Part shown: in pieces, positions 1 to 64,000 of the stretch
Layout: every line of letters starts with the position of its first letter
How positions within the stretch are numbered: the first letter of the stretch is position 1
Notes under the pieces: model-generated
What the model was told of the DNA's origin: nothing
What the model saw: only the letters and a program-made list of their open reading frames with translations
The model's database searches: none
Made by a program: the position numbers and the translations under genes
DNA from: Rebecca billardiae RCC1528
Lineage: Eukaryota > Protista > Haptophyta
Assembly (NCBI GenBank): GCA_965240325.2
Contig: OZ251240.1
Coordinates: 806,001-870,000, forward strand
Direction: 5' to 3'
DNA: 64,000 nucleotides

Positions 1-2
1 GC

Positions 3-380
3 CAGCTCGAGTACGAGCTCAAGAAGGACGTGGGCACCAAGTACCCGCAGGAGGGCGCGTACGAGTGCGTCGGATGCGGCGCACCGCTCTACTACGCGCG
101 GCAAAAGTTCGCCTCGGGCTGCGGCTGGCCCGCCTTCTACGAGGGCGTGCCCGGCGCGATCAAGGAGATCCCCGACGCCGACGGCATGCGCGTGGAGATT
201 GTCTGCTCCACCTGCGAAGGCCATCTCGGACACGTGTTCAAGGGTGAGGGCTTCCCGACGCCGACCAACGAGCGCCACTGCGTCAACGGCATCTGCCTGC
301 GGTACAACGCGGCGGCGGAGCAGCCGGAGGACGTGAAGGAGGTGCAGCCCTCGCTGCGGCCGTCGGACATCCCCAAGTGA
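3..380 (+). CDS. msrB: Peptide methionine sulfoxide reductase B (5' end outside window)
   Basis: Open frame from the window edge with two CxxC Zn motifs (CVGC, CSTC), KFASGCGWPAF, HLGHVFxGE and RHCVN. Confidence 0.93.
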   Translation, partial: QLEYELKKDVGTKYPQEGAYECVGCGAPLYYARQKFASGCGWPAFYEGVPGAIKEIPDADGMRVEIVCSTCEGHLGHVFKGEGFPTPTNERHCVNGICLRYNAAAEQPEDVKEVQPSLRPSDIPK

Positions 381-773
381 GGCTAGTTCCTTGCCAATTG
401 GTCGCCGCCTGACTCGGATGCCGACGGCTGGACGCCGGTGTGGGCGCGGGTGGCGCAGGCGGTGGCGCCAAGGCCGAAGACGGTCACTCGGTTCGCGACC
501 GACACTCGTCGGCCCGATGACTCAGCTGCCTCAGTGGGCTTCAGCCTGCCTTGCGGGCTTGCCGTAGACCTGCCAGACCAACGGTGATGGTAGTTATAGT
601 ACTGTATGCATGCCGTACGTCGTAGTCGTAGTATTAGCTGACACTAGCAGACTATAGCTTCAGTTCGGTATGGCCAATCACAGGTCTGAGTGCCACACAG
701 CATCGGCGGGCTTAGGGTCGTTGGTAGTTGAAGTTGTCATAGGGCTCCCGGACGGAGCCACGGCCGGACGGCC

Positions 774-831
774 AGAGAACATCTCTGGCGGGGCTTGCCC
801 AGAGATGTTCTCTCACAGAGATGTTCTCTGA
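774..831. repeat. Short inverted/direct repeat trio upstream of the SPFH gene
   Basis: AGAGAACATCTCTG followed by two copies of its reverse complement CAGAGATGTTCTCT. Confidence 0.6.
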
Positions 832-911
832 ATACGTAAGGGGACTCCCAGCCGGCGCCCGGCGGCGGCGCGTGGCGGCTCCCGAGCGATCGCAAAGCGG
901 CGAGCGCGAAA

Positions 912-2295
912 ATGGCGGCTGGACGGGCGACCGCGCTGCTCGCCTTGTGCGCGCTCGGCGTGCAGGGCGAGCTGCACGCGGGCCGCGCGCCAGCGCTCGG
1001 CGGCGCACGCACGGCGTGGCCAGCCCCGCTCGGCAGCGCGCGCGCGGCCCGCCCCAAGGCGCGTCCGCTTTGCCTACGCGCGCGCGGTGGCGAGCTCGCG
1101 ATTGCGCGCGACATTCTCATCATCTCGACGCTGATCATTGCTCTGCTCGTCGCGCAGGCGGTGCAGATTGTGGGCACCAACGAAGAGCTGCTCGTCGAGC
1201 GGCTGGGCAAGTTCCACCGCCGGCTCGGCCCCGGCCTCCACTTCGTCCTCCCTGGCTGGGAGCGTATCGCCTTCTCTGCCACGCTGCGCGAGCAGGTGCT
1301 GGACGTGCCGCCTCAGCAGTGCATCACGCGGGACAACGCGCCGCTCACGGCGGACGCAGTGATCTACTTCCGCGTGATCGACTCGTACGCCACGCGCTAC
1401 GCCGTCGAGGACCACATCGACGCCCTCTCCAACCTCGTGCTCACGCAGCTGCGCAACGAGATCGGGCAGCTCACGCTCGATCAGACGTTCGGTGCGCGCG
1501 CCGAGCTGAACCGGCTGCTGATGGTCGGGCTGGAGGAGGTGGCGGCGGGCTGGGGGCTGCGCGTGACGCGCATCGAAGTGAAGGACATCACGCCCTCGCC
1601 CGACATCCTTTCCGCGATGGAGATGCAGATGGCGGCCGAGCGCAAGAGTGCGCGCAGCGCGCATGCGTACTGCGCGCATGCGCAACCGCTCCGCCCGGCG
1701 GCCCGCGCGGCCTCCGGGCTACCCCACTCCCACCTCTCCCGGCCCACACCTGCATGGCACGCTGGTTGGCGACCCGGTCCTTGTGCTCCGCCCGCGGCGG
1801 GTGCAGTGATACGCGCCGCAAGGCCGCTGGGCGCCCCCTTCCCCCCACGCCCTCATCCACCGCGCGCCCCGCCCCGCCCCTGCCTCCTGACCGCCCACCG
1901 CAGAGCGCGCGCTCGTTCTAGAGTCTGAGGGCGAGCAGCAGTCTCGCGTCAACCGCGCGGAGGGCGACAAGTGCGCCGCTGTGCTCGCGGCGCAGGCGGA
2001 GCGCGAGGCGACGCTGCTGCGCGCGGAGGCGGAGGCGGAGGCGGTGCGGCGCGAGGCTCGGGGGCTGCGCGAGGCCGTCGAGCACCTCGCCGCAGGCTCG
2101 CTCGGCGGCGATGCCGGCGACACCGCGGGCGCGGCGGGGGCGGCGGCCAGGCTCCTCCTCGCTCGCGGCACCCTGCGTGCGCAGGAGGCAGTGGGCACCA
2201 GCAGCGCGTCCAAGGTGCTGATTCTGCCCGCTGCGCTCGCGCCCGCCGTCGGTGCCGCCGTCGAGGCGTTCGCCTCGCCATTGGCCGCCAAGTGA
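912..2295 (+). CDS. SPFH/band-7 (stomatin-like, QmcA/SLP-2-type) membrane protein; 2 exons (912-1647, 1904-2295)
   Basis: Motifs VERLGKF..L.PGLHF, REQVLDVPPQQCITRDN, LRNEIGQLTLDQTF and RIEVKDITP. A GT-AG intron at 1648-1903 joins MQMAAERK to KRALVLESEGEQQSRVNRAEG. N-terminal signal-like sequence. Confidence 0.9.
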
Positions 2296-2945
2296 GCAGT
2301 CGCGCTGCTGCGTATGTTCTATACATCTACTTACAGTATCTGTGGTGCTTGAGGAGTCTGGAACTATAGCTATCCCTCTAAGTATCCCACCCGTAAGTAC
2401 ACATACGAGAATGGGTATAGGCACACCGCACTACGCGCTTCTCCTATTGACGATGACAAAAATCACATTTATTCTGACATGAGAATTCAATATTCCATGG
2501 GATGGAGGCATGGTAACCTCAGAAAAATGAGCATGGTTACCACCACCGACAGTCGAATAAATATTCCCTGAAACAAAATGTGATTTTGTTTGCATATGGA
2601 TATTTTTCAATAGCCACTATACTAGCAGAAAGTGATGTAAGTATGTAACTACTGACTTGGACACCGGTCCCCAGACGGCGCTCCCCCCAAATTCCAAAAG
2701 GCGTTGGTAACCTGAGCGAAATTCAACCAGGTTACCACTGGTTACAGCCATTTTAAAAATGTGTTTAAATTTATCCGGTCGACGCTGTCAACTTCAATCA
2801 TCTAAACGCCCAATGAATTGTTTTTCGAACATTGAGGGTAATCCTCGCGAGTATTATTTATAATTTCAAATACTGTGTTAACACACTTAACAAAAGTGTT
2901 AACAAAGTATCGGAGGCTTCCGTGTCTGCGACCGCCCGGTCGCCG

Positions 2946-4832
2946 ATGAGTAGGGTCGAAGCTGGGGGAGTGTGTCAATGGCAAGGCATATGCAGCCTGT
3001 TGCCCTGTCGCAAGCCTGTCCCTGTCGTGAGTCCCCACCGACACCGTGCAGCAGCCGACGCGGGAGCAGCTGCTATCCGGGCGGGTGGTGATGAAGCGAT
3101 TTCTCGCGCGTTTCGGCGCGAGCGGCGAGCCCACGCCTACTTTGAGATGCTCATGGCCACGGACGCTTCCGCGGCGGTCGCGCTCCTCCGGCGCAGGTCG
3201 GGGCGTGGCGACGCGCGTGCGACGTTCCTTCTGGCGCAGCGGGCTGAGGTTGGCGACGGCATCGTACAGGACGAGCGAGAAGCCTTTCGCCTGTACACGC
3301 TCGCCGCCGAGCGCGGCTTGGCCGATGCGCAGGCGAAGATGGGCAACATCTGCGTGGCAGGCAAGCTTGGTCAGCCCGTGGACCTCGAGACAGCCACGCG
3401 CTGGTTCCGGCTGGCGGCCGAGCAGGGCTATGCTATAGCGCAGGGCAATCTGGGCCAGTGCCACGCGCACGGCAAGGGTGTGCGGCAGGACTGGGGCGAG
3501 GCACTGCGTTGGTTCCGGCTGGCAGCCGAGCAGGGCCATGCTCCAGCGCAGTGCAATCTGGGCGATTGCTACGCGCGTGGCGAGGGCGTGCAGGAGGATT
3601 GGGGCGAGGCCGTGCGCTGGTACCGGCTGGCGGCCGAGCAGGGCGTTGCTGCAGCGCAGGGCAACCTGGGCTGGTGCTACGCGCACGGCAAGGGTGTGCA
3701 GCAGGATCTGGACGGGTCTGTGCGCTGGTACCGTCTGGCGGCTGAGCAGGGCAATGCTGAGGCGCAGTGCATTGTGGGCGTGTACTACGCGCAAGGCGAG
3801 GGCGTGCAGCAGGACTCGGGCGAGGCAGTGCGCTGGTTCCGGCTGGCAGCCGAGCAGGGTGACTCAGCTGCGCAGTGCAATCTGGGCGGGTGCTACGCTC
3901 GTGGCGAGGGTGTGCAGCAGGATTGGGGCGAGGCAGTGCGCTGGCACTGGCTGGCGGCCGAGCAGGGCCATGCAGACGCGCAGTGCAACCTGGGCGTGTG
4001 CTACTTGCAGGACGAGGGTGGGCAGCAGGATATGGGCGAGGCAGCGCGCTGGTTCCGGCTGGCGGCCGAGCAGGGCATTGCTGAGGCGCAGTACCATCTG
4101 GGCCTGTGCTACGGGCAAGGCAATGGTGTGCAGCAGAATTGGGGCGAGGCTGTGCGCTGGATCCGGCTGGCGGCCGAGCAGGGCCATACTGAAGCGCAGG
4201 GCCATCTGGGCGCTCGCTACGCGCGTAGCGAGGGTGTGCAGCAGGATTGGGCCGAGGCAGCGCGCTGGTACCGGCTGGCGGCCGAGCAGGGCCATGCTGC
4301 TCCAGCGCAGTACGAACTGGGCGTGTGCTACGCGCAAGGCAAGGGTGTGCCGCAGGATTGGGGCGAGGCAGCGCGCTGGCTCCGGCTGGCGGCCGAGCAG
4401 AGCCATGCTCAAGCGCAGCTTGGTCTGGGCCTGTGCTACGCGCACGGAGAGGGTGTGCAGCAGGATATGGGCGAGGCAGCGCGCTGGTACCGCCTGGCTG
4501 CTGATGGTGGGTGCGCACGTGCACACATCATGCTGGGACAGCTGACGCTGGCGGGTGCGGAAGTGGAGCGTGACGTGGAGGAAGGCGCACGGCTGCTGTG
4601 CCGTGGCCAAGAGCTCGATCCCGATTGCAGAGATGCAGTGTGTAAGGTGCTGGCTGAGGCAGCTGGAGAGCGTGTGGTGGTCTCCCAGTGCTGCATCACC
4701 TGCGGACGGACAGGCAGTGGTCTGAAGAAGTGCGAGCGGTGCCACGTGGCGGTTTTCTGCTCGCGCGAGCACCTGCGCAGCTCGTGGAAGGTGCACAAGC
4801 CCCACTGCAACGCGTGGTGCGGCGCACCTTAG
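2946..4832 (+). CDS. Sel1-like repeat protein (~13 SLRs) with C-terminal MYND-type zinc finger; intronless; start uncertain
   Basis: 36-aa repeats AQxxLGxCYxxGxGVxQDxxEAxRWxRLAAEQG (108-bp DNA units); C-terminus CITC...KKCERCHVAVFCSREHLRSSWKVHKPHC. Confidence 0.88.
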   Translation: MSRVEAGGVCQWQGICSLLPCRKPVPVVSPHRHRAAADAGAAAIRAGGDEAISRAFRRERRAHAYFEMLMATDASAAVALLRRRSGRGDARATFLLAQRAEVGDGIVQDEREAFRLYTLAAERGLADAQAKMGNICVAGKLGQPVDLETATRWFRLAAEQGYAIAQGNLGQCHAHGKGVRQDWGEALRWFRLAAEQGHAPAQCNLGDCYARGEGVQEDWGEAVRWYRLAAEQGVAAAQGNLGWCYAHGKGVQQDLDGSVRWYRLAAEQGNAEAQCIVGVYYAQGEGVQQDSGEAVRWFRLAAEQGDSAAQCNLGGCYARGEGVQQDWGEAVRWHWLAAEQGHADAQCNLGVCYLQDEGGQQDMGEAARWFRLAAEQGIAEAQYHLGLCYGQGNGVQQNWGEAVRWIRLAAEQGHTEAQGHLGARYARSEGVQQDWAEAARWYRLAAEQGHAAPAQYELGVCYAQGKGVPQDWGEAARWLRLAAEQSHAQAQLGLGLCYAHGEGVQQDMGEAARWYRLAADGGCARAHIMLGQLTLAGAEVERDVEEGARLLCRGQELDPDCRDAVCKVLAEAAGERVVVSQCCITCGRTGSGLKKCERCHVAVFCSREHLRSSWKVHKPHCNAWCGAP

Positions 4833-5020
4833 GCAGTTTGGGGGCCCGCCTGCGTTGACTCTGCCGTCGTCGCGCCAGAGTCGAGTGCCACTGCATTTCG
4901 GCAGCCCGTACTGACGCCGTACAGTATAGGCTGCAACTGGCTACTGGCACATGACCGAGGCCATCAGCGCTCATGCCTCATCCCGCGGACGAATTGTACA
5001 GTTTACGACGACTATATGCT

Positions 5021-5050
5021 TTAACGTGCACACTTGCTTAAGGCGTGATT
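5021..5050. repeat. Dispersed TTAA-bounded motif (other copies at 6185-6214, 17254-17274, 29071-29104; degenerate at ~17975-17994)
   Basis: TTAACGTGCACACTTG(G/C)TTAAGGCGTGA, seen on both strands and usually next to TAGTAAACTGTA. Confidence 0.7.
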
Positions 5051-5734
5051 GACGCGCGCCATCCGCGAACACTGCGCACAGTACTCATCCGGTAGTACTA
5101 CTACTTGGTGCGTCAATAGTACTCGTACTCAGTACGGTACTTAGTACTACTATTGACGCGACGATAAGCCGGCGGCGGCCGCGAGTTCAGTTATTGTTTT
5201 TTAGTTCAGCAGTACGTATTCCGGTAGCAATAGCTGTCTGCTGTTATAGTAAGAACTTAGCAGTGACTAGTCTCGTCATCAGAGTCATATTAGATGAGTA
5301 CTCGACGTGCGTAGTTGATTAAGACTACGAACGTAGTACCACTTGCGCAATAGCAGCAGCATAAAGACTGGCCGCGGTGCCCAGAGAGCCTCAATGCAGG
5401 CCGTTTTGAACGCGCTCGCGCGCGGCGTCAGTCCAAGCCAGCGGACGGGCGCCAGGTGGCCCCGCTTTTCCGCAAGTGCGCGAAAACATACATCATAGGT
5501 TTTTATTCTGCGTCGATTTCAGGGTAGGCGACCACTCCCGGACCTGGCGCAGTCAGGAAGAAGCTATGAGAGAGCCGCCGAAGCGGCTAGTCTGCTTTAT
5601 TATGACGATGCTGTCTTCAGACTGTTCAGCACTCCGTTTACGTTACCGTACGACACAGCGCTACGACTCTATCTACTACATCACATCACACTACACACGA
5701 CAGTAAGCTAGCCGTAGCAGCTATCTCAGATAGC

Positions 5735-7676
5735 TAATGGCCCGCGGTGCAGGGCGGAGCGCGTAGCGTGGAGCCCCGCCGGGGGCCCTCACTACGTTGT
5801 CAAAAAGATCTTTTGATCAAAGAAAAGGGGACGGGGGACGATTTTTACGGTTGTTGGAGGGTGAGTTTTCGCTTTTTCGAGGGGTAGATAGCTCTCTATC
5901 GCAAGATGCGGTTGACGAAATAGGCGCGCCCGGACGTGAGTAATAAGAAAGATCGAAGGCCGCTGGCCGTCACTTTGTCAGTAAAGTTTAGTCACCGTGT
6001 CATCGACGCTATTGAAAACTTGGTCGCCGGTCCAAGGGCCGTATTGTTTTGACAAAGTGCATGTGCATGGGTCATATACTACGACTGTTTCAAACTGCAT
6101 GTCGGCGTACCGAGCGCGCTGTTTGCCGGTTTGCATTATTTTGCGCACGCGGGGGTCATATTGATTAAAACCGTAGTAAACTGTAATCACGCCTTAACCA
6201 AGTGTGCACGTTAAAACATGGTAAATGGTAGAATATCGGGTTGAAGAATACTAACGACGAAGCTTTGCGCTCGCGTGGCTCGAGCGCGAGATGGATGAAC
6301 CTCCTTTGCCATAATATGAAAGAAAAACGGGTTACCCGCCCGCCAGCGTCTCGCGACGAGGACGGGTGCCCAAGCGGCAAGCGCGCACATCATGATCATC
6401 GCCGTCGGCGGGCCCATCTTCGGCCGGCTCGAGCTGATGCACATCACGACGCTCAAGCAGGCGCTGTCCGTACCGACGTTGGCGCGCCTCCAGCGGATGG
6501 TCGACAAAGCACCCGTGGGCGAAGGAGGACCACAATCATGGCCGAGTCATCGGAGACGTCGCTGACCTCGCGGCTTCAAACAATCAAACATCAACCGCTC
6601 AGCCGGTTGCCACCGCGGCCGAGCGGTGCGCGCTCGCCACCGCGGCCGGCGCTGTGCACGGGCGTGCTGAGCCCGGGCCGCGTGAGCTCGCCCACCTCGC
6701 CCGGCGCGCACGCCGACGCCGCCACCGCGGCTCGGCGGCCGGACTCATCTCGGCCCGCAGCGCTTGCGTCCCCCCGCGGCGGCGCGCGCCGCCGTCGCCG
6801 CCGCGCAGGCCGTGCACTCGGTGGATGAGGAGACGGCCCTGCTGCGCGCGGAGCGCTGCGCGCCGCGCGCTGCTCCTGCTGCGGCGCGCAGTAGTCCGCT
6901 CGTCCGCCCCGCGGGCTCGCCACGGAGCCGACGAGCGCGATGACGACAATCGAATGAGCACGAGTGCGCACGGAGGCGCTGGGCGCCGAGCTGGCGAAGC
7001 GCGGCGCCGAGCTCGACGCGCTGCGCGACGCGGCGACGGACGCGCTGGGCGCGCGCGGCGCCCTCGTCGCGACGCCCCGTGCAGCAGCTCGAGCAGCCAG
7101 CTGTGGAGTAGACGGCCGTCGACTCGAGGGCGCCACCGCGCCGGGTGAGTGAGCACGCACGGGCCGTCCGCCTCGGTCGGAGGCTGGCTGGCCGCCGCCG
7201 TGGCTTCGAGGCCGACGCGGCGGAGGAGGCGGCGGGCGAGCACGGTGGCGCGGTGGAGCAGGCGCGCACGCGCGGCGGCAGGCGCGACCCGCCGCTCGCC
7301 TCGTTCCACCCCGAGCTCCGCTCGGTCTCGCCTCTCGGTGCGCGGCTGCGCAGCGCCGTGAGCGCAGGCTGGGGCCGCTGGGGGTGGGGCCAGCAGAGTG
7401 GTGCGCGCTCTCGCTCTGCCGGCACGAGGCGCGCCGGCTGAGCGACCAGCGGCCCGTCGTCGAGCGCGTGGCGCAGCGCGAGCACCTCAAGGCAGGCTCG
7501 CCCTGCGCGCGCGCGCCGCTGCCCCGGCCGCCGTCCGTACTTCTTCGCGCGGGCCCGCGGCGACAGTCCTCATCGGCCCGCCATGTTGACCAGACTGAGA
7601 CAGCAGCCGACGGAGGGTGCACCGCGGGCCCCTAACTACGTTGGTTCTACGGAAGGACCGCGGAACGCGGTCATAA
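5735..7676 (+). mobile_element. Non-autonomous Helitron2/Helentron-like element, copy A (interior differs from copies B and C)
   Basis: 5' end ATGGCCCGCGGTGCA. 3' end has the inverted copy TGCACCGCGGGCC about 25 bp upstream of a terminal hairpin ACCGCG-GAA-CGCGGT-CATAA. The termini are shared with copies B and C; no variable TSD. Confidence 0.65.
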
Positions 7677-7681
7677 GTAGG

Positions 7682-10640
7682 TTATGACCGCGTTCCGCGG
7701 TCCTTCCGTAGAACCAACGTAGTTAGGGGCCCGCGGTGTGCACTCTCCGTCGGCATATGCTGTCCGTCCAACGCGCGGCCGTAGCGGCAGCAGCAGCGCG
7801 GAGCGCCGTCGAGCACGCGCGGCAAACGAATAATGGAATATTATGCAGCGCGGGCGAGTCGACGGTCTGGAAAATGCGCGATCACGCCACAGCAGGCTGG
7901 CAGAGCCCGCCCCGAGCTGCAGCATGCGCCGTAGGTGCTGCCCCAAGCTCTCGACTGCCCGTAAGCGGCGGCATGTGCGGCGGCGCCGGCGGCGGCCATG
8001 CTGCCCCGCCGTTGCGCGCCGCGGGGCGCTGCCAGCACCTCCGTGGTGAAGCGCACAGCGCTCGAGCCCACAGGGGCTGGCGACCGTCAAACCGATACCC
8101 CATGACACGGGCCGGGGCTGCGTGTGCCAGCTGCACGCACCCCCTGGGCCCACCTGGCCCGCTCGAGCAGCTCGCGCCTTGGGTGCGCACAGCGGCTCGA
8201 GTATACTGGTATGGGACGCCTGCTAGTGCTGCGGTGCCGCCGAGCGAGCACGTGCGGCCGAGGGTCACGCAGCACGGGCGACTCGACGGCGGCGAGCAGG
8301 CGCGACGGCCTCGCCGCGCCGCGGTAGAGCCTGCCCGGGCTGCAGCACGCCATAGGAGCAGCCCAGCGCCCTCCTCCGCCCTCCAGCTTCGGCGCGCGCA
8401 GCAGGCCCGGCGGCGGACATGCTGGCGTGCCCAAGCAAGCAGGCAGATGGGCGCTGCCGGCCGCGCCGTCGCAAAGCGCGCAGAACTCGAGCTCGGGGGG
8501 GCGGACGGCCGCCAAACTGGCGCCGCAGGACGTGGCACTGCGTGCGCCAGCTGCGCGCACCCGCTGCGCCCGCGTAGCCCGTGCGAGCGCCGCGCCTCGA
8601 GCACACGCCGCAGCAGCTCGACACAGCCACTGCAGTGCCACGCCGTGGCCCGTCGGCATCTTGGAAGCCGCCGAGAGCGTGTGCTTTCCCCGCACGACGG
8701 CGGTAGCTGCCGCGATGTATACGAGCGTGCTGCCGCGCCGGCCGCCGCTGCCCGGCCGCTGCGCCGGCTTCCACTCCGCGCCCGCTGCGCGTCCGCAGCT
8801 GGCAGCTGCGCCCGCCGTCAGCCGGCCCGGTGGCCAGCTGCCGCGCTCGCTGGGCGACGACTCGATGATGCGCGCAGCGTAAAGTGCGCGCTGGGCACCT
8901 CCTCGTCGCGTGCAATTTCGAGGTAGTCCTGCATCTGCTCCTGCATCAGCCCCTCCCACCCTGCGCGCGGGCGCGGACGGAGTCGCACGCACGCGGTCCG
9001 ATCGACGATCGATCGAGGCGCGGGCCGCGGCGGGACCGGGGCGTCGACGCGCAGGTTAGGTAGGTATGGTGCCGGCGCTTCCCGCAGGCGTTGCGCGCTT
9101 GGGGCGAGTGGGGCGCGTGGGCGAGACCAGCGGCCAGCCAGCCCACGCCACCGGCGCGAGGGCACCGGCGCGGCGCGCACACACACTTTGGGCCGCGCGG
9201 ACCTGGTCGCGGGGCCGCCGCGCGGCTGCGTGACCGGCAGCTGTGAGTGAGCTGATCGAGTGAGCAAGCCGAATGCGCGTCCGGAGGTACCTGCAGGCGC
9301 GCAGCGTAAAGTGCGCGCTGGGCACCTCCTCGTCGCGTGCAATTTCGAGGTAGTCCTGCATCTGCTCCTGCATCAGCCCCTCCCACCCTGCGCGCGGGCG
9401 CGGACGGAGTCGCACGCACGCGGTCCGATCGACGATCGATCGAGGCGCGGGCCGCGGCGGGACCGGGGCGTCGACGCGCAGGTTAGGTAGGTATGGTGCC
9501 GGCGCTTCCCGCAGGCGTTGCGCGCTTGGGGCGAGTGGGGCGCGTGGGCGAGACCAGCGGCCAGCCAGCCCACGCCACCGGCGCGAGGGCACCGGCGCGG
9601 CGCGCACACACACTTTGGGCCGCGGACCTGGTCGCGGAGTTAGGTATGGTGCCGGCGCTTCCCGCAGGCGTTGCGCGCTTGGGGCGAGTGGGGCGCGTGG
9701 GCGAGACCAGCGGCCAGCCAGCCCACGCCACCGGCGCGAGGGCACCGGCGCGGCGCGCACACACACTTTGGGCCGCGGACCTGGTCGCGGGGCCGCCGCG
9801 CGGCTGCGTGACCGGCAGCTGTGAGTGAGCTGATCGAGTGAGCAAGCCGAATGCGCGTCCGGAGGTACCTGCAGGCGCGCTCGGGGAGGGCCGAGGGCGA
9901 TAGGTCGAGACCAGCGGCCGGCCGGCACCCGTCGCGCACGCACTCGGTGCGCGCCTTTGAAGGCGGCATCCTCGCTCGGGCCGATGTCGTCGCGCCGCTC
10001 GCGAGCACGAGACAGCTGACAGGCGGGTAACTTGGTTGTGACAAGCGCTATATTCAAAAGAATATCTTTCAATATTATCAAGGCGGTTCATCCATCGAGG
10101 CAAGCGGGTAACTGGCTTTAAATAGCGCTATTCAAAAGAATCTCTTCAATATGATGAGGAGGTTCATGAATCCAACGAGACAGGTGGGTAACTTGGTTTA
10201 AAATCGCCATTCAAAAGAATCTCTTTCAATACCATGAGGCGGTTCATCCATCGAGACATGCGGGTAACTTCTTTTCGCAAGCGCTATTCAAAAGAATCTG
10301 GCCTCATAGCTGTTTTCGACCCAAAACAATCAAACGTCGCTCGGCAAACTCGTACTCCAGCATACAAGAAGGACAAAAATACTCACTTGTTTCACCCCCG
10401 GGGTATCTGATCCCACGTCCGTCCATAGTAGATACAAGAATTGCAGCGGGCGCGGCCTTTTAAGCTGTGATGGACAGCATACCCCCCCTCAAAAAGTCGA
10501 AAACTCACCCTCCAACAGCCCTCAAAATCGTCCCCCATGCCCTTTTCTTTGATCAAATTCAAAAGATCTTTTTGACAACGTAGTGAGGGCCCCCGGCGGG
10601 GCTCCACGCTACGCGCTCCGCCCTGCACCGCGGGCCATAA
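7682..10640 (-). mobile_element. Helitron2-like element, copy B (with internal tandem duplications)
   Basis: Same termini as copy A in opposite orientation. Interior nearly identical to 18003-20413. Internal ~430-bp duplication (8870-9296 repeated from 9297) plus a further partial repeat at ~9640. Confidence 0.75.
10021..10300. repeat. Subterminal ~77-80-bp tandem repeats (3.5 units) inside element B; also at 19780-20055
   Basis: Unit approximately GGGTAACT..AGCGCTATTCAAAAGAATCTCTTTCAATA..GAGGCGGTTCATCCATCGAGAC. Confidence 0.85.
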
Positions 10641-10942
10641 GGCCTAACCGTGTAGTGACTCATCAGTACTCACATGCAGCGTAGTATCTAGTGATGACAT
10701 CAATATGGTCGTAGTCTTCAAGATGCACTCAATACTCATCATTCATCAATAAGCAGTAGTCGTTGTAACTAGCTATGATGACCTGCGTGCCTTTCTTCGA
10801 GTCTCTCCTCTCTAGCTCTCTCTCCCATAGTCAGTTCTCTCTCGTCTCTCTCTCTCTGCGCTCTCTCTCTATACGTTCACCTCTCTCTCTCTCTCTCTCA
10901 CTGACTCACTCTCTCTCACGCGTTGTGACCAGCTCGAGGGAC

Positions 10943-11295
10943 TCACGCGCCTGCACCGTACGGGCGATACGTGCTCGTGTCGCCGCCTTCGGACGCGTCT
11001 TGGTCGAGCTCCATCGCCTCGCCACCGCGCGCAGCCGCGCCTGCTGGGAAGAGCGCGTGCGCCAGCCTGTCGCACAGGCCGTGCACGGCCTGGGTCGCGC
11101 GCGCCTCGTGCGCAGCCGCGTCAAGCGCGGCGCCGGCGTCGCATGCGCGCCCCACCGCCGGGTCCAGCGGGAGCTTGCCGAGGAACGGCACGGCAAACTC
11201 GGCGGCCATGCGCTCGGGGCCGCGCAGGGCCGGGCTCGGCTCCGTGGCACCCGCGTGGCCGTTGCTCGTCGCCATCCCGGCCGCATCGGCGCCAT

Positions 11296-11335
<40 letters not shown>

Positions 11336-12268
11336 GCCCTGCCCGGCGCCCGACGGGAAGATTTCAATCTCGATCGCCCCCTCCTCGAGCAGGCCGGGGT
11401 CGGCGGCGTGGAGCGCAGCCAGGAGACGCGGGGTGAGGTCGTGCCCGGCGCGGTCGACGCAGCGCGCGCTCGCGAGCGGCTGCGCGCACGGCGCCATGTT
11501 CTCGACCACGCCCAGCACCTGCAGCGCCGTTTTCTTGCAGAAATTCAATTCCTTGCGCACGTCCGCCATCGACGCCTCCTGTGGCGTGGTGACGACGACG
11601 GCGCCGTCGCGCGGGCCGAGCGCGCGCTTGAGGTACTGCACAGCGGAGATGTGCTCGTCTGACGTGCCTGGCGGCGTGTCGATTAGCAGCACGTCCAGCT
11701 CGCCCCACTCCACGTCGGTCAGAAATTGCTTGATCAGACCGTTCTTCCGAGGCCCGCGCCAGATCACCGCATCGTCGGCGTCCGGCAGGAGGAAGCCGAT
11801 GCTCATGACGCCGAGCTCGCCGTCCGCCTCGTCGTCGGCCGCCACCGCCGCCGCCTCACCGCCGCCCTCGCCGCCCGCCGCGGGCACAGGCACCCACACC
11901 GGAGACCAGCCGCTGCCCGAGGAATGCACCGCCTCGCCGCGCACGCCGAGCATCAGCGGTACGCTCGGGCCGCAGATGTCGATGTCGAGGAGGCCGACGC
12001 GGAGCCCGCGGCGGGCGAGGCCAAATGCAAGTTGCGACGCCACCGTGCTCTTCCCCACGCCGCCCTTGCCGGAGAGCACGAGCACCTTGCGCCGCACGCA
12101 CTCGAGCTGCTTCGCCACCTCCGCGATCGCCGGGTCCTCCTCGCGCGCGGCGCCCGAGGCGCACACCTTCTGGTTGGGGCAGCCCTCGCACGCGCTCGCC
12201 TTGCCGGCCTGCTCCGACTGCGGCCCGACGCAGTCCTCCGGCTGCGGGTGCTCCAGCGGCGTGCTCAT
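10943..12268 (-). CDS. NBP35: Cytosolic Fe-S cluster assembly factor NBP35/NUBP1 (Mrp/MinD P-loop ATPase)
   Basis: N-terminal C-x13-CxxC-x5-C ([25 protein letters not shown]), [58 protein letters not shown]. Confidence 0.95.
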
Positions 12269-12436
12269 CGCGCGGGAAGTCAGGCACAGGGGCGGGAGTG
12301 TGCGGCGTGGCGGTCGTGAACGAGGTCCAAGTGGCCCGCGTGAGCGCGTCCGGTTCACCCGCGCGGGGCCGCTCGCCACAGCTCAAAGCTGGTCTGCTGG
12401 TCGGCGTTCACTCCCGGCCCGGGCGGCATTGCGGCC

Positions 12437-13876
12437 ATGATGCGTGCGTCCGCGCTGAAGTGCGGCCTCCTAGCCGCCCTCGCACACGCTGCGGCGGGGA
12501 TGGCGACGGGCGGCAGGGCATCACGCGTGCGTCTCCCGGCGAACGCGGATGGCGCGTTCTACGTCGACTCGTCGTGCATCGGTGCGCGGCATGCGCGATG
12601 CGACGCGTGCGCTCGCGCGTGCCATCCTATCCCATCAAAGCGAAAAGCTGACAGCGCTTGCCCTGGCTCTACTTCGCGCTGGCCGGCTGGGCGGCCGGCC
12701 AGACTGCGACACGTGCCGCTGGGTCGCCCCCGCCATCTTTGGGCGCGCCGATGGGCAGAGCTATGTCGCCCAGCAGCCGACGGACGGCGCAGCGCGCACG
12801 CTCGCGTGCGCTGCAGCTGTCGCGTGTCCAACTGGCTCGATCCGAAGCAATCCGGCCCAGCCCGAGGCGCGCGCGGTGGCCGCTGGCTACTTCCCGGCGC
12901 AGGTAGACGCGGCGCGCATGCCAAACGTGTACCACCTCGGCTACCACGCGCCGCACTCCTTCGGCGCGGCGCCGTACCTCGTAGCGAGCGCCGACGGTCG
13001 CACGGGCGGTGTGATGGTCGACTCCCCGCGATACTCGTCAGCTCTCGCGCGCCGGGTGCAGGCGCTGTGTGGCGGAGACGGGCCGGAGTGGATGCTCCTC
13101 ACGCACATCGACGACGTGGCGGATCACAACAAGTGCGGCGCGCGCTACATCCTTCGCGCCCGCGCCCGCCAAGCCCGCACGCCCTCTCCGTCTGCCCTCA
13201 GGCTGGCTGGCACATACTGTATCGGCTGCTGCACTCCGAATGCGCGCTCAGCCGACCTCGGGGCGCCGTGCGTGGCGCCGCGCCGCACGCGACCACGCGG
13301 TGCAGGTGGAAGGAGCGCTTCCCGCGCATGCGCCGCGTGCTGCACGCGCTCGAGGTGCGCGGCCCGGACGCTTGGCCGTACATCGAGACGCGTAGCATCG
13401 AGGTGCAGCTGGGCCCGGCGCGCGCGCACGCGCCGAGCGCTCCGCCCACCGCCTTGCCGCGCTGGGGGGCGGGGGCCGAGCCCGCCTCGGCTGGCGATGC
13501 CGTGCCGCTCGCGCCTGGAGTGACGGCCATCCACACGCCGGGCCACACGGACGGCTCGGTCTGCTACCTCGTCGCGCCCGAGCTCAGCGGCGGCGACGGC
13601 GTTCTCTTCACAGGCGACCACTTTGCCCTCTCAGGCCGGCTCGGCCGGCTGGATGGGTTTGCGCGGTACAGCCGCGACACGACTCAGCAGGCCGCGTCGA
13701 TGCGCGCGCTCGCGACCGAGCCCTTCTTGCACGTGCTGCCGGGGCACGGCCGGCGGTACTCGTTTGCGGACGACGCGGCCCGCGAAGCCGAGCTGACCGC
13801 AGCCGCAGATGCGTACGAGCGCGACCCGAAGGGCGTGCACGCCCCGGGGCCGATCTTCACGCAGCCTGCTGCCTAA
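12437..13876 (+). CDS. Ferredoxin-like + metallo-beta-lactamase-fold hydrolase; exons 12437-12581, 12703-13132, 13306-13876
   Basis: Spliced ANADGAFYVDSSCIDCDTCRWVAP...ACPTGSI, then SFGAAPYLV, MVDSPRY, LTHIDDVADH, HTPGHTDGS, LFTGDH and LPGHG. N-terminal signal-like peptide. Confidence 0.85.
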   Translation: MMRASALKCGLLAALAHAAAGMATGGRASRVRLPANADGAFYVDSSCIGARHARCDACARACHPIPSKRKADSACPGSTSRWPAGRPARLRHVPLGRPRHLWARRWAELCRPAADGRRSAHARVRCSCRVSNWLDPKQSGPARGARGGRWLLPGAGRRGAHAKRVPPRLPRAALLRRGAVPRSERRRSHGRCDGRLPAILVSSRAPGAGAVWRRRAGVDAPHAHRRRGGSQQVRRALHPSRPRPPSPHALSVCPQAGWHILYRLLHSECALSRPRGAVRGAAPHATTRCRWKERFPRMRRVLHALEVRGPDAWPYIETRSIEVQLGPARAHAPSAPPTALPRWGAGAEPASAGDAVPLAPGVTAIHTPGHTDGSVCYLVAPELSGGDGVLFTGDHFALSGRLGRLDGFARYSRDTTQQAASMRALATEPFLHVLPGHGRRYSFADDAAREAELTAAADAYERDPKGVHAPGPIFTQPAA

Positions 13877-14399
13877 TCAGCCAGTCAGCATCACTCGGTC
13901 GCCGTCAGTCGCCGGCCAGCGCTGGCACTGTACTACCCGATGACAGTGTCACACGATCCGACGCCGTGACCCGCGCCGCTCACGCTGTCACAGGACGACA
14001 CAGCCCACTGCTCAATAATCACTAATCACTATTCACTAAGCTAACTTACGACATGATACTCACATGATACATCATGTATCATAGTGCCTTCGACGGACCA
14101 GCAAGGCTTCGGAGTTCCGCGAGGTCTCCGCTGGTACCAGCAATGTTATGGCCGACGCCAAGACTGTATGTCAGTGCATCTGACTTCTGCTGAGTGCCGC
14201 TACTGCAAGCTCTGCTGTCTGCTATCTATAAGGCGCCGCGGTCGCGTCTCGCGATCTGTGCAACGTGAACGCGTGACACCCACTTTACTACCAGTACATG
14301 CAGCGCACACGAGTCTAACATGGCAGCAGGAACGCAGCATGGGAACTGCACCCACGAGGTTGGCAAAGGCACGCCTGCACATGTAGCACCTCGTGGCGG

Positions 14400-14784
14400 T
14401 CAACCTGCAGCATCAGCAGCTGCGGCCTGCGTTTTTGCCGCGTGCTGTTCAGGCGTCCACGTCTTCATCGTCAGCGCGTGGATCTCGTCCATCTCGCTAC
14501 CCAGGGCTGCGTGGACTTCACGATGACGCTCGAGAAGCTTCTTGCCCTGCGATCGCGGGAACGGTGCCGGGGACAAGGTGCGCATGTGTTAGTGTTGTAA
14601 GGATCTGCAGGACCAGCCGACCAGCACGCGCAGACGAGCATGCACCGACCTCGAACACGGTCGACACAAGGATGAGCTCAAATTTGGAGCCGCAGCCGTC
14701 GCTCGAATCTGTCACCTCGAGATGTGAGGGCTGCAGCGCGCTCGCACGCAGGATCTCCTCGACCTTTGCCGCGGAAGACGGCAT
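14400..14784 (-). CDS. bolA: BolA-family protein (BolA2-like); exons 14784-14650 and 14546-14400
   Basis: Spliced product MPSSAAKVEEILRASALQPSHLEVTDSSDGCGSKFELILVSTVFE/GKKLLERHREVHAALGSEMDEIHALTMKTWTPEQ contains the GCG and ERH..V...L...IHAL motifs. Confidence 0.88.
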
Positions 14785-14873
14785 CACACCGGACAACGGG
14801 GAGGACGTGGAACCGGGCGACGACTCGTCGCCTCGAATCACGATGGCGCGGACGAAGTTACGACGAAATACTT

Positions 14874-16000
14874 CAAGGGCGTTCCCGGGATCCTGCCACA
14901 CGCTCCGAACGGCATGCCCCCCCCTGGGGGGGGCATGGCTACCGGACTGGCGCTGCGCCAGTGGCGGCCGCCAACCCGGACTGCGGCGCACCAGCGCTTG
15001 GCGCGCGCGCGGCGCGGCGCGCTGCGGCCGTCGAGTTGCCGTGCGAAGGCGGCGCGTTGCGTGCGTGGCATCGGAACGCTACCGTGTTCCGCACTGCGCC
15101 CCGCAGCTCGCTCCTCGTCGACTTCGCCGCGCCTACGATCAGCGCGCATGCGAGCGTCGCCTCGGAATGAGCAGCCCGCGCCGGCCTCAGCCGTGAGCGC
15201 CCGCCTGGCGCGCGATGCGATCAACTCGGAGCACGAGCTGTTGCTGGGCGAGGAAGCATGTGCCTGCGCGCAAGCCTCGCCGCCTTGAGACACCGATCGT
15301 GAGCAGGGCATGCACCTTGCACGCAACTATTCTTCTTGCCCTTGCGAATGTCGCGGTGCCCTTGAAAGGACTCCTCATCAGAGCAACTACTCAAGCATGG
15401 CATGACAGCAGCCACGCGCGCAGGCGATGCATACAGATGTACACAAGCCGCTGCGCGCACACGCAACCCGAAGACTCCTATTCATCACTTCAGGGCGCTC
15501 ACGGTCTGTTGTTTCATCTCCACTGCATGCAAGGCTCGTGCAGGCTGATGGGCATTCGTCGACAGCCGTCTGAAGCTGCATCCACGCGCACGATCGGTGT
15601 CTCAAGGCGGCGAGGCTTGCGGGCAGGCACATGCTTCCTCGCCCAGCCGCAGCTCGTGCTCCGAGTTGATCGCATCGCGCGCCAGGCGGGCGCTCACGGC
15701 TGAGGCCGGCGCGGGCTGCTCATTCCGAGGCGACGCTCGCATGCGCGCTGATCGTAGGCGCGGCGAAGTCGACGAGGAGCGAGCTGCGGGGCGCAGTGCG
15801 GAACACGGTAGCGTTCCGATGCCACGCACGCAACGCGCCGCCTTCGCACGGCAACTCGACGGCCGCAGCGCGCCGCGCCGCGCGCGCGCCAAGCGCCCAT
15901 CGAGGCCAGCGCGCCTCGCGAAGCGCGCTTTCATTTTCCCGCGCTTTGTTTTCGCGCGTGAGTTTTTATTGGCGCATGACCCGCGCGGGGAACGCCCCTG
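14874..16000. mobile_element. Foldback element 1: ~308-bp internal inverted arms (14994-15301 / 15589-15896) with short CAAGGGCGTTCCC...GGGAACGCCCCTG termini
   Basis: The arms are near-perfect reverse complements around a 287-bp spacer. The left terminus recurs at 25380. No TSD found. Confidence 0.65.
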
Positions 16001-16079
16001 AGAGATGATCGGCTACGCCGATCTTCGGGTAGTAAACAACGAGGTTGAGGGCGCACGGCCCTAGCTAGTTCCGCGCGTG

Positions 16080-16170
16080 GCTGCGTGCGCCAGCTGCGCG
16101 CACCCGCTGCGCCCGCGTTGAGCCCGTGCAAGCGCCGCGCCTCGAGCCTCACACGCAGCGGCTCGACACC
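16080..16170. repeat. Isolated fragment of the element B/C interior
   Basis: CTGCGTGCGCCAGCTGCGCGCACCCGCTGCGCCCGCGT...CTCGAGC...CTCGACAC matches ~8538-8625 and ~18852-18940. Confidence 0.7.
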
Positions 16171-18002
16171 GAGCCGCATGGCAGTGTCGCTCGTGCGCCT
16201 CGGCCCGTGATCAGTCTCAGCTCTGAGGCGCGCTCTCAGGAGGGCTGCGGCCGGGCCGAGCGCGATCTGCGCAGACGGTACAGCCCCGAGCCCGTGGCGG
16301 CTCATGGCAGCCCGAGCCCAATTCCCGCAAAGCCCGGCGCCTCCGCCATCCGCGTCACAGTCGGGGCGCTCCAGGCTCCACGGCCTCTTACTTACGCGTG
16401 CTGCGCTGCAGCCGTGCTCGGCCGAACGACGCCCGCCGAGCCCGCCGAGCACGCGGCTGATGAGCAGTGGTAGCCAGGCGAAGCCGTCGTCGCGGGCGAA
16501 GCTGCGCTGGGTGATGCGGCTTGACGGCCCACAGGCGGCTCACCCGGCTCGTCAGCCGTCTGACGCGTAGCGCGTCGACAAATGGCTGCTGACGGCGTAA
16601 AATCGGCCTGAGCGGCGGATGAAACGGCTGAAAGGCGAGACCACGACGCCACCCAACTGGCGCACGCGCGTGCGGCCGGCGGTGCGGCGCAGCTCGGTCA
16701 CTGCCACCGCTCCCGCGGGCTGCTCACGCCGAGCGCTGTGTTGGCAGCTGCAAGCTGATCGTGCGCTCGCCGCTCCCAGACGAGATCGGTCGAGATCGTG
16801 GGAGCAGACGAGCGGACCATCGCGCAGCAAGATGCAGCGAGCACGCAGACACTTGCGCTGCCCTCTCCTCGTGCGCCTGCGCCAGCCACAGTCTCGAACA
16901 CCAGCAGAACGGAGCTTGCACCGAAAAGGCTGCGCGACGGGCGCGCACGCGCGTGGACGCGGGTCGGCAGGGCGGGGCGCGCGGGGTGAGCGAGGCACGA
17001 ATGCGATGCCGACGGCCGTTGGGACCCGCCGCAGCTGCGCGCACCTGCGCTGAGTCTGTCGGATTGAACGATCGTGCGGCAGCGGCCTGCGTGGGCGGTG
17101 GACACCCTCCGAGCTGCCTCGGTTCAGCACTCTCTCAACTCCTTCCTGCCACTGCCTGCGCGACCATGGTACATCATCAAGGGAGATATTATAATGATAC
17201 TGCAATCTCGCCTGCCTGAGCTGTGTGCGTCTCTTATTCTTAGTAGTAAAATGTTAACCAAGTGTGCACGTTAATAATAGTAAACTGTACTTTACTTCGC
17301 GGGCCACCCGGCACCCAGTGCCCACTTGGGTATTTTGAGCGCCTTCCGGCTTTAAAAGATATTACCCGTGTATGAATCAAGGGTAATCAAGGGGCTTTTA
17401 ACAAGGGGCTTAACGAGTTAACGGCCTTAACCTGATGATATCCGCCACTGAGAAGCGACGGTTCATGAATCATGACTTCAGATGCCGGCATAATAATTCT
17501 TTACTTCATCAAGCGACATTATAAAATCTGACTCAACCTCTCTTTTCTATGTTTGGCGAGCTGTTTCAGGCTCTTACAATTCAAGCATCTTTCTATGACG
17601 GAATGTTCGAACACACGGCTGGTGTTATGTGCTATTCCACCCGGCATTCCCCTAAGTGTTACTATCGTTAAAATTAGCATCCACTACAAACGCAATCATT
17701 GGCAGCGAAATCCACTTATACGTACGCTCACACCTAACCGTAAGGCCACCCACAAAAAATCCCAAAATCCTGCGCGCATCCTCTTTTTGATTTTGCGGTG
17801 CACGTGCGCCGCCCCCCCCCGGCTTTCGCTCACGCTCAGACCTTTCGGGGGGGGGGGGGGGGGGCGTGCGCCATCATCTACTTCAATGTAATACACTGGT
17901 CTGAACACTGCAGTGCAACCTACCGTGTATTGTAGCTTATAATAAGGATGGCGCGCGGCAACCTGCCACCGTGAGCCTTACGCACGTTAAAACAAATTAT
18001 TA

Positions 18003-20413
18003 TTATGACCGCGTTCCGCGGTCCTTCCGTAGAACCAACGTAGTTAGGGGCCCGCGGTGCACCCTCCGTCGGCATATGCTGTCCGTCCAACGCGCGGCCG
18101 TAGCGGCAGCAGCAGCGCGGAGCGCCGTCGAGCACGCGCAGGCAAATGAATAATGGAATACTATGCAGCGCGGGCGAGTCGACGGTCTGGAAAATGCGCG
18201 ATCACGCCACAGCAGGCTGGCAGAGCCCGCCCCGAGCTGCAGCATGCGCCGTAGGTGCTGCCCCAAGCTCTCGACTGCCCGTAAGCGGCGGCATGTGCGC
18301 CGGCGCCGGCGGCGGCCATGCTGCCCCGCCGTTGCGCGCCGCGGGGCGCTGCCAGCACCTCCGTGGTGAAGCGCACAGCGCTCGAGCCCACAGGGGCTGG
18401 CGACCGTCAAACCGATACCCCATGACACGGGCCGGGGCTGCGTGTGCCAGCTGCACGCACCCCCTGGGCCCACCTGGCCCGCTCGAGCAGCTCGCGCCTT
18501 GGGTGCGCACAGCGGCTCGAGTATACTGGTATGGGACGCCTGCTGCGGTGCCGCCGAGCGAGCACGTGCGGCCGAGGGTCACGCAGCACGGGCGACTCGA
18601 CGGCGGCGAGCAGGCGCGACGGCCTCGCCGCGCCGCGGTAGAGCCTGCCCGGGCTGCAGCACGCCGTAGGAGCAGCCCAGCGCCCTCCTCCGCCCTCCAG
18701 CTTCGGCGCGCGCAGCAGGCCCGGCGGCGGACATGCTGGCGTGCCCAAGCAAGCAGGCAGATGGGCGCTGCCGGCCGCGCCGTCGCAAAGCGCGCAGAAC
18801 TCGAGCTCGGGGGGGCGGACGGCCGCCAAACTGGCGCCGCAGGACGTGGCACTGCGTGCGCCAGCTGCGCGCACCCGCTGCGCCCGCGTAGCCCGTGCGA
18901 GCGCCGCGCCTCGAGCACACGCCGCAGCAGCTCGACACAGCCACTGCAGCGCGCACGCAGCCTGCACGGAGTGCACGCCGTGGCCCGTCGGCATCTTGGA
19001 AGCCGCCGAGAGCGTGTGCTTTCCCCGCACGACGGCGGTAGCTGCCGCGATGTATACGAGCGTGCTGCCGCGCCGGCCGCCGCTGCCCGGCCGCTGCGCC
19101 GGCTTCCACTCCGCGCCCGCTGCGCGTCCGCAGCTCGGGCAGCTGCGCCCGCCGTCAGCCGGCCCGGTGGCCAGCTGCCGCGCTCGCTGGGCGACGACTC
19201 GATGATGCGCGCAGCGTAAAGTGCGCGCTGGGCACCTCCTCGTCGCGTGCAATTTCGAGGTAGTCCTGCATCTGCTCCTGCATCAGCCCCTCCCACCCTG
19301 CGCGCGGGCGCGGACGGAGTCGCACGCACGCGGTCCGATCGACGATCGATCGAGGCGCGGGCCGCGGCGGGACCGGGGCGTCGACGCGCAGGTTAGGTAG
19401 GTATGGTGCCGGCGCTTCCCGCAGGCGTTGCGCGCTTGGGGCGAGTGGGGCGCGTGGGCGAGACCAGCGGCCAGCCAGCCCACGCCACCGGCGCGAGGGC
19501 ACCGGCGCGGCGCGCACACACACTTTGGGCCGCGCGGACCTGGTCGCGGGGCCGCCGCGCGGCTGCGTGACCGGCAGCTGTGAGTGAGCTGATCGAGTGA
19601 GCAAGCCGAATGCGCGTCCGGAGGTACCTGCAGGCGCGCTCGGGGAGGGCCGAGGGCGATAGGTCGAGACCAGCGGCCGGCCGGCACCCGTCGCGCACGC
19701 ACTCGGTGCGCGCCTTTGAAGGCGGCATCCTCGCTCGGGCCGATGTCGTCGCGCCGCTCGCGAGCACGAGACAGCTGACAGGCGGGTAACTTGGTTGTGA
19801 CAAGCGCTATTCAAAAGAATATCTTTCAATATTATCAAGGCGGTTCATCCATCGAGGCAAGCGGGTAACTGGCTTAAAATAGCGCTATTCAAAAGAATCT
19901 CTTTAATATGACGAGGAGGTTCATCCAACGAGACAGGTGGGTAACTTGGTTTAAAAGCGCTATTCAAAAGAATCTCTTTCAATACCATGAGGCGGTTCAT
20001 CCATCGAGACAGGCGGGTAACTTCTTTTCGCAAGCGCTATTCAAAAGAATCTGGCCTCATAGCTGTTTTCGACCCAAAACAATCAAACGTCGCTCGGCAA
20101 ACTCGTACTCCACTCCAGCATACAAGAAGGACAAAAATACTCACTTGTTTCACCCCCGGGGTATCTGATCCCACGTCCGTCCATCGACTTATGCGGAATG
20201 GCGTGGGCGCGCTTATTTCGTCAAGCGCGTAGTTGCTAATGCAGAGCACTATGGGCCAACGTACCCCTCGAAAAATCGAAAACTCACCCTCCAACAGCCC
20301 TCAAAATCGTCCCCCATCCCCTTTTCTTTGATCAAAAGATCTTTTTGACAACGTAGTGAGGGCCCCCGGCGGGGCTCCACGCTACGCGCTCCGCCCTGCA
20401 CCGCGGGCCATAA
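18003..20413 (-). mobile_element. Helitron2-like element, copy C
   Basis: TTATGACCGCG...CCGCGGGCCATAA ends; colinear with copy B minus its duplications. Confidence 0.75.
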
Positions 20414-21201
20414 ACTGTAGTCCTACCTGTGTCAAATCATAGAATGAGTACCCATCGCGTTTTGGTCATGACTCATGTGTGCAGGCAGGCTCACAGTTAG
20501 TAGTCTGCGCAACGATGCCCGACTCGTGTCGCACACATGAATGACATCCTCTACCTCCATAGCCGCACAAGTGAAAGACAGGCGCCTCACCGCCCGGGCC
20601 AGTGGCCCGGACCCCAGACCAGCTGCTGGGCTCGCCGACAGTCCCCAGTCCCGCCTCCGTCCCCTTCCCCGCGCAGGGATCGGCTAGTGGCTGGCCCTCC
20701 GTGCCCATAATGGGGCACCCTAGGTAGTTATGGGGTGCCCCTTCTGCCAACTCGGCTCACACTCGATGCCAGTCGAATTGCAAGCGGCAGTGCCATTGCC
20801 ACTCGCACTGCTTGTCATACCCCGCCGGGACCACCCCGCAGGGTTGGGCACTTGGGGGGCTTGTATGCTGTTAATGTTATTATTGGCAATGGCATACCCC
20901 CGCCCCCGCCTCTGGAGGCGGGCTGTCCACAGTGCAGTGCTGCCAGGGCACTACGGCAGTATACGGGTGCCTCGGACTCGCGGGTATATATATATATATA
21001 GCAGTATGGTTTGAGAGATCGAGAGTATTGGACGTGCGCGGCGGGGCCGCCCGTGTGGCCCGTGGTGGTACTCCGTCCAGTTGGTCTAACTGGGGGCCGT
21101 GGCTAGGGTAGGACTGGAGGCTTCGTCCGCCAGTCTGATCACCCGGAGCCCGTTATGAAGGGGAATTTATTACAGTGAAGAATATGAATACGTACAGCAC
21201 C

Positions 21202-23037
21202 TCAGTACTCTGGCCTTGGCCGCAGCTCCTCGACAGCCATTGGCCGGCCGCACGAGAAGTCGCCGCCAAACTCGAGCGCCCCCATGCCGATCGTCGCCGC
21301 GCTGACCGTCGTCCACCGCCTGTCCCGCCTCGCCGCATGCGCACGCGCGTGCTGATGCGTCGGCTGCGTGTAGCCGTTGCCTCGCGCCGTCTCCGCCGCC
21401 CGCATCAGGCGCGCCTGCGCGCGCAGCCAGAAAGCGCGTCGCGCGCACGCACCCGCCTCCGCCGCCGGCTCCTGCAGCGGCCCGGGCGGAGTGCTCGTCG
21501 CCGTGGCATTCCCGCCGCGCGCGACCGCGCCGGCCGCACGGCGCCTGTGCGCCGTGCGCACCTGCGCCACCACGCGCAGCTTGGCGGTGTGCGCCTCCGA
21601 GCAGCCCGGGCTGTCACTCATACCGCGCGCAGTGGGCACGGGCACGGGCGCTCCGAACGCGGCGCGCGGCGCGCGGACGCTCAGCCGCAGCCGGCGCGCG
21701 CCGTCGCGCGAGACGGCGTCCACCAGCAGGCTGCCGTTGCACGCGTTCCGCGGCGCGCGCACGGAGTCCCCGTCCGTCGTGCGGAAGTCCCACCGCAGCC
21801 GCTGCGCGCGCGCGCTGCCGCCTGCGCCTACGCGCGCGCCCAGGGCGACAATCCAAGAGCGAGTGGTCACGCCGCCAGTCTTGAAGAGGCCGCCGACGGC
21901 GAGGACGAACGTGCCGTTCTCCGAGCCCCCCGGGCGCGGCGGGCCCTCGGGCGCAGGCTCGGCAGAGCCGCCCGCCGCCGCCTCGGCCAGCGATTCCTCA
22001 GCCGCGCCTGTCGCGCCCTCGGCGGCCGTTCTGCCGTGCGCGCCGCCGCCGGCCCAGTCCCGACCCAGCCCCTGCACCCACACCCAGCCCTGGGGGAAGA
22101 CGGTGCCGTGGTTGCCCTCGAGGTGCGCGCGCGCGCTGCTCGACGCAGCGACTGTGGGCGCGTGCTGCGCGAGGGCCGCGGCGATCGCCCCGGCCGCCTC
22201 CGCGTCCTCATCGCCCGAACTCCGGTTCGTGCCCAGCCGCGCGTCGGGTGCGGCGGCCGGACCGGCTGATTGGCTGGCGCTCACACCGCTGCCGTCTGGC
22301 ACGCGCACGCGCACGGCCGTGCGCGAGGCGAGCGAGTGCACAAAGTAGCGGCAGGGCAGCAGCATACCCACGCGGCCGAGCCAGCCCTCGGGCCCATGCC
22401 ACGGCCGACGCGCGTCCCACGGCACGCGGCCCTCCGTGCTGAGCTCGACTGCCAGCTCAGGCAGCGCAAACGACGCGCGCGCATGCGTGCCGTTCACGTG
22501 CAGTTCGCCCGTGGCGGCGTGGCCCTGGGCGATGCGCCACGTGAAGTGCGCCGGGCGCGAGCCGTGCGGCCCAGTGAACGGCGCCGACGTCCACCCGCTC
22601 AGCAGCTCCACCGCGTCGGCCGGCAAGAAAGCGCGGCCCACCACGTGTCGGTCGCGCGAGTGGTACTGCAGCATGAGCATGTGCTCGGTGAAGGCGGCGT
22701 GCGAGGGCGCGGAGAAGGAGGCGATGATGACCATCACAACACCCACCTCCGGATCCACCGCGCGGATCGCCCAGCCCTCAAAGTACGGCTGCCGCCGGCG
22801 CGCGCCGCGCGTGGCGTGTTCCGGCGGCACAAGGGCCACGAAGCGCGACCCGCCGCCGCACTGGCCTCCAGTACCCAGGTGATCGCCAACCGATGAGCCC
22901 AGGGAGCCTGAGCTCGTGCTCGCCCGATGATGGAGACGGAACCAGCGCAGCTGAGCCGGGAGTGTGAGTCGCAGCCCAGATGTCGCCGCCAAAGACGCGA
23001 GAGCCAGGAGCACGACGCGCACGTTCATTGTGGCCAT
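21202..23037 (-). CDS. Tocopherol cyclase (VTE1)-like protein with signal peptide
   Basis: PYFEGW, GPEGWLG..LLPCRYFVHSL and AHLEGNHGTVFPQGWVWVQG resemble the VTE1 motifs FFEGW and EKNWGxxFPxxWxWxQ. Hydrophobic N-terminus. Confidence 0.7.
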   Translation of the reverse strand: MATMNVRVVLLALASLAATSGLRLTLPAQLRWFRLHHRASTSSGSLGSSVGDHLGTGGQCGGGSRFVALVPPEHATRGARRRQPYFEGWAIRAVDPEVGVVMVIIASFSAPSHAAFTEHMLMLQYHSRDRHVVGRAFLPADAVELLSGWTSAPFTGPHGSRPAHFTWRIAQGHAATGELHVNGTHARASFALPELAVELSTEGRVPWDARRPWHGPEGWLGRVGMLLPCRYFVHSLASRTAVRVRVPDGSGVSASQSAGPAAAPDARLGTNRSSGDEDAEAAGAIAAALAQHAPTVAASSSARAHLEGNHGTVFPQGWVWVQGLGRDWAGGGAHGRTAAEGATGAAEESLAEAAAGGSAEPAPEGPPRPGGSENGTFVLAVGGLFKTGGVTTRSWIVALGARVGAGGSARAQRLRWDFRTTDGDSVRAPRNACNGSLLVDAVSRDGARRLRLSVRAPRAAFGAPVPVPTARGMSDSPGCSEAHTAKLRVVAQVRTAHRRRAAGAVARGGNATATSTPPGPLQEPAAEAGACARRAFWLRAQARLMRAAETARGNGYTQPTHQHARAHAARRDRRWTTVSAATIGMGALEFGGDFSCGRPMAVEELRPRPEY

Positions 23038-23434
23038 GCCCCCGGCAAATCACGGCCAGTCTGCAAAGTCAGGGGGAGGGTTCCGACGATGCCATCCCGC
23101 CACCCCAGCCGCCAACCGCGGCCGCGCCGTCGGACGGGCCCGAGGTGCAACAGGCCAGGCCGGCGCTCGGGGAGTCCAACTACCGCCTGGTGCTGCCCCC
23201 CGGCGCCGCGGCAGCCGGCAAGCGCGCGGCGACCGAGCCGTCCACGCCGGCGGAGGAGGATGGGCCCTCCTCCGCCGGCGGGAGCGACGCCAAGCCGGCC
23301 AAGCAGGCTCGCACCGCGTCCCTCGGCGAACCCCCCCGTGACCTGGCTGCCGCCGTGCCGCCGTCGCTGGCGTAGAGCCGCGCGCGGCGCTGGCGCGCCA
23401 GACGCGCCCGGTTGGGCAGCGCAGGCACCCTCAG

Positions 23435-23552
23435 CGGCCAGGACGACGACTTCCTCAACGGCAAGGGCGACGACTTCCTCTGCGGCCAGGGCGACGACTT
23501 CCTCAACGGCCAGGACGACGACTTCCTCAACGGCAAGGGCGACTACTCCCTC
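23435..23552. repeat. 21-bp minisatellite (~5 units) in a degenerate, stop-interrupted coding-like stretch
   Basis: GACGACTTCCTCAACGGC(C/A)AG(G) units reading DDFLNG(Q/K)G. Confidence 0.8.
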
Positions 23553-24119
23553 AACTCGGCAAGGCCACTAGGCCGCGCACACCGGCCCGGGCGACCACAT
23601 CCACTACCTGCACTACGGCATCAACTTGAACAGCCTCGGACGACGACGACGCGGGCAACTACATGATGACCAAGGCCGACGACGACTGCAAAACAGCGGC
23701 ATCCCCGGGCGCCTACTACCTCAGTGACCGTGTGATCAGCATCGGTTACGACGACTCCCTCACCCGCGGCCAACGCGCTCCGACATCCTCCATTAACTCC
23801 ATTCAGTACTTCGACAGACGAATCAGGAGAGCTGCGCCCTCGTGCCTGTGTCTTTAAATCATAGAATTAGTCCTGCTCCGGATGCACAGCCGGTCGATCC
23901 TGGCCCGCGTTGCGGCCAGACAAGTCCGGTTGTGCAGCTTCCCGTTGCTACGGCCCTTGGTTGGGACTGGGTCGTGCACGCCTGACGATTGGCCTACTTC
24001 GGGACGGCCGAGCGCAACTAGGATCGAGTCACGTGCATATGCGTGCTATTACAGTACCGCGCAGCCCGCGCAGCGGTGCAGCGGTGCATGCATTGTATTT
24101 GCATTGCGGTCGATCACCA

Positions 24120-25136
24120 TCATCGACGTCGGACCGAAGGCGGCGTCCATGCTGTGCCGGGCCCGATGGGCGCGCCTGCGATGGATGTGGGCGTGCACGA
24201 TCTCTGCGCCGCGCTGAGGGCACGCGTGTTCACCGCCTTGCGAAGAATCTGCGCGTACACATCGTCCTCGGCCCCGATGAGCGTCCGGAACGCCCTCGCC
24301 ACGTCCGGCGGAGGCGTGCCCTTGCCCTTGCCCTGGTACTCACTTTTCTTCTGCGGCAGCGGCGCGGCCTTGGCTGAGGGCGGCGCGGGCGGCCAGCCGA
24401 AGCTCGATTCGAGCCAGCGCGACATGGAGGCGAGGTCGAGGGCAAGGCACTCCTGCCGCAGCGCATACACGTGCGTCGCCTCGCCCAGAAGCCGCTTCCG
24501 CACGTCGGTCGGCAGGTAGAAGGCGTGCCCCATCCCAAAGTGGCGGAGGCGCGCGCTGCGCGGCGCGTGGTGGGGCGACATGTCGGCGAGCATCTCGCGC
24601 AGCGTGTGCGCCGCCGCATCGCACGGCGTCCGTGCAGCGCGCGCGTGCCCTGCACCCGCACGACCGCCGGACCGCGCACTCCGATCGGCGGCGACCACCG
24701 CCCTCATCAGCGCATCCAGCGTCGGGAAGCATCGGTACGCTTCGCGCGTGAACTGCTCTGATCTGGAGCCGCCGTGCTCGGGGACGGGGCGGCGGAGATC
24801 CGTGCGGTTCGGGTGGCCCCAGTTGTAAGCGCTCACCATCCGCGCATACGGGTCACGCACGGAGATCACGATGGGGCTGCTCGGCAAGAACGTCGCCAGC
24901 TGCTCAGGCTTGAGCGGCTGCAGATGGACTGTCACGTAGTGGCGCGCAGCGTCGCTCGCGTTGCCGACGCATCGGGCCACCTCAAGATGGATGTAGCGCC
25001 GCGCGGTGGTGCCGCCCGCCTTGCCGACGTGCACGTACAGGAGTGGGGCGCAGCGTCTCGCCGCGGTCGCGTGCACAGCGCCGTGCACGACTGTCATGCA
25101 AAACAGCCGCATCAAAGATGTGCACAACAGCCGCAT
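24120..25136 (-). CDS. Sulfotransferase-family protein (Sulfotransfer_2-like, Golgi type)
   Basis: 5'-PSB motif LLYVHVGKAGGTT and 3'-PB motif VISVRDPYARMVSAYNW; hydrophobic N-terminus. Confidence 0.75.
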   Translation of the reverse strand: MRLLCTSLMRLFCMTVVHGAVHATAARRCAPLLYVHVGKAGGTTARRYIHLEVARCVGNASDAARHYVTVHLQPLKPEQLATFLPSSPIVISVRDPYARMVSAYNWGHPNRTDLRRPVPEHGGSRSEQFTREAYRCFPTLDALMRAVVAADRSARSGGRAGAGHARAARTPCDAAAHTLREMLADMSPHHAPRSARLRHFGMGHAFYLPTDVRKRLLGEATHVYALRQECLALDLASMSRWLESSFGWPPAPPSAKAAPLPQKKSEYQGKGKGTPPPDVARAFRTLIGAEDDVYAQILRKAVNTRALSAAQRSCTPTSIAGAPIGPGTAWTPPSVRRR

Positions 25137-25320
25137 CAAACTGCCGGAGGCCGCCAGCCATTGCTCTGACTGCGCACTTGCCAGCTGCCCAGCTTGCCTT
25201 GGTGAGCAGTCTGCAGCCGGACCGGACCGTACCGGACCAACCCGGCCTATTTCATTCCTTTGTTGGCACCCGGACGGCTGCGGAGCCCGTCAAAGCGGGT
25301 ACATTTGATTATTACGGCCC

Positions 25321-25415
25321 GCGCCAGTCCGGTAGCCATGCCCCCCCCACTCTGAACTCCCCGTCGGAGCGTGTGGCAGCAAGGGCGTTCCCGGGATCCT
25401 GCCACACGCGCGTGA
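25321..25415. mobile_element. Junction of two foldback-1-family ends (truncated inverted end abutting an intact CAAGGG end)
   Basis: 25321-25379 is largely the reverse complement of ~14892-14953; 25380 onward repeats 14874-14902 directly. Confidence 0.6.
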
Positions 25416-27059
25416 AAAGCAAAGCCCCCGCTGCGCGGTCTACCGGGCGCCCTCGCAGCTCCCACTGGGGACGCTCGGCCGAAAAATGTGTCGGCCATGG
25501 CGCGGAGCGCGTGGGCGGCGCGCGCCAGATCCAACGCCAACGCGGACATCGCGCGGGGATTCCCGAGACGTGTTTTCGCCCGATTCGCGATTGCTGCCCT
25601 CGTCGTCTCGCGTGCAGGTCGAACGGGGGCCAAAGTCGACGCGTTTGGAGGTACGCTCGGCGCGTCGACACGATCGTGCGACCTGGGGCGGTCCTCGCCC
25701 GACTTGCACGTCGAGCGCTCGCACCAGCTATAGCATCAAGCGCTGCGCACGATGGCCGCCTCGCTCGCTTCACCGTCGCGCGTCGGGCTCGGTGCGGAAA
25801 GGCCCTCATCACGAGGTGTCTCGCGGGCGGGAAGCGCCATCGCACGCGACGCAAGATTTGGCGCGGCCTTCTGAACTCGATCGCCGGAATCCGCGCACCG
25901 GACTCAGTCGTCGCTCGCGGTCCCTCAGCCGAAGCCCACGTCCGGCCTGCATGGCGTCGACGGTGACCAATGCGACGGAAGCGCAGCGCCAACGGCGTAC
26001 GACGCGCAGCGGACGCACCTCCCGGGTCTATCGCCGTGGCAGCAACCGCGTCATCGCGAGTTGGCGACCCTCGCCGCAGCGCGACACAGACAAGCCCGTG
26101 ATGCCATCCGCAGAGAGATGAAACGTCGAGCATGCAACATCGACGCGCCATCCTCGTCCATGGCGCAGGCGCTGCGGGACGAGGCGGACGTCGTCACGCC
26201 GGTGACGGATGCGCTGCGATTCGTGTGCCTGCGTGAGCAGCTCGTGCCCACTCTCGATCGCGAGTGGCACACGCTGTCGCTGTGCGCGCGCGCGCGCACA
26301 ACCAACAGCTCCTCGTGCCGCCAAACACGCGGGCGCCAGACCTGTCGAAGATGCGAAGAGCGACGACCGCGTGAACGTCAACGCGCTCGGCTCAGCGTGG
26401 CGGCCTGGTACGATGTCAACGCGACCTGCGCCGAGCCCATCATGCCCGGAGTGTGCCGCACATTCCCTCGTGGGTGTGGGCCTCGCTGATGCGCACGAAC
26501 GCGTACCGCACCGCGTGGGAGAACAGGAACTTCAACTTCACAGGTGTCACTGGTCGCTGGTCCGACTGTCCGTCACCCGGCCACGAGCGAATGCTGTGGA
26601 AAGACGCGAACCCGCAGAGGAAACATTGCGACAGCACTGGCACGGCCCGCCGCCCCCGCGCCCCCCCCGCCCGCCAGGGCACAGTTTTGGAATTCTGCCT
26701 AATATTTACCCCTAATAAAGCTGTGTTGGCACCAGTAGAATAATAACTAGGCTGCATGTTCTGCCCCGCTCGTCCCGGGCGGGCGCGGCCGGCCCACCGG
26801 GCAAAGGTCTTGAAAGTATCATGCGGGCACCACCGCATTGACAAGGACACAGTCTCGGAGCTTGCTCGCCTGGCAGTCGTGCCGGGCCGCCGGCCTGCAC
26901 TTTGACCGGCTGTGAGGCGGCTTTGAAGAGTTCTGCAAAGTGTTGTTCGGCCCCGCGCGACCGTGCGCTCGAGGTCGGCGCGTTGTCATAGATCATGCAG
27001 CTGGCAAGGCCAACGCCGGTCATAGCGCGCGGTTGGCAAGCCCGACCCGCGCGCCCTGC

Positions 27060-27358
27060 ACGTGCTCGAGCTGCGGCGTCATCGTCATCTCATGCTGAGC
27101 TGCCATCGTCCCTGTCTTGCCGGCAGCCGAAGGGCGAGCTCGAGCGGCGGTGCGCGGCCGCATCCGAGGCGAACGTCAGCGGATGTGCAGCGAGACGGTT
27201 CGATGCCAGCACGTGCTCGAGCTGCGGCGTCGTCATCTCATGCAGCTGCCATCGTCCCTGTCTTGCCGACAGCCGCCAAGGGCGAGCACGACGGCGGCGC
27301 GCGGCCCGCATCCGAGGCGAACATCAGCCGATGTGCAGCGAGACGGTTCGATGCCAGC
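27060..27358. repeat. ~150-bp tandem duplication (2 units)
   Basis: ACGTGCTCGAGCTGCGGCGTC...GAGACGGTTCGATGCCAGC occurs twice in tandem. Confidence 0.85.
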
Positions 27359-27722
27359 TGGACGATCATGGAGCAGTGCATGTCCCTGCAGAGCTGGCCG
27401 TGCTCTGCGGCGGGCCGGCCGCTGCCGACGCCGACGGACCGGACGACACGCCGCAGCGCTGGGACGAGTGCTGGCTGGACCATCCGAACGCCCGCGGCCG
27501 CGTCGCGCGAGCGAACGCTCGTCGACTTTGACGGCATCCCTGTGCCCGCCGGCTCGACCGCCCCGATAACGCCGACGTCGCGAGCACACCATCACCCAAA
27601 GGTTGAGCGCGCGGGGCGCAAGGCACCGCCGCCATCGCTTTTCGCTCGTCGCGCCCAACCACAGTCCGGACACATGCAGTCCGGAGCGCGGCAGATGTCG
27701 ATCTGGCAGATGTCGATCTGGT

Positions 27723-28829
27723 CAAGGGAGGTCCGGGCCGGGAGCTCCCAGCGAGCGGCCAGCGCGACGTCACTCCGAAGTTTTCCCTGAGCGCCGGGCG
27801 GCGGCGGCGGCGAGGGCGAGTGCTCCGCTGGCGGGGCGCGCACGGGGCACGGCGCAGCGGGCGCGGATGTGCCCGCAGAGCCGGCGCGTGCGGACGGGCT
27901 GTTGCGAGAGAGCATCTGGCGCCCTCCTGCGCCGCGCGTCTTGCGCCACGCCTCTTTCGCCTCGGCTCAGGGCAGCGCGCACGTGCGCGCCGCCTCAAGG
28001 CCATCCTTGCCTGCGCCGCAGCCGACCGCGCGCGCGCCGTGCGCGGCGTGGTCGGGAAGGAACGGGCGCTGCTTCCGGGCGAGATGGCGACACCATACGC
28101 GCACGCCATGCCGCCCCGCCACGCCTTGACGACCGTGTCGTTGGTCCGTTTGCATGCCTCTTTGACTTGTCACAAATGGCGTGCACAGCCTCGCGGTAGT
28201 GACCCTTGTCAGGACGATCATTGAGACGCAGAACAGTGCCAGGCGGGCGCGCGGGCTACTCTTACATGTATGTGAATCACCGCATGATCATGCAGAAGTG
28301 CTGGATGCGACGCTTTCCTCGCGCTGATGCTCTTTCATCATCTTCTTCGAGCTCAGGTCTGGCTTGGCACGACAAGCGATCAGCACTCGTCAACAGCTGT
28401 GCAGATCTATTGCCGTGCCCTGTCGCGGCATCGCGGGGCGGCATGGCGTGCGCGTATGGTGTCGCCATCTCACCCGGCAGCAGCGCCCGTTCCTTCCGGA
28501 CCACGCCGCGCACGGCGCGCGCGCGGTCGGCTGCGGCGCAGGCAAGGATGGCCTTGAGGCGGCGCGCACGTGCGCGCTGCCCTGAGCCGAGGCGAAAGAG
28601 GCGTGGCGCAAGACGCGCGGCGCAGGAGGGCACCATATGCTCTCTCGCAACAGCCCGTCCGCACGCGCCGGCTCTGCGGGCACATCCGCGCCCGCTGCGC
28701 CGTGCCCCGTGCGCGCCCCGCCAGCGGAGCACTCGCCCTCGCCGCCGCCGCCGCCCGGCGCTCAGGGAAAACTTCGGAGTGACGTCGCGCTGGCCGCTCG
28801 TTGGGAGCTCCCGGCCCGGACCTCCCTTG
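27723..28829. mobile_element. Foldback element 2: ~397-bp TIRs, 7-bp TSD ATCTGGT (P-element/Galileo-like, non-autonomous)
   Basis: CAAGGG...CCCTTG termini; arms 27723-28119 and 28433-28829; ATCTGGT at 27716-27722 and 28830-28836. Confidence 0.85.
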
Positions 28830-29261
28830 ATCTGGTGCTTAGTCCCGAAAAGGCTGAAAAAGTCTGAAAGAGTGCAGATTATTTTTCGCCAGATTTTTTG
28901 CGGTCCGGGCGCACTTTTGCGCACTTCGGCCCGAGCGAGCGAGTCGCGCTTCAGTACACTGCAGATAAGTTCTATCAAGGGGAGAGTCGTTCTATAGATT
29001 CTTCGCCGACCTGCAGGGCGAGTGAGCTGGAGGGCGGGTGCGCAGTCTGTACCATACAGTTTACTATGTCTTAAAGTGCGCACACTTGGTTAATTAAGGC
29101 GTGAGTGACGCCATCCATCACACTGCACAAAGACGCCGCCACAAAAAGACCGGCGCAGGCAGGTGATGGGCCGCCCGGCGCAGCCTACCATCTTTCCGAA
29201 CATCAACATTCAGGCATCAAGGCCCATGCCCACCAGCGTGACGACGGAGCTGCGGCATGCC

Positions 29262-30850
29262 ATGGGTGTCGCGCTCGTGACGATAAGCCTGCTGGCGTCG
29301 GGCGCGGCTGCCGGCTCTTTCGAGAACTACCCCCTGTACACGATGTGCATCGCCAACCCGTCTGCGTGCACAAGCCTCACTGTGCGTGTCCCGGCTGTCG
29401 CGCGTGCGACGAGGCGCCCACGCCCATCGCGACGGCGCGGCCAACCCTGGCGCATGGCGCGCGAGCCGGCGAGCGGCCATGCCGCACATGCATGCGACGG
29501 CAATCGGCATGCGCTGCCGCGAGGAGTGATGACGCGCTCGCCGCACGGTCGCCTGGCCCACCATGTGCGACTCGCGACGCGCGCCGTCGGCACGTGCGCA
29601 GGTGGACACGTCAGCCCTCACGGGCACGATTCCAACTTACATCGGGACGCTGTTCAACCTTAATGTTCTGTACGCGCACGGCGCGCCGCGCGTGGGGGCA
29701 GCCAGCCAGCCAGCCAGCCAGTGAGCACGCAGCGGCGATAGGACGCGCACCCGTGCCAGACTGCACGTGTCCTACTGTCCTCTGCCGACCAACCAACCGG
29801 AGGATGGATGGCAGTGGGCAGCCGCTGAGAAGCCAGACGGCCACAGCAGCGCTCGCGCCGTGCTCGTCTGCACGCAGTCGTGCGGTCGGCTGGCAGTAGG
29901 CAGCTGCGACGAATGGGAAGCGTGCGCTGACGCGGCTTGCCAGTCCTTACCTGCCCACTGTGTTCGCACGCCACGCGCTGTGCAGGCTGATGCAGTTTAA
30001 CTCGTTGTCTGGCACCCTTCCAAGTGAGTTCGGCCTCTTGACGGCTATGACGAGCATGTACGCGCGACCGCCCTTGGCGCGACCATCACCGAGAGCCTGC
30101 CAGGGGTACTACTGGTGGTTGTGCTACATATTCTCGCCAGCCACGCGCGCGCACATCGCAGCGCTCGCCCTGCCGAGCCTGACTGACCGCCCACTCACGT
30201 GCTATGCGCTTGTGCACGCCACCACGCGCTGCGCAGGTCTTTGAACTTCAACTCGTTCTCTGGCACCCTTCCAAGTGAGATCGGCCTCATGACGGCTCTG
30301 TCGTTCATGTACGCGCGACCATCACCGAGCGCGGGCCAGGGGTGCTGCTGGTGGTGGTGCTACATATTCTAATATATTCTTGCCAGCCACGCAAGCGCGC
30401 AGCGAGGCGCTCACCACCCTGCCGAGCCTGACCGCCCACTCGTGTGCTGTGCGTTTGTGCACGCCACCACGCGCTGCGCAGGGATGTGTCCACCAACTCG
30501 TTCTCTGGCACCCTTCCAAGTGAGATCGGCCTCATGACGGCTCTGGGTCTAAATCAAATGTACGCGCGGCCGGAGGGATAGGCGGGGCCGAGAGGCGGCT
30601 GCGCTCGTGCATGAGCCTGTCCTTGCGTGCCCCTGGCGATCCGACGTCGCGTCACGCTTGCCATGCCCGCCGCTGACGCTGCCACGTGTTCGCCTGTGCC
30701 TTCACCCCGTCACCGCGCATTGGTACCATCGACACTTGCTTGCAGGGATGTCTCCTCCACGCAGATGTGGCACCCGGGTGGCACGCACGGCTATCCTGCC
30801 GTCACGCCGGCGACGCTCCCAGACGCACCGTCGCCGCCGCCCTCACCCAC

Positions 30851-30892
<42 letters not shown>

Positions 30893-31250
30893 TTCGCCTC
30901 CTCCCTCGCCGCCGCCGCCGCCGCCACCGTCGCCACCACCGTCGCCGCCGCCCCTGCCGCCACCCGACTACTGCGTGGATCGTCCCCTCTTCTGCTTTGG
31001 GGTGTGTGCGCGACTGCCCTGCGTGCGCTCTGCTGGCCCCGCCCTGCCTGTGCGCCATGCGCCCAGCGTTCCAGGCGCGTGCTTGCACTGCGCGCCCGTT
31101 GACGCGCGCCTTCGCCCCCTGCTCCGTCCCACTGCCGCGCCCACCGACGTGCAGGTTGGGCTGGCCGCGCGCGATGTCGTGTCGACCACGTTCACTCGAC
31201 TTCTGTGCAAGACCACCTTCCTGCTGGGCGGCGCAGCGTGCGCACCTTGA
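29262..31250 (+). CDS. Small secreted LRR protein with one-LRR-per-exon structure and Ser/Pro stalk; exons 29262-29381, 29602-29669, 29986-30057, 30237-30308, 30482-30559, 30746-31250 (a further 3' intron is possible)
   Basis: Signal peptide MGVALVTISLLASGAAA; Cys cap CIANPSACTSL; LRRs LTGTIPTYIG, NSLSGTLPSEFG and NSFSGTLPSEIG x2; all introns GT-AG; then SPPP repeats. Confidence 0.8.
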
Positions 31251-31756
31251 ATCAGCACGGGTCGAGACAATCTACTGTGGCAAAGCCGGCTACTTCCTCC
31301 TTCGCTCCGTCCGTGATCCGGCCCAAGTGAGGTCAACCGTCAAGGTGGAGAGGTCAGTAATTTGTCAGCCTCCTGGCCGGCCATGCACCTGCAGGTGTTA
31401 AAAGCGCTGCGGGACGCTGCAAGCAAACCGCGCGCGCATTCTCCACTGTCTCCCAACTACGGCTACGCAGCAGATCGTCGCAAAAGGGCAGAGGGGTGTT
31501 CCACCTGGGGGCGTGGAGCCGTGCGTGTCATGAAACTGTGCTGAGCACCGAGCGACTGCCAACTGGCCAGCAGAATGCGGACGGCGCGCCGCACAGTGAC
31601 CAGGTCAGCACGAGCCAACCGACGGCGCGCGGCGGGCGGACGATGTCATCGGTCGCAGCGCAGTGATCGGCTGCCCCGCCGGCCGGGCCCGACACACGCG
31701 AGCGGGCGTACGTGCCAGCCGCCATGATCGTATCATATATTGTCGTCATAATAATA

Positions 31757-31842
31757 TAATGACGGCCGCGGTTCGATCGCGGTCCTTCGGCCGTAGAAGC
31801 AACGTAGACGGGCAGGGCCCGCGGTACGTGCACCCTCCGCCT
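31757..31842 (-). mobile_element. Diverged hairpin-end of the Helitron2-like family
   Basis: ATGAC(GG)CGCGGTTC(GAT)CGCGGTCCTTC..CGTAGAAGCAACGTAG..GGGCCCGCGGT(ACGT)GCACCCTCCG aligns to 18005-18070 with small insertions. Confidence 0.65.
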
Positions 31843-32649
31843 GAGCACTGTTGTCTGACAACAAGTAACGTACATACATCGATAAGCTAGTTCGCCTGTT
31901 GCGTCCGTGCCATCACCGCCATCAACTGTCTGTCCGCTGACCGCGCCGGCCCACCGGGCGGGCCGGCCGGGCGGCAGCCGGCCTCTGCCGATGATTCCGA
32001 GCCGTGCTAGTCCGCGCCGATGGAAGGCTCGCTCGCTAAGGCACGTCGCCGTGCCTGCAACTCAGCGGCCGATGCCCGGCCAGGGGCGCACGCCCGCGCT
32101 GGCTGGCTAGTCCTCCAGCCCGAGGTTGCGAGTAGGTGTTGGCTCAAGACACCGCCGTACGAAGAAGCCTGGTACCGGCTGGCGGCTGGCGGAACAGACA
32201 GATGCCAAACATTCCGTTGCCGCCACCCGGCAGAGCCTGCTGCGGCTGCGGCCAGCCGATGGTGGGCAGGGGTGGCTGAGCAGGCTGCTGACCGCGCGAC
32301 TCGTTTGCCGCCAGACGTTTGCGTTGATCTGCCGCGGATGATCGCCTGCGCGTCGACCGGCCTTGAAACGCTCGACTCCTCACTGCTCGTGTTGACGCCG
32401 AGCGTGAGCACGCGCCGTGAGCTGCGTGAGAAGCTCTTGGCGGCAGGGATTTGCTGGTCGGGCGGCATGGACTCGGCAGACTCGACGGCCGGGCAGCAGA
32501 GCCTGCCGTGCCGGCCGCGGCGACGAGGCCGCCTGTGGTCACCAACGACCGCGCCTGGTTATTGACTTCGGCTCGGGGCCACCGAGACGTTTCAACTACG
32601 GAGCTGGGGGGGGGGGGGGGTGATGGACTGGAGCTAGAGCCGCACATCG

Positions 32650-32848
<199 letters not shown>

Positions 32849-33531
32849 CGTTATAACGGAGTTATAACCGAGTGTGTCGGGAGGCTGGAAAGGCAACGCG
32901 CAGCTGGTGGACAAGGGCCGCCATCGTCTTCTAGGTCCTGCAGGTAGTTGCAGTCGATTTCCGGAGCTCATCTGCCACGGAGCTATCCTTTATCATCATC
33001 ATGGTGGGCGCTGGTCCTTTCATATCGGCCAACCACACTGGCAGCTCCTCTGTAAGTACCCGCTCCTCTCCACTATCCGGCGCTCGAGATCATATACAAG
33101 GTCATCTTAAGTCGGCGTGGCAACTTACCAAAGTTCATATCAAGCAGCCCACCTAGCAGAGCTCGCTCGATCATCGGTTACACGACCTTTCGGGCCGAGC
33201 TGCTCATCTCTCGGCAGCCCCTGCTTCGGCCTGCGCATCTGCAAAGCCCGAGGTCCCGCCATCTCCTCTGCGTTCTTTGCTTGTGCTCGTGGGACAAATC
33301 CCCACCACGCGCAAGTATATATTTATACATCACCATTTCGGCATGGTGTGTATCGGCATTTGCTGCATGCTCGCATATATGCTGCAATACCTGCCCTCGC
33401 ATGCACATCACACGGACTGTGGGTGATGTTCGTAGTCCATACTCAATGGCGTCGCAGCGTCGCTCTTCATGCAGGAGGACACATATATATATATATATGA
33501 TGCTACATCTGACTGGCATCCGCCGCCGTCA

Positions 33532-35777
33532 TCAGGCGGTGAGCGACGGGTCAGCGTCGTCCGCCTCGTGAGCAGCGCCCCGTGCCCGACTCACACCGGC
33601 ATCGCCGAGCCTCACGCTCACCTCCGAGCTGGTCGTCTCGCCAGAGTCGCGCGGCCCTCGGCCGTGCCCGGAGGCGGCCGTCGCGGCGCTCGCCCTGCGC
33701 GGCGTGGCCGCCGTGCTCGTCGCGCTCTCGCGCGCCTCGATGCGCTCGAGCGCCGCGACCACCTCCCCCAGGCTCCCCTCGACCGCCGCCATCGACTCCT
33801 CGAGTCGTACGTGCCGCCGCGTCATGCGCATGCGCCAGCGCTCGTCCGCGTCCGCCTCGGCGAGGTTCGCGCCCATGTACTCGCGCGCCTCCGCCTCGAG
33901 CTGGGACATCCACTCCTCCAGCAGCGCCGACGGCCGGCTCGTCGAGCCCACCCCGCCTGCGCCCGGCTCGAGGCGCCCGCGCTTGGGGCCGGCGCGCGGC
34001 GAGGTCTCAACAGACTCGCGCCGTCGCTCCGGCTCGGCCGACGCGGGCGCGCCGCTCGCGGCGCGCGGCGCGCGCAGGCGGCGGCGGCATCGCCACAGCG
34101 ACACCGCTACCCGCGAGGGCAGGCCGAGCAGGTTGAACGGCGGCGGCGCGGGCGGGAGCCGCGCCGCCGACTGGATCAGCTTCGCCTTGACAAACTTGGC
34201 GTGCACCTGCGCAGGCGCCACCGGCCGGACCCGGCAAGCGCGCGGATGGGCGGAGAGCGGATGACGGTTTGATGGTAACGGTTTGTAACGGTTTGTTGAA
34301 GGCGAGGATTCGGCCGCAGCACAGACAGAGGCGTGAACACACACGCCGGGGACGAACGGCGCAGCGGTCGAGTGCGCCGTGGCGGGGATGGGGGGCCGCG
34401 GGAGGCGGCGGCTGGCGTGAGCGAGCGTGGGCGCGCGGCTGCAGGCGAGCGGCGCGCTCGCATGCAGAGGGGGCGCGTGACCGCAGGGCCAGGCGGTGCG
34501 CAGCGCGCGGCGCGGCGCGCGAGCGCCGGGGTGGGCGCGCGAGAGCGCGGGGGGCGCACATCGAGGTGGTCGTGGATCGAGTCGAAGGTCTGTGCGCGGC
34601 GCCCCGCGCGGGCGGAAGGGGTTGGCAGCATCGGGCGGGTCGCGTCAGTATGGTGACGGCGTGCGCGTCTGACCTCGGCCATCATGGCCGCCGCCAGCAG
34701 GCAGCATGCCCCGTGCGCGTCGCCGTGCGCCGCATGCGCGCGGCACTGCGCGCGGGCGTGGCGTCGCGCCGAGGCCGCACCTTGGCCATGGCGGCGATGA
34801 TCACGTTGAGCATGAGCACCACCATCACGATGGCGAACGTGACCATCAGCACCCACGACAGCCAGCCGACAGGCGACTGTCGCAGGCAGTCGAGCCGTGT
34901 GTCCGCCATGCCGAAGACGACTTCGATCAGAACGACCAGCGCGCTCTCCGCCGAGTGGCCGTAGTCCTCGTGCAGCTGCGGCCGCGCGGGGCGCGGGCGC
35001 GGGGGGCGGTGGGGGCGGCGCGGACGGGAGGGGGGAAGGCTGAGGGGCGCGCGGCACGGCGCGTGCCAATCGCAGCGCGCCGCCATTGCTTCGCGCGCGC
35101 GCGGCTGGCCCACACGCACCTCCTGCTGCGCCTCTGGGTCGCCGAGTGTGGAGCAGCCCTCGCCCATCTGCGTCGAGGCAATCTCCTTGAGCAGCACGTG
35201 CAGCGCGACCGCAAATGCGCACAGCAGCGGGAGCATGATGCTGCGCACGACGCGCGCGCGCACGCGCGCACGCACGCATTCGCGCAGGCCGTCCGGCGTG
35301 CGTGCGCGCGTGAGGCGCGCCGGCTGCTGGCTGGCTCACGCGCGCGGGGCGGGCGCCGTTCGCACCCGACGATCCTCCCCACGTCCTGCAGCATGCGGAA
35401 CACCATCAGCGTGAACGGCCCGAGCTCCGTCGAGAGGTACAGCGCGCGCATCAGCCGGATGGTGAGCCCCAGCACCGCCACGCTCATCACTTGCGAGGAC
35501 GCGGGCGCGTCTTGCGCGAGAGAGTCGTCGCCGGGCGGGGCGAGCCTGCGCGCAAAGCGGCGATGGAGGGCGGGGCGCGGGCAAGGGCGCGGCGGTGAGC
35601 GCGCGCGGGGCGCGCGGTGAGACGTCGGCCGCGCGCGATGCGCGTGTGCGCCCGTGCGCGGCTGCAAGCGCCGCCCTGCGGCCGAGGCCGCGCGCCGCGC
35701 TCGCGCCCGGCCGCGCGCATCGGCGGCGCGCGCGCAGCCCGGCCGCGCGCGGGGCCTCCAGCGCCCACAGCCGCGCG

Positions 35778-35814
<37 letters not shown>

Positions 35815-38800
35815 GCGCGCGCGCGCCTGAGCAGCAGCGCCACCGCGGCGAGCAGCAGCCCGCCGATCTCGAAGAGGTTGAACTCGTCTGACACGTAGCG
35901 TCGCAGCGCGGTCAGAGGGTTGCGCCCGTCGCGCATCAGCTCCTCGAGCTCGACGAGGATGGCGCCGGCGACGCACGCGAGCGCGGCGGAGGTCCACAGC
36001 CGCTCCTCGGTCAGCTCGATGGGCAGCAGCCCGGCGCCGCCCGGCGCGCCGTCCGGCGCGCCGGTGCGGTCGGCCTGTGCGGGCGGGCGCAGCGCGCCGC
36101 GCCTCGCGTCGTCGTCGCCGTCGTCGTCCGCGGCCGCGCGCGCGCGCTCCACCATCGCCATCGCCGCCGTGTCGTCCACGGGCGGCAGCGTCGCGCAGAG
36201 CCAGACGAGCACGCAGCCCATCAGCCAGTGCAGCGTCAGCTTCACGATCGGCGCGTCCACCAGCAGCAGCGACGTCGAGTACGCGAGCGGCCTCGAGCCG
36301 CGAGAGTCGTACTTGTTTTTTACCCGCCCCGATTTGAACTGCACGCGGAGCGCGCTTGAGAGCAGCGGAGAGGCGTCGGGGGCGAGGACGAGGACGGCGG
36401 CGAGGAGCGGCTGCGCGGCGAGCACCGCGAGCGGCGACGCGAGCCACACCGCCCACGCGCGCCGCTGCGTCGAGAACTCCGACTCCCGCAGCGCCGACGC
36501 CATGCTGAGCGCCTGCCCCGCCGCCTCGCGCACTGAGCCGCCCAGCGCGCGGATGTGCGCGCGCTGCACGGGCGGGTACGACAGCAGGATCGTGCACCCG
36601 CCCTCCGCGGCGCGCTCGAGGAGCGGCCACTGCCCTTCCCAGCCCGCCGGCTGCCGCGCGCTCGGCGCGAGCGAGAGGGCCGCGCCCGTGCCGCGGCTCG
36701 GCGCAGAGCCGCCGCCGCCGCCGCTCGCGCCGCCGCCGCCGCCCGCGCCGCCGCCGCCGCTCGCGGCCGCGGCCGCGCTGAGCGCGAGCTCGGCGGAGCA
36801 GATGCCGAGCTCGACGAGGCGCGCGGCGTGCGCGCACTCGTCGGCCGCGCTCTGCCCCCACTCCTCGCGCCGCCTCCGCGCCAGCGCCGTGCACGCGATC
36901 GACCCCTCCAGCGCGAACTGCGCCGTGCCCGTGCACGCGACCGAGTAAGCCACCAGCCGTGCGGCCGACGCAAGTTGGTCGTCGCCGTCGAGGCCACACA
37001 GCCAGTGCGCCGCGTCGACGCCTGCGGCCTTGACGGCCTCGCTCGCGCCCTCGCCCACGCCGGCGGAGAGCAGCCCGCGCGTGCTCCCGCCCGCGCCGCC
37101 CGCCGCGCTGCTCGCCGCGTACGAGTCGAGCAGGAAGTCGAACATCGACTCGTCGTAGTCGTCGACCGAGGAGGCGCGCGCCGCGAGCACGAGCCGCTTG
37201 TGGTAGGCTGCCACGTCAAACGGCGCCTCCCACGAGAGGAAGATGGCGGCGCCCTGCCTGCGGACGGCGAGCTCGGAGGCGGCGGGCGGGTGGGCGGGCG
37301 CCGCCGTCGCCGCGCCGCGGGCGCCGGGCTCATCGGCCGCGCCGACGGTGGGCGCGCGGTGCAGCGGCGGGGGCAGAGGCGGCGCGGGCGGCGGCGGTGG
37401 CGGCGCGTTGTCTGGCGGCGGCGCGGCGGCGGCGACCATCCTGGGCGAAGGCACCGACCCGGCCGCGGGCTGGCTGGCGGCGGCGGGCGTGGGCAAGCGC
37501 GGCTCGTCGGCGGCGGCCTCCTCCCCGCCGTCCTCCTCCTCGCTCTGCCGCAGCAGCAGCAGCGCGGCGCGCATCGCCCGCGCAAAGCCGGGCGGGTTCC
37601 CCTCAAGGTTGAGCGCAGTCAGAGCGCGGCCGCCGCCGCTCGCAAGCGCGGCGGCTATCTCAGCAGCCGAGCGCTCGCGCAGCGCGTTGCCCTCGGCGCG
37701 GAGCACGCGGAGGGTGGCGTTGGCCCGCAGCGCGCGGCCGAGCGCCACGCCGCTCGCGTCGGTCAGCTTCGTCCCCGCCAGCACCAGCGTGCGCAGCGTC
37801 TGGTTGGCCGCGAGCGCGCGCGCGAGCGCGCCGCCCGCGCGGTCGGTCAAGTTGGCCTCTCCGAGGGCGAGTGTTCGCAACCCGCAGCCGTCGGCCATCA
37901 GCGCGGCGGCGAGCTCCTCGCCCGTCGCGTCGGAGAGCTCGTTGCTCGACAGCGCGAGCGAGACCACCGGCGGCCGCCCGCTCAGCGCGCGCCCCATCAC
38001 CGCGCGCGCCAGCGCCACGCCGGACGCGTCGGTGAGCTCGTTGTCGTCGAGATCGAGCGAGATCAACGTCTGTGAGCAAGTGAGCGCGCGCGCGAGCTCC
38101 ACGCCCGTCGCGTCCGTGAGCCCGTTGCGCTCGAGGCGGAGCTCGGCGAGCGGCGGGCCCGTGGGCGGCGGGGCCGCCGCCGCCGCGCCGCCGCCGCCGT
38201 CGGGCCCGCCGCCGTCCGCCTCGGCCGGCTGCTGCGGCTGCGGCGGCTGCGCGTGCGCGTGCGCGTGCGCGGCATGCGCGTGCGCGGGCGACGCGTGCGA
38301 CGCGTGCGCGGGCGCGCGCCCGTTGGGAGAGCGCGGCTGGTTCAGCGCGCCGCCGCGCTGGGGCGAGCGCGGGCGCTTGGGCCCGCCGTCGGCGGGGCCG
38401 TAGTGCCCGCTGCGCGCGCGCCCGCCAAAGTGCGCGCTCCCGTACGAGCTGCGCCTGCGCCCCGCCGCCGCCGCGCTGCGCAGCGCCGCGACCGCCGCGG
38501 CAGCGCTCGCCTCGTGCGCGCTCGGCGCGTCGGTCGCGAGCGCGTCGCCGAGCGCGACGCCGCTCACGTCGGAGAGCATGTTGCCGGAGAGGTTGAGCAG
38601 CACGAGCGCGCGGTTCTCGCGCAGCGCCGTCGCCAGCTCCACGCCCGTGCGGTCCGACAGCGCGTTGTTCGGCACGTGCAGCTCGGCGAGCGCAGAGCCG
38701 CCGGAGGCGCCGAGGGCCTCGGCGAGCGCCGCGCCGCTCGCGTCCGCCAAGTTGTTCGCGCCGAGGTGCAGCACGCGCAGCCGCGTGGCGGCGGGCAGCG

Positions 38801-39680
38801 CGCCGGCGAGCACGCGGCCGGCGGCGTCGCCCATCCGGTTGCCCCCGAGCAGCAGCCGCTCGAGCCGGCACTCCGCCCGCTGCAGCGCCGACGCCAACTC
38901 CTCCGCTGTGCGAGGGCCGGCGTTGTTGTCGCTCAGGTCGAGCTCGGTGAGAGCGCCGTTGGCCGCGAGCGCGCGCGCGATCTCGGCGCAGCCGCCGTCG
39001 CGCAGCGCGTTGCCGCCGAGGCAGAGCGACTCGAGCGCGAGGTTCCGCGCGAGCGCCGCGCCGAAGTGCGCGCCCGCGCCGTCCGCCACGTGCGCGCTCG
39101 CCAGACGGAACTCGCGCAGCGTCGAGTTGCGCTCGAGCGAGCGCGCGAGCGCGCGCACGGCGCGGGAGGAGAACGTGTTGCCGCTGAGCTCGAGGCTCGT
39201 GAGCGTGGCGTTGTGCTCGAGCACCTCCGCCAGCGCGTTCGCCGTGCCGTCGCCCAGGCCGTTGCGCGCCGCGCTGAACGTGCGCAGCGAGCGCGAGTGC
39301 TGGATGGCCGCCGCGAGCGTCACGCCCGCGCGGTCGGTCAGGGCGTTGTCCGCGACGGAGAGCGTGTGCAGCACGGTGCTCGCGTGGAGCAGCTCAGCGA
39401 GCGCGATCCCGTACGCGTCGGAGAGCCGCCTGCGCTCGAGATCGAGCACGGTCGCCTCGCGCAGCACGCTCGCCTCCACGCCGTCCCCGAGCCGGCGCGC
39501 GAGCCGCTCGAGCGAGACGGGCTTGGCGCTCGAGGGCGAGAGCAGGAGCTGCGGCGGGCGCGAGACGCGCTTGGGGCTCGGCGACCCGGACGAGGGCGAC
39601 GCGCCACCCTCCGCGCTTGCGTGCGCGTCGCTCGCCGGAGCGACGCCATCGAAGCTCACCGCGCCCGCCGTGACCGCCAT
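33532..39680 (-). CDS. TRP-like cation channel with N-terminal RI-type LRRs; exons 39680-35827, 35545-35366, 35240-35120, 34975-34781, 34589-34560, 34206-33532
   Basis: 28-aa LRRs (LxxLxLxxNxLxDxxGxxLAxAL). Channel core: DEFNLFE (S3), LTIRLMRALYLSTELGPFTLMVFRMLQDV (S4-S5 linker), pore helix, LMLNVIIAAMAKTFD (S6) and APPPFNLL (TRP box 2-like); C-terminal coiled coil. First intron is GC-AG. Confidence 0.82.
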
Positions 39681-39883
39681 GCGCTTCTGGATGGGCGGCC
39701 GGCCTTGGCCCAAACTCCCCAAAGTAATACGACGTCTGTATGTACTACAGTACCTAGTCGTAGCAGGCGATGGGCCCGCCCAACGGGCGCCTGGACGAAA
39801 CCAGAACCGCACATGGCCGTGGGGTGGGCGCCACCACCGGCCAATCCGATGGACGAAAAATTACAAACCTCAACCTCGTGCCC

Positions 39884-41958
39884 ATGTCACGCGAGCGCGA
39901 CCAGCTGCGCGAGGCTCGGCGGCGCTTCGTGGTCGGCGTGCTGTCATCGACGTGCTACCACGTCGCGCTCCCTTTCTTCGTCGACCAGCGCACGCGCTCG
40001 CCGCCGCTCACGACCGTGCTGCTCGTCGGTCCGCTCGCGATCAACCTGAGCACGCTCGGCTCGCATCTCGTCTCGACGTCGCGCGGCTGGGCCGGGCGCA
40101 CCTCGCTGAGCTGGCACATGGTCGCGATGTACTTCACGAACGGGCTCATCAACGCCGTGGGTGCCACGCAGTGCTGCTCCGCCGCCGCCGCCAACGAGCA
40201 CCTCCTCTTCCTCTGCCTGAAGAGCGCGATGTTCTCGTACCCGATGTCGGGCGTGCACTGGCTGAGCGCGGTCGTGCACTCGGCGCTCGTGCTCGGCGTG
40301 GGGATGGGCGCGCACCTGGCGCTCGGCGCGGCGGTGGGCGCCGCCGAGTGCGCGCCCTCCGCCGCCGCGCCCGCCACGGCGCCCGCCTACGGCGTTGGCG
40401 TGCAAACCCTCGGCCTGTGGCCGTGGGCGGTGGTCGCGCTCGCGGGCGCCATCGGCGCTGTCGTCGCGCGCTTCCGCGCGGACGCTCAGAGCGTGCTCGG
40501 GCCGCCGAAGGGCGCGGCGCCCGCGCCCGCGCCCGCGCCCGCGCCGGCCGCGCCGGCATGCGCCGAGCCCACCTGCGCCGCCAAGCCCGGCAGCGCGGCG
40601 GCCTCGGCTGCGTCGGGGGTCAGTGCGCGCGCGAGCGAGCGCGAGGCGGCGCGGGTGACGCGGCTGCTGTGGCGCCGGCTGCTGCTCGCGTGCGTCTTCA
40701 CCGACGTGCCGCTGCTCTGCCTCGCCGCGCTGATCGCCCTGGAAGGCATTGACACGGCGGGCGGCGGCGACGGCAGCTGCGGCAGCGGCCATGTCGCCGG
40801 CGTGCGCACTGGGTGGACGGGCGCGGCGGCGGCTTCGGCCGAGGCCGAGTTCGTGCAGAGGCTGCTTGAGGCGGGCGCGCTCGTGCTCGTCGTCGGGGTC
40901 GACGTGCTCGCGATGACGCGCGCCGCCGCGGGCTGCAACGCGCCTTCCCCGCCCGCCGCCGCCGCGCCCAAGCCGTGGTGGGCGCGCGGCGCGGCCCGCC
41001 TGCCGCCAGCATCCGTGCTTGCGAGCTGCCTGCGAGCGCTCGTGCTGGCCTGTGGTGCGCGCTTCTCGGCGTCGGCGCTCGCGCGCGACGCGATGTTCTA
41101 CATGCTGCTCGTGTTGAGCGAGCTCGACCTGCTTGCAGGCGCGCGGCACATGCGCGCCGGAGCCGTCGCGCTGCTGGCGGTCGGCGCGCTCAGCGCTGCG
41201 CCCACCGCGCTGCGCGTGGGCGTCGACTTGGTCCGCGCGCTTGCGACCGATGGCATCGCGCAGCCTGTGGTCGCGCGCGCGGCGGGGCTGGTGAGCGCGC
41301 ACGCGAGCCGGCACGTGCTCCTCGTGCTCCTCGTGCTGCTCACCTTCGTGCTGATGCCGGGCGGCGTCGGCCTCCCGTCGATGCACTCGCTGGAGGGTCA
41401 CCTGCAGGAGCTGGGCCGGCTGCGTGCTGAGGTGGTGGGCGCGCGCGCGCGTGCGCAGGACGAGGCGAATGAGAACCGCCGGCTGCGCGGCCGCGTGAGC
41501 CACCTCTCCGAGCAGCTCGAGCAGCAGGAGCAGACGCACGAGGAGGAGCTCAGCAACGTGCGCGACGTGATGCGAACGATGCTCGAATCGCTCGGCACCG
41601 CCGCCGCAACCCCCGGAGGGCGCGCGCCGCCGACGGTCGCGCTGGCGCTGCGGCCAGGCTCGGAGTCTGGCAGCTCAGGATGCGCGCAGGGTGAGCCGGC
41701 TCTGCGCGTGCCGGGGACGGCGGCGAGGGCGGCCGCGGCGGAGCCGCCAAGCGGGGCGGCCGCGACCGTGCTCGGCACCGCACCGCCTCCGTCCGCGCTC
41801 GCACTCGCGGCGGCGGGCAGCGCGGGGGGCCGCGCGGCGCCGCACGCGCAGGCGGCGGTAGCACATCACGCGGCGGTGGCAGGGCAGGCGTCGACGGTGG
41901 CAGCGCGCATGTGCTCCGCTGCGCTGGCTGGGCAGCTGGCGGCGAGTGGCCCAGCGCT

Positions 41959-41992
<34 letters not shown>

Positions 41993-43516
41993 AGTGCGGC
42001 GCAGGGCAGCGGCCAGCACGTGAGCCTCTTCCTGCGCGTCACGCCGTCTGGCAGAGCGCAGCTGCAGCTCGTCAGCTGCGGCACCGCTCGCGCGCCCACT
42101 CAGCCGGGCACGCCCGGCCCCGGCCGCGGCGCTGACCTGTGCCCGGCTGGTGGCTGCCATGCCGATGCGAGAGCGCGCGCAGAGAAGGGCAGCGGCAATC
42201 ATGCCACCGGCCATGGCGCCAACGGCCATGGCGGCAATAACGGCCATGGCGCCAGCGGCCATGGCAGCAACGGCCATGATGGCAACGGCGGTGCAGGCTG
42301 CCCTCTGGCCGCGCGTGCGCAGCAGATTCCACCGTCTCCGCCCTCGGCAGAGCCGCACGGCGCTCGCAGCCTGCATGCGCCTCCGGGTGCTCGGCGCGCG
42401 GCGGAGCTCTCCAGTGCGCTGACTGAGCTGCTGCCAGCCGGTCCTGACAGCCCGCCAAGCCCAGAGCCCACGGCCCAGCTTCAGGCGCAGCACGGCGGCG
42501 CGCGGAAGCCGGAGGGGGCGGCGCATGCGCCCGCCGCCGCCGCGACGCACGCGGCGCATGTGGGCACGCGCGCGTGTGACGGCGCCACGCCGCGCAGCGG
42601 CGCCCGTCGCGCCGAGCCCGCCGTCGGGCCGGGCCCGGTGGCGGGCCCGGCGGAGACGTCTCTTGCTCCTCCGACAGACGGCGCTCCTTTGGCCGAAGCG
42701 CCTGCTGCCGCGGCGCTGAGGCCGCGCCGTAGGCGGCACGCGCGCAAGCACAACCGGGCGGCAAAGCACGCAGCCGCGGAGGGCGCCGCGCCCGCCGCGG
42801 ACGAGGCGCCGGCTGCGCACGGCAGCAGGCAGCGGCTGACGACGCCCCCGCGCGCGCCGAGCCCGCCGGTGCAGCGGCCGCTCACGGGCGCCGTGCGGGA
42901 GCTGCTCCGCGCGGCCGCGGCGGGCGACGACCGCGCGGCGCGCCGCGCGCTCGAGTCTGGCGGCGCAAGCGTGCACAGCGGCGCGGGCCAGGGCCTCGGC
43001 ACCGCCGCCCACCAGGCGTGCCTGGCCGGCCACGCCCGCGTGCTCGCGTCTCTCCTCGAGCACGACGAGTCGGTCGGCGCCGCAACCGACGGTTACGCCA
43101 ATAGGCCGTTACACGTGGCGTGCGAAGGGCTGCAGCTGGAGTGTGCGCGCGCGCTGCTGCTCGCGCAGCCGCCCGGTGCGGCCCAGCCCCACGCGAGCGA
43201 CGGCGGCACCGGACCGGCACCGCCCGCGCGCCGGCCGCCGGCCGTGCACCTCGTGAACGCGCCGAACGCCGCCGGCGACACGGCGCTGCACGTTGCCTGC
43301 ACGCAGCTCAGCGCGCGCGCCGCTGCAGCGCCAGCCGGCGAGGCTGCAGTCTTGGACGACGGCCTCGCACTCGTCGAGCTGCTGCTCGCATGGGGCGCCG
43401 ATGCGGGCGCACGCAACGGCGAGGGGCTCTCGGCATCGCAGCTCGTGGCGCTAGCGGGCGAGGATGCTCTTCGCGTCCTGCAGCTCCTCCGGCCGTGGTC
43501 GTCAGCAGCAGTCTGA
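39884..43516 (+). CDS. Multi-pass membrane protein with coiled coil, low-complexity linker and C-terminal ankyrin repeats
   Basis: Several hydrophobic segments; LEGHLQELGRLRAE...HEEELSNVRDVM coiled coil; ankyrin motifs TAAHQAC, NRPLHVAC, GDTALHVAC and LLLAWGADAGARN. Confidence 0.75.
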
Positions 43517-44504
43517 TCATCAGCATGCTAGAGTAAGCAGTAATATATATATATATATGTATGTATGTATGCATGTATGTATGTATGTATGTATATGTAT
43601 ATATATGTATATATATTCACTAACAGCTTATTACTGCTGAGACGTACGACTACTGAATATATATATATGTATATATCATAATCTGATGATGACTTCGAGA
43701 CTGTCCGTCAGATATGGCTAGCGAGTCATCGGCGGACGGTTGGTCGGAGGCTTCGCCGCGTCGCCGGGCCCGGGGTCAAGTCAGCTCCGCCCGCACTGCC
43801 AGCCACGCTGACCAGTGGCAGTAGTACGCACTACGCCAGTAGTGACGTCGCAGCCCACGCCCCGACGGCTCGCGCGCGCGCCGATTACCGCGGTTACGGT
43901 CGCGCGCCCTCCAATCCTCCATGATGCGCTCGCGTTTAACATCGTCATGCTACGCAATTGGCAAGCCGCCCGCGCACCCTGCATGATTAGTGCATGCGCT
44001 TGAGCTCGGCGTCGTCCGAACTTAGAAATGCAGCTGCCACCGTCAGCTTCGATGGGCATCGATGGCGGCAACAGCATCGTGCTTGACTCTGGCATGGTGC
44101 TGCTGCCAGGTCTCAGCAACTTGAACTGGTGTGAGCTTTGGTTGGACGGGCGGGCGGCGGGCACCGCCGAAGGGCAAGCACGACGGCGGCGCCGCGCCTA
44201 GTGGGGTCAGAGCTCCGACCGTTACACTCCCGAGTGACACAATCTCCCGAGCGAAATGTCGAAATCGACACTGAGCCCAAATCTCATGTCGATCAAACTA
44301 CGTCATCGTCGCTCATCCTACTCCTAGGCAGCTCCTCACCGCACTTTCAAATAGCTTATTACAGCTAATTAGCGCCATCAAATCGCGCGTAACGATATCG
44401 TTATACCCTGCGTTTACGGCCAGGTGACGGCCGTCCACTTACGTAGTCGAATTGTGCTGGACGTGCGCCCGTTTTGTGCGAGTGCATGTCTAAAGCCGCT
44501 CGTC

Positions 44505-45144
<640 letters not shown>

Positions 45145-45518
45145 CATATAATTAAAAACAATATGAATATTCCGCGGGTAGCTATGCATCTGAACATATC
45201 ACTAACGACTACAGTGAAAATAAACGCTAACGCGCGCGCCTGCACTGCCCTCTGGGCGTGCCGGCAGTTGCGCAACGCGGCACCATCACTCAGCCATCAG
45301 CATCGTTACAGAATACAGCAGTACATCAAGAACGGCAGAGCCGTGAGCCGTGCGCATGAGTCAATACTGACTGAGTGCTGATGACATGAGTTAGTGATGA
45401 GAGCGGGCGGCGCGGCCGCGCGAGCGGCCGCGCGCCACCAGCCAGGCAGCCACTAAGCTAGTGGCGTAGTGCGCGCCGCACGATAAGACCAAAAACTACC
45501 GATGATGAAAGAAAAGTC

Positions 45519-45579
<61 letters not shown>
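45519..45579. repeat. (TA)n microsatellite
   Basis: Directly visible. Confidence 0.97.
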
Positions 45580-45580
<1 letters not shown>

Positions 45581-45795
45581 CATCAGAGCTGCTAATAATA
45601 ACAACAACAGTCGTCGTAGTATCATCATCAGGCGCTCTAGAATAAATTTAAATGCGCATATATGCGCGTAAGACTAGACTGCGGAGGATCGCGCAATAAT
45701 CTGATGCTGAGGCGACGACACATAAGCCTGGCTTGATGAGCTAGAACCGGGTACGAGTAAGCTATACATCATGATCATCAGTACGATGATGATTG

Positions 45796-47020
45796 TCAAC
45801 TGCCAAAGAGGAAGTTGCACGCACCGCCGATGCCGCGCAGCTGGAAGAGCACGGGCTCGACAAATACCTCGAAGGCCCAGTCGCGCCACATCTCCGGGAG
45901 AGCCCTGAGCACCACGTCCAGCACGAGCTGGATGAGCACGATGCCTGGCTCGACCACCGCCACCTTGAAGGCCATCTCGTAGCCCCACGCGAGCATGATC
46001 TCGTCGCGCCACAGGTTGGGGTTGCGGATGCTCACCTCCACCGATGCCGTGCCGAAGATCGAGAACATGAGGATGAGCACGCCAAGCGCCGCCATCAGGG
46101 CGATGTTGATCACCCATATGAGCCTGTTCTTCCACCTCTTGGGCTTGTTCGCCCACCACGTCGCGTCTTGCAGCTCGAGCATCGACAGCCGCAGCCGCTC
46201 GTGCACCTCCGTCGGCGTCGGCTCGTGCGCGCTGCTGCGGTCTGGGCGGTCGGCGGGTCGGCGGTCGCGATGGTGCGCGGCGGCGTGGTACGCGGCGACG
46301 GCCTCGCGCGTCGCCACGTTCGGCTCCGCCACCACCTCGTCCACCGCGATCGGGTGCCCGTCGGGGAAGGGCGAGCGCCTGTACGCGACCTCGACCATCT
46401 TGACAGCCTCGTACTCGTCGTCCCGCGCGTGCACGTGGTACTGCTCGAGCACCTCCTCGTGGCTGCGCGGCTCGGCGCGGTACACCACCTCGGCCTGGAC
46501 GAAGCGCAGGTCCGGGATCGGGTGCGACACCTCGACCACGGTGATGTGCTCCTCCACCATAGCCTCCTGGTGGAACTCGGGGCGCACGCGGCCGCCAAAC
46601 ATCTCGGCGACGATGGACGGCCGGTTGGCGTGCGGCACGGCCGCGAGCGCCTCGGCGCGCACGACGCCGGTGACGTAGAAGCCGACGAGCTGGCCAAAGT
46701 CCGTCTGGATTGCAACGAGGGCCTGCTCGGGCATGGCGATCGAGAGGTCCGGCCTCGTCGCCAGCGCGCCGGCCGCGGCGTTCGCGTTGCCCGTGCCGGG
46801 CATCGCCGGCACGAGCGCAGCCGCGGGCGCATCGTCCGGGTGCGGGTCGACCAACTTGACCGACTCGGGGCGGACGTACCGCACGGTCGGGCGCGAGAGG
46901 TCGACCACGCCACCGGTCAGCTCGGCGATGTTCTTAGCCACGTCCACGGTCGACATCATGCGCTGCAGGTTCGCCGCCTGGAGGCTCACGGCCGACGCGC
47001 TGCGCTTGAGCCCAACGCCG

Positions 47021-47051
<31 letters not shown>

Positions 47052-50000
47052 TCACACCCTCGCGCGCACCCGCCGCCTGCTCCGCACTCCACGCGCGCCC
47101 GAGAGGCGGCGCAGAAATCGGTGCCTTGCGGCCGGCCGGCACAGCAGACGACGGCCCGCTCGCGCCACCCAAGCCGCTGGGCCCCTGCTCTCGGCCTGAG
47201 CCGATCTTGTCTGCCGCTGCGCGCGTGCCGCGCCGCTCGGTGAGACGCTTCACGCGCCGCTCAACGTCAAGCCCGCGCTCGCGCTCCGCCTTGGTGTCGA
47301 GCAGGCTGCTGCGCTTCGCCGCCCAGCGCCACAGCCGCTCGAGGAAGAGGCTCTCGTACGGGTAGCCAGCGAGCAGCCCGATCGCCACCGCGACGAGCAA
47401 CTGCGCGGCGCCCTCGTTGCCCTCCGTGCCGAGGAAGAGCGCCATCACGAACAGCTCCATCAGCAGCACGTTGGCCTGCACCGTCAGCTTCTGCTTGGCG
47501 GTGATCGGATCGCCCGGCAGCCGGACCAGCCACGCACTGAGCGTCGACTTCTCGAGCACGCCGCTGCCAAAAGCCCACAGCCGGGAGCGCGCGGCGCGCT
47601 GCTTCCACGCCGGCACGCCCGGGTCGGTCTCAATCTGCCGGTCGATGCGGTGCGCGAGCGCGAACAGCGCAAAGTAGACGCCAAACAGGCCACACACGCA
47701 GCCGACGCCCCAGTAGTTGGCGAGCAGCCGCTCGGCGACGATCACGACCACCTCGCCCGCATTGTCCGCTTCCTTCAGCTCCTTGTCCTCGGTGTCGATA
47801 GGCGCGTTGACGGTCACCGTGCCCGCGTCCTCCCCGGCGACGAGCGAGCTGACCGCCACGCCGATGGCGGCAAAGTCTGCAGAAGGGCGCGCACGCACAT
47901 TGCGCGAGGCAACGTGGAAAGTAGAACGGAGGGGACGTGAGCGCGTGTGCGGCGGTGCGGCGCTAGCTGGGCGTGCGCTTGAACGCATGCGGCGTGGAGG
48001 TGCGGGCGCGCGTACCGGTCAGGTGGTCGCACACGCACACGAGCTGGCCTGAGCTGGCGCTGATGCGCGTCTCGCAGCCCTCGGCCGACCACAGCGCGCT
48101 CGTCTCGTTCCTGCGCGCGCGCCATCGAGGGCGAGCCGGTGGGCGCGCGCGAACGCGGGCGCGAGCGGCGCGGTGAGCCGCGCGCGCTCGCGGAACAGTG
48201 GCTAGCGTGGCGCGCCGCGTGCGCACCAGAAATGGCACACAGGCGCCTCGTTGCACGCGGTGCCATAGTAGCCGTCTGCGCACGCGCACGTGCCCGCGCC
48301 GGTGCCCGCCGTTGGAGCATCGGTCGTGTTGCAGCTCCCGGCCGGCGCGGTGCACTCGGCGTCGGTCGCGCACGCCGCGCCGCCGCGCGTAGGCTGCTGC
48401 GCCAGCGGGATGGCAATCTCGACCGGGTCGTCGAGCTGGCGAATCCGAAGCGGCACGAGCTGCGCGGCGGGCAGGAGGCGCACGCTCACCACGGCCGACT
48501 GCACGCCCAGCTGCGCGCCGAGCGTGAGGCCGTCGTCGCCGTCCGCACCGCCCGCGCCGGCGCTGGAAGCGTCGGTGCTGCCGTTGGGCGTGACGTGCAC
48601 GTTGGTCTGCAGCGAGATGAGCTGCACATCCACGCCCGCGTCGAGCGCGCCGTCGCCGCCTGCGCCGGCGAAGACGCTCGCGGGCAGCGAGACACTGCCG
48701 GAGCCCCCAGGCCCGCTGATCGTCGAGTTGGCCACCGCGTCCGCAAAGTTGCGCTGCGCGCTCACGTTGACGAGGGCACCCGTCACCTCGCGCGCCGCCT
48801 CGCCGGGAAGCACGCCAACGACGAGCCCACTCGCCAGCCCAGATGTCGCCTGTGCGATCGCCGCGTTGGCTGCGTCGTCAGCGTGGCCCGTGCTGCCTCC
48901 GCCGTCGTCCTCCGACAGCGCCGACAGGCGGCGGCGCGCGGATGCAGTGCCGTTGCCGAGCGCGCGCGCGGCCAGCACGGAGTCGAGGCCGGCGAGGCAG
49001 TTGGACGCAGTCGTGTCGTCGACGCCGCTCGAATCGCGCGCGCCCGCGACAAGGCCGGCGAGCTGCAGCAGCCCCTCCGTCTGCGCGAGCGCGTCGAGTG
49101 CCTCGGGCACGGCGAGCACGGTGCGCAACGCGTTGGACACGCCCGTGCGCCCGCCCGCGTCGAGCGTGCCGTTGAGCGCGGCCTGGGTGACGCTCAGCAG
49201 CTCGCCGACGACGGCCGCCGCCTCGCCGCCGTCCTTGCTGGCGATGGTGGACACGGTGGCGTCGGCGACGGCAACGACGAGCTGAACGGCCGAGTCCACG
49301 TCGGCGACGGCGATGGCGACTGCCGCGCCCTCGAGCACGCGGCGTGCCGTCTCGGCCGACGCGTTTTGCGAGGCCTGCGGCAGCACGCGCACGGGGCGCA
49401 GCGTGCGCGCGGCGCCCTCGAACTGGTCGATCACGAGGACCGTCGCGTTGAGCGCGCCCTGCGGCAGCACGACGCGCGCGCTCTGCTCGAGCACGGGCGT
49501 GCTCGTCACGCTCTGCTCGAGCGCCGAGCCGGGCGCGACGTAGCCAAACTGGTAGCGCAGCGGCAGGTCGTCGGCCGCGTCGTCGGTCCAGCCGCTCGCG
49601 CTGAGCGCAAACGAGGTGAAGACCGGCGCCTCCTCGGGCGAGACGGCGAGCACGCCGCCGAACGGGCTGCGGTTCATCTCGAGCGCGAGCAGCGCGGTCG
49701 CGGGCTGCCCGCCGCCCGTCACCTCGAGGCTGAGCACGTACGACGCGCCGGGCGCGAGCACGGCCGAGCGGAAAACGAGCGACGGCTTGGCGTCGCCCGT
49801 GGTGGTGACGGCGCGGCTGTCGGCGAGGTCGAGCAAACCGCCGTCCACGCCGCGCGCGGGCTGCACCGCGCTGCCGACGCGCTCGGCCATGCTCCAGCGG
49901 ACGGCGAAGCTGAGGTTGCCCGTGCTTTGCAGCGCGCGCGCCTGCGCGTCGAGCTCGGCTGAGAACGAGATGGAGAGCTCCGGCCGCGTCCACTCCGAGT

Positions 50001-53000
50001 TGTACTTGGCGGCCGCGTACCTGGCGCTGAGCGTGAGCGCGGGCACGTAGTCGTTCACCAGCGTGATGGCCACGCTGGTCTGTGCGCTACGCCCATCGGC
50101 ACTCGAGACCGCGAGGGAGACGGTGTACGCGCCCACGGCGGGTAGCGACGCCGTCCGCAGCGTGAGCGTCGGCTCGTCGAGCGCCACGCCGCTCGTGGCC
50201 AGGTCGACCGCCTCGCCACCGTTCGCGCGCGCCACGGCCCAGCTGAAGGCGAGGCCGTCGGCGCTGCCCGTGTTCAGGTCAACGGAAGCGGTGCCGTCGA
50301 ACTCGAGCGCGGCGGCGGTGATGGAGAGCGTGCGGTCGCCCGAGGCGATCACCGCGCGCACCGGCTGCAGCTCAACGATCAGCGTCACAACGACGCTCGC
50401 CCTCGCGCCCGCATCCGCTGCCATCGTCGCCGTCGCTTCAAGTGTGTATGTGTACCCGGCGCGCAGCGTGTACGGCGCGAGCTCGAGCTTGGCGCGCGAT
50501 CCCGCCGCCGCGCCAAATGGCGCGGGCACGGCCGCGACCGTCATGTCGTCGGTGCGAACCGTGCTGAGCACCGACCACGCAAAGTTGATGGCCGGCGAGA
50601 GCTCGGCGGTCGGCCAGCACGACGCGAGCTCGGCCACTGCCTGCACCACCGTCGCCGCGCTCGGCCGCACGCGCAGCGTCGCCGGGCCCTGCACGCTCAA
50701 CACCGGCGCAAGCCCGCCCGAGCGGCGCACGGTGAAGCGCGCGCGCGCCGAGGCGAAGCCGAGGAACGAGCGCGCCTGCAGCAGGAAGCTGAACTGTGCG
50801 CCGACGGGCAGCGCCACGCTCAGCGTCGGCGTCGTCGTGCGCGCCACCTCGTCCGCGAGCGCGAGCGCAGAGGCCGCGGTGAGCTCGGTCGTGTCCACCG
50901 CCCACGTGTAGCGCAGCGGCACAATGCCGCCACCCGCCGAGCCGGTCGAGCGCAGCGTCACGCGCTGGCCGGGGCACGCCGAGACGGTGCTCGGCCCGGC
51001 GAGCAGCGCCGTCGGGGTTGGGCAGCCGCCGTCACACGCCTCGTCCGCCTCCAGTGGAATCTCCACCGCACCACGCGCGCAGAGCTCGTCAGGGCACGGG
51101 GTGCCGCTGCCGCGCGGCCGGATCACGTCGGCGCGCAGCCCAACGGCGTCGCCGGGCGCGATCGCCGTCTGGCTGTTGAGCAGCGCGAGCAGCGTCGTGT
51201 CATCCTGCCAGTAGCAGGCCAGCTCGGCCGACGCGCCGCCCCGGATGAGCGCCACGGTCGCGTCGTCGAGCACGATTGCGCACAGCTCAACACCGGCCAT
51301 CCCTGCGCGGTCGGTCGGCTGTGCGTCGAACTGGATGCGCAGCGCCGTCGCCTCGGCGTTGAAGGTGGCTGACTGCAGCGCGGGCGCGCGCGCGCCGGCG
51401 AGGTAGTTGAACGTGGCGTTGGCGGCGAAGCTGGGGTCGGCCTCGACGAACGAGCGGCCGTTGAGCGACACCGAGATCGGCACCGCCGTTTCGGGCAGTC
51501 CAAGAGGCGAGCGCACCACGACGCGATCCCCCGCCACGCTGAGCGGCGCGGGCGCGAGTTTTGAGCCGAAGCGCACGCGCAGCTCGCCGGCAGCCGCGCC
51601 GGGGGTCAGGTTGGTCGCGTTGAGCAGGTTGTCGAAGCCCGCGCCCGAGATGGTCACCTCAAGGCCGCCGCGCGGCAGCCCCTCGCGTGGCGAGATGGCG
51701 AGGACGCTCGGCTGCGCGTAGTACGCGACCTGGAAGCCCGCGCTCGTCGTCGTGCCTGGCGCGCCGTTGGCGAGCGAGAGCTCCAGCGAGCGCGCGCCCG
51801 CGCCGCGCTCTCCCGCCGGCGGCAGCGTGCACGCCGCGCGCACCGTCGTCGCTCCCGGCACGCCGAGCAGCAGCTCAGCCGGCGCTGCGCACGTGCCGTC
51901 GAGCATGCAGCAGAGTCCCGTGGTGGCAAGCTCGCCGCCAAAGCCAGCGCCCGTCAGGGTGACGCGCGTCCCACCGCTCAGCGCAGCGCCGACCGGCGTC
52001 ACCGCGCTCAGGCTCACGTCGCTGATGTCGTACAGCCGCACAGAGATCTCGCCAAACTCGTTGAACAGCAGGTCGCGGCCGTCGCCGTTGAGCGTGAGCC
52101 GGACCGAGTAGCGCGCGTTCGGCACGGCCTCGTCGGCGGGCACGCCGAGGCACACGGCTGTCGAGTCGTCCACGACGGTCGCGAGGCGGTAGAAGGGCGT
52201 GCCGCCGCCCTCGCGCGTGTACGCGCACGTGGCCACGCCCGCGCCCAGGTCGAGGAAGCCGCCGCCGTACAGCGTCACGGGCGCAGGGCTACTGGCGGAC
52301 GTGGCAATGGGCTCGCTGGAGGCGACCGTTGCCGAGTACATGACGAAAGTCGCCACCGAGCTGAAGTAGGAGAGGCCGTTTGGCGAGACGTGCACGAGAA
52401 TGCTCTCGACGCCCGTGCCAGAGGAGATGGGCAGCAGCGGCAGCGGGCAGCGCACCTCGCCGGACGAGCGCAGCGCTCCGGCGACGGTGACGACGTACCC
52501 GTCACCGGTGAAGCGGCACGTGAGCGCGCCCAGCTCGAAGAAGCCCGAGCCCGAGACGACCAGCGTTCGGCCCTCCACGCCGCGCGGCACGCCGGGCGGG
52601 CTGACTGCCTCCAACGTCGCGCTTGACGTGTCGAACCAGACGAACGTCGAAGTGGCCTCCTCCTCGGACGCGGCGGAGCGCACGCGCACAGAGACGGCCG
52701 GAGCGGCAACGGGCGGCGTGAGCGGCTCGCACACCACTTCAGTCGCCGTGTACGACGCCACGCCTATCTCCACCTCGGCCATGCCGCCAGAGCCGTCCGC
52801 ATACGCAAAGACGCACGCGAGCTGGGCGCCAACGAGCAGCGCAGGCTCGAGTCCGGCCGCGGCAATGGTCACTGTCGTCGCCTCGCCCACGGCCGCGCCG
52901 CCCGGGCTCGCGCCGAAGAGCACGGCCTTGGCGAGCGCTGGGAGCGGCGGGCTCGGCGGCGGGTACGGCGACTCGCGTGGCGGCGGCGGCGGGGTTGGCG

Positions 53001-56000
53001 GCGGGCTGGGTGGCGGCGGTGGGCTGGGCGGCGGCGGGCTGGGCGGAGGCGGCGGCGACGGGCTTGGCGGCGGCGGCGGGCGCGGGGGCGGCGGGCTGCT
53101 CGGCGGCGAGGGTGGGCTGGGCGGAGGCGAGCTGTACTCACACGAGCCGTCGTCGAACGTCGCCGTCGAGTCGAAGTTGAGCGCCGCGCCGTCGGTGCAG
53201 CCGGCGAATGTGAGCGCCGGCTTGTACGCGAGCTCGATGCCCAGCGCCGCGTGCAACGCCTCGAGGGTGTGCGCTCCCAGCTCGGCCGGCACATCGAGCG
53301 GCGGCCCGTCCGCCGCGCGCTGGTACACCTCGACGGCGACGCGTGCGCTGGGCGCCGAGCCAGCCCGGCCGGCAAGGATGCCCAGCACGCGCATCTGCGC
53401 GGAAGGGATGCCAGTGAGCGCCTCCGTGCCGTCGAGCAGCTCGCTGATGGCCGCGGGAGTAAGCTCCGACGTCGGCCCAGCGATGGCGTAGCCAATCAGA
53501 GAGCGGCTGCCGGGTGGAGGTGGTGGCAGCGACGGCGGCGGCGACGGCGGCGGAACGGGCGCGGGCGATGGCGGGAACGGCGGCGGCAGGGGCTCGGTGC
53601 GCGGCGGTGGCGGCGGCGAGGGCGGTGGCAGGGGCGAGGGCGGCGGTGTGGGCGGAGGTGGCGGCGGCGATGGAGAGGGTGGCGGTGGATACGGAGGAGG
53701 GCTCGGCGGCGGCGGTGATGGTGGCGGCGATGGCGGCGGGCTGGGCGGTGGCGGCGGGCTTGGTGGCGGGTTCGGCGGGCTGGATGGTGGTGGACTGGGC
53801 GGTGGAGATGGCGGGGCGCTGGGCGGCGGGGATGGTGGCGGCGATGGTGGTGACGGCGGAGGGAACGGCTCGGCACGCGGAGGGGGCGGTGCCGAGGGAG
53901 GCGGGGGAGGCGACGGCGGCGGCGTTGGCGGCGGCGGTGGTGGGAAGAGCGGCGGTGGAGGCGGCTGAGGAGGCGAGCTCGGCGGTGGCGACGGCTGCGG
54001 TGAGGGTGGTGGCGGCGGCGGCGGCGAGGGCGGCGGTGGGAGCGGCGGTGGGGATGGCGGGGGAGTCGGTGGTGCACGCGGCGGCGGCAGACTCGGCGGT
54101 GGGCTTGGCGGCGGCCTCGGCGGCGGGCTTGGAGGTGACGATGGCGGAGGGCTGGGGGGTGGCGACGGCGGTGGCGGCGGCTCAAAGTAGACGCATCCGG
54201 ATGGCTCGGGCTCAAAGGTGGCGCTCGAGTCGTAGTTGGTCGCATTGGCGTCGCGGCATCCCTCGTACAGCAGCGTGGGCGCCGCTGCGAGCTCGATACC
54301 CAGCTCTTTGCTCAGATCCTCCACATTCGCGACGGCGAGCGTTGCGCCCACGTCCACCTGCGGCACGGACGCGGGCTGGTACGCGCTCAGTACCACCTTG
54401 ACCGAGGCTGGCGTCACGGCCTCGACGCGCCACTGCTCGGCCGGGATGCCCGTGGTGCGCGCCATGCCCGACTTGAGCTCGTTCTTCACGACCTCGTTGA
54501 TGTCGTCCGCGGTGCCCGGCAGCGCGAGGCCGACGTACGTTGTCGTGCCCGGCGGCGGTGGCGGCGGTGCGGGCGGCGGCGCGGGTGGTGGCGGTGGCGG
54601 CGGCGAGGGCGGGCTGGGCGGCGGATAGGGCTCGACGCGCGGGGGCGGCGGGGGCAAGTTGGGCGGTGGTGGTGCGCTCGGTGGCAAAGGCGGTGGAGTC
54701 GAGGGTGGGGGAGGCGAGGGAGAGGGCGGCGGCGGCTGCGGTGGCGACGAGGGAGGTGATGACGGCGGTGATGGCGGCGGTGACGGCGGCAGCAATGGCG
54801 GAGGGGCTGGTGGCGGGCTCGGTGGCGGCAATGGTGGCGGCGGGCTGGGCGGTGGCGATGGCGGCGGCGGTGGTGGTGGGCTGGGCGGTGGCGACGGTGG
54901 CGGCGGGCTGGGCGGCGGTGATGGCGGCGGCGACGGCGGCGGGCTCGGCGGCGGTGATGGCGGCGGCGGGCTGGGCGGCGGTGATGGCGGCGGCGACGGC
55001 GGCGGGCTCGGTGGCGGCGATGGCGGCGGCGGGCTGGGCGGTGGCGATGGCGGCGGCGGTGGTGGTGGGCTGGGCGGTGGCGACGGTGGCGGCGGGCTGG
55101 GCGGCGGTGATGGCGGCGGCGACGGCGGCGGGCTCGGCGGCGGTGATGGCGGCGGCGGGCTGGGCGGCGGTGATGGCGGCGGCGATGGTGGTGGGCTGGG
55201 CGGTGGCGACGGTGGCGGCGGGCTCGGCGGCGGTGATGGCGGCGGCAACGGCGGCGGGCTCGGTGGCGGCGACGGCGGCGGCGGGCTGGGCGGTGGTGAT
55301 GGCGGCGGCGATGGTGGTGGGCTGGGCGGTGGGCGTGGTGGTGGCGGGCTGGGCGGCGGGCTGGGCGGCGGGCTGGGCGGCGGGCTGGGCGGCGGGCCGG
55401 GTGGAGGTGGGCTCGGTGGTGGCGAGGGTGGTGGTGTCGGTGGCGGGCTGGGCGGCGGGCTTGGAGGCGGAGGGCTTGGTGGCGGCAAAGGAGGCGGGGG
55501 CGGAGGTGGACTCGGTGGTGGGCTGGGCGGCGGCGGGCTCGGCGGCGGCGACGGCTGTGGCGACGGCGGTGGGCGCGGTGGCGGCGACGGCGGCGGCGGG
55601 CTGGGCGGTGGCGATGGCGGCGGCGATGGTGGTGGGCTGGGCGGTGGCGACGGTGGCGGCGGGCTCGGCGGTGGTGGTGACGGCGGCGGGCTGGGCGGTG
55701 GCGATGGCGGCGGCGATGGTGGTGGGCTGGGCGGTGGCGACGGTGGCGGCGGGCTCGGCGGCGGTGGTGACGGCGGCGGGCTGGGCGGTGGCGATGGCGG
55801 CGGCGATGGTGGTGGGCTGGGCGGTGGCGACGGTGGCGGCGGGCTCGGCGGCGGTGGTGACGGCGGCGGGCTGGGCGGTGGCGATGGCGGCGGCGATGGT
55901 GGTGGGCTGGGCGGTGGCGACGGTGGCGGCGGGCTCGGCGGCGGTGGTGACGGCGGCGGGCTGGGCGGTGGCGATGGCGGCGGCGATGGTGGTGGGCTGG

Positions 56001-59000
56001 GCGGTGGCGACGGTGGCGGCGGGCTCGGCGGCGGTGGTGACGGCGGCGGGCTGGGCGGTGGCGATGGCGGCGGCGATGGTGGTGGGCTGGGCGGTGGCGA
56101 CGGTGGCGGCGGGCTCGGCGGCGGTGGTGACGGCGGCGGGCTGGGCGGTGGCGATGGCGGCGGCGATGGTGGTGGGCTGGGCGGTGGCGACGGTGGCGGC
56201 GGGCTCGGCGGCGGTGGTGACGGCGGCGGGCTGGGCGGTGGCGATGGCGGCGGCGATGGTGGTGGGCTGGGCGGTGGCGACGGTGGCGGCGGGCTCGGCG
56301 GCGGTGGTGACGGCGGCGGGCTGGGCGGTGGCGATGGCGGCGGCGATGGTGGTGGGCTGGGCGGTGGCGACGGTGGCGGCGGGCTCGGCGGCGGTGGTGA
56401 CGGCGGCGGGCTGGGCGGTGGCGATGGCGGCGGCGATGGTGGTGGGCTGGGCGGTGGCGACGGTGGCGGCGGGCTCGGCGGCGGTGGTGACGGCGGCGGG
56501 CTGGGCGGTGGCGATGGCGGCGGCGATGGTGGTGGGCTGGGCGGTGGCGACGGTGGCGGCGGGCTCGGCGGCGGTGGTGACGGCGGCGGGCTGGGCGGTG
56601 GCGATGGCGGCGGCGATGGTGGTGGGCTGGGCGGTGGCGACGGTGGCGGCGGGCTCGGCGGCGGTGGTGACGGCGGCGGGCTGGGCGGTGGCGATGGCGG
56701 CGGCGATGGTGGTGGGCTGGGCGGTGGCGACGGTGGCGGCGGGCTCGGCGGCGGTGGTGACGGCGGCGGGCTGGGCGGTGGCGATGGCGGCGGCGATGGT
56801 GGTGGGCTGGGCGGTGGCGACGGTGGCGGCGGGCTCGGCGGCGGTGGTGTCGGCGGCGGGCTGGGCGGTGGCGATGGCGGCGGCGATGGTGGTGGGCTGG
56901 GCGGTGGCGACGGTGGCGGCGGGCCCGGCGGCGGTGGTGACGGCGGCGGGCTGGGCGGTGGCGATGGCGGCGGCGATGGTGGCGGGCTGGGCGGTGGCGA
57001 CGGTGGCGGCGGGCTCGGCGGCGGTGGTGTCGGCGGCGGGCTGGGCGGTGGCGATGGCGGCGGCGATGGTGGTGGGCTGGGCGGTGGAGACGGTGGCGGT
57101 GGGCGCGGTGGCGGTGGTGACGGCGGCGGGCTGGGCGGCGGAGATGGCGGCGGCGATGGTGGTGGGCTGGGCGGTGTCGACGGTGGCGGCGGGCTCGGCG
57201 GCGGTGATGACGGCGGCGGGCTGGGCGGTGGTGATGGTGGCGGCGATGGTGGTGGGCTGGGCGGTGGCGACGGTGACGAGCAATTGGCAAGAGTGCTGAG
57301 GTCCGGGTCGAACTTGCTGTTGCTCCCGAAAGGCGTGAGTGCGCAGAACTCGCTGCCGTCGTACCAACTGAAATGCAGTGAGGGGGAGGTGGCGGGTCGG
57401 GCGGGGGACGTGTTGGCCATCCATCAACCCTGTCCGCGTGTGGGGACCGAAGATGGCGCCACCGTGCGGCAGACAGACTGCGAGGCTCCCTAGGTGGGCA
57501 CGCCACCTACGCCACCTCGAGCAGGCGAGCAGCCAGGCAGCAGGCACAACAACACAGCTGGCTGGCGCGCGTAGGCGCGAGTGCGTAGGCGCACGTACAA
57601 TGCGTTGCTGCTGCCCAAAGAGGTCAGCTGCAAAACCTCTGTTGGCATGGCGCCACCGAGCGAGTTTAAGTGAAGGTATCTGTTCCCGCGTGTGGTGGGA
57701 GTAGCGTCGGGTGGCAACACCAATACCACCAATGCGCGTCAGCTTCCACGCGGTGTGCGCGCTTGCGCCGCACGAGGGCGCTGAGAGTGATGGCATCTCT
57801 GGGGGCGGTTGTTTGACGCTCGCTGCTGCGCACACATCGACACGAGGCTCGTCATTGCGCCCACTTCCGAAGGGATGCTCCCTGTGAGCGAGTTGGAGTA
57901 GAGAAACCTGTTCCCGCGTGTGGTGGGAGTAGCGTCGGGTGGCAACACCAATACCATCAATGCGCGTCAGCTTCCACGCGGTGTGCGCGCTTGCGCCACA
58001 CGAGGGCGCTGAGAGTGATGGCATCTCTGGGAGCGGTTGTTTGACGCTCGCTTCTGCGCACACATCGACGTGAGGCTCGTCATTGCGCCGACTACAGAGG
58101 GGATGTTCCCTGTGAGCAAGTTGGAGTAGACGGACCTGTTCACTCGTGTGGTGGGAGTAGCGCCGGGCAGCAACACCAAGATGCACGTCAGCTTCCATGC
58201 GGTGTGCTTGCGCCACACGTGGGTGGGGGAGAGTGAAGCGATCTCTGGGGGCGGGTGGGGCTAGTTGCTGCGCGCACAGGTACCGCAGGCTCGTCAGTGC
58301 GCCCACTTCAGAAGGGATGCTCCCTGTGAGCGAGTTGGAGTGGAGGTACCTGTTTACGCGTGTGGTGGGAGTAGCGTCGGGCGGCAACACCAATATGCAC
58401 GTCAGCTTCCATGCGGTGTGCATGCGCCACACGTGGATGGGGGAGAGTGAAGCGATCTCTGGAGGCGGGTGGGGCTAGTTGCTGCGCACACATGAACAGC
58501 AAGCTCGTCCTTGCGCCCACTTCAGAGGGGATGCTCCCTGTGAGCGAGTTGGAGGAAGATTGCCTGTTTACGCGTGTGGTGGGAGTAGCGTCGGGCAGCA
58601 ACGCCAAGATGCACGTCAGCTTCCATGTGGTGTGCATGCGCCACGCGTGGGTGGGGGAGAGTGAAGCGATCTCTGGGGGGGCGGGTGGGGCTAGTTGCTG
58701 CGCACACAAATCAGTGAGGCTCGTCATTGCGCCCACTTCAGAAGGGATGCTCCCTGTGAGCGAGTTGGAGGAGACGGACCTGTTCACGCGTGTGGTGGGA
58801 GTAGCGTCGGGTGGCAACACCAATATGCACGTCAGCTTCCATGCGGTGTGCATGCGCCACGCGTGGGTGGGGGAGAGTGAGGCGATCCAGGGGGGCGGGT
58901 GGGGCTAGTTGCTGCGCGCACAGGAACCGCAAGCTCGTCAATGCGCCCACTTCAGACGGGAGGCTGCCTGTGAGCAAGTTGTATTGGACAGCCCTGTTCA

Positions 59001-62000
59001 CGCGTGTGGTGGGAGTAGCGTCGGGCAGCAACACCAATACTATCAATGCAACGCCAGCTTCCAGCGCATGCACCACGAGGGGGGGGGGGGGGGGGGGGGT
59101 CTCGGGGGCGGTTGGTGCTCGCTGCTGCGCGCACAGGTTCGTCAAGCTCGTCAGTGCGCCCACTTCAAAGGGGAGGCTGCCTGTGAGCGAGTTGAGTTCA
59201 AGAGTCCTGTTCACGCGTGTGGTGGGAGTAGCGCCGGGCAGCAACACCAAGATGCACGTCAGCTTCCATGCGGTGTGCATGCGCCACGCGTGGGTGGGGG
59301 AGAGTGAGGCGATCCAGGGGGGCGTGTGGGGCTAGTTGCTGCGCGCACAGGTACCGCAAGCCCGTCAATGCGCCCACTTCGGAGGGGAGGCTGCCTGTGA
59401 GCGAGTTGGATTGGACAGCCCTGTTCACGCGTGTGGTGGGAGTAGCGTCGGGCAGCAACACCAATATGCACGTCAGCTTCCATGCGGTGTGCATGCGCCA
59501 CGCGTGGGTGGGGGGCCGGAGAGTGCTGACATCTCTGGGAGCGATTGGTGCTGCTCACTGCTGCGCGTACATCCATGTGAGGCTCGTCATTGCACCAACT
59601 TCGGAGGGGAGGCTGCCTGTGAGCGAGTTGGAGTAGAGGTACCTGTTCACGCGTGTGGTGGGAGTAGCGCCGGGCAGCCGTCAGCTTCAACGCGGTGTGC
59701 ATGCGCCACACGTGGGTGGGGGGCAGTGCAATGCCATCTCTGGGGGCGGTTGGTGCTCGCTGCTGTACGCACAATACCTCCAAGCCCGTCATTGTGCCCA
59801 CTTCAGAAGGGATGCTGCCTGTGAGCGAGTTGGAGTAGAGGTACCTGTTCATGCGTGTGGTGGGAGTAGCGTCGGGCAGCAACACCAATATGCACGTCAG
59901 CTTGAATGTGGTGTGCATGCGCCACGCGTGGGTGGGGGAGAGTGAGGCGATCTCTAGGGGTGGGTGGGGCTAGTTGCTGCGCACACAGTATCTCCAAGCT
60001 CGCCACCGCGCCCACTTCAGAGGGGAGGCTCCCTGTGAGCAAGTTGGAGGAGACGGACCTGTTCACGCGTGTGGTGGGAGTAGCGTCGGGCAGCAACACC
60101 AATATGCACGTCAGATTCCACACTGTGTGTGTGCGTGCGCCACGCGTGGGTGGGGGAGAGTGAAGCGATCTCTGGGGGCGGGTGGAGCTCGCTGCTGTGC
60201 GCACAATTGCCGCAAGCTCGTCATCGCGCCCACTGCAGGAGGGATGCTCCCTGTGAGCGAGTTGGATACAGATTGCCTGTTTACGTGTGTGGTGGGAGTA
60301 GCGTCGGGCAGCAACACCAATATGCACGTCAGCTTCCATGCGGTGTGCATGCGCCACACGTGGGTGGGGGAGAGTGACGCGATCTCTGGGGGCGGGTGGG
60401 GCTAGTTGCTGCGCGCACAGGTACTGCAAGCTCGTCATTGCGCCCACTTCAGAGGGGAGGCTGCCTGCGAGCGAGTTGTGTTGGACAGCCCTGTTCACGC
60501 GTGTGGTGGGAGTAGCGTCGGGCAGCACCAATAATACCAATGCACGTCAGCTTCCATGCAGTGTGTGTGCTTGCGCCACACGTGGGTGGGGGAGAGTGAA
60601 GCGATCTCTAGGGGTGGTTGTTTGACGCTCGCCGCTGCGCGCACATCATCGTGAGGCTTGCCATTGCGCCCACTTCCGAAGGGATGCTCCCTGTGAGAGA
60701 GTTCCCGTCGAGAAACCTGTCACCAGGCAGCAGCAGGAGGGGGAAATGCCATCAGTCAAGGCAGAGGTGGCCAGATCCACAGGTGGCGCGCAAACTGCGT
60801 ATGCAGCGCAGAGGACTGGGGAGCGCATCGTACATTGACGGCACATTCGCCATGTAGCCGATCTCGGTGGGTATCGTGCCTGTCTTGCCAACAGAGCGGT
60901 ATGAGCTGCACTCGGCCGTATCCAAGCGGGCAGCGCACAAAGCATGATGACGCGCAGGGCAGGCCAGCCAGAGCAGGCGGTTTGTAAGCGCAACGACGCT
61001 GCGCGCGCGCGCGCGCGTGGAGGGGAAGAGGTTGCTCTGCAGTGCTGCGGCAGCCACGCACATGCTGTTTGTCATGCTGTTGCACGCCGGCTCGTTGAAT
61101 GTGCCCGAGTCTGGGAAGCACTGGGGGTAGTCCCCCAGCATCGCATCGCGCAGGCTGGATGACGTGGCGGTCTCGACCTGGGCGAAAAGCGCATATGAGA
61201 TGAGCGTTGCTTTCACGAGCGGCACGTGGCTCGTGCGCGAGGTCGGCCGCCGAGAAAGGCCGGGCGAGGAGACACGCCGACACTGGACCACGTGATGGTA
61301 GAAGAAGGTCAGCAGAAGCCATGCGACGAGCACGCACAGGCAACCAACAATGACCAGCACGTGCCGGGGTGAGAGAGACGTCTGCACCTTGATCATCGCA
61401 CCGACGTGAACAGGCATGCCCACGAGCTCGTGCGACCACGGCGCGTTGATCTTGTGCTCCGTCACCATCGTGTCGGCTGGCGTGCCCGTGAGCGCGTGCG
61501 GCGGCGTCGCGTCGGTCTCGTGCTGCATCATGAACGTGTCGGCCGGCGTGCCCGTGAGCGCGTGCGGCGGCGTCGTGTCGGTCTTGTGCTCCATCACCAT
61601 CGTGTCGGCCGGCATGCCCGTGAGCGCGTGCGGCGGCGGCGCGTTGGTGTCGCGCTGCATCATGAACGTGTCGGCCGGCATGCCCGTGAGCGCGTGCGGC
61701 GGCGGCGCGTTGGTCTCGTGCTGCATCATGAACGTGTCGGCCGGCATGCCCGTGAGCGCGTGCGGCGGCGGCGCGTTGGTCTCGTGCTGCATCATGAACG
61801 TGTCGGCCGGCGTGCCCGTGAGCGCGTGCGGCGGCGGCGCGTTGGTCTCGTGCTGCATCATGAGCATGTCGGCCGGCATGCCCGTGAGCGCGTGCGGCGG
61901 CGGCGCGTTGGTCTTGTGCTCCGTCACCAGCGTGTCGGCCGGCATGCCCGTGAGCGCGTGCGGCAGCGGCGCGTCGGTGTTGCGCTGCATCATGAACGTG

Positions 62001-64000
62001 TCGGCGGGCATGCCCGTGAGCGCGTGCGGCGTCGGCGCGTCGGTCTCGTGCTGCATCATGAACGTGTCGGCCGGCATGCCCGTGAGCGCGTGCGGCGGCG
62101 GCGCGTCGGTCTTATGCTCCGTCACCAGCGTGTCGGCCGGCATGCCCGTGAGCGCGTGCGGCGGCGGCGCGTTGGTGTCGCGCTGCATCATGAACGTGTC
62201 GGCCGGCATGCCCGTGAGCGCGTGCGGCGGCGGCGCGTTGGTCTCGTGCTGCATCATGAACGTGTCGGCCGGCATGCCCGTGAGCGCGTGCGGCGGCGGC
62301 GCGTTGGTCTCGTGCTGCATCATGAACGTGTCGGCCGGCGTGCCCGTGAGCGCGTGCGGCGGCGGCGCGTCGGTCTTACGCTCCGTCACCAGCGTGTCGG
62401 CGGGCATGCCCGTGAGCGCGTGCGGCAGCGGCGCGTCGGTGTTGCGCTGCATCATGAACGTGTCGGCGGGCATGCCCGTGAGCGCGTGCGGCGGCGGCGC
62501 GTTGGTCTCGTGCTGCATCATGAGCATGTCGGCCGGCATGCCCGTGAGCGCGTGCGGCGGCGGCGCGTTGGTGTCGCGCTGCATCATGAACGTGTCGGCC
62601 GGCATGCCCGTGAGCGCGTGCGGCGGCGGCGCGTCGGTCTCGTGCTGCATCATGAACGTGTCGGCCGGCATGCCCGTGAGCGCGTGCGGCGGCGGCGCGT
62701 TGGTCTCGTGCTGCATCATGAACGTGTCGGCCGGCGTGCCCGTGAGCGCGTGCGGCGGCGGCGCGTTGGTGTCGCGCTGCATCATGAACGTGTCGGCCGG
62801 CATGCCCGTGAGCGCGTGCGGTGGCGGCGCGTCGGTCTCGTGCTGCATCATGAACGTGTCGGCCGGCATGCCCGTGAGCGCGTGCGGCGGCGGCGCGTTG
62901 GTCTCGTGCTGCATCATGAACGTGTCGGCCGGCGTGCCCGTGAGCGCGTGCGGCGGCGGCGCGTCGGTCTTACGCTCCGTCACCAGCGTGTCGGCCGGCA
63001 TGCCCGTGAGCGCGTGCGGCGGCGGCGCGTTGGTCTCGCGCTGCATCATGAACGTGTCGGCCGGCATGCCCGTGAGCGCGTGCGGCGGCGGCGCGTTGGT
63101 CTCGTGCTGCATCATGAACGTGTCGGCCGGCATGCCCGTGAGCGCGTGCGGCGGCGGCGCGTCGGTCTTATGCTCAGTCACCAGCATGTCGGCCGGCATG
63201 CCCGTGAGCGCGTGCGGCGGCGGCGCGTTGGTCTCGTGCTGCATCATGAACGAGTCGGCCGGCGTGCCCGTGAGCGCGTGCGGCGGCGGCGCGTTGGTCT
63301 CGTGCTGCATCATGAGCATGTCGGCCGGCGTGCCCGTGAGCGCGTGCGGCGGCGGCGCGTCGGTCTCGTGCTGCATCATGAACGTGTCGGCCGGCATGCC
63401 CGTGAGCGCGTGCGGTGGGGTCGCGTCGGTCTTGTGCTGCATCATGAACGTGTCGGCCGGCATGCCCGTGAGCGCGTGCGGCGGCGGCGCGTTGGTCTTG
63501 TGCTCCGTCACCAGCGTGTCGGCGGGCATGCCCGTGAGCGCGTGCGGCAGCGGCGCGTCGGTGTTGCGCTGCATCATGAACGTGTCGGCGGGCATGCCCG
63601 TGAGCGCGTGCGGCGTCGGCGCGTCGGTCTCGTGCTGCATCATGAACGTGTCGGCCGGCATGCCCGTGAGCGCGTGCGGCAGCGGCGCGTCGGTCTTATG
63701 CTCCGTCACCAGCGTGTCGGCCGGCATGCCCGTGAGCGCGTGCGGCGGCGGCGCGTCGGTCTTACGCTCCGTCACCAGCGTGTCGGCGGGCATGCCCGTG
63801 AGCGCGTGCGGCAGCGGCGCGTCGGTGTTGCGCTGCATCATGAACGTGTCGGCGGGCATGCCCGTGAGCGCGTGCGGCGGCGGCGCGTTGGTCTCGTGCT
63901 GCATCATGAGCATGTCGGCCGGCATGCCCGTGAGCGCGTGCGGCGGCGGCGCGTCGGTCTTACGCTCCGTCACCAGCGTGTCGGCGGGCATGCCCGTGAG
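45796..64000 (-). CDS. Giant polycystin-1-like receptor (>5000 aa; 5' end may lie beyond the window): 22-aa repeats - hydrophobic segments - Cys cap - 16 LRR exons - Ser/Pro stalk - IPT/TIG-like - REJ - EGF-like - GPS - ~5 TM
   Basis: Frame-consistent GT-AG splicing: >=64000-61062, 60905-60834, 14 x 72-nt exons, 57679-57599, 57367-48227, 48110-48016, 47876-45796. Spliced GPS CHFWNETSALWSAEGC...CVCDHLTDF; REJ-like NRSPFGGVLAVSP...FALSASGWTDD..DLPLRYQF. Confidence 0.82.
54540..57290 (-). repeat. Ser-Pro3/4 (extensin/HRGP-like) coding tract with a 90-bp (30-aa) tandem unit, perfect over ~55680-56850
   Basis: The sequence repeats with an exact 90-bp period. Confidence 0.95.
57599..60905 (-). repeat. 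LRR exon-intron cassette array: 72-nt exons at 60645-60716, 60419-60490, 60205-60276, 59987-60058, 59773-59844, 59571-59642, 59349-59420, 59135-59206, 58922-58993, 58708-58779, 58492-58563, 58278-58349, 58064-58135, 57836-57907; capped by 60834-60905 (72 nt) and 57599-57679 (81 nt)
   Basis: Each exon lies between ...CAG and GT(G/A)..., is phase 2-2, and encodes xxxxNxLxGx(I/L)PxxVGxxxxLxx. The 14 introns of 130-156 nt are mutually homologous. Confidence 0.93.
61430..64000 (-). repeat. 66-bp (22-aa) coding minisatellite, ~39 units, Met/His/Pro-rich
   Basis: MPADT(FMMQ/LVTE)(H/R)xT(N/D)APPPHALTG units in one uninterrupted frame. Confidence 0.95.

Follow-up and report, generated by a model that had tools for sequence, protein, structure and literature searches.

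The closest described counterparts of the gene reported here are the LRR-ROCO genes of brown algae (Ectocarpus, Saccharina), in which one-LRR-per-exon shuffling has been documented (Zambounis et al. 2012, PMC3341825; Teng et al. 2024, PMC11378527). The brown-algal exons are 72 bp long, encode a single LRR, lie in phase 2, and are subject to shuffling, diversifying selection and alternative splicing (PMC3341825, PMC11378527). In Ectocarpus, this ‘shuffling’ was defined by LRR exons that were intronic, inverted or inactivated (PMC3341825, PMC11378527). A second point of reference is animal polycystin-1, which carries N-terminal LRRs ahead of its REJ and GPS regions (PMC9672506). Descriptions of single-LRR exon cassettes under diversifying pressure have so far come mainly from the cytosolic ROCO proteins of brown algae.

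Two further systems are also relevant. The agnathan VLR system starts from a germline gene that is incomplete and depends on donor cassettes at its flanks and on somatic copy-choice, and Dscam relies on clusters of mutually exclusive exons and on RNA pairing between docking and selector sites. Here we describe a gene on the minus strand of a 64-kb stretch of DNA (‘the window’) from a GC-rich alga, probably a haptophyte and pavlovophyte. Attention was drawn to this gene by an earlier reading of the window made from its sequence alone (the sequence-only reading).

A head-to-tail array of single-LRR cassettes

Tandem Repeats Finder (TRF) reports a period of 214 bp with 14.0 copies and 81% matches at 57658-60703, and a minus-strand pattern scan (AG, 72 nt, GT) recovers 14 exons of exactly 72 nt each within 57680..60716. 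The cassettes occupy ~214 bp apiece and run head-to-tail throughout (n = 14). Exons 1 to 7 start at 60716, 60490, 60276, 60058, 59844, 59642 and 59420, and exons 8 to 14 at 59206, 58993, 58779, 58563, 58349, 58135 and 57907, each ending 71 nt below its start coordinate on the minus strand. The cassette introns are 130-156 nt long, run from GT to AG in every case, can be aligned with one another, and contain a 20-nt word that occurs 14 times at no more than one mismatch, against 0 occurrences expected in shuffled sequences. Repeat finding, pattern scan and intron alignment all confirm what the sequence-only reading had proposed, namely 14 tandem cassettes that each pair a 72-nt phase-2 exon with a homologous intron. 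A higher-order repeat was considered and rejected: the 432-bp period found by TRF reaches 80% and offers no gain over the 214-bp period (81%), and an alternating pattern is absent from the intron distance matrix.

Every cassette exon begins with G, ends in AT, CT or TT, and lacks a stop in the frame in which its first base completes a codon, which corresponds to intron phase 2 (14/14 for each property). In every cassette (14/14) the codon at the junction specifies M or L. The array is flanked by two divergent LRR exons on the same strand, a first one of 72 nt that starts with C (60834..60905, from the pattern scan) and a last one of 81 nt that starts with A and has the donor TT/GTACGT (57599..57679; the slash marks the splice junction). 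The initial A of this last exon gives Ile at the real junction. Caps with two Cys residues each complete the head, the N-cap being encoded by the N-cap exon and the C-cap by the beginning of the giant exon described below. The distinct terminal exons, the caps and the bases at the junctions are all as previously described. The sequence-only reading had also stressed that every possible join between exons preserves the frame. In-frame joins yielding M or L follow automatically from tandem duplication of one symmetric phase-2 exon and are no evidence of design.

Each 72-nt cassette exon encodes one 24-residue plant-type LRR. The head as a whole comprises 16 consecutive units with the consensus LxxLxLxxNxLxGxIPxxxGx and a period of 24 residues, and N5, L7, G9, P12, V15 and G16 are invariant across the 14 cassettes. 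Single LRR exons (23 residues each) match the Pfam family LRR_1 at E = 0.11-0.22, which falls short of the cut-off, as is expected at such length.

A predicted REJ-GPS receptor

The 21 proposed exons join into one open frame of 4,270 codons with a single terminal stop. In order, the model contains the LRR head, a Ser-Pro3 rod of ~900 residues, TIG and REJ domains, a GPS site and five membrane helices. The provisional first exon (61062..61396, minus strand, start codon inferred) carries the N-cap at 61177-61062 and a hydrophobic signal/anchor segment at model residues 13-31, as counted from the provisional start; 61396 is the in-frame ATG nearest to the N-cap, and the donor of this exon is AT/GTGCGT, in phase 2. 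A 66-bp tandem repeat of 39 copies (61413..64000, minus strand, TRF) is in frame with the N-cap exon and is covered by a translated ORF at 60752-63991. In the N-cap frame only, among those of the minus strand, this repeat has a GC3 of 0.987 and 0 stops. It may be coding, as an N-terminal extension of 22-residue repeats, and for that reason the start of the gene is uncertain and possibly lies beyond the window.

On the other side of the array, a giant exon (48227..57367, minus strand) is supported by translation, Pfam and alignment with the homologous protein P0001, and ends in CHFW/GTGCGC. It encodes the C-cap, the rod (75% Pro), two spacer modules of ~110 residues each with Pro-rich linkers between them, TIG repeats (Pfam, E = 1.5e-14), a REJ domain that matches positions 14-452 of the 452 in profile PF02010 (E = 9.4e-38), a Cys-rich EGF-like region and the first part of the GPS. 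The GPS motif CVCDHLT/DFAA is interrupted by an intron: a middle exon (48016..48110, minus strand) ends in CVCDHLT, and the last exon (45796..47876, minus strand) starts with DFAA, directly after the predicted cleavage site. The last exon then continues through five hydrophobic helices, with a loop of ~400 residues between helices 3 and 4, to the stop codon. The extended pattern CHFWN..W..GC..CVCDHLT/DFAA aligns to the GPS region of P0001, which has a precomputed PF01825 match; P0001 as a homologue is colinear with the 3' two-thirds of the gene (44% identity, single HSP).

The label ‘polycystin-1-like’ given by the sequence-only reading holds for REJ and GPS only. Pfam finds neither PLAT nor PKD_channel, reports only REJ and TIG in the giant exon, and assigns no family to the last exon, in which about five helices follow the GPS. 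Only 22 relatives of the last exon were found among 1.84 billion representative proteins, and a Protein Atlas search with the membrane base gave a recognition value of 1798, below the benchmark of 2300, and a best feature score of 0.84, below the lead threshold of 0.9. The homologous contigs L001, L002 and L004 are 7-8 kb long and end before any head, and the relatives P0002 and P0003 carry different N-terminal repeats.

Divergent concave faces within recombining repeats

Divergence was assessed by pairwise counts between cassettes. The repeat core has a pN/pS of 0.40 (0.094/0.237). The ratio is 1.39 (0.534/0.385) at the junction-flanking codons, and pN is 0.61 against a pS of 0.41 at the five concave x positions, although these ratios above 1 come from few, partly saturated sites in copies that are non-independent and recombining. 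Elsewhere pN is 0.12. Purifying selection thus acts on the repeat core and is absent from the junction-flanking codons. The four most variable residues (23, 1, 3 and 22) are all solvent-facing x positions of LxxLxLxxN and belong to the five concave ones. A modular LRR head with an excess of non-synonymous change at concave sites had been anticipated, and the ligand-facing residues are indeed far more diverse than the rest.

The p-distance of the introns between cassettes is 0.123, and among the seven most homogenised cassettes it falls to 0.067, versus a concave pN of 0.55. In the youngest cassette pair, 4 of 156 aligned intron sites differ versus 11 of 72 exon sites (Fisher p = 7e-4). At 0.24, synonymous divergence in the core of the exons is higher than the divergence of the introns (0.12), which would need either homogenisation of the introns or constraint on them.

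The head carries clear marks of unequal crossover or gene conversion, both also suggested beforehand. The four-gamete test is failed by 215 of 496 informative site pairs, with Rm of at least 14. The 5' blocks of the exons fall into ~6 classes, each common to 2-3 cassettes and freely combined with 3' blocks, and variation in the 5' block shows no correlation with that in the core, in the 3' block or in either intron. The cassette exons are recombinant mosaics that record at least 14 exchange events. The most divergent cassettes are terminal (1, 13 and 14) and the interior ones are most alike, a pattern that is expected of arrays shaped by unequal crossover.

The possibility of orphan cassettes found no support in the window: blastn and tblastn searches with one cassette returned the 14 array copies and an unrelated LRR gene at 29.6-30.6 kb only, with no orphan, inverted or inactivated copies. 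A metagenome scan with the invariant 20-nt intron word gave no match. One metagenome contig that matched a degenerate exon-core pattern was discarded as a chance match, being without LRR exons and prokaryotic in appearance.

Proposed origin of the array and its alternatives

We consider it likely that the array arose through germline unequal crossover and gene conversion, that selection keeps its ligand face diverse, and that the cassettes are constitutively spliced into the head of a GPS receptor. The product would be a giant ‘receptor on a pole’ whose ligand-binding head is a plant-type LRR solenoid of 16 repeats, followed from outside to inside by the Ser-Pro3 rod, TIG and REJ, a GPS site at which autoproteolysis is proposed, and a 5-helix base. 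Fully extended, the rod would measure about 0.25-0.3 micrometre. Both the extracellular topology and the ligand-sensing function are predictions. The head would have grown in the germline through recurrent in-register exchanges, by unequal crossover and gene conversion, of a single 214-bp unit made up of exon and intron. Such exchanges would preserve the likeness of the introns and of the structural cores of the repeats, while selection would maintain, and probably drive, differences at the solvent-facing x positions that straddle each splice junction. By default, constitutive splicing of all exons is assumed, yielding one long LRR domain. The published brown-algal ROCO design has been given the same interpretation (PMC3341825, PMC11378527).

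Alternatively, the spliceosome could drop subsets of cassettes to produce many head isoforms, as reported for some Ectocarpus ROCO genes, but we regard such combinatorial skipping as unlikely. It would fit the fact that all joins are in frame and keep the hydrophobic core residue, the unusual conservation of the introns between cassettes, and the Ectocarpus splice variants that have differing sets of LRR exons (PMC11378527). However, the in-frame property is explained by common descent alone. Moreover, at 130-156 nt the introns are of a short length that favours splicing by intron definition, in which exon skipping is uncommon. Donors, acceptors and 3' intron ends are near-identical and consensus-like in all 14 cassettes, and none looks weaker than its neighbours. 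Two results detailed below also count against skipping, namely that the introns show no covarying structure and no docking/selector-like pairing above chance.

Less likely again is neutral tandem duplication, by which the junction-flanking codons would be unconstrained x positions of an older array whose introns were later homogenised by gene conversion. Variable x positions are common to LRR proteins generally, a pN/pS of ~1.4-1.5 is not clearly above 1, and the 5' variants fall into a few common classes and are not all unique. Yet conversion tracts that homogenise the introns to either side (p = 0.03-0.09) would be expected to act on the 6-7 codons between them as well, and these are instead 5- to 8-fold more divergent, which is difficult to account for unless selection opposes homogenisation.

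A Dscam-like repertoire, in which the 14 cassettes would be skipped in regulated or stochastic combinations that vary from cell to cell or with conditions and the conserved introns would serve as control elements, seems to us very improbable. Consensus folding of the 14 introns gives 24 pairs with almost no compensatory change and a covariation term of +0.8, revealing no conserved RNA structure. An inverted-repeat search for docking/selector pairing found at best 71% complementarity over 24 nt and one 8-mer seed, which is chance level. If true, cassette skipping would represent a Dscam-like solution in a single-celled protist, with one gene equipping an autoproteolytic receptor of polycystin type with a repertoire of LRR heads.

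Somatic change of the cassettes within a clone, whether by VLR- or DGR-like rearrangement or by targeted hypermutation, is hardly credible, since the analogy with LRR cassettes, the raising of this idea for Ectocarpus (PMC3341825) and the concentration of change in few codons are set against a germline gene that is complete, in frame and spliceable, a window in which donor, inverted or inactivated cassettes and a template-like repeat were not found elsewhere, and variants that are often common to several cassettes, which fits recombination of existing variants and is unlike de novo mutation. Nothing VLR-like or Dscam-like was found, and an antibody-like diversity machine is not supported. Under germline exchange with selection, diversity would be evolutionary, existing between repeats, paralogues and probably strains, and would not be made within a cell.

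Significance and comparison with known systems

In marine algae of ecological importance, this receptor family is a candidate for the recognition of viruses, bacteria, grazers or mates. The array also offers a clean test case for selection on an LRR binding face, as it combines 14 young copies with homogeneous introns that are usable as an internal neutral yardstick.

As in agnathan VLRs and insect Dscam1, a recognition surface is built from interchangeable repeat cassettes. Unlike VLR, however, the gene model is complete and in frame, with no extra cassettes in the 64-kb window, and unlike Dscam1, docking/selector complementarity does not rise above chance. With polycystin-1, PKDREJ and sea-urchin REJ proteins the gene shares Cys-capped N-terminal LRRs, a large ectodomain, a REJ module and a GPS whose HL^T tripeptide lies immediately ahead of the first membrane helix (PMC9672506). 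It differs from this group in lacking PLAT, PKD repeats, C-lectin, WSC and a 6-TM channel-like domain, and in having ~5 helices versus 11. Polycystin-1, for its part, contains just a couple of LRRs and lacks a cassette array, whereas the gene described here adds an extensin-like rod and TIG.

The sequence-only reading had presented the combination of parts as one not known to be described. This view needs qualification, as polycystin-1 already places LRRs ahead of REJ/GPS (PMC9672506) and the cassette design is published (PMC3341825, PMC11378527). The likeness to brown-algal ROCO genes extends to 72-nt phase-2 exons with one 24-residue LRR each and many per array, to signals of variation and selection at the concave surface (here from pairwise counts), to a proposed fast-evolving recognition role, and to the idea of isoform diversity by splicing. 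The repeats themselves are plant-type (NxLxGxIPxxxG) with Cys caps, unlike the ROCO type I motif. In contrast to Ectocarpus, all copies run strictly head-to-tail, the introns between them are short and homologous, and intronic, inverted or inactivated LRR exons are absent from the 64-kb window. The chassis is a predicted secreted-pathway REJ-GPS-5TM protein on a Ser-Pro3 rod, with no ROC-COR by Pfam, instead of a cytosolic ROC-COR GTPase, and the host is probably a haptophyte instead of a stramenopile. The same device on an extracellular REJ-GPS receptor of a probable haptophyte suggests that the single-LRR cassette design is older, or more easily re-invented, than thought.

Architecture of the cassette array

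Tandem Repeats Finder reports 14.0 copies of a 214-bp unit (81% matches) at positions 57658-60703, a region that reads as a minus-strand gene. Scanning the minus strand for the pattern AG-72 nt-GT recovered 14 exons of exactly 72 nt, each encoding one LRR and starting at 60716, 60490, 60276, 60058, 59844, 59642, 59420, 59206, 58993, 58779, 58563, 58349, 58135 and 57907. All 14 begin with G and end in AT, CT or TT, and each reads without a stop when its first base is taken as the third position of a codon, as intron phase 2 requires. The 14 cassette introns (130-156 nt) all carry GT..AG boundaries and can be aligned end to end, and a 20-nt word within them occurs 14 times at one mismatch or fewer, versus no occurrences in 100 shuffles. 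Flanking the array on the same strand are two divergent LRR exons, the first at 60905-60834 and the last at 57679-57599, and two caps with two cysteines each: an N-cap exon (61177-61062) and a C-cap that opens the next exon from 57367. The sequence-only reading had described 14 tandem ~214-bp cassettes, each a 72-nt exon with a homologous intron, joined through phase 2 junctions with these exon termini and bounded by distinct first and last LRR exons and Cys-bearing caps; the repeat search, exon scan, translation and intron alignment bear out each of these features.

The receptor gene and its product

Joining the exons of the model (minus strand: 61396-61062, 60905-60834, the 14 cassettes, 57679-57599, 57367-48227, 48110-48016 and 47876-45796) yields 12,813 nt, or 4,270 codons, with a single, terminal stop. 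The predicted product begins with a hydrophobic segment, followed by the N-cap, 16 LRRs, the C-cap and a rod of ~900 residues (75% Pro, 21% Ser). Spacer modules then lead to TIG (Pfam, 1.5e-14) and REJ (Pfam, 9.4e-38) domains, an EGF-like stretch, a GPS motif spread over three exons (CHFW / N..CVCDHLT / DFAA) and a C-terminal part with five hydrophobic helices. Pfam found no PLAT or channel domain in this product. Model residues 1794-4258 align in one HSP, at 44% identity, with P0001, a 2,445-residue homologue from a Logan assembly, which confirms the splice junctions on the 3ʹ side. No more than 22 of 1.84 billion representative proteins are related to the membrane base at E <= 0.001.

One spacer module of ~110 residues, which has no Pfam match, has two copies among the Pro-rich linkers (54573-52900, minus strand; ORF residues ~960-1080 and ~1305-1430) and a further one at the N-terminus of P0001; it ends in the motif C..A.N[YF]DS.ATF..(5-6 residues)C.Y. 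Two homologues of the TIG-REJ part, P0002 and P0003 (both ENA), carry N-terminal ~90-residue repeats with a ..LCY[RK]F.. motif as heads, with no LRRs there; precomputed Pfam annotation lists GPS for P0002 and not for P0003. Judging from these sequences, members of the receptor family seem to share one TIG-REJ stalk and to exchange the head it bears.

The frame upstream of the N-cap exon stays open to the window edge through a 66-bp tandem repeat, with a coding-like GC3 of 0.987. This repeat (39 copies, 61413-64000) is open in one minus-strand frame, encodes a 22-residue MPADTFMMQHETNAPPPHALTG-like unit and presents no stop before the N-cap exon. It may form a long N-terminal repeat region, possibly cytosolic, ahead of a membrane anchor. 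The gene start may therefore fall outside the window, and the 5ʹ end of the model is provisional.

Divergence is concentrated on the ligand face

Mean pairwise diversity among cassettes is 0.24 for exons and 0.13 for introns, with an intron p-distance of 0.123. By Nei-Gojobori counts, the repeat core (codons 5-21) gives pN 0.094 and pS 0.237, and the junction-flanking codons give pN 0.534 and pS 0.385. At the five solvent-facing x positions of LxxLxLxxN (unit residues 22, 23, 1, 3 and 4), pN is 0.61 against a pS of 0.41, versus 0.12 and 0.25 at all other positions, an excess of non-synonymous change at concave sites in these pairwise counts. Residues 23, 1, 3 and 22 are the four most variable in the unit, and simple counting puts the chance that all four would be concave x positions at 5/10,626. 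Variation adjoins the exon ends because the stretch encoding the binding strand of each LRR spans a splice junction: it takes in two codons at the end of one exon, the codon that the intron splits and four codons at the start of the following exon.

In the seven most homogenised cassettes, introns differ by 0.067 versus a concave pN of 0.55. Between cassettes 13 and 14, which form the youngest pair, the exons differ at 11 of 72 sites and the aligned introns at 4 of 156 (Fisher p = 7e-4).

In the exon core, synonymous sites diverge by 0.24, roughly double the figure for the cassette introns (0.12; 57680-60644), and the final ~45 nt of every cassette intron are nearly invariant. Conversion tracts, a constraint from splicing or some other role of the introns may account for this.

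Cassettes are mosaics produced by exchange

The 5ʹ variable blocks fall into approximately six classes, each common to two or three cassettes, and these classes combine freely with 3ʹ blocks. In Mantel tests, neither the 3ʹ block nor the core nor either of the introns correlates with the 5ʹ block; the sole correlation, a weak one, links the 3ʹ block to its downstream intron (r = 0.30, p ~0.02). The four-gamete test is failed by 215 of 496 informative-site pairs, which sets a lower bound of at least 14 exchange events. Terminal cassettes 1, 13 and 14 are the most divergent and interior cassettes the most alike, as is typical of arrays that evolve by unequal crossover and conversion. These observations support the proposed diversification by unequal crossover or gene conversion.

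Somatic cassette assembly, as in agnathan variable lymphocyte receptors (VLRs), or regulated exon choice, as in insect Dscam, would offer other routes to diversity. The germline receptor gene is complete, and a cassette query matches only the 14 array copies, with no orphan, inverted or inactivated cassettes in the window. Furthermore, the 14 introns share no covarying consensus structure and show no complementarity to flanking sequence above the chance level of one 8-mer. The array thus lacks the features of VLR assembly or Dscam exon choice. Metagenome scans gave no usable match. The sequence-only reading noted that any exon-to-exon join is in frame and creates M or L; this property follows simply from the duplication of one symmetric exon and does not in itself point to a splicing programme.

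The best-supported account is germline duplication with crossover and conversion, together with selection for ligand-face diversity. The head would have grown by tandem exon duplication, with unequal crossover and gene conversion ongoing, and selection would keep ligand-facing residues diverse while the rest of the unit is homogenised. We infer, as for all functional statements here, that the receptor is most likely a long-reach sensor or adhesin. Its LRR head would be carried on a rigid glycoprotein-type rod, above a REJ/GPS module that may undergo autoproteolytic cleavage and a putative five-helix base with a large cytosolic loop.

Other genes in the window

A second, small LRR gene (29258-31000, plus strand) has the same 72-nt phase 2 design; it opens with what looks like a signal peptide, carries a Cys cap and four LRR exons, and has a short tail rich in proline. 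At least two of its four LRR exons are exactly 72 nt and phase 2 with homologous introns, and the DNA of this gene does not resemble that of the 14-cassette array. The 1,441-residue ORF at 35490-39812 (minus strand) encodes ribonuclease-inhibitor-type LRRs (Pfam LRR_6, 4.8e-14), a class other than that of the receptor head, within one exon and without cassettes. Elsewhere in the window, whose G+C content is 69%, are a conserved single-exon NBP35/NUBP1-type Fe-S assembly ATPase (10946-12379, minus strand; best named relative Diacronema lutheri, 72% identity) and a 666-residue ORF (2832-4829, plus strand) with 12 Sel1 repeats (1e-93) and a C-terminal MYND zinc finger. From the relationship of the NBP35 gene and the G+C content of the window, the host is probably a pavlovophyte haptophyte distinct from D. 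lutheri.

Comparison with known systems

For Ectocarpus ROCO genes, Zambounis et al. (PMC3341825) reported 72-nt exons that each encode a single LRR, shuffling of exons, and positive selection acting on the concave side; they also put forward the idea of adaptive immunity. Single-LRR exons of 72 bp each in phase 2, and splice variants that differ in their sets of LRR exons, were described by Teng et al. (PMC11378527). In polycystin-1, LRRs likewise precede a REJ/GPS module (PMC9672506). Unlike the Ectocarpus ROCO genes, the array described here is free of intronic or inverted LRR debris. New relative to the published cases are the lineage, the extracellular plant-type repeat, the REJ-GPS-5TM chassis on a Ser-Pro3 rod, and an array that is very clean, young and strictly tandem.

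Follow-up and report, generated by a model that had tools for sequence, protein, structure and literature searches.

Hypervariable codons border the introns of a tandem leucine-rich repeat exon array in a haptophyte polycystin-1/REJ-like gene

A single gene of Rebecca billardiae, a very GC-rich alga, carries 15 leucine-rich repeat (LRR) exons on the minus strand (60716-57599), and the codons that differ most among them lie beside the introns. All coordinates refer to the window, the 64,000-nucleotide stretch of contig OZ251240.1 that was analysed. The array probably forms the LRR ectodomain of a giant polycystin-1/REJ-like glycoprotein, built from duplicated cassettes that still exchange sequence, with selection favouring or preserving diversity on the concave face.

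Exon and intron anatomy of the array

The 14 introns separating the 15 LRR exons are all GT-AG, all phase 2 and 130-156 nt in length. LRR exons 1-14 are 72 bp each, with no exceptions, and every one is preceded by the acceptor context ACAG/G. The features of the array are as follows.

60717..60833, minus strand: intron 0 (117 nt, GT..AG, phase 2), between the large upstream exon and LRR exon 1, predicted from sequence and translation
57836..60716, minus strand: 14 cassettes in tandem, each made of an intron and a 72-bp exon that encodes one 24-residue plant-type LRR, delimited by anatomy and register
60716-60645, minus strand: LRR exon 1
57907-57836, minus strand: LRR exon 14
57835-57680, minus strand: intron 14, beyond the range of the original prediction, which stops at exon 14
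57599..57679, minus strand: LRR exon 15, divergent, beginning YLHLNSLGGAMPTEV; 81 nt with a GTACG donor, phase 2 as predicted from the sequence

The original prediction had set the array at 57836-60716. That range does hold 14 cassettes, but the 15th LRR exon (57679-57599) and the half-repeat that ends the upstream exon lie outside it. One repeat per 72-bp exon gives an ectodomain of about 16 LRRs. Splicing of the introns as drawn is predicted from their GT-AG ends, the constant 72-bp exons and the preserved frame. The cassette unit of exon plus intron measures about 214 bp, and the final 36 nt or so of the introns are almost invariant across cassettes. Within the 64-kb window the intron motif was confined to the LRR array.

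The exon consensus, xxxSNSLTGSIPSEVGAMTSLxx followed by a split Leu/Met/Ile codon, conforms to the plant-specific LRR, LxxLxxLxLxxNxL(S/T)GxIPxxLGx, with its 24-residue period. The exon profile aligned in register with the ectodomains of plant LRR receptor kinases (MIK2, 1e-13; FLS2, 7e-11) and also matched those of GSO1 and ERL1, with full-sequence E-values of 1e-13 to 6e-9 overall. Pfam LRR_1 reached only E = 0.1-0.2 against a single 23-residue exon, as expected at such length. In this register, exon residue 5 falls on the conserved Asn of LxxLxLxxN, and the intron interrupts the codon for that strand's central Leu. Each strand is therefore assembled across a junction, from two terminal codons of one exon and four initial codons of the following exon, which bears out the earlier claim that every beta-strand is shared between two exons.

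The codon split by the LRR introns encodes Leu, Met or Ile in all cases. Every pairing of the donor dinucleotides AT, CT and TT with the acceptor bases G and A encodes Met, Leu or Ile, so that any exon-exon junction retains the hydrophobic core. A new neighbouring exon would, as a logical consequence of this layout, create a new binding strand. We considered programmed diversification, in which regulated skipping or mutually exclusive splicing of cassettes, or somatic DNA rearrangement, would generate many isoforms with hybrid strands. The restoration of Met, Leu or Ile at any junction is consistent with it, as are the symmetric phase-2 internal exons, all of 72 bp, with nearly identical donor and acceptor contexts, and the alternative splicing of LRR exons reported in brown-algal ROCO genes (PMC11378527). 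However, the germline array is intact and its splice signals are ordinary, and the introns showed no docking or selector structure (folding z-scores -0.7 to +0.7; no Rfam match). We regard programmed diversification as very unlikely. That regulated exon skipping or choice yields many isoforms, and with them a combinatorial binding surface encoded at splice junctions on a polycystin-like receptor, appears quite unlikely; if true, each new junction would be a hybrid ligand-facing strand encoded by no single exon, unlike in brown-algal ROCO genes.

Variation is concentrated at exon ends

Pairwise nucleotide diversity among cassettes reached 0.54 in codons 1-4 and 22-23; the remaining exon codons (0.138) and the introns (0.131) were far less diverse. 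Diversity thus peaked at the exon ends, as had been predicted, and the reported terminal strings (14 at the 5' end, FLDGN to FLYSN, and 14 at the 3' end, LTM to LVS) matched exactly in all 28 cases. Ranked by variability, the top five of the 23 codons are each no more than three codons from a junction (chance 6/33649). The boundary was sharp: in 17 intron pairs differing by 8% or less, the adjoining end blocks were 43-51% different. Variable blocks differed 4-8 times more than introns, and 8 times more where the adjoining introns were near-identical. The description of the introns as homogenised held for their low mean diversity but not for their uniformity, since they fall into about three subtypes that are 67-97% identical.

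The variable codons lie at exon junctions because the intron cuts the LxxLxLxxN strand at its central Leu. The variable residues are the five concave-face x positions: two come from the final two codons of one exon and three from among the first four codons of its successor. These five had an amino-acid diversity of 0.80, against 0.25 for the remaining seven x positions, an approximately threefold difference, and the concave positions are exactly the five most variable of the twelve (chance 1 in 792). The predicted clustering on the concave face thus holds in the sequence register.

Repeats with a constant scaffold and variable x residues are generic to LRR proteins, and intronless metagenomic LRR arrays have the same appearance. 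These observations would fit recent amplification under relaxed constraint only, with the x residues unconstrained and the remainder similar through the youth of the copies. Yet lack of constraint cannot carry sites to 4-8 times the divergence of adjoining introns, the seven other structurally free x positions varied little, and the incongruent partition trees described below are not a product of duplication alone. This explanation is disfavoured and highly improbable.

The window contains a second, unrelated gene of the same design.

29986..30553, plus strand: second gene, whose LRR exons are also 72 bp and have phase-2 splits at the matching position

Its exons have variable ends and constant middles, and two of its introns are 89% identical to each other. 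The second gene replicates the end-variable exon pattern.

Cassettes are mosaics

Recombination was detected by PHI when each intron was analysed with the next exon (p = 0.0005), and the signal persisted when variable sites were removed (p = 0.001-0.013). When each exon was phased with its own following intron, significance was lost at wider windows (p = 0.18 and 0.67). In AU and SH tests every partition rejected the trees of the others (delta lnL 9-113), and well-supported intron clades were rejected in SOWH-type parametric bootstraps by the exon middle and by both exon halves, 5' and 3' (p <= 0.005-0.015). The 5' and 3' end blocks were uncorrelated in Mantel analysis (r = -0.05). Cassette mosaicism is therefore real: separate trees for the cassette parts were incongruent, and the exons are 5'/3' mosaics as proposed.

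The recurrence of 5' types with different 3' types was upheld at the nucleotide level. Exons 4 and 10 are identical at 13/13 nt of the 5' end, as are exons 5 and 6, and within each pair the 3' ends differ. Together these four exons present the SV and YL 5' types with the LE and LT 3' types in all four combinations, each type being defined by multiple nucleotides. Exons 10 and 14 have 50/51 mid-exon nt in common, with flanking introns just 74-75% identical. The appearance of mosaic end types in new contexts indicates that end blocks move. The original prediction had located recombination inside the conserved mid-exon and intron blocks; PHI, tree rejection and the four type combinations support recombination between cassettes, but its breakpoints are not precisely placeable in these blocks.

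Mis-assembly or collapse of a tandem array could also produce chimeric cassettes, and both the similarity of the 214-bp units (80-97% identical) and an approximately 24-nt homopolymer run in intron 8 are features that invite such errors. The cassettes are, however, all unique, with 15/15 exons intact, in frame and bounded by perfect splice sites; the mosaic blocks, at 8-50 nt, are far shorter than reads; and the same pattern occurs in the second gene. We consider an assembly artefact extremely improbable.

Selection on the end codons

In the variable codons, pN was 0.59 and pS 0.40; pS was 0.24 in mid-exon, and the intron distance of 0.12 may underestimate the neutral rate, since introns less diverged than mid-exon synonymous sites may be constrained or preferentially homogenised. 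Maximum-likelihood omega for the variable codons was 2.7 or 2.4, against a mid-exon value of 0.30. Likelihood-ratio tests against omega = 1, which draw on only 5-6 recombining codons, gave p = 0.028 (five codons) and p = 0.13. The claim of diversifying selection accordingly stands on the omega estimates and on the contrast with introns and other x positions, while the test for omega > 1 is marginal. On these sequence comparisons, the variable codons are likely to be under diversifying selection.

Not all of this divergence appears recent. The invariant Leu21 is encoded by CTC or TTG in linkage with the 3' type, and where residues are the same, so are their codons; much of the diversity of the variable blocks looks old and not newly mutated. 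Among cassettes related over their whole length (exons 2, 7 and 9), variable codons differed approximately 2-3 times more than introns, on small counts. These findings raise the alternative that the repeats are static and old, with end blocks that are ancient fixed contacts under purifying selection, conversion acting on scaffold and introns only, and no arms race. The deep synonymous divergence of the end blocks (the Leu21 codons; pS 0.40 vs 0.24 in mid-exon) and the just 2-3-fold excess in cassettes 2, 7 and 9 agree with it, as does a protein of polycystin-1/REJ-like adhesion or sensing type, which is not an established immune receptor. It is countered by identical end blocks in different contexts and in all four type combinations, which indicate movement, by omega of 2.4-2.7 in the variable codons, and by the same pattern in the second gene, which looks more like a way of evolving shared across a family than like a single conserved interface. 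Sequence searches for an orthologous array found none, and ongoing diversification is consequently not distinguishable from static old end blocks by such a comparison. On balance we judge static repeats unlikely.

Duplicated, still-exchanging cassettes with selected concave-face diversity thus remain the likely explanation. The mechanism that we infer begins with tandem duplication of the ~214-bp exon-plus-intron unit, by which the array would have grown. Units would still exchange sequence through unequal crossing-over or gene conversion, keeping scaffold codons and introns alike while re-assorting the short end blocks into mosaic exons and new neighbour pairs. Selection would favour or at least preserve diversity on a concave face with putative ligand binding. 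Conversions that homogenise end blocks would not persist, and replacements would accumulate there (omega ~2-3).

Domain architecture of the gene

The rest of the gene was searched with Pfam profiles, and its features are given in order from the amino-terminal side.

61413..64000, minus strand: 66-bp (22-residue) repeat LTGMPADTFMMQHETNAPPPHA, at least 39 copies, in an open frame (GC3 0.99) that is in frame with the LRR gene
60834..61504, minus strand: end of the large upstream exon, with a hydrophobic segment VLVIVGCLCVLVAWLLLTFF, a Cys-containing pre-LRR region and the first half-repeat, from translation
53002..57367, minus strand: exon after the LRRs, with a Cys-containing C-terminal cap (..WYDGSEFCALTPFGSNSKFDPDLSTLANC) and then a long (SPPP)n rod
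55067-57275, minus strand: 90-bp repeat, 24.6 copies, inside the (SPPP)n rod
51427..51711, minus strand: IPT/TIG domain (PF01833, E = 2.7e-15)
49270..50589, minus strand: REJ domain (PF02010, E = 5.3e-38, profile positions 14-452 of 452)
48017..48124, minus strand: GPS autoproteolysis motif (PF01825, E = 1.6e-6, 29 bits against a cut-off of 22.5)
45799-48018, minus strand: 740-residue hydrophobic open frame directly after the GPS

The half-repeat at the end of the upstream exon reads ...TGTIPTEIGYMANVPS followed by AT, two bases of a split codon. The Pfam search of this exon end (60834..61504) returned no match. The 66-bp repeat tract extends beyond the window edge at 64000. In the relative P0001, an HLTDFA motif occupies the place matching the GPS. 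The 740-residue frame, scanned as a single open frame, had no Pfam match even at E <= 5. A Pfam scan of the large open frames found no ROC or COR domains. With its LRRs, (SPPP)n rod, TIG, REJ and GPS, the predicted product is a polycystin-1/REJ-like surface protein.

Comparison with known LRR systems

Brown-algal (Ectocarpus, Saccharina) ROCO genes carry arrays of 'type I LRR exons' and are candidate immune receptors (PMC3341825; PMC11378527). They have one 24-residue LRR per 72-bp exon, phase-2 symmetric introns, and exons that were duplicated in tandem and shuffled (Zambounis et al. 2012, PMC3341825; Teng et al. 2024, PMC11378527). The haptophyte array likewise has 72-bp one-LRR exons with symmetric phase-2 introns, and PHI, the type combinations, the AU/SH tests and the bootstraps point to the same shuffling and recombination. 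The brown-algal exon reads GxxPxxLxxxxxLxxLxLxxNxLx, and positive selection falls on concave-face residues at sites 14, 16, 18 and 19 of 23 (PMC3341825; PMC11378527), which places the whole LxxLxLxxN strand within one exon. The haptophyte strand is instead interrupted by the intron, with the variable codons at exon ends. The proteins also differ, being cytosolic ROC-COR GTPases in brown algae and a REJ/GPS surface type with a Ser-Pro rod here, and the haptophyte array showed none of the inverted or inactivated LRR exons that have been reported from brown-algal introns. It represents a variant on the design of the brown-algal exon-shuffled LRR receptors, set apart by its intron register.

Plant LRR receptor kinases and receptor-like proteins (FLS2, MIK2, ERL1; Cf-9-type R genes) have the same 24-residue consensus and gave the best structure-database matches. 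Their hypervariable solvent-exposed xxLxLxx residues are a classic target of diversifying selection, and plant 72-bp LRR exons may be cut at the same position as the haptophyte exons. In plants, however, hypervariability is described between paralogues or alleles and not between neighbouring near-identical exon-plus-intron units of one gene, and the haptophyte gene lacks a kinase. Some of these plant subfamilies have one LRR per exon (PMC7496461), with introns that are mostly phase 2 (PMC4654520).

Polycystin-1 and the sea-urchin REJ family resemble the haptophyte protein in having N-terminal LRRs, REJ and GPS followed by a multi-pass hydrophobic region. Human polycystin-1 has about two LRRs, flanked by caps, in contrast to the roughly 16 found here, and a huge (SPPP)n rod and TIG domain stand in place of its PKD repeats. 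Pfam revealed neither PLAT nor PKD-channel domains in the post-GPS region, which was scanned as a single open frame.

Fungal NLRs with high internal repeat conservation (HET-E-type WD40, ANK and TPR repeats) share near-identical tandem repeats, positively selected hypervariable binding positions and shuffling by recombination. They differ in fold, and their repeats lie within one exon, with no role for introns. Lamprey variable lymphocyte receptors also combine LRR modules into a varying concave binding face. Their genes are put together somatically, drawing on flanking cassettes that have no splice signals, whereas the haptophyte gene is already complete in the germline, with GT-AG introns and an intact frame, and nothing indicates comparable somatic change in it. 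The glycoprotein-hormone receptors (LH, FSH, TSH) have similar-sized phase-2 LRR exons, which PMC11378527 summarises as evidence for exon duplication; those exons and introns are old and diverged, with neither homogenised introns nor hypervariable ends.

Significance

As it stands, the haptophyte array is an evolutionary pattern; it has not been demonstrated to be a machine for diversification. The case for fast-changing recognition receptors in algae outside the plant and animal lineages comes mainly from LRR arrays with one repeat per exon and hypervariable binding residues, and this array, with 15 intact cassettes, is an unusually clean and large example. Should the design prove common in this genome, it would point to a route to surface-receptor diversity used throughout the lineage. 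Two features have no described counterpart in the brown-algal cases. The LRR domain is on a polycystin-1/REJ-type surface protein and not a cytosolic GTPase, and the intron lies inside the binding strand, so that recombination in the intron or the constant mid-exon would yield a strand encoded by no parental cassette.

Structure of the LRR exon array

TRF placed 14 copies of a 214-bp unit on the minus strand at 57658-60703, and parsing of this strand predicted 15 LRR exons in the main array. The first exon and the fourteenth are located as follows:

60716-60645, minus strand: LRR exon 1, 72 bp
57907-57836, minus strand: LRR exon 14, 72 bp

Each of exons 1-14 was exactly 72 bp long. ACAG/G was found at the 5' boundary of every array exon but exon 15, whose first base is A. 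The introns between the exons started with GT (14/14), measured 130-156 nt and were in phase 2, and the codon they split was only ATG, CTG, TTG or ATA (Met, Leu or Ile). Intron lengths differed by amounts that were not multiples of three, and in-frame stops lay inside introns, while exon length stayed constant; these features together are the signature that real exons and introns would be expected to leave. The parse reproduced exactly all fourteen 5' and all fourteen 3' exon-end peptides listed in the original prediction.

The final ~36 nt were nearly invariant in all 14 introns (e.g. 58780-58815; diversity 0.00-0.09) and were conserved beyond mid-exon synonymous sites; our guess is that splicing signals or conversion lie behind this extra conservation. 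A search of the window for the invariant intron 3' end returned 14 occurrences, all inside the main array, with 0 expected by chance. The sole CTRAY-like branch-point candidate in the introns was CTGAC, ~60 nt upstream of the acceptor. The array introns matched no Rfam family, and no unusual folding was seen in them (z-scores -0.7 to +0.7). In intron 8, a homopolymer of ~24 nt (~59078-59100; poly-G on the plus strand, poly-C in the intron) stands in place of part of the otherwise conserved intron, and could be due to replication slippage or a weak assembly spot.

Host gene of the array

The large exon upstream of the array contains a hydrophobic segment and ends in a half-repeat (...TGTIPTEIGYMANVPS + AT), which is followed by a 117-nt GT-AG intron in phase 2. 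At 61413-64000 on the minus strand, at least 39 tandem copies of a 66-bp unit encoding a 22-residue repeat (LTGMPADTFMMQHETNAPPPHA) run off the window. Their frame lies upstream of, and is continuous with, both the hydrophobic segment and the LRR domain, and with a GC3 of 0.99 the repeat is very probably coding. It has a small variable block (TF/TL/ML, MM/VT, QH/ER/EH, E/K/N/D) and gave no match in a Pfam search.

Exon 15 is followed by a Cys-containing cap, and this by a very long (SPPP)n rod similar to extensin or hydroxyproline-rich glycoproteins. On the minus strand the rod was detected at 55067-57275 as a 90-bp repeat (24.6 copies, 90% matches), with a wider extent of 53000-57367; its (SPPP/SPPPP)n sequence, well over 1000 residues, separates the LRR domain from TIG and REJ. 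The rod is followed by IPT/TIG (3e-15), full-length REJ (5e-38), an EGF-like Cys pattern, GPS (1.6e-6) and a 740-residue hydrophobic open frame. The array gene, whose predicted product is a polycystin-1/REJ-like surface protein, showed no PLAT or channel domain. An AT-richer region at ~43300-45700 (GC ~53%) contains dinucleotide microsatellites that translate on the minus strand as IY and SL runs, and is probably an intergenic stretch downstream of the receptor gene.

Register of the LRR and predicted binding face

A profile built from the 15 exon peptides was matched to solved structures. It matched the plant LRR-receptor-kinase ectodomains of MIK2 (1e-13), FLS2 (7e-11), GSO1 (1.5e-10) and ERL1 (6e-9; all full-sequence E-values), and the alignment placed the conserved Asn of LxxLxLxxN at exon residue 5. 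In the 24-residue consensus LxxLxxLxLxxNxLSGxIPxxLGx, x5 and x6 are exon residues 22 and 23, L7 is the split codon, and x8, L9, x10 and x11 are exon residues 1-4. The five x positions of the LxxLxLxxN strand are the solvent-exposed residues on the concave LRR beta-sheet. With this register each strand is predicted to be cut in two by an intron, as had been proposed from inspection of the array, and the variable exon ends form the predicted binding face.

Diversity and probable selection

Nucleotide and codon comparisons among the main-array cassettes (each an exon with its intron)
Pairwise nucleotide diversity: variable codons (1-4, 22, 23), 0.54; rest of exon, 0.138; introns, 0.131
pN / pS: variable codons, 0.59 / 0.40; rest of exon, 0.09 / 0.24; intron distance, 0.12
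ML codon-model omega: five concave codons, 2.7; six variable codons, 2.4; rest of exon, 0.30

The original prediction described hypervariable codons hugging the splice junctions, with a homogenised middle and introns, and nucleotide diversity followed this pattern (0.54 vs 0.138 and 0.131), falling abruptly at both splice sites. Among the 17 intron pairs that differed by 8% or less, the 8 nt upstream were 43% different and the 13 nt downstream 51%, eight times the intron value. Introns 13 and 14 differed at 4/156 sites, compared to 7/13 in the exon starts that follow them.

The five concave x positions had an amino-acid diversity of 0.80 and the repeat's seven remaining x positions one of 0.25, and the five most diverse of the twelve were exactly the concave five (chance 1 in 792). 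The other seven are structurally just as free, so their low variability argues against mere relaxed constraint. A likelihood-ratio test against omega = 1 gave p = 0.028 for the five codons and 0.13 for the six, on recombining sequences, which is weak, suggestive support for omega above 1. The diversifying selection originally proposed was thus favored by the omega of 2.4-2.7, the concave-face contrast and the intron contrast, but less clearly by the test of omega itself; selection that diversifies, or that at least preserves diversity, is likely here, short of strict proof.

Recombination among cassettes

Distance matrices for the exon 5' block, the middle, the 3' block and the two intron halves were nearly uncorrelated, with a Mantel r of -0.05 between 5' and 3' blocks. 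Linkage was limited to two pairs: the middle with the 5' half of the downstream intron (r = 0.36, p = 0.01), and the 3' block with that same half (r = 0.24, p = 0.05). The four-gamete test was failed by 43-58% of informative site pairs. PHI was significant at every window size for intron(i)+exon(i+1) (p = 0.0005), and also on mid-exon and intron sites alone (p = 0.001-0.013); for exon(i)+intron(i) it was significant at the 30-nt window only (p = 0.017; 0.18 and 0.67 at wider windows).

Every partition rejected the ML trees of the other partitions (delta lnL 9-113), with AU < 0.015 in 15/15 tree comparisons and < 0.005 in 14. Because trees of short partitions are noisy, the comparison was repeated by parametric (SOWH-type) bootstraps using only intron clades with bootstrap ≥80, namely {2,4,7,9,10,11,12}, {7,9} and {13,14}. 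These clades were rejected by the exon 5' half (p ≤ 0.005), the 3' half (p ≤ 0.015), the middle (p ≤ 0.005) and the next exon's 5' half (p ≤ 0.005). Conversely, monophyly of the four exon-5' nucleotide types was rejected by the introns (delta lnL 81, p ≤ 0.01).

Chimeras were also visible directly. Exons 4 and 10 had identical 5' blocks (SVSS; 13/13 nt) and different 3' ends, LEI vs LTD; exons 5 and 6 had YLYS in common, with LEV vs LTW. All four combinations of the multi-nucleotide types SV/YL and LE/LT are thus present. In exons 10 and 14, 50 of 51 mid-exon nucleotides were alike, with flanking introns merely 74-75% identical. Recombination among cassettes, as proposed in the original prediction, is well supported by the PHI, AU and SOWH-type tests and these chimeras, and separate trees for the cassette parts were incongruent.

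A Sawyer-type longest-identical-run test flagged 34 of 78 pairs and was discarded as evidence: differences cluster in the variable blocks, and this rate clustering is a confounder, since site permutation inflates the significance of intron runs. Simple multi-cassette duplication was considered in view of a 432-bp TRF period and was rejected, as the order of 5' types misfits a clean two- or four-cassette duplication.

Probable age and re-assortment of the end blocks

The same end-block residues were encoded by the same codons. LT and LV types encode the invariant Leu21, adjoining the 3' block, as CTC, and all other types use TTG, which is synonymous but differs at two sites. The variable codons had a higher pS (0.40) than the mid-exon (0.24), and mid-exon pS was in turn above intron divergence (0.12). 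In cassettes 2, 7 and 9, which are whole-cassette relatives, variable-codon change was in excess by just 2-3-fold. We infer that most of the diversity consists of old end-block types that have been re-assorted. The scaffold and introns would have been kept similar through conversion or recent duplication, and point replacements at omega ~2-3 would be superimposed on the re-assorted blocks. An identical tract round SVSS of exons 4 and 10 extends from ~31 nt into the intron to ~17 nt into the exon, which indicates that end blocks are sometimes copied whole.

Relatives and a second LRR gene

A second LRR gene was found in the window:

~29258-31200, plus strand: second LRR gene, its four LRR exons lying between a signal-peptide-like start and a Pro-rich (SPPP) tail

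Its LRR exons are 72 bp and are cut at the phase-2 position of the main array, giving the same split-strand register. Among them the middle differed at 0-4 of 51 sites, the 5' block at 7-10 of 13 and the 3' block at 3-7 of 8, and two neighbouring introns were 89% identical. At their 3' ends the introns (..CCACCACGCGCTGCGCAG) are similar to the main-array introns (..CCACCACACGCGTGAACAG), pointing either to a splice-region motif common to both genes or to exon-plus-intron units of common descent.

A protein search with the TIG+REJ part returned one relative, 34% identical over TIG+REJ. This 3102-residue protein (P0001; L001:157-9465, a Logan contig at 70% GC) contains many repeated Cys-containing modules, TIG, REJ, an EGF-like pattern, an HLTDFA GPS motif and membrane spans. 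It has the REJ-EGF-GPS-TM order in common with the array gene and is without LRRs. When metagenomes were scanned, the invariant intron 3' end was not found, and the exon motif NSLTGS[IL]PSEVG turned up in two contigs (43% GC) whose LRR arrays, unrelated and intronless, were rejected as orthologous arrays. No orthologous array was thus found by the TIG+REJ search or by either metagenome scan. Both contigs (L002:366-1013 and L003:875-1594) contain one and the same LRR gene, free of introns; its 24-residue repeats are near-identical, with variation confined to x positions, and the contigs are one whole repeat apart (9 vs 10), so repeat number is variable in an unrelated organism.

Comparison with known systems

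In brown-algal ROCO genes, each LRR is a 72-bp phase-2 exon; these exons are shuffled and alternatively spliced, and their concave residues are under positive selection (PMC3341825; PMC11378527). The exon there reads GxxPxxLxxxxxLxxLxLxxNxLx, with selected sites at 14-19 of 23 (PMC3341825; PMC11378527), which places the whole strand within one exon. Some plant receptor-kinase subfamilies also have one LRR per exon (PMC7496461), and their introns are mostly phase 2 (PMC4654520); a literature search on plant and vertebrate LRR exons gave one repeat per exon and phase-2 predominance but turned up no statement of the exact intron register.

The observation behind the original prediction is confirmed and its interpretation supported. 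The analysis gave no sign of a programmed diversification mechanism. The kind of system is already known from brown-algal ROCO; what differs here is the intron register, with the strand formed across the junction rather than inside a single exon, the protein context, an REJ/GPS surface protein rather than a ROC-COR GTPase, and the lineage, which is other than brown-algal. Because the intron lies inside the strand, the consequences of a crossover differ from those of the brown-algal layout. A crossover within the constant middle yields a mosaic exon, and an intron crossover or exon skipping would yield a strand encoded by no single exon.
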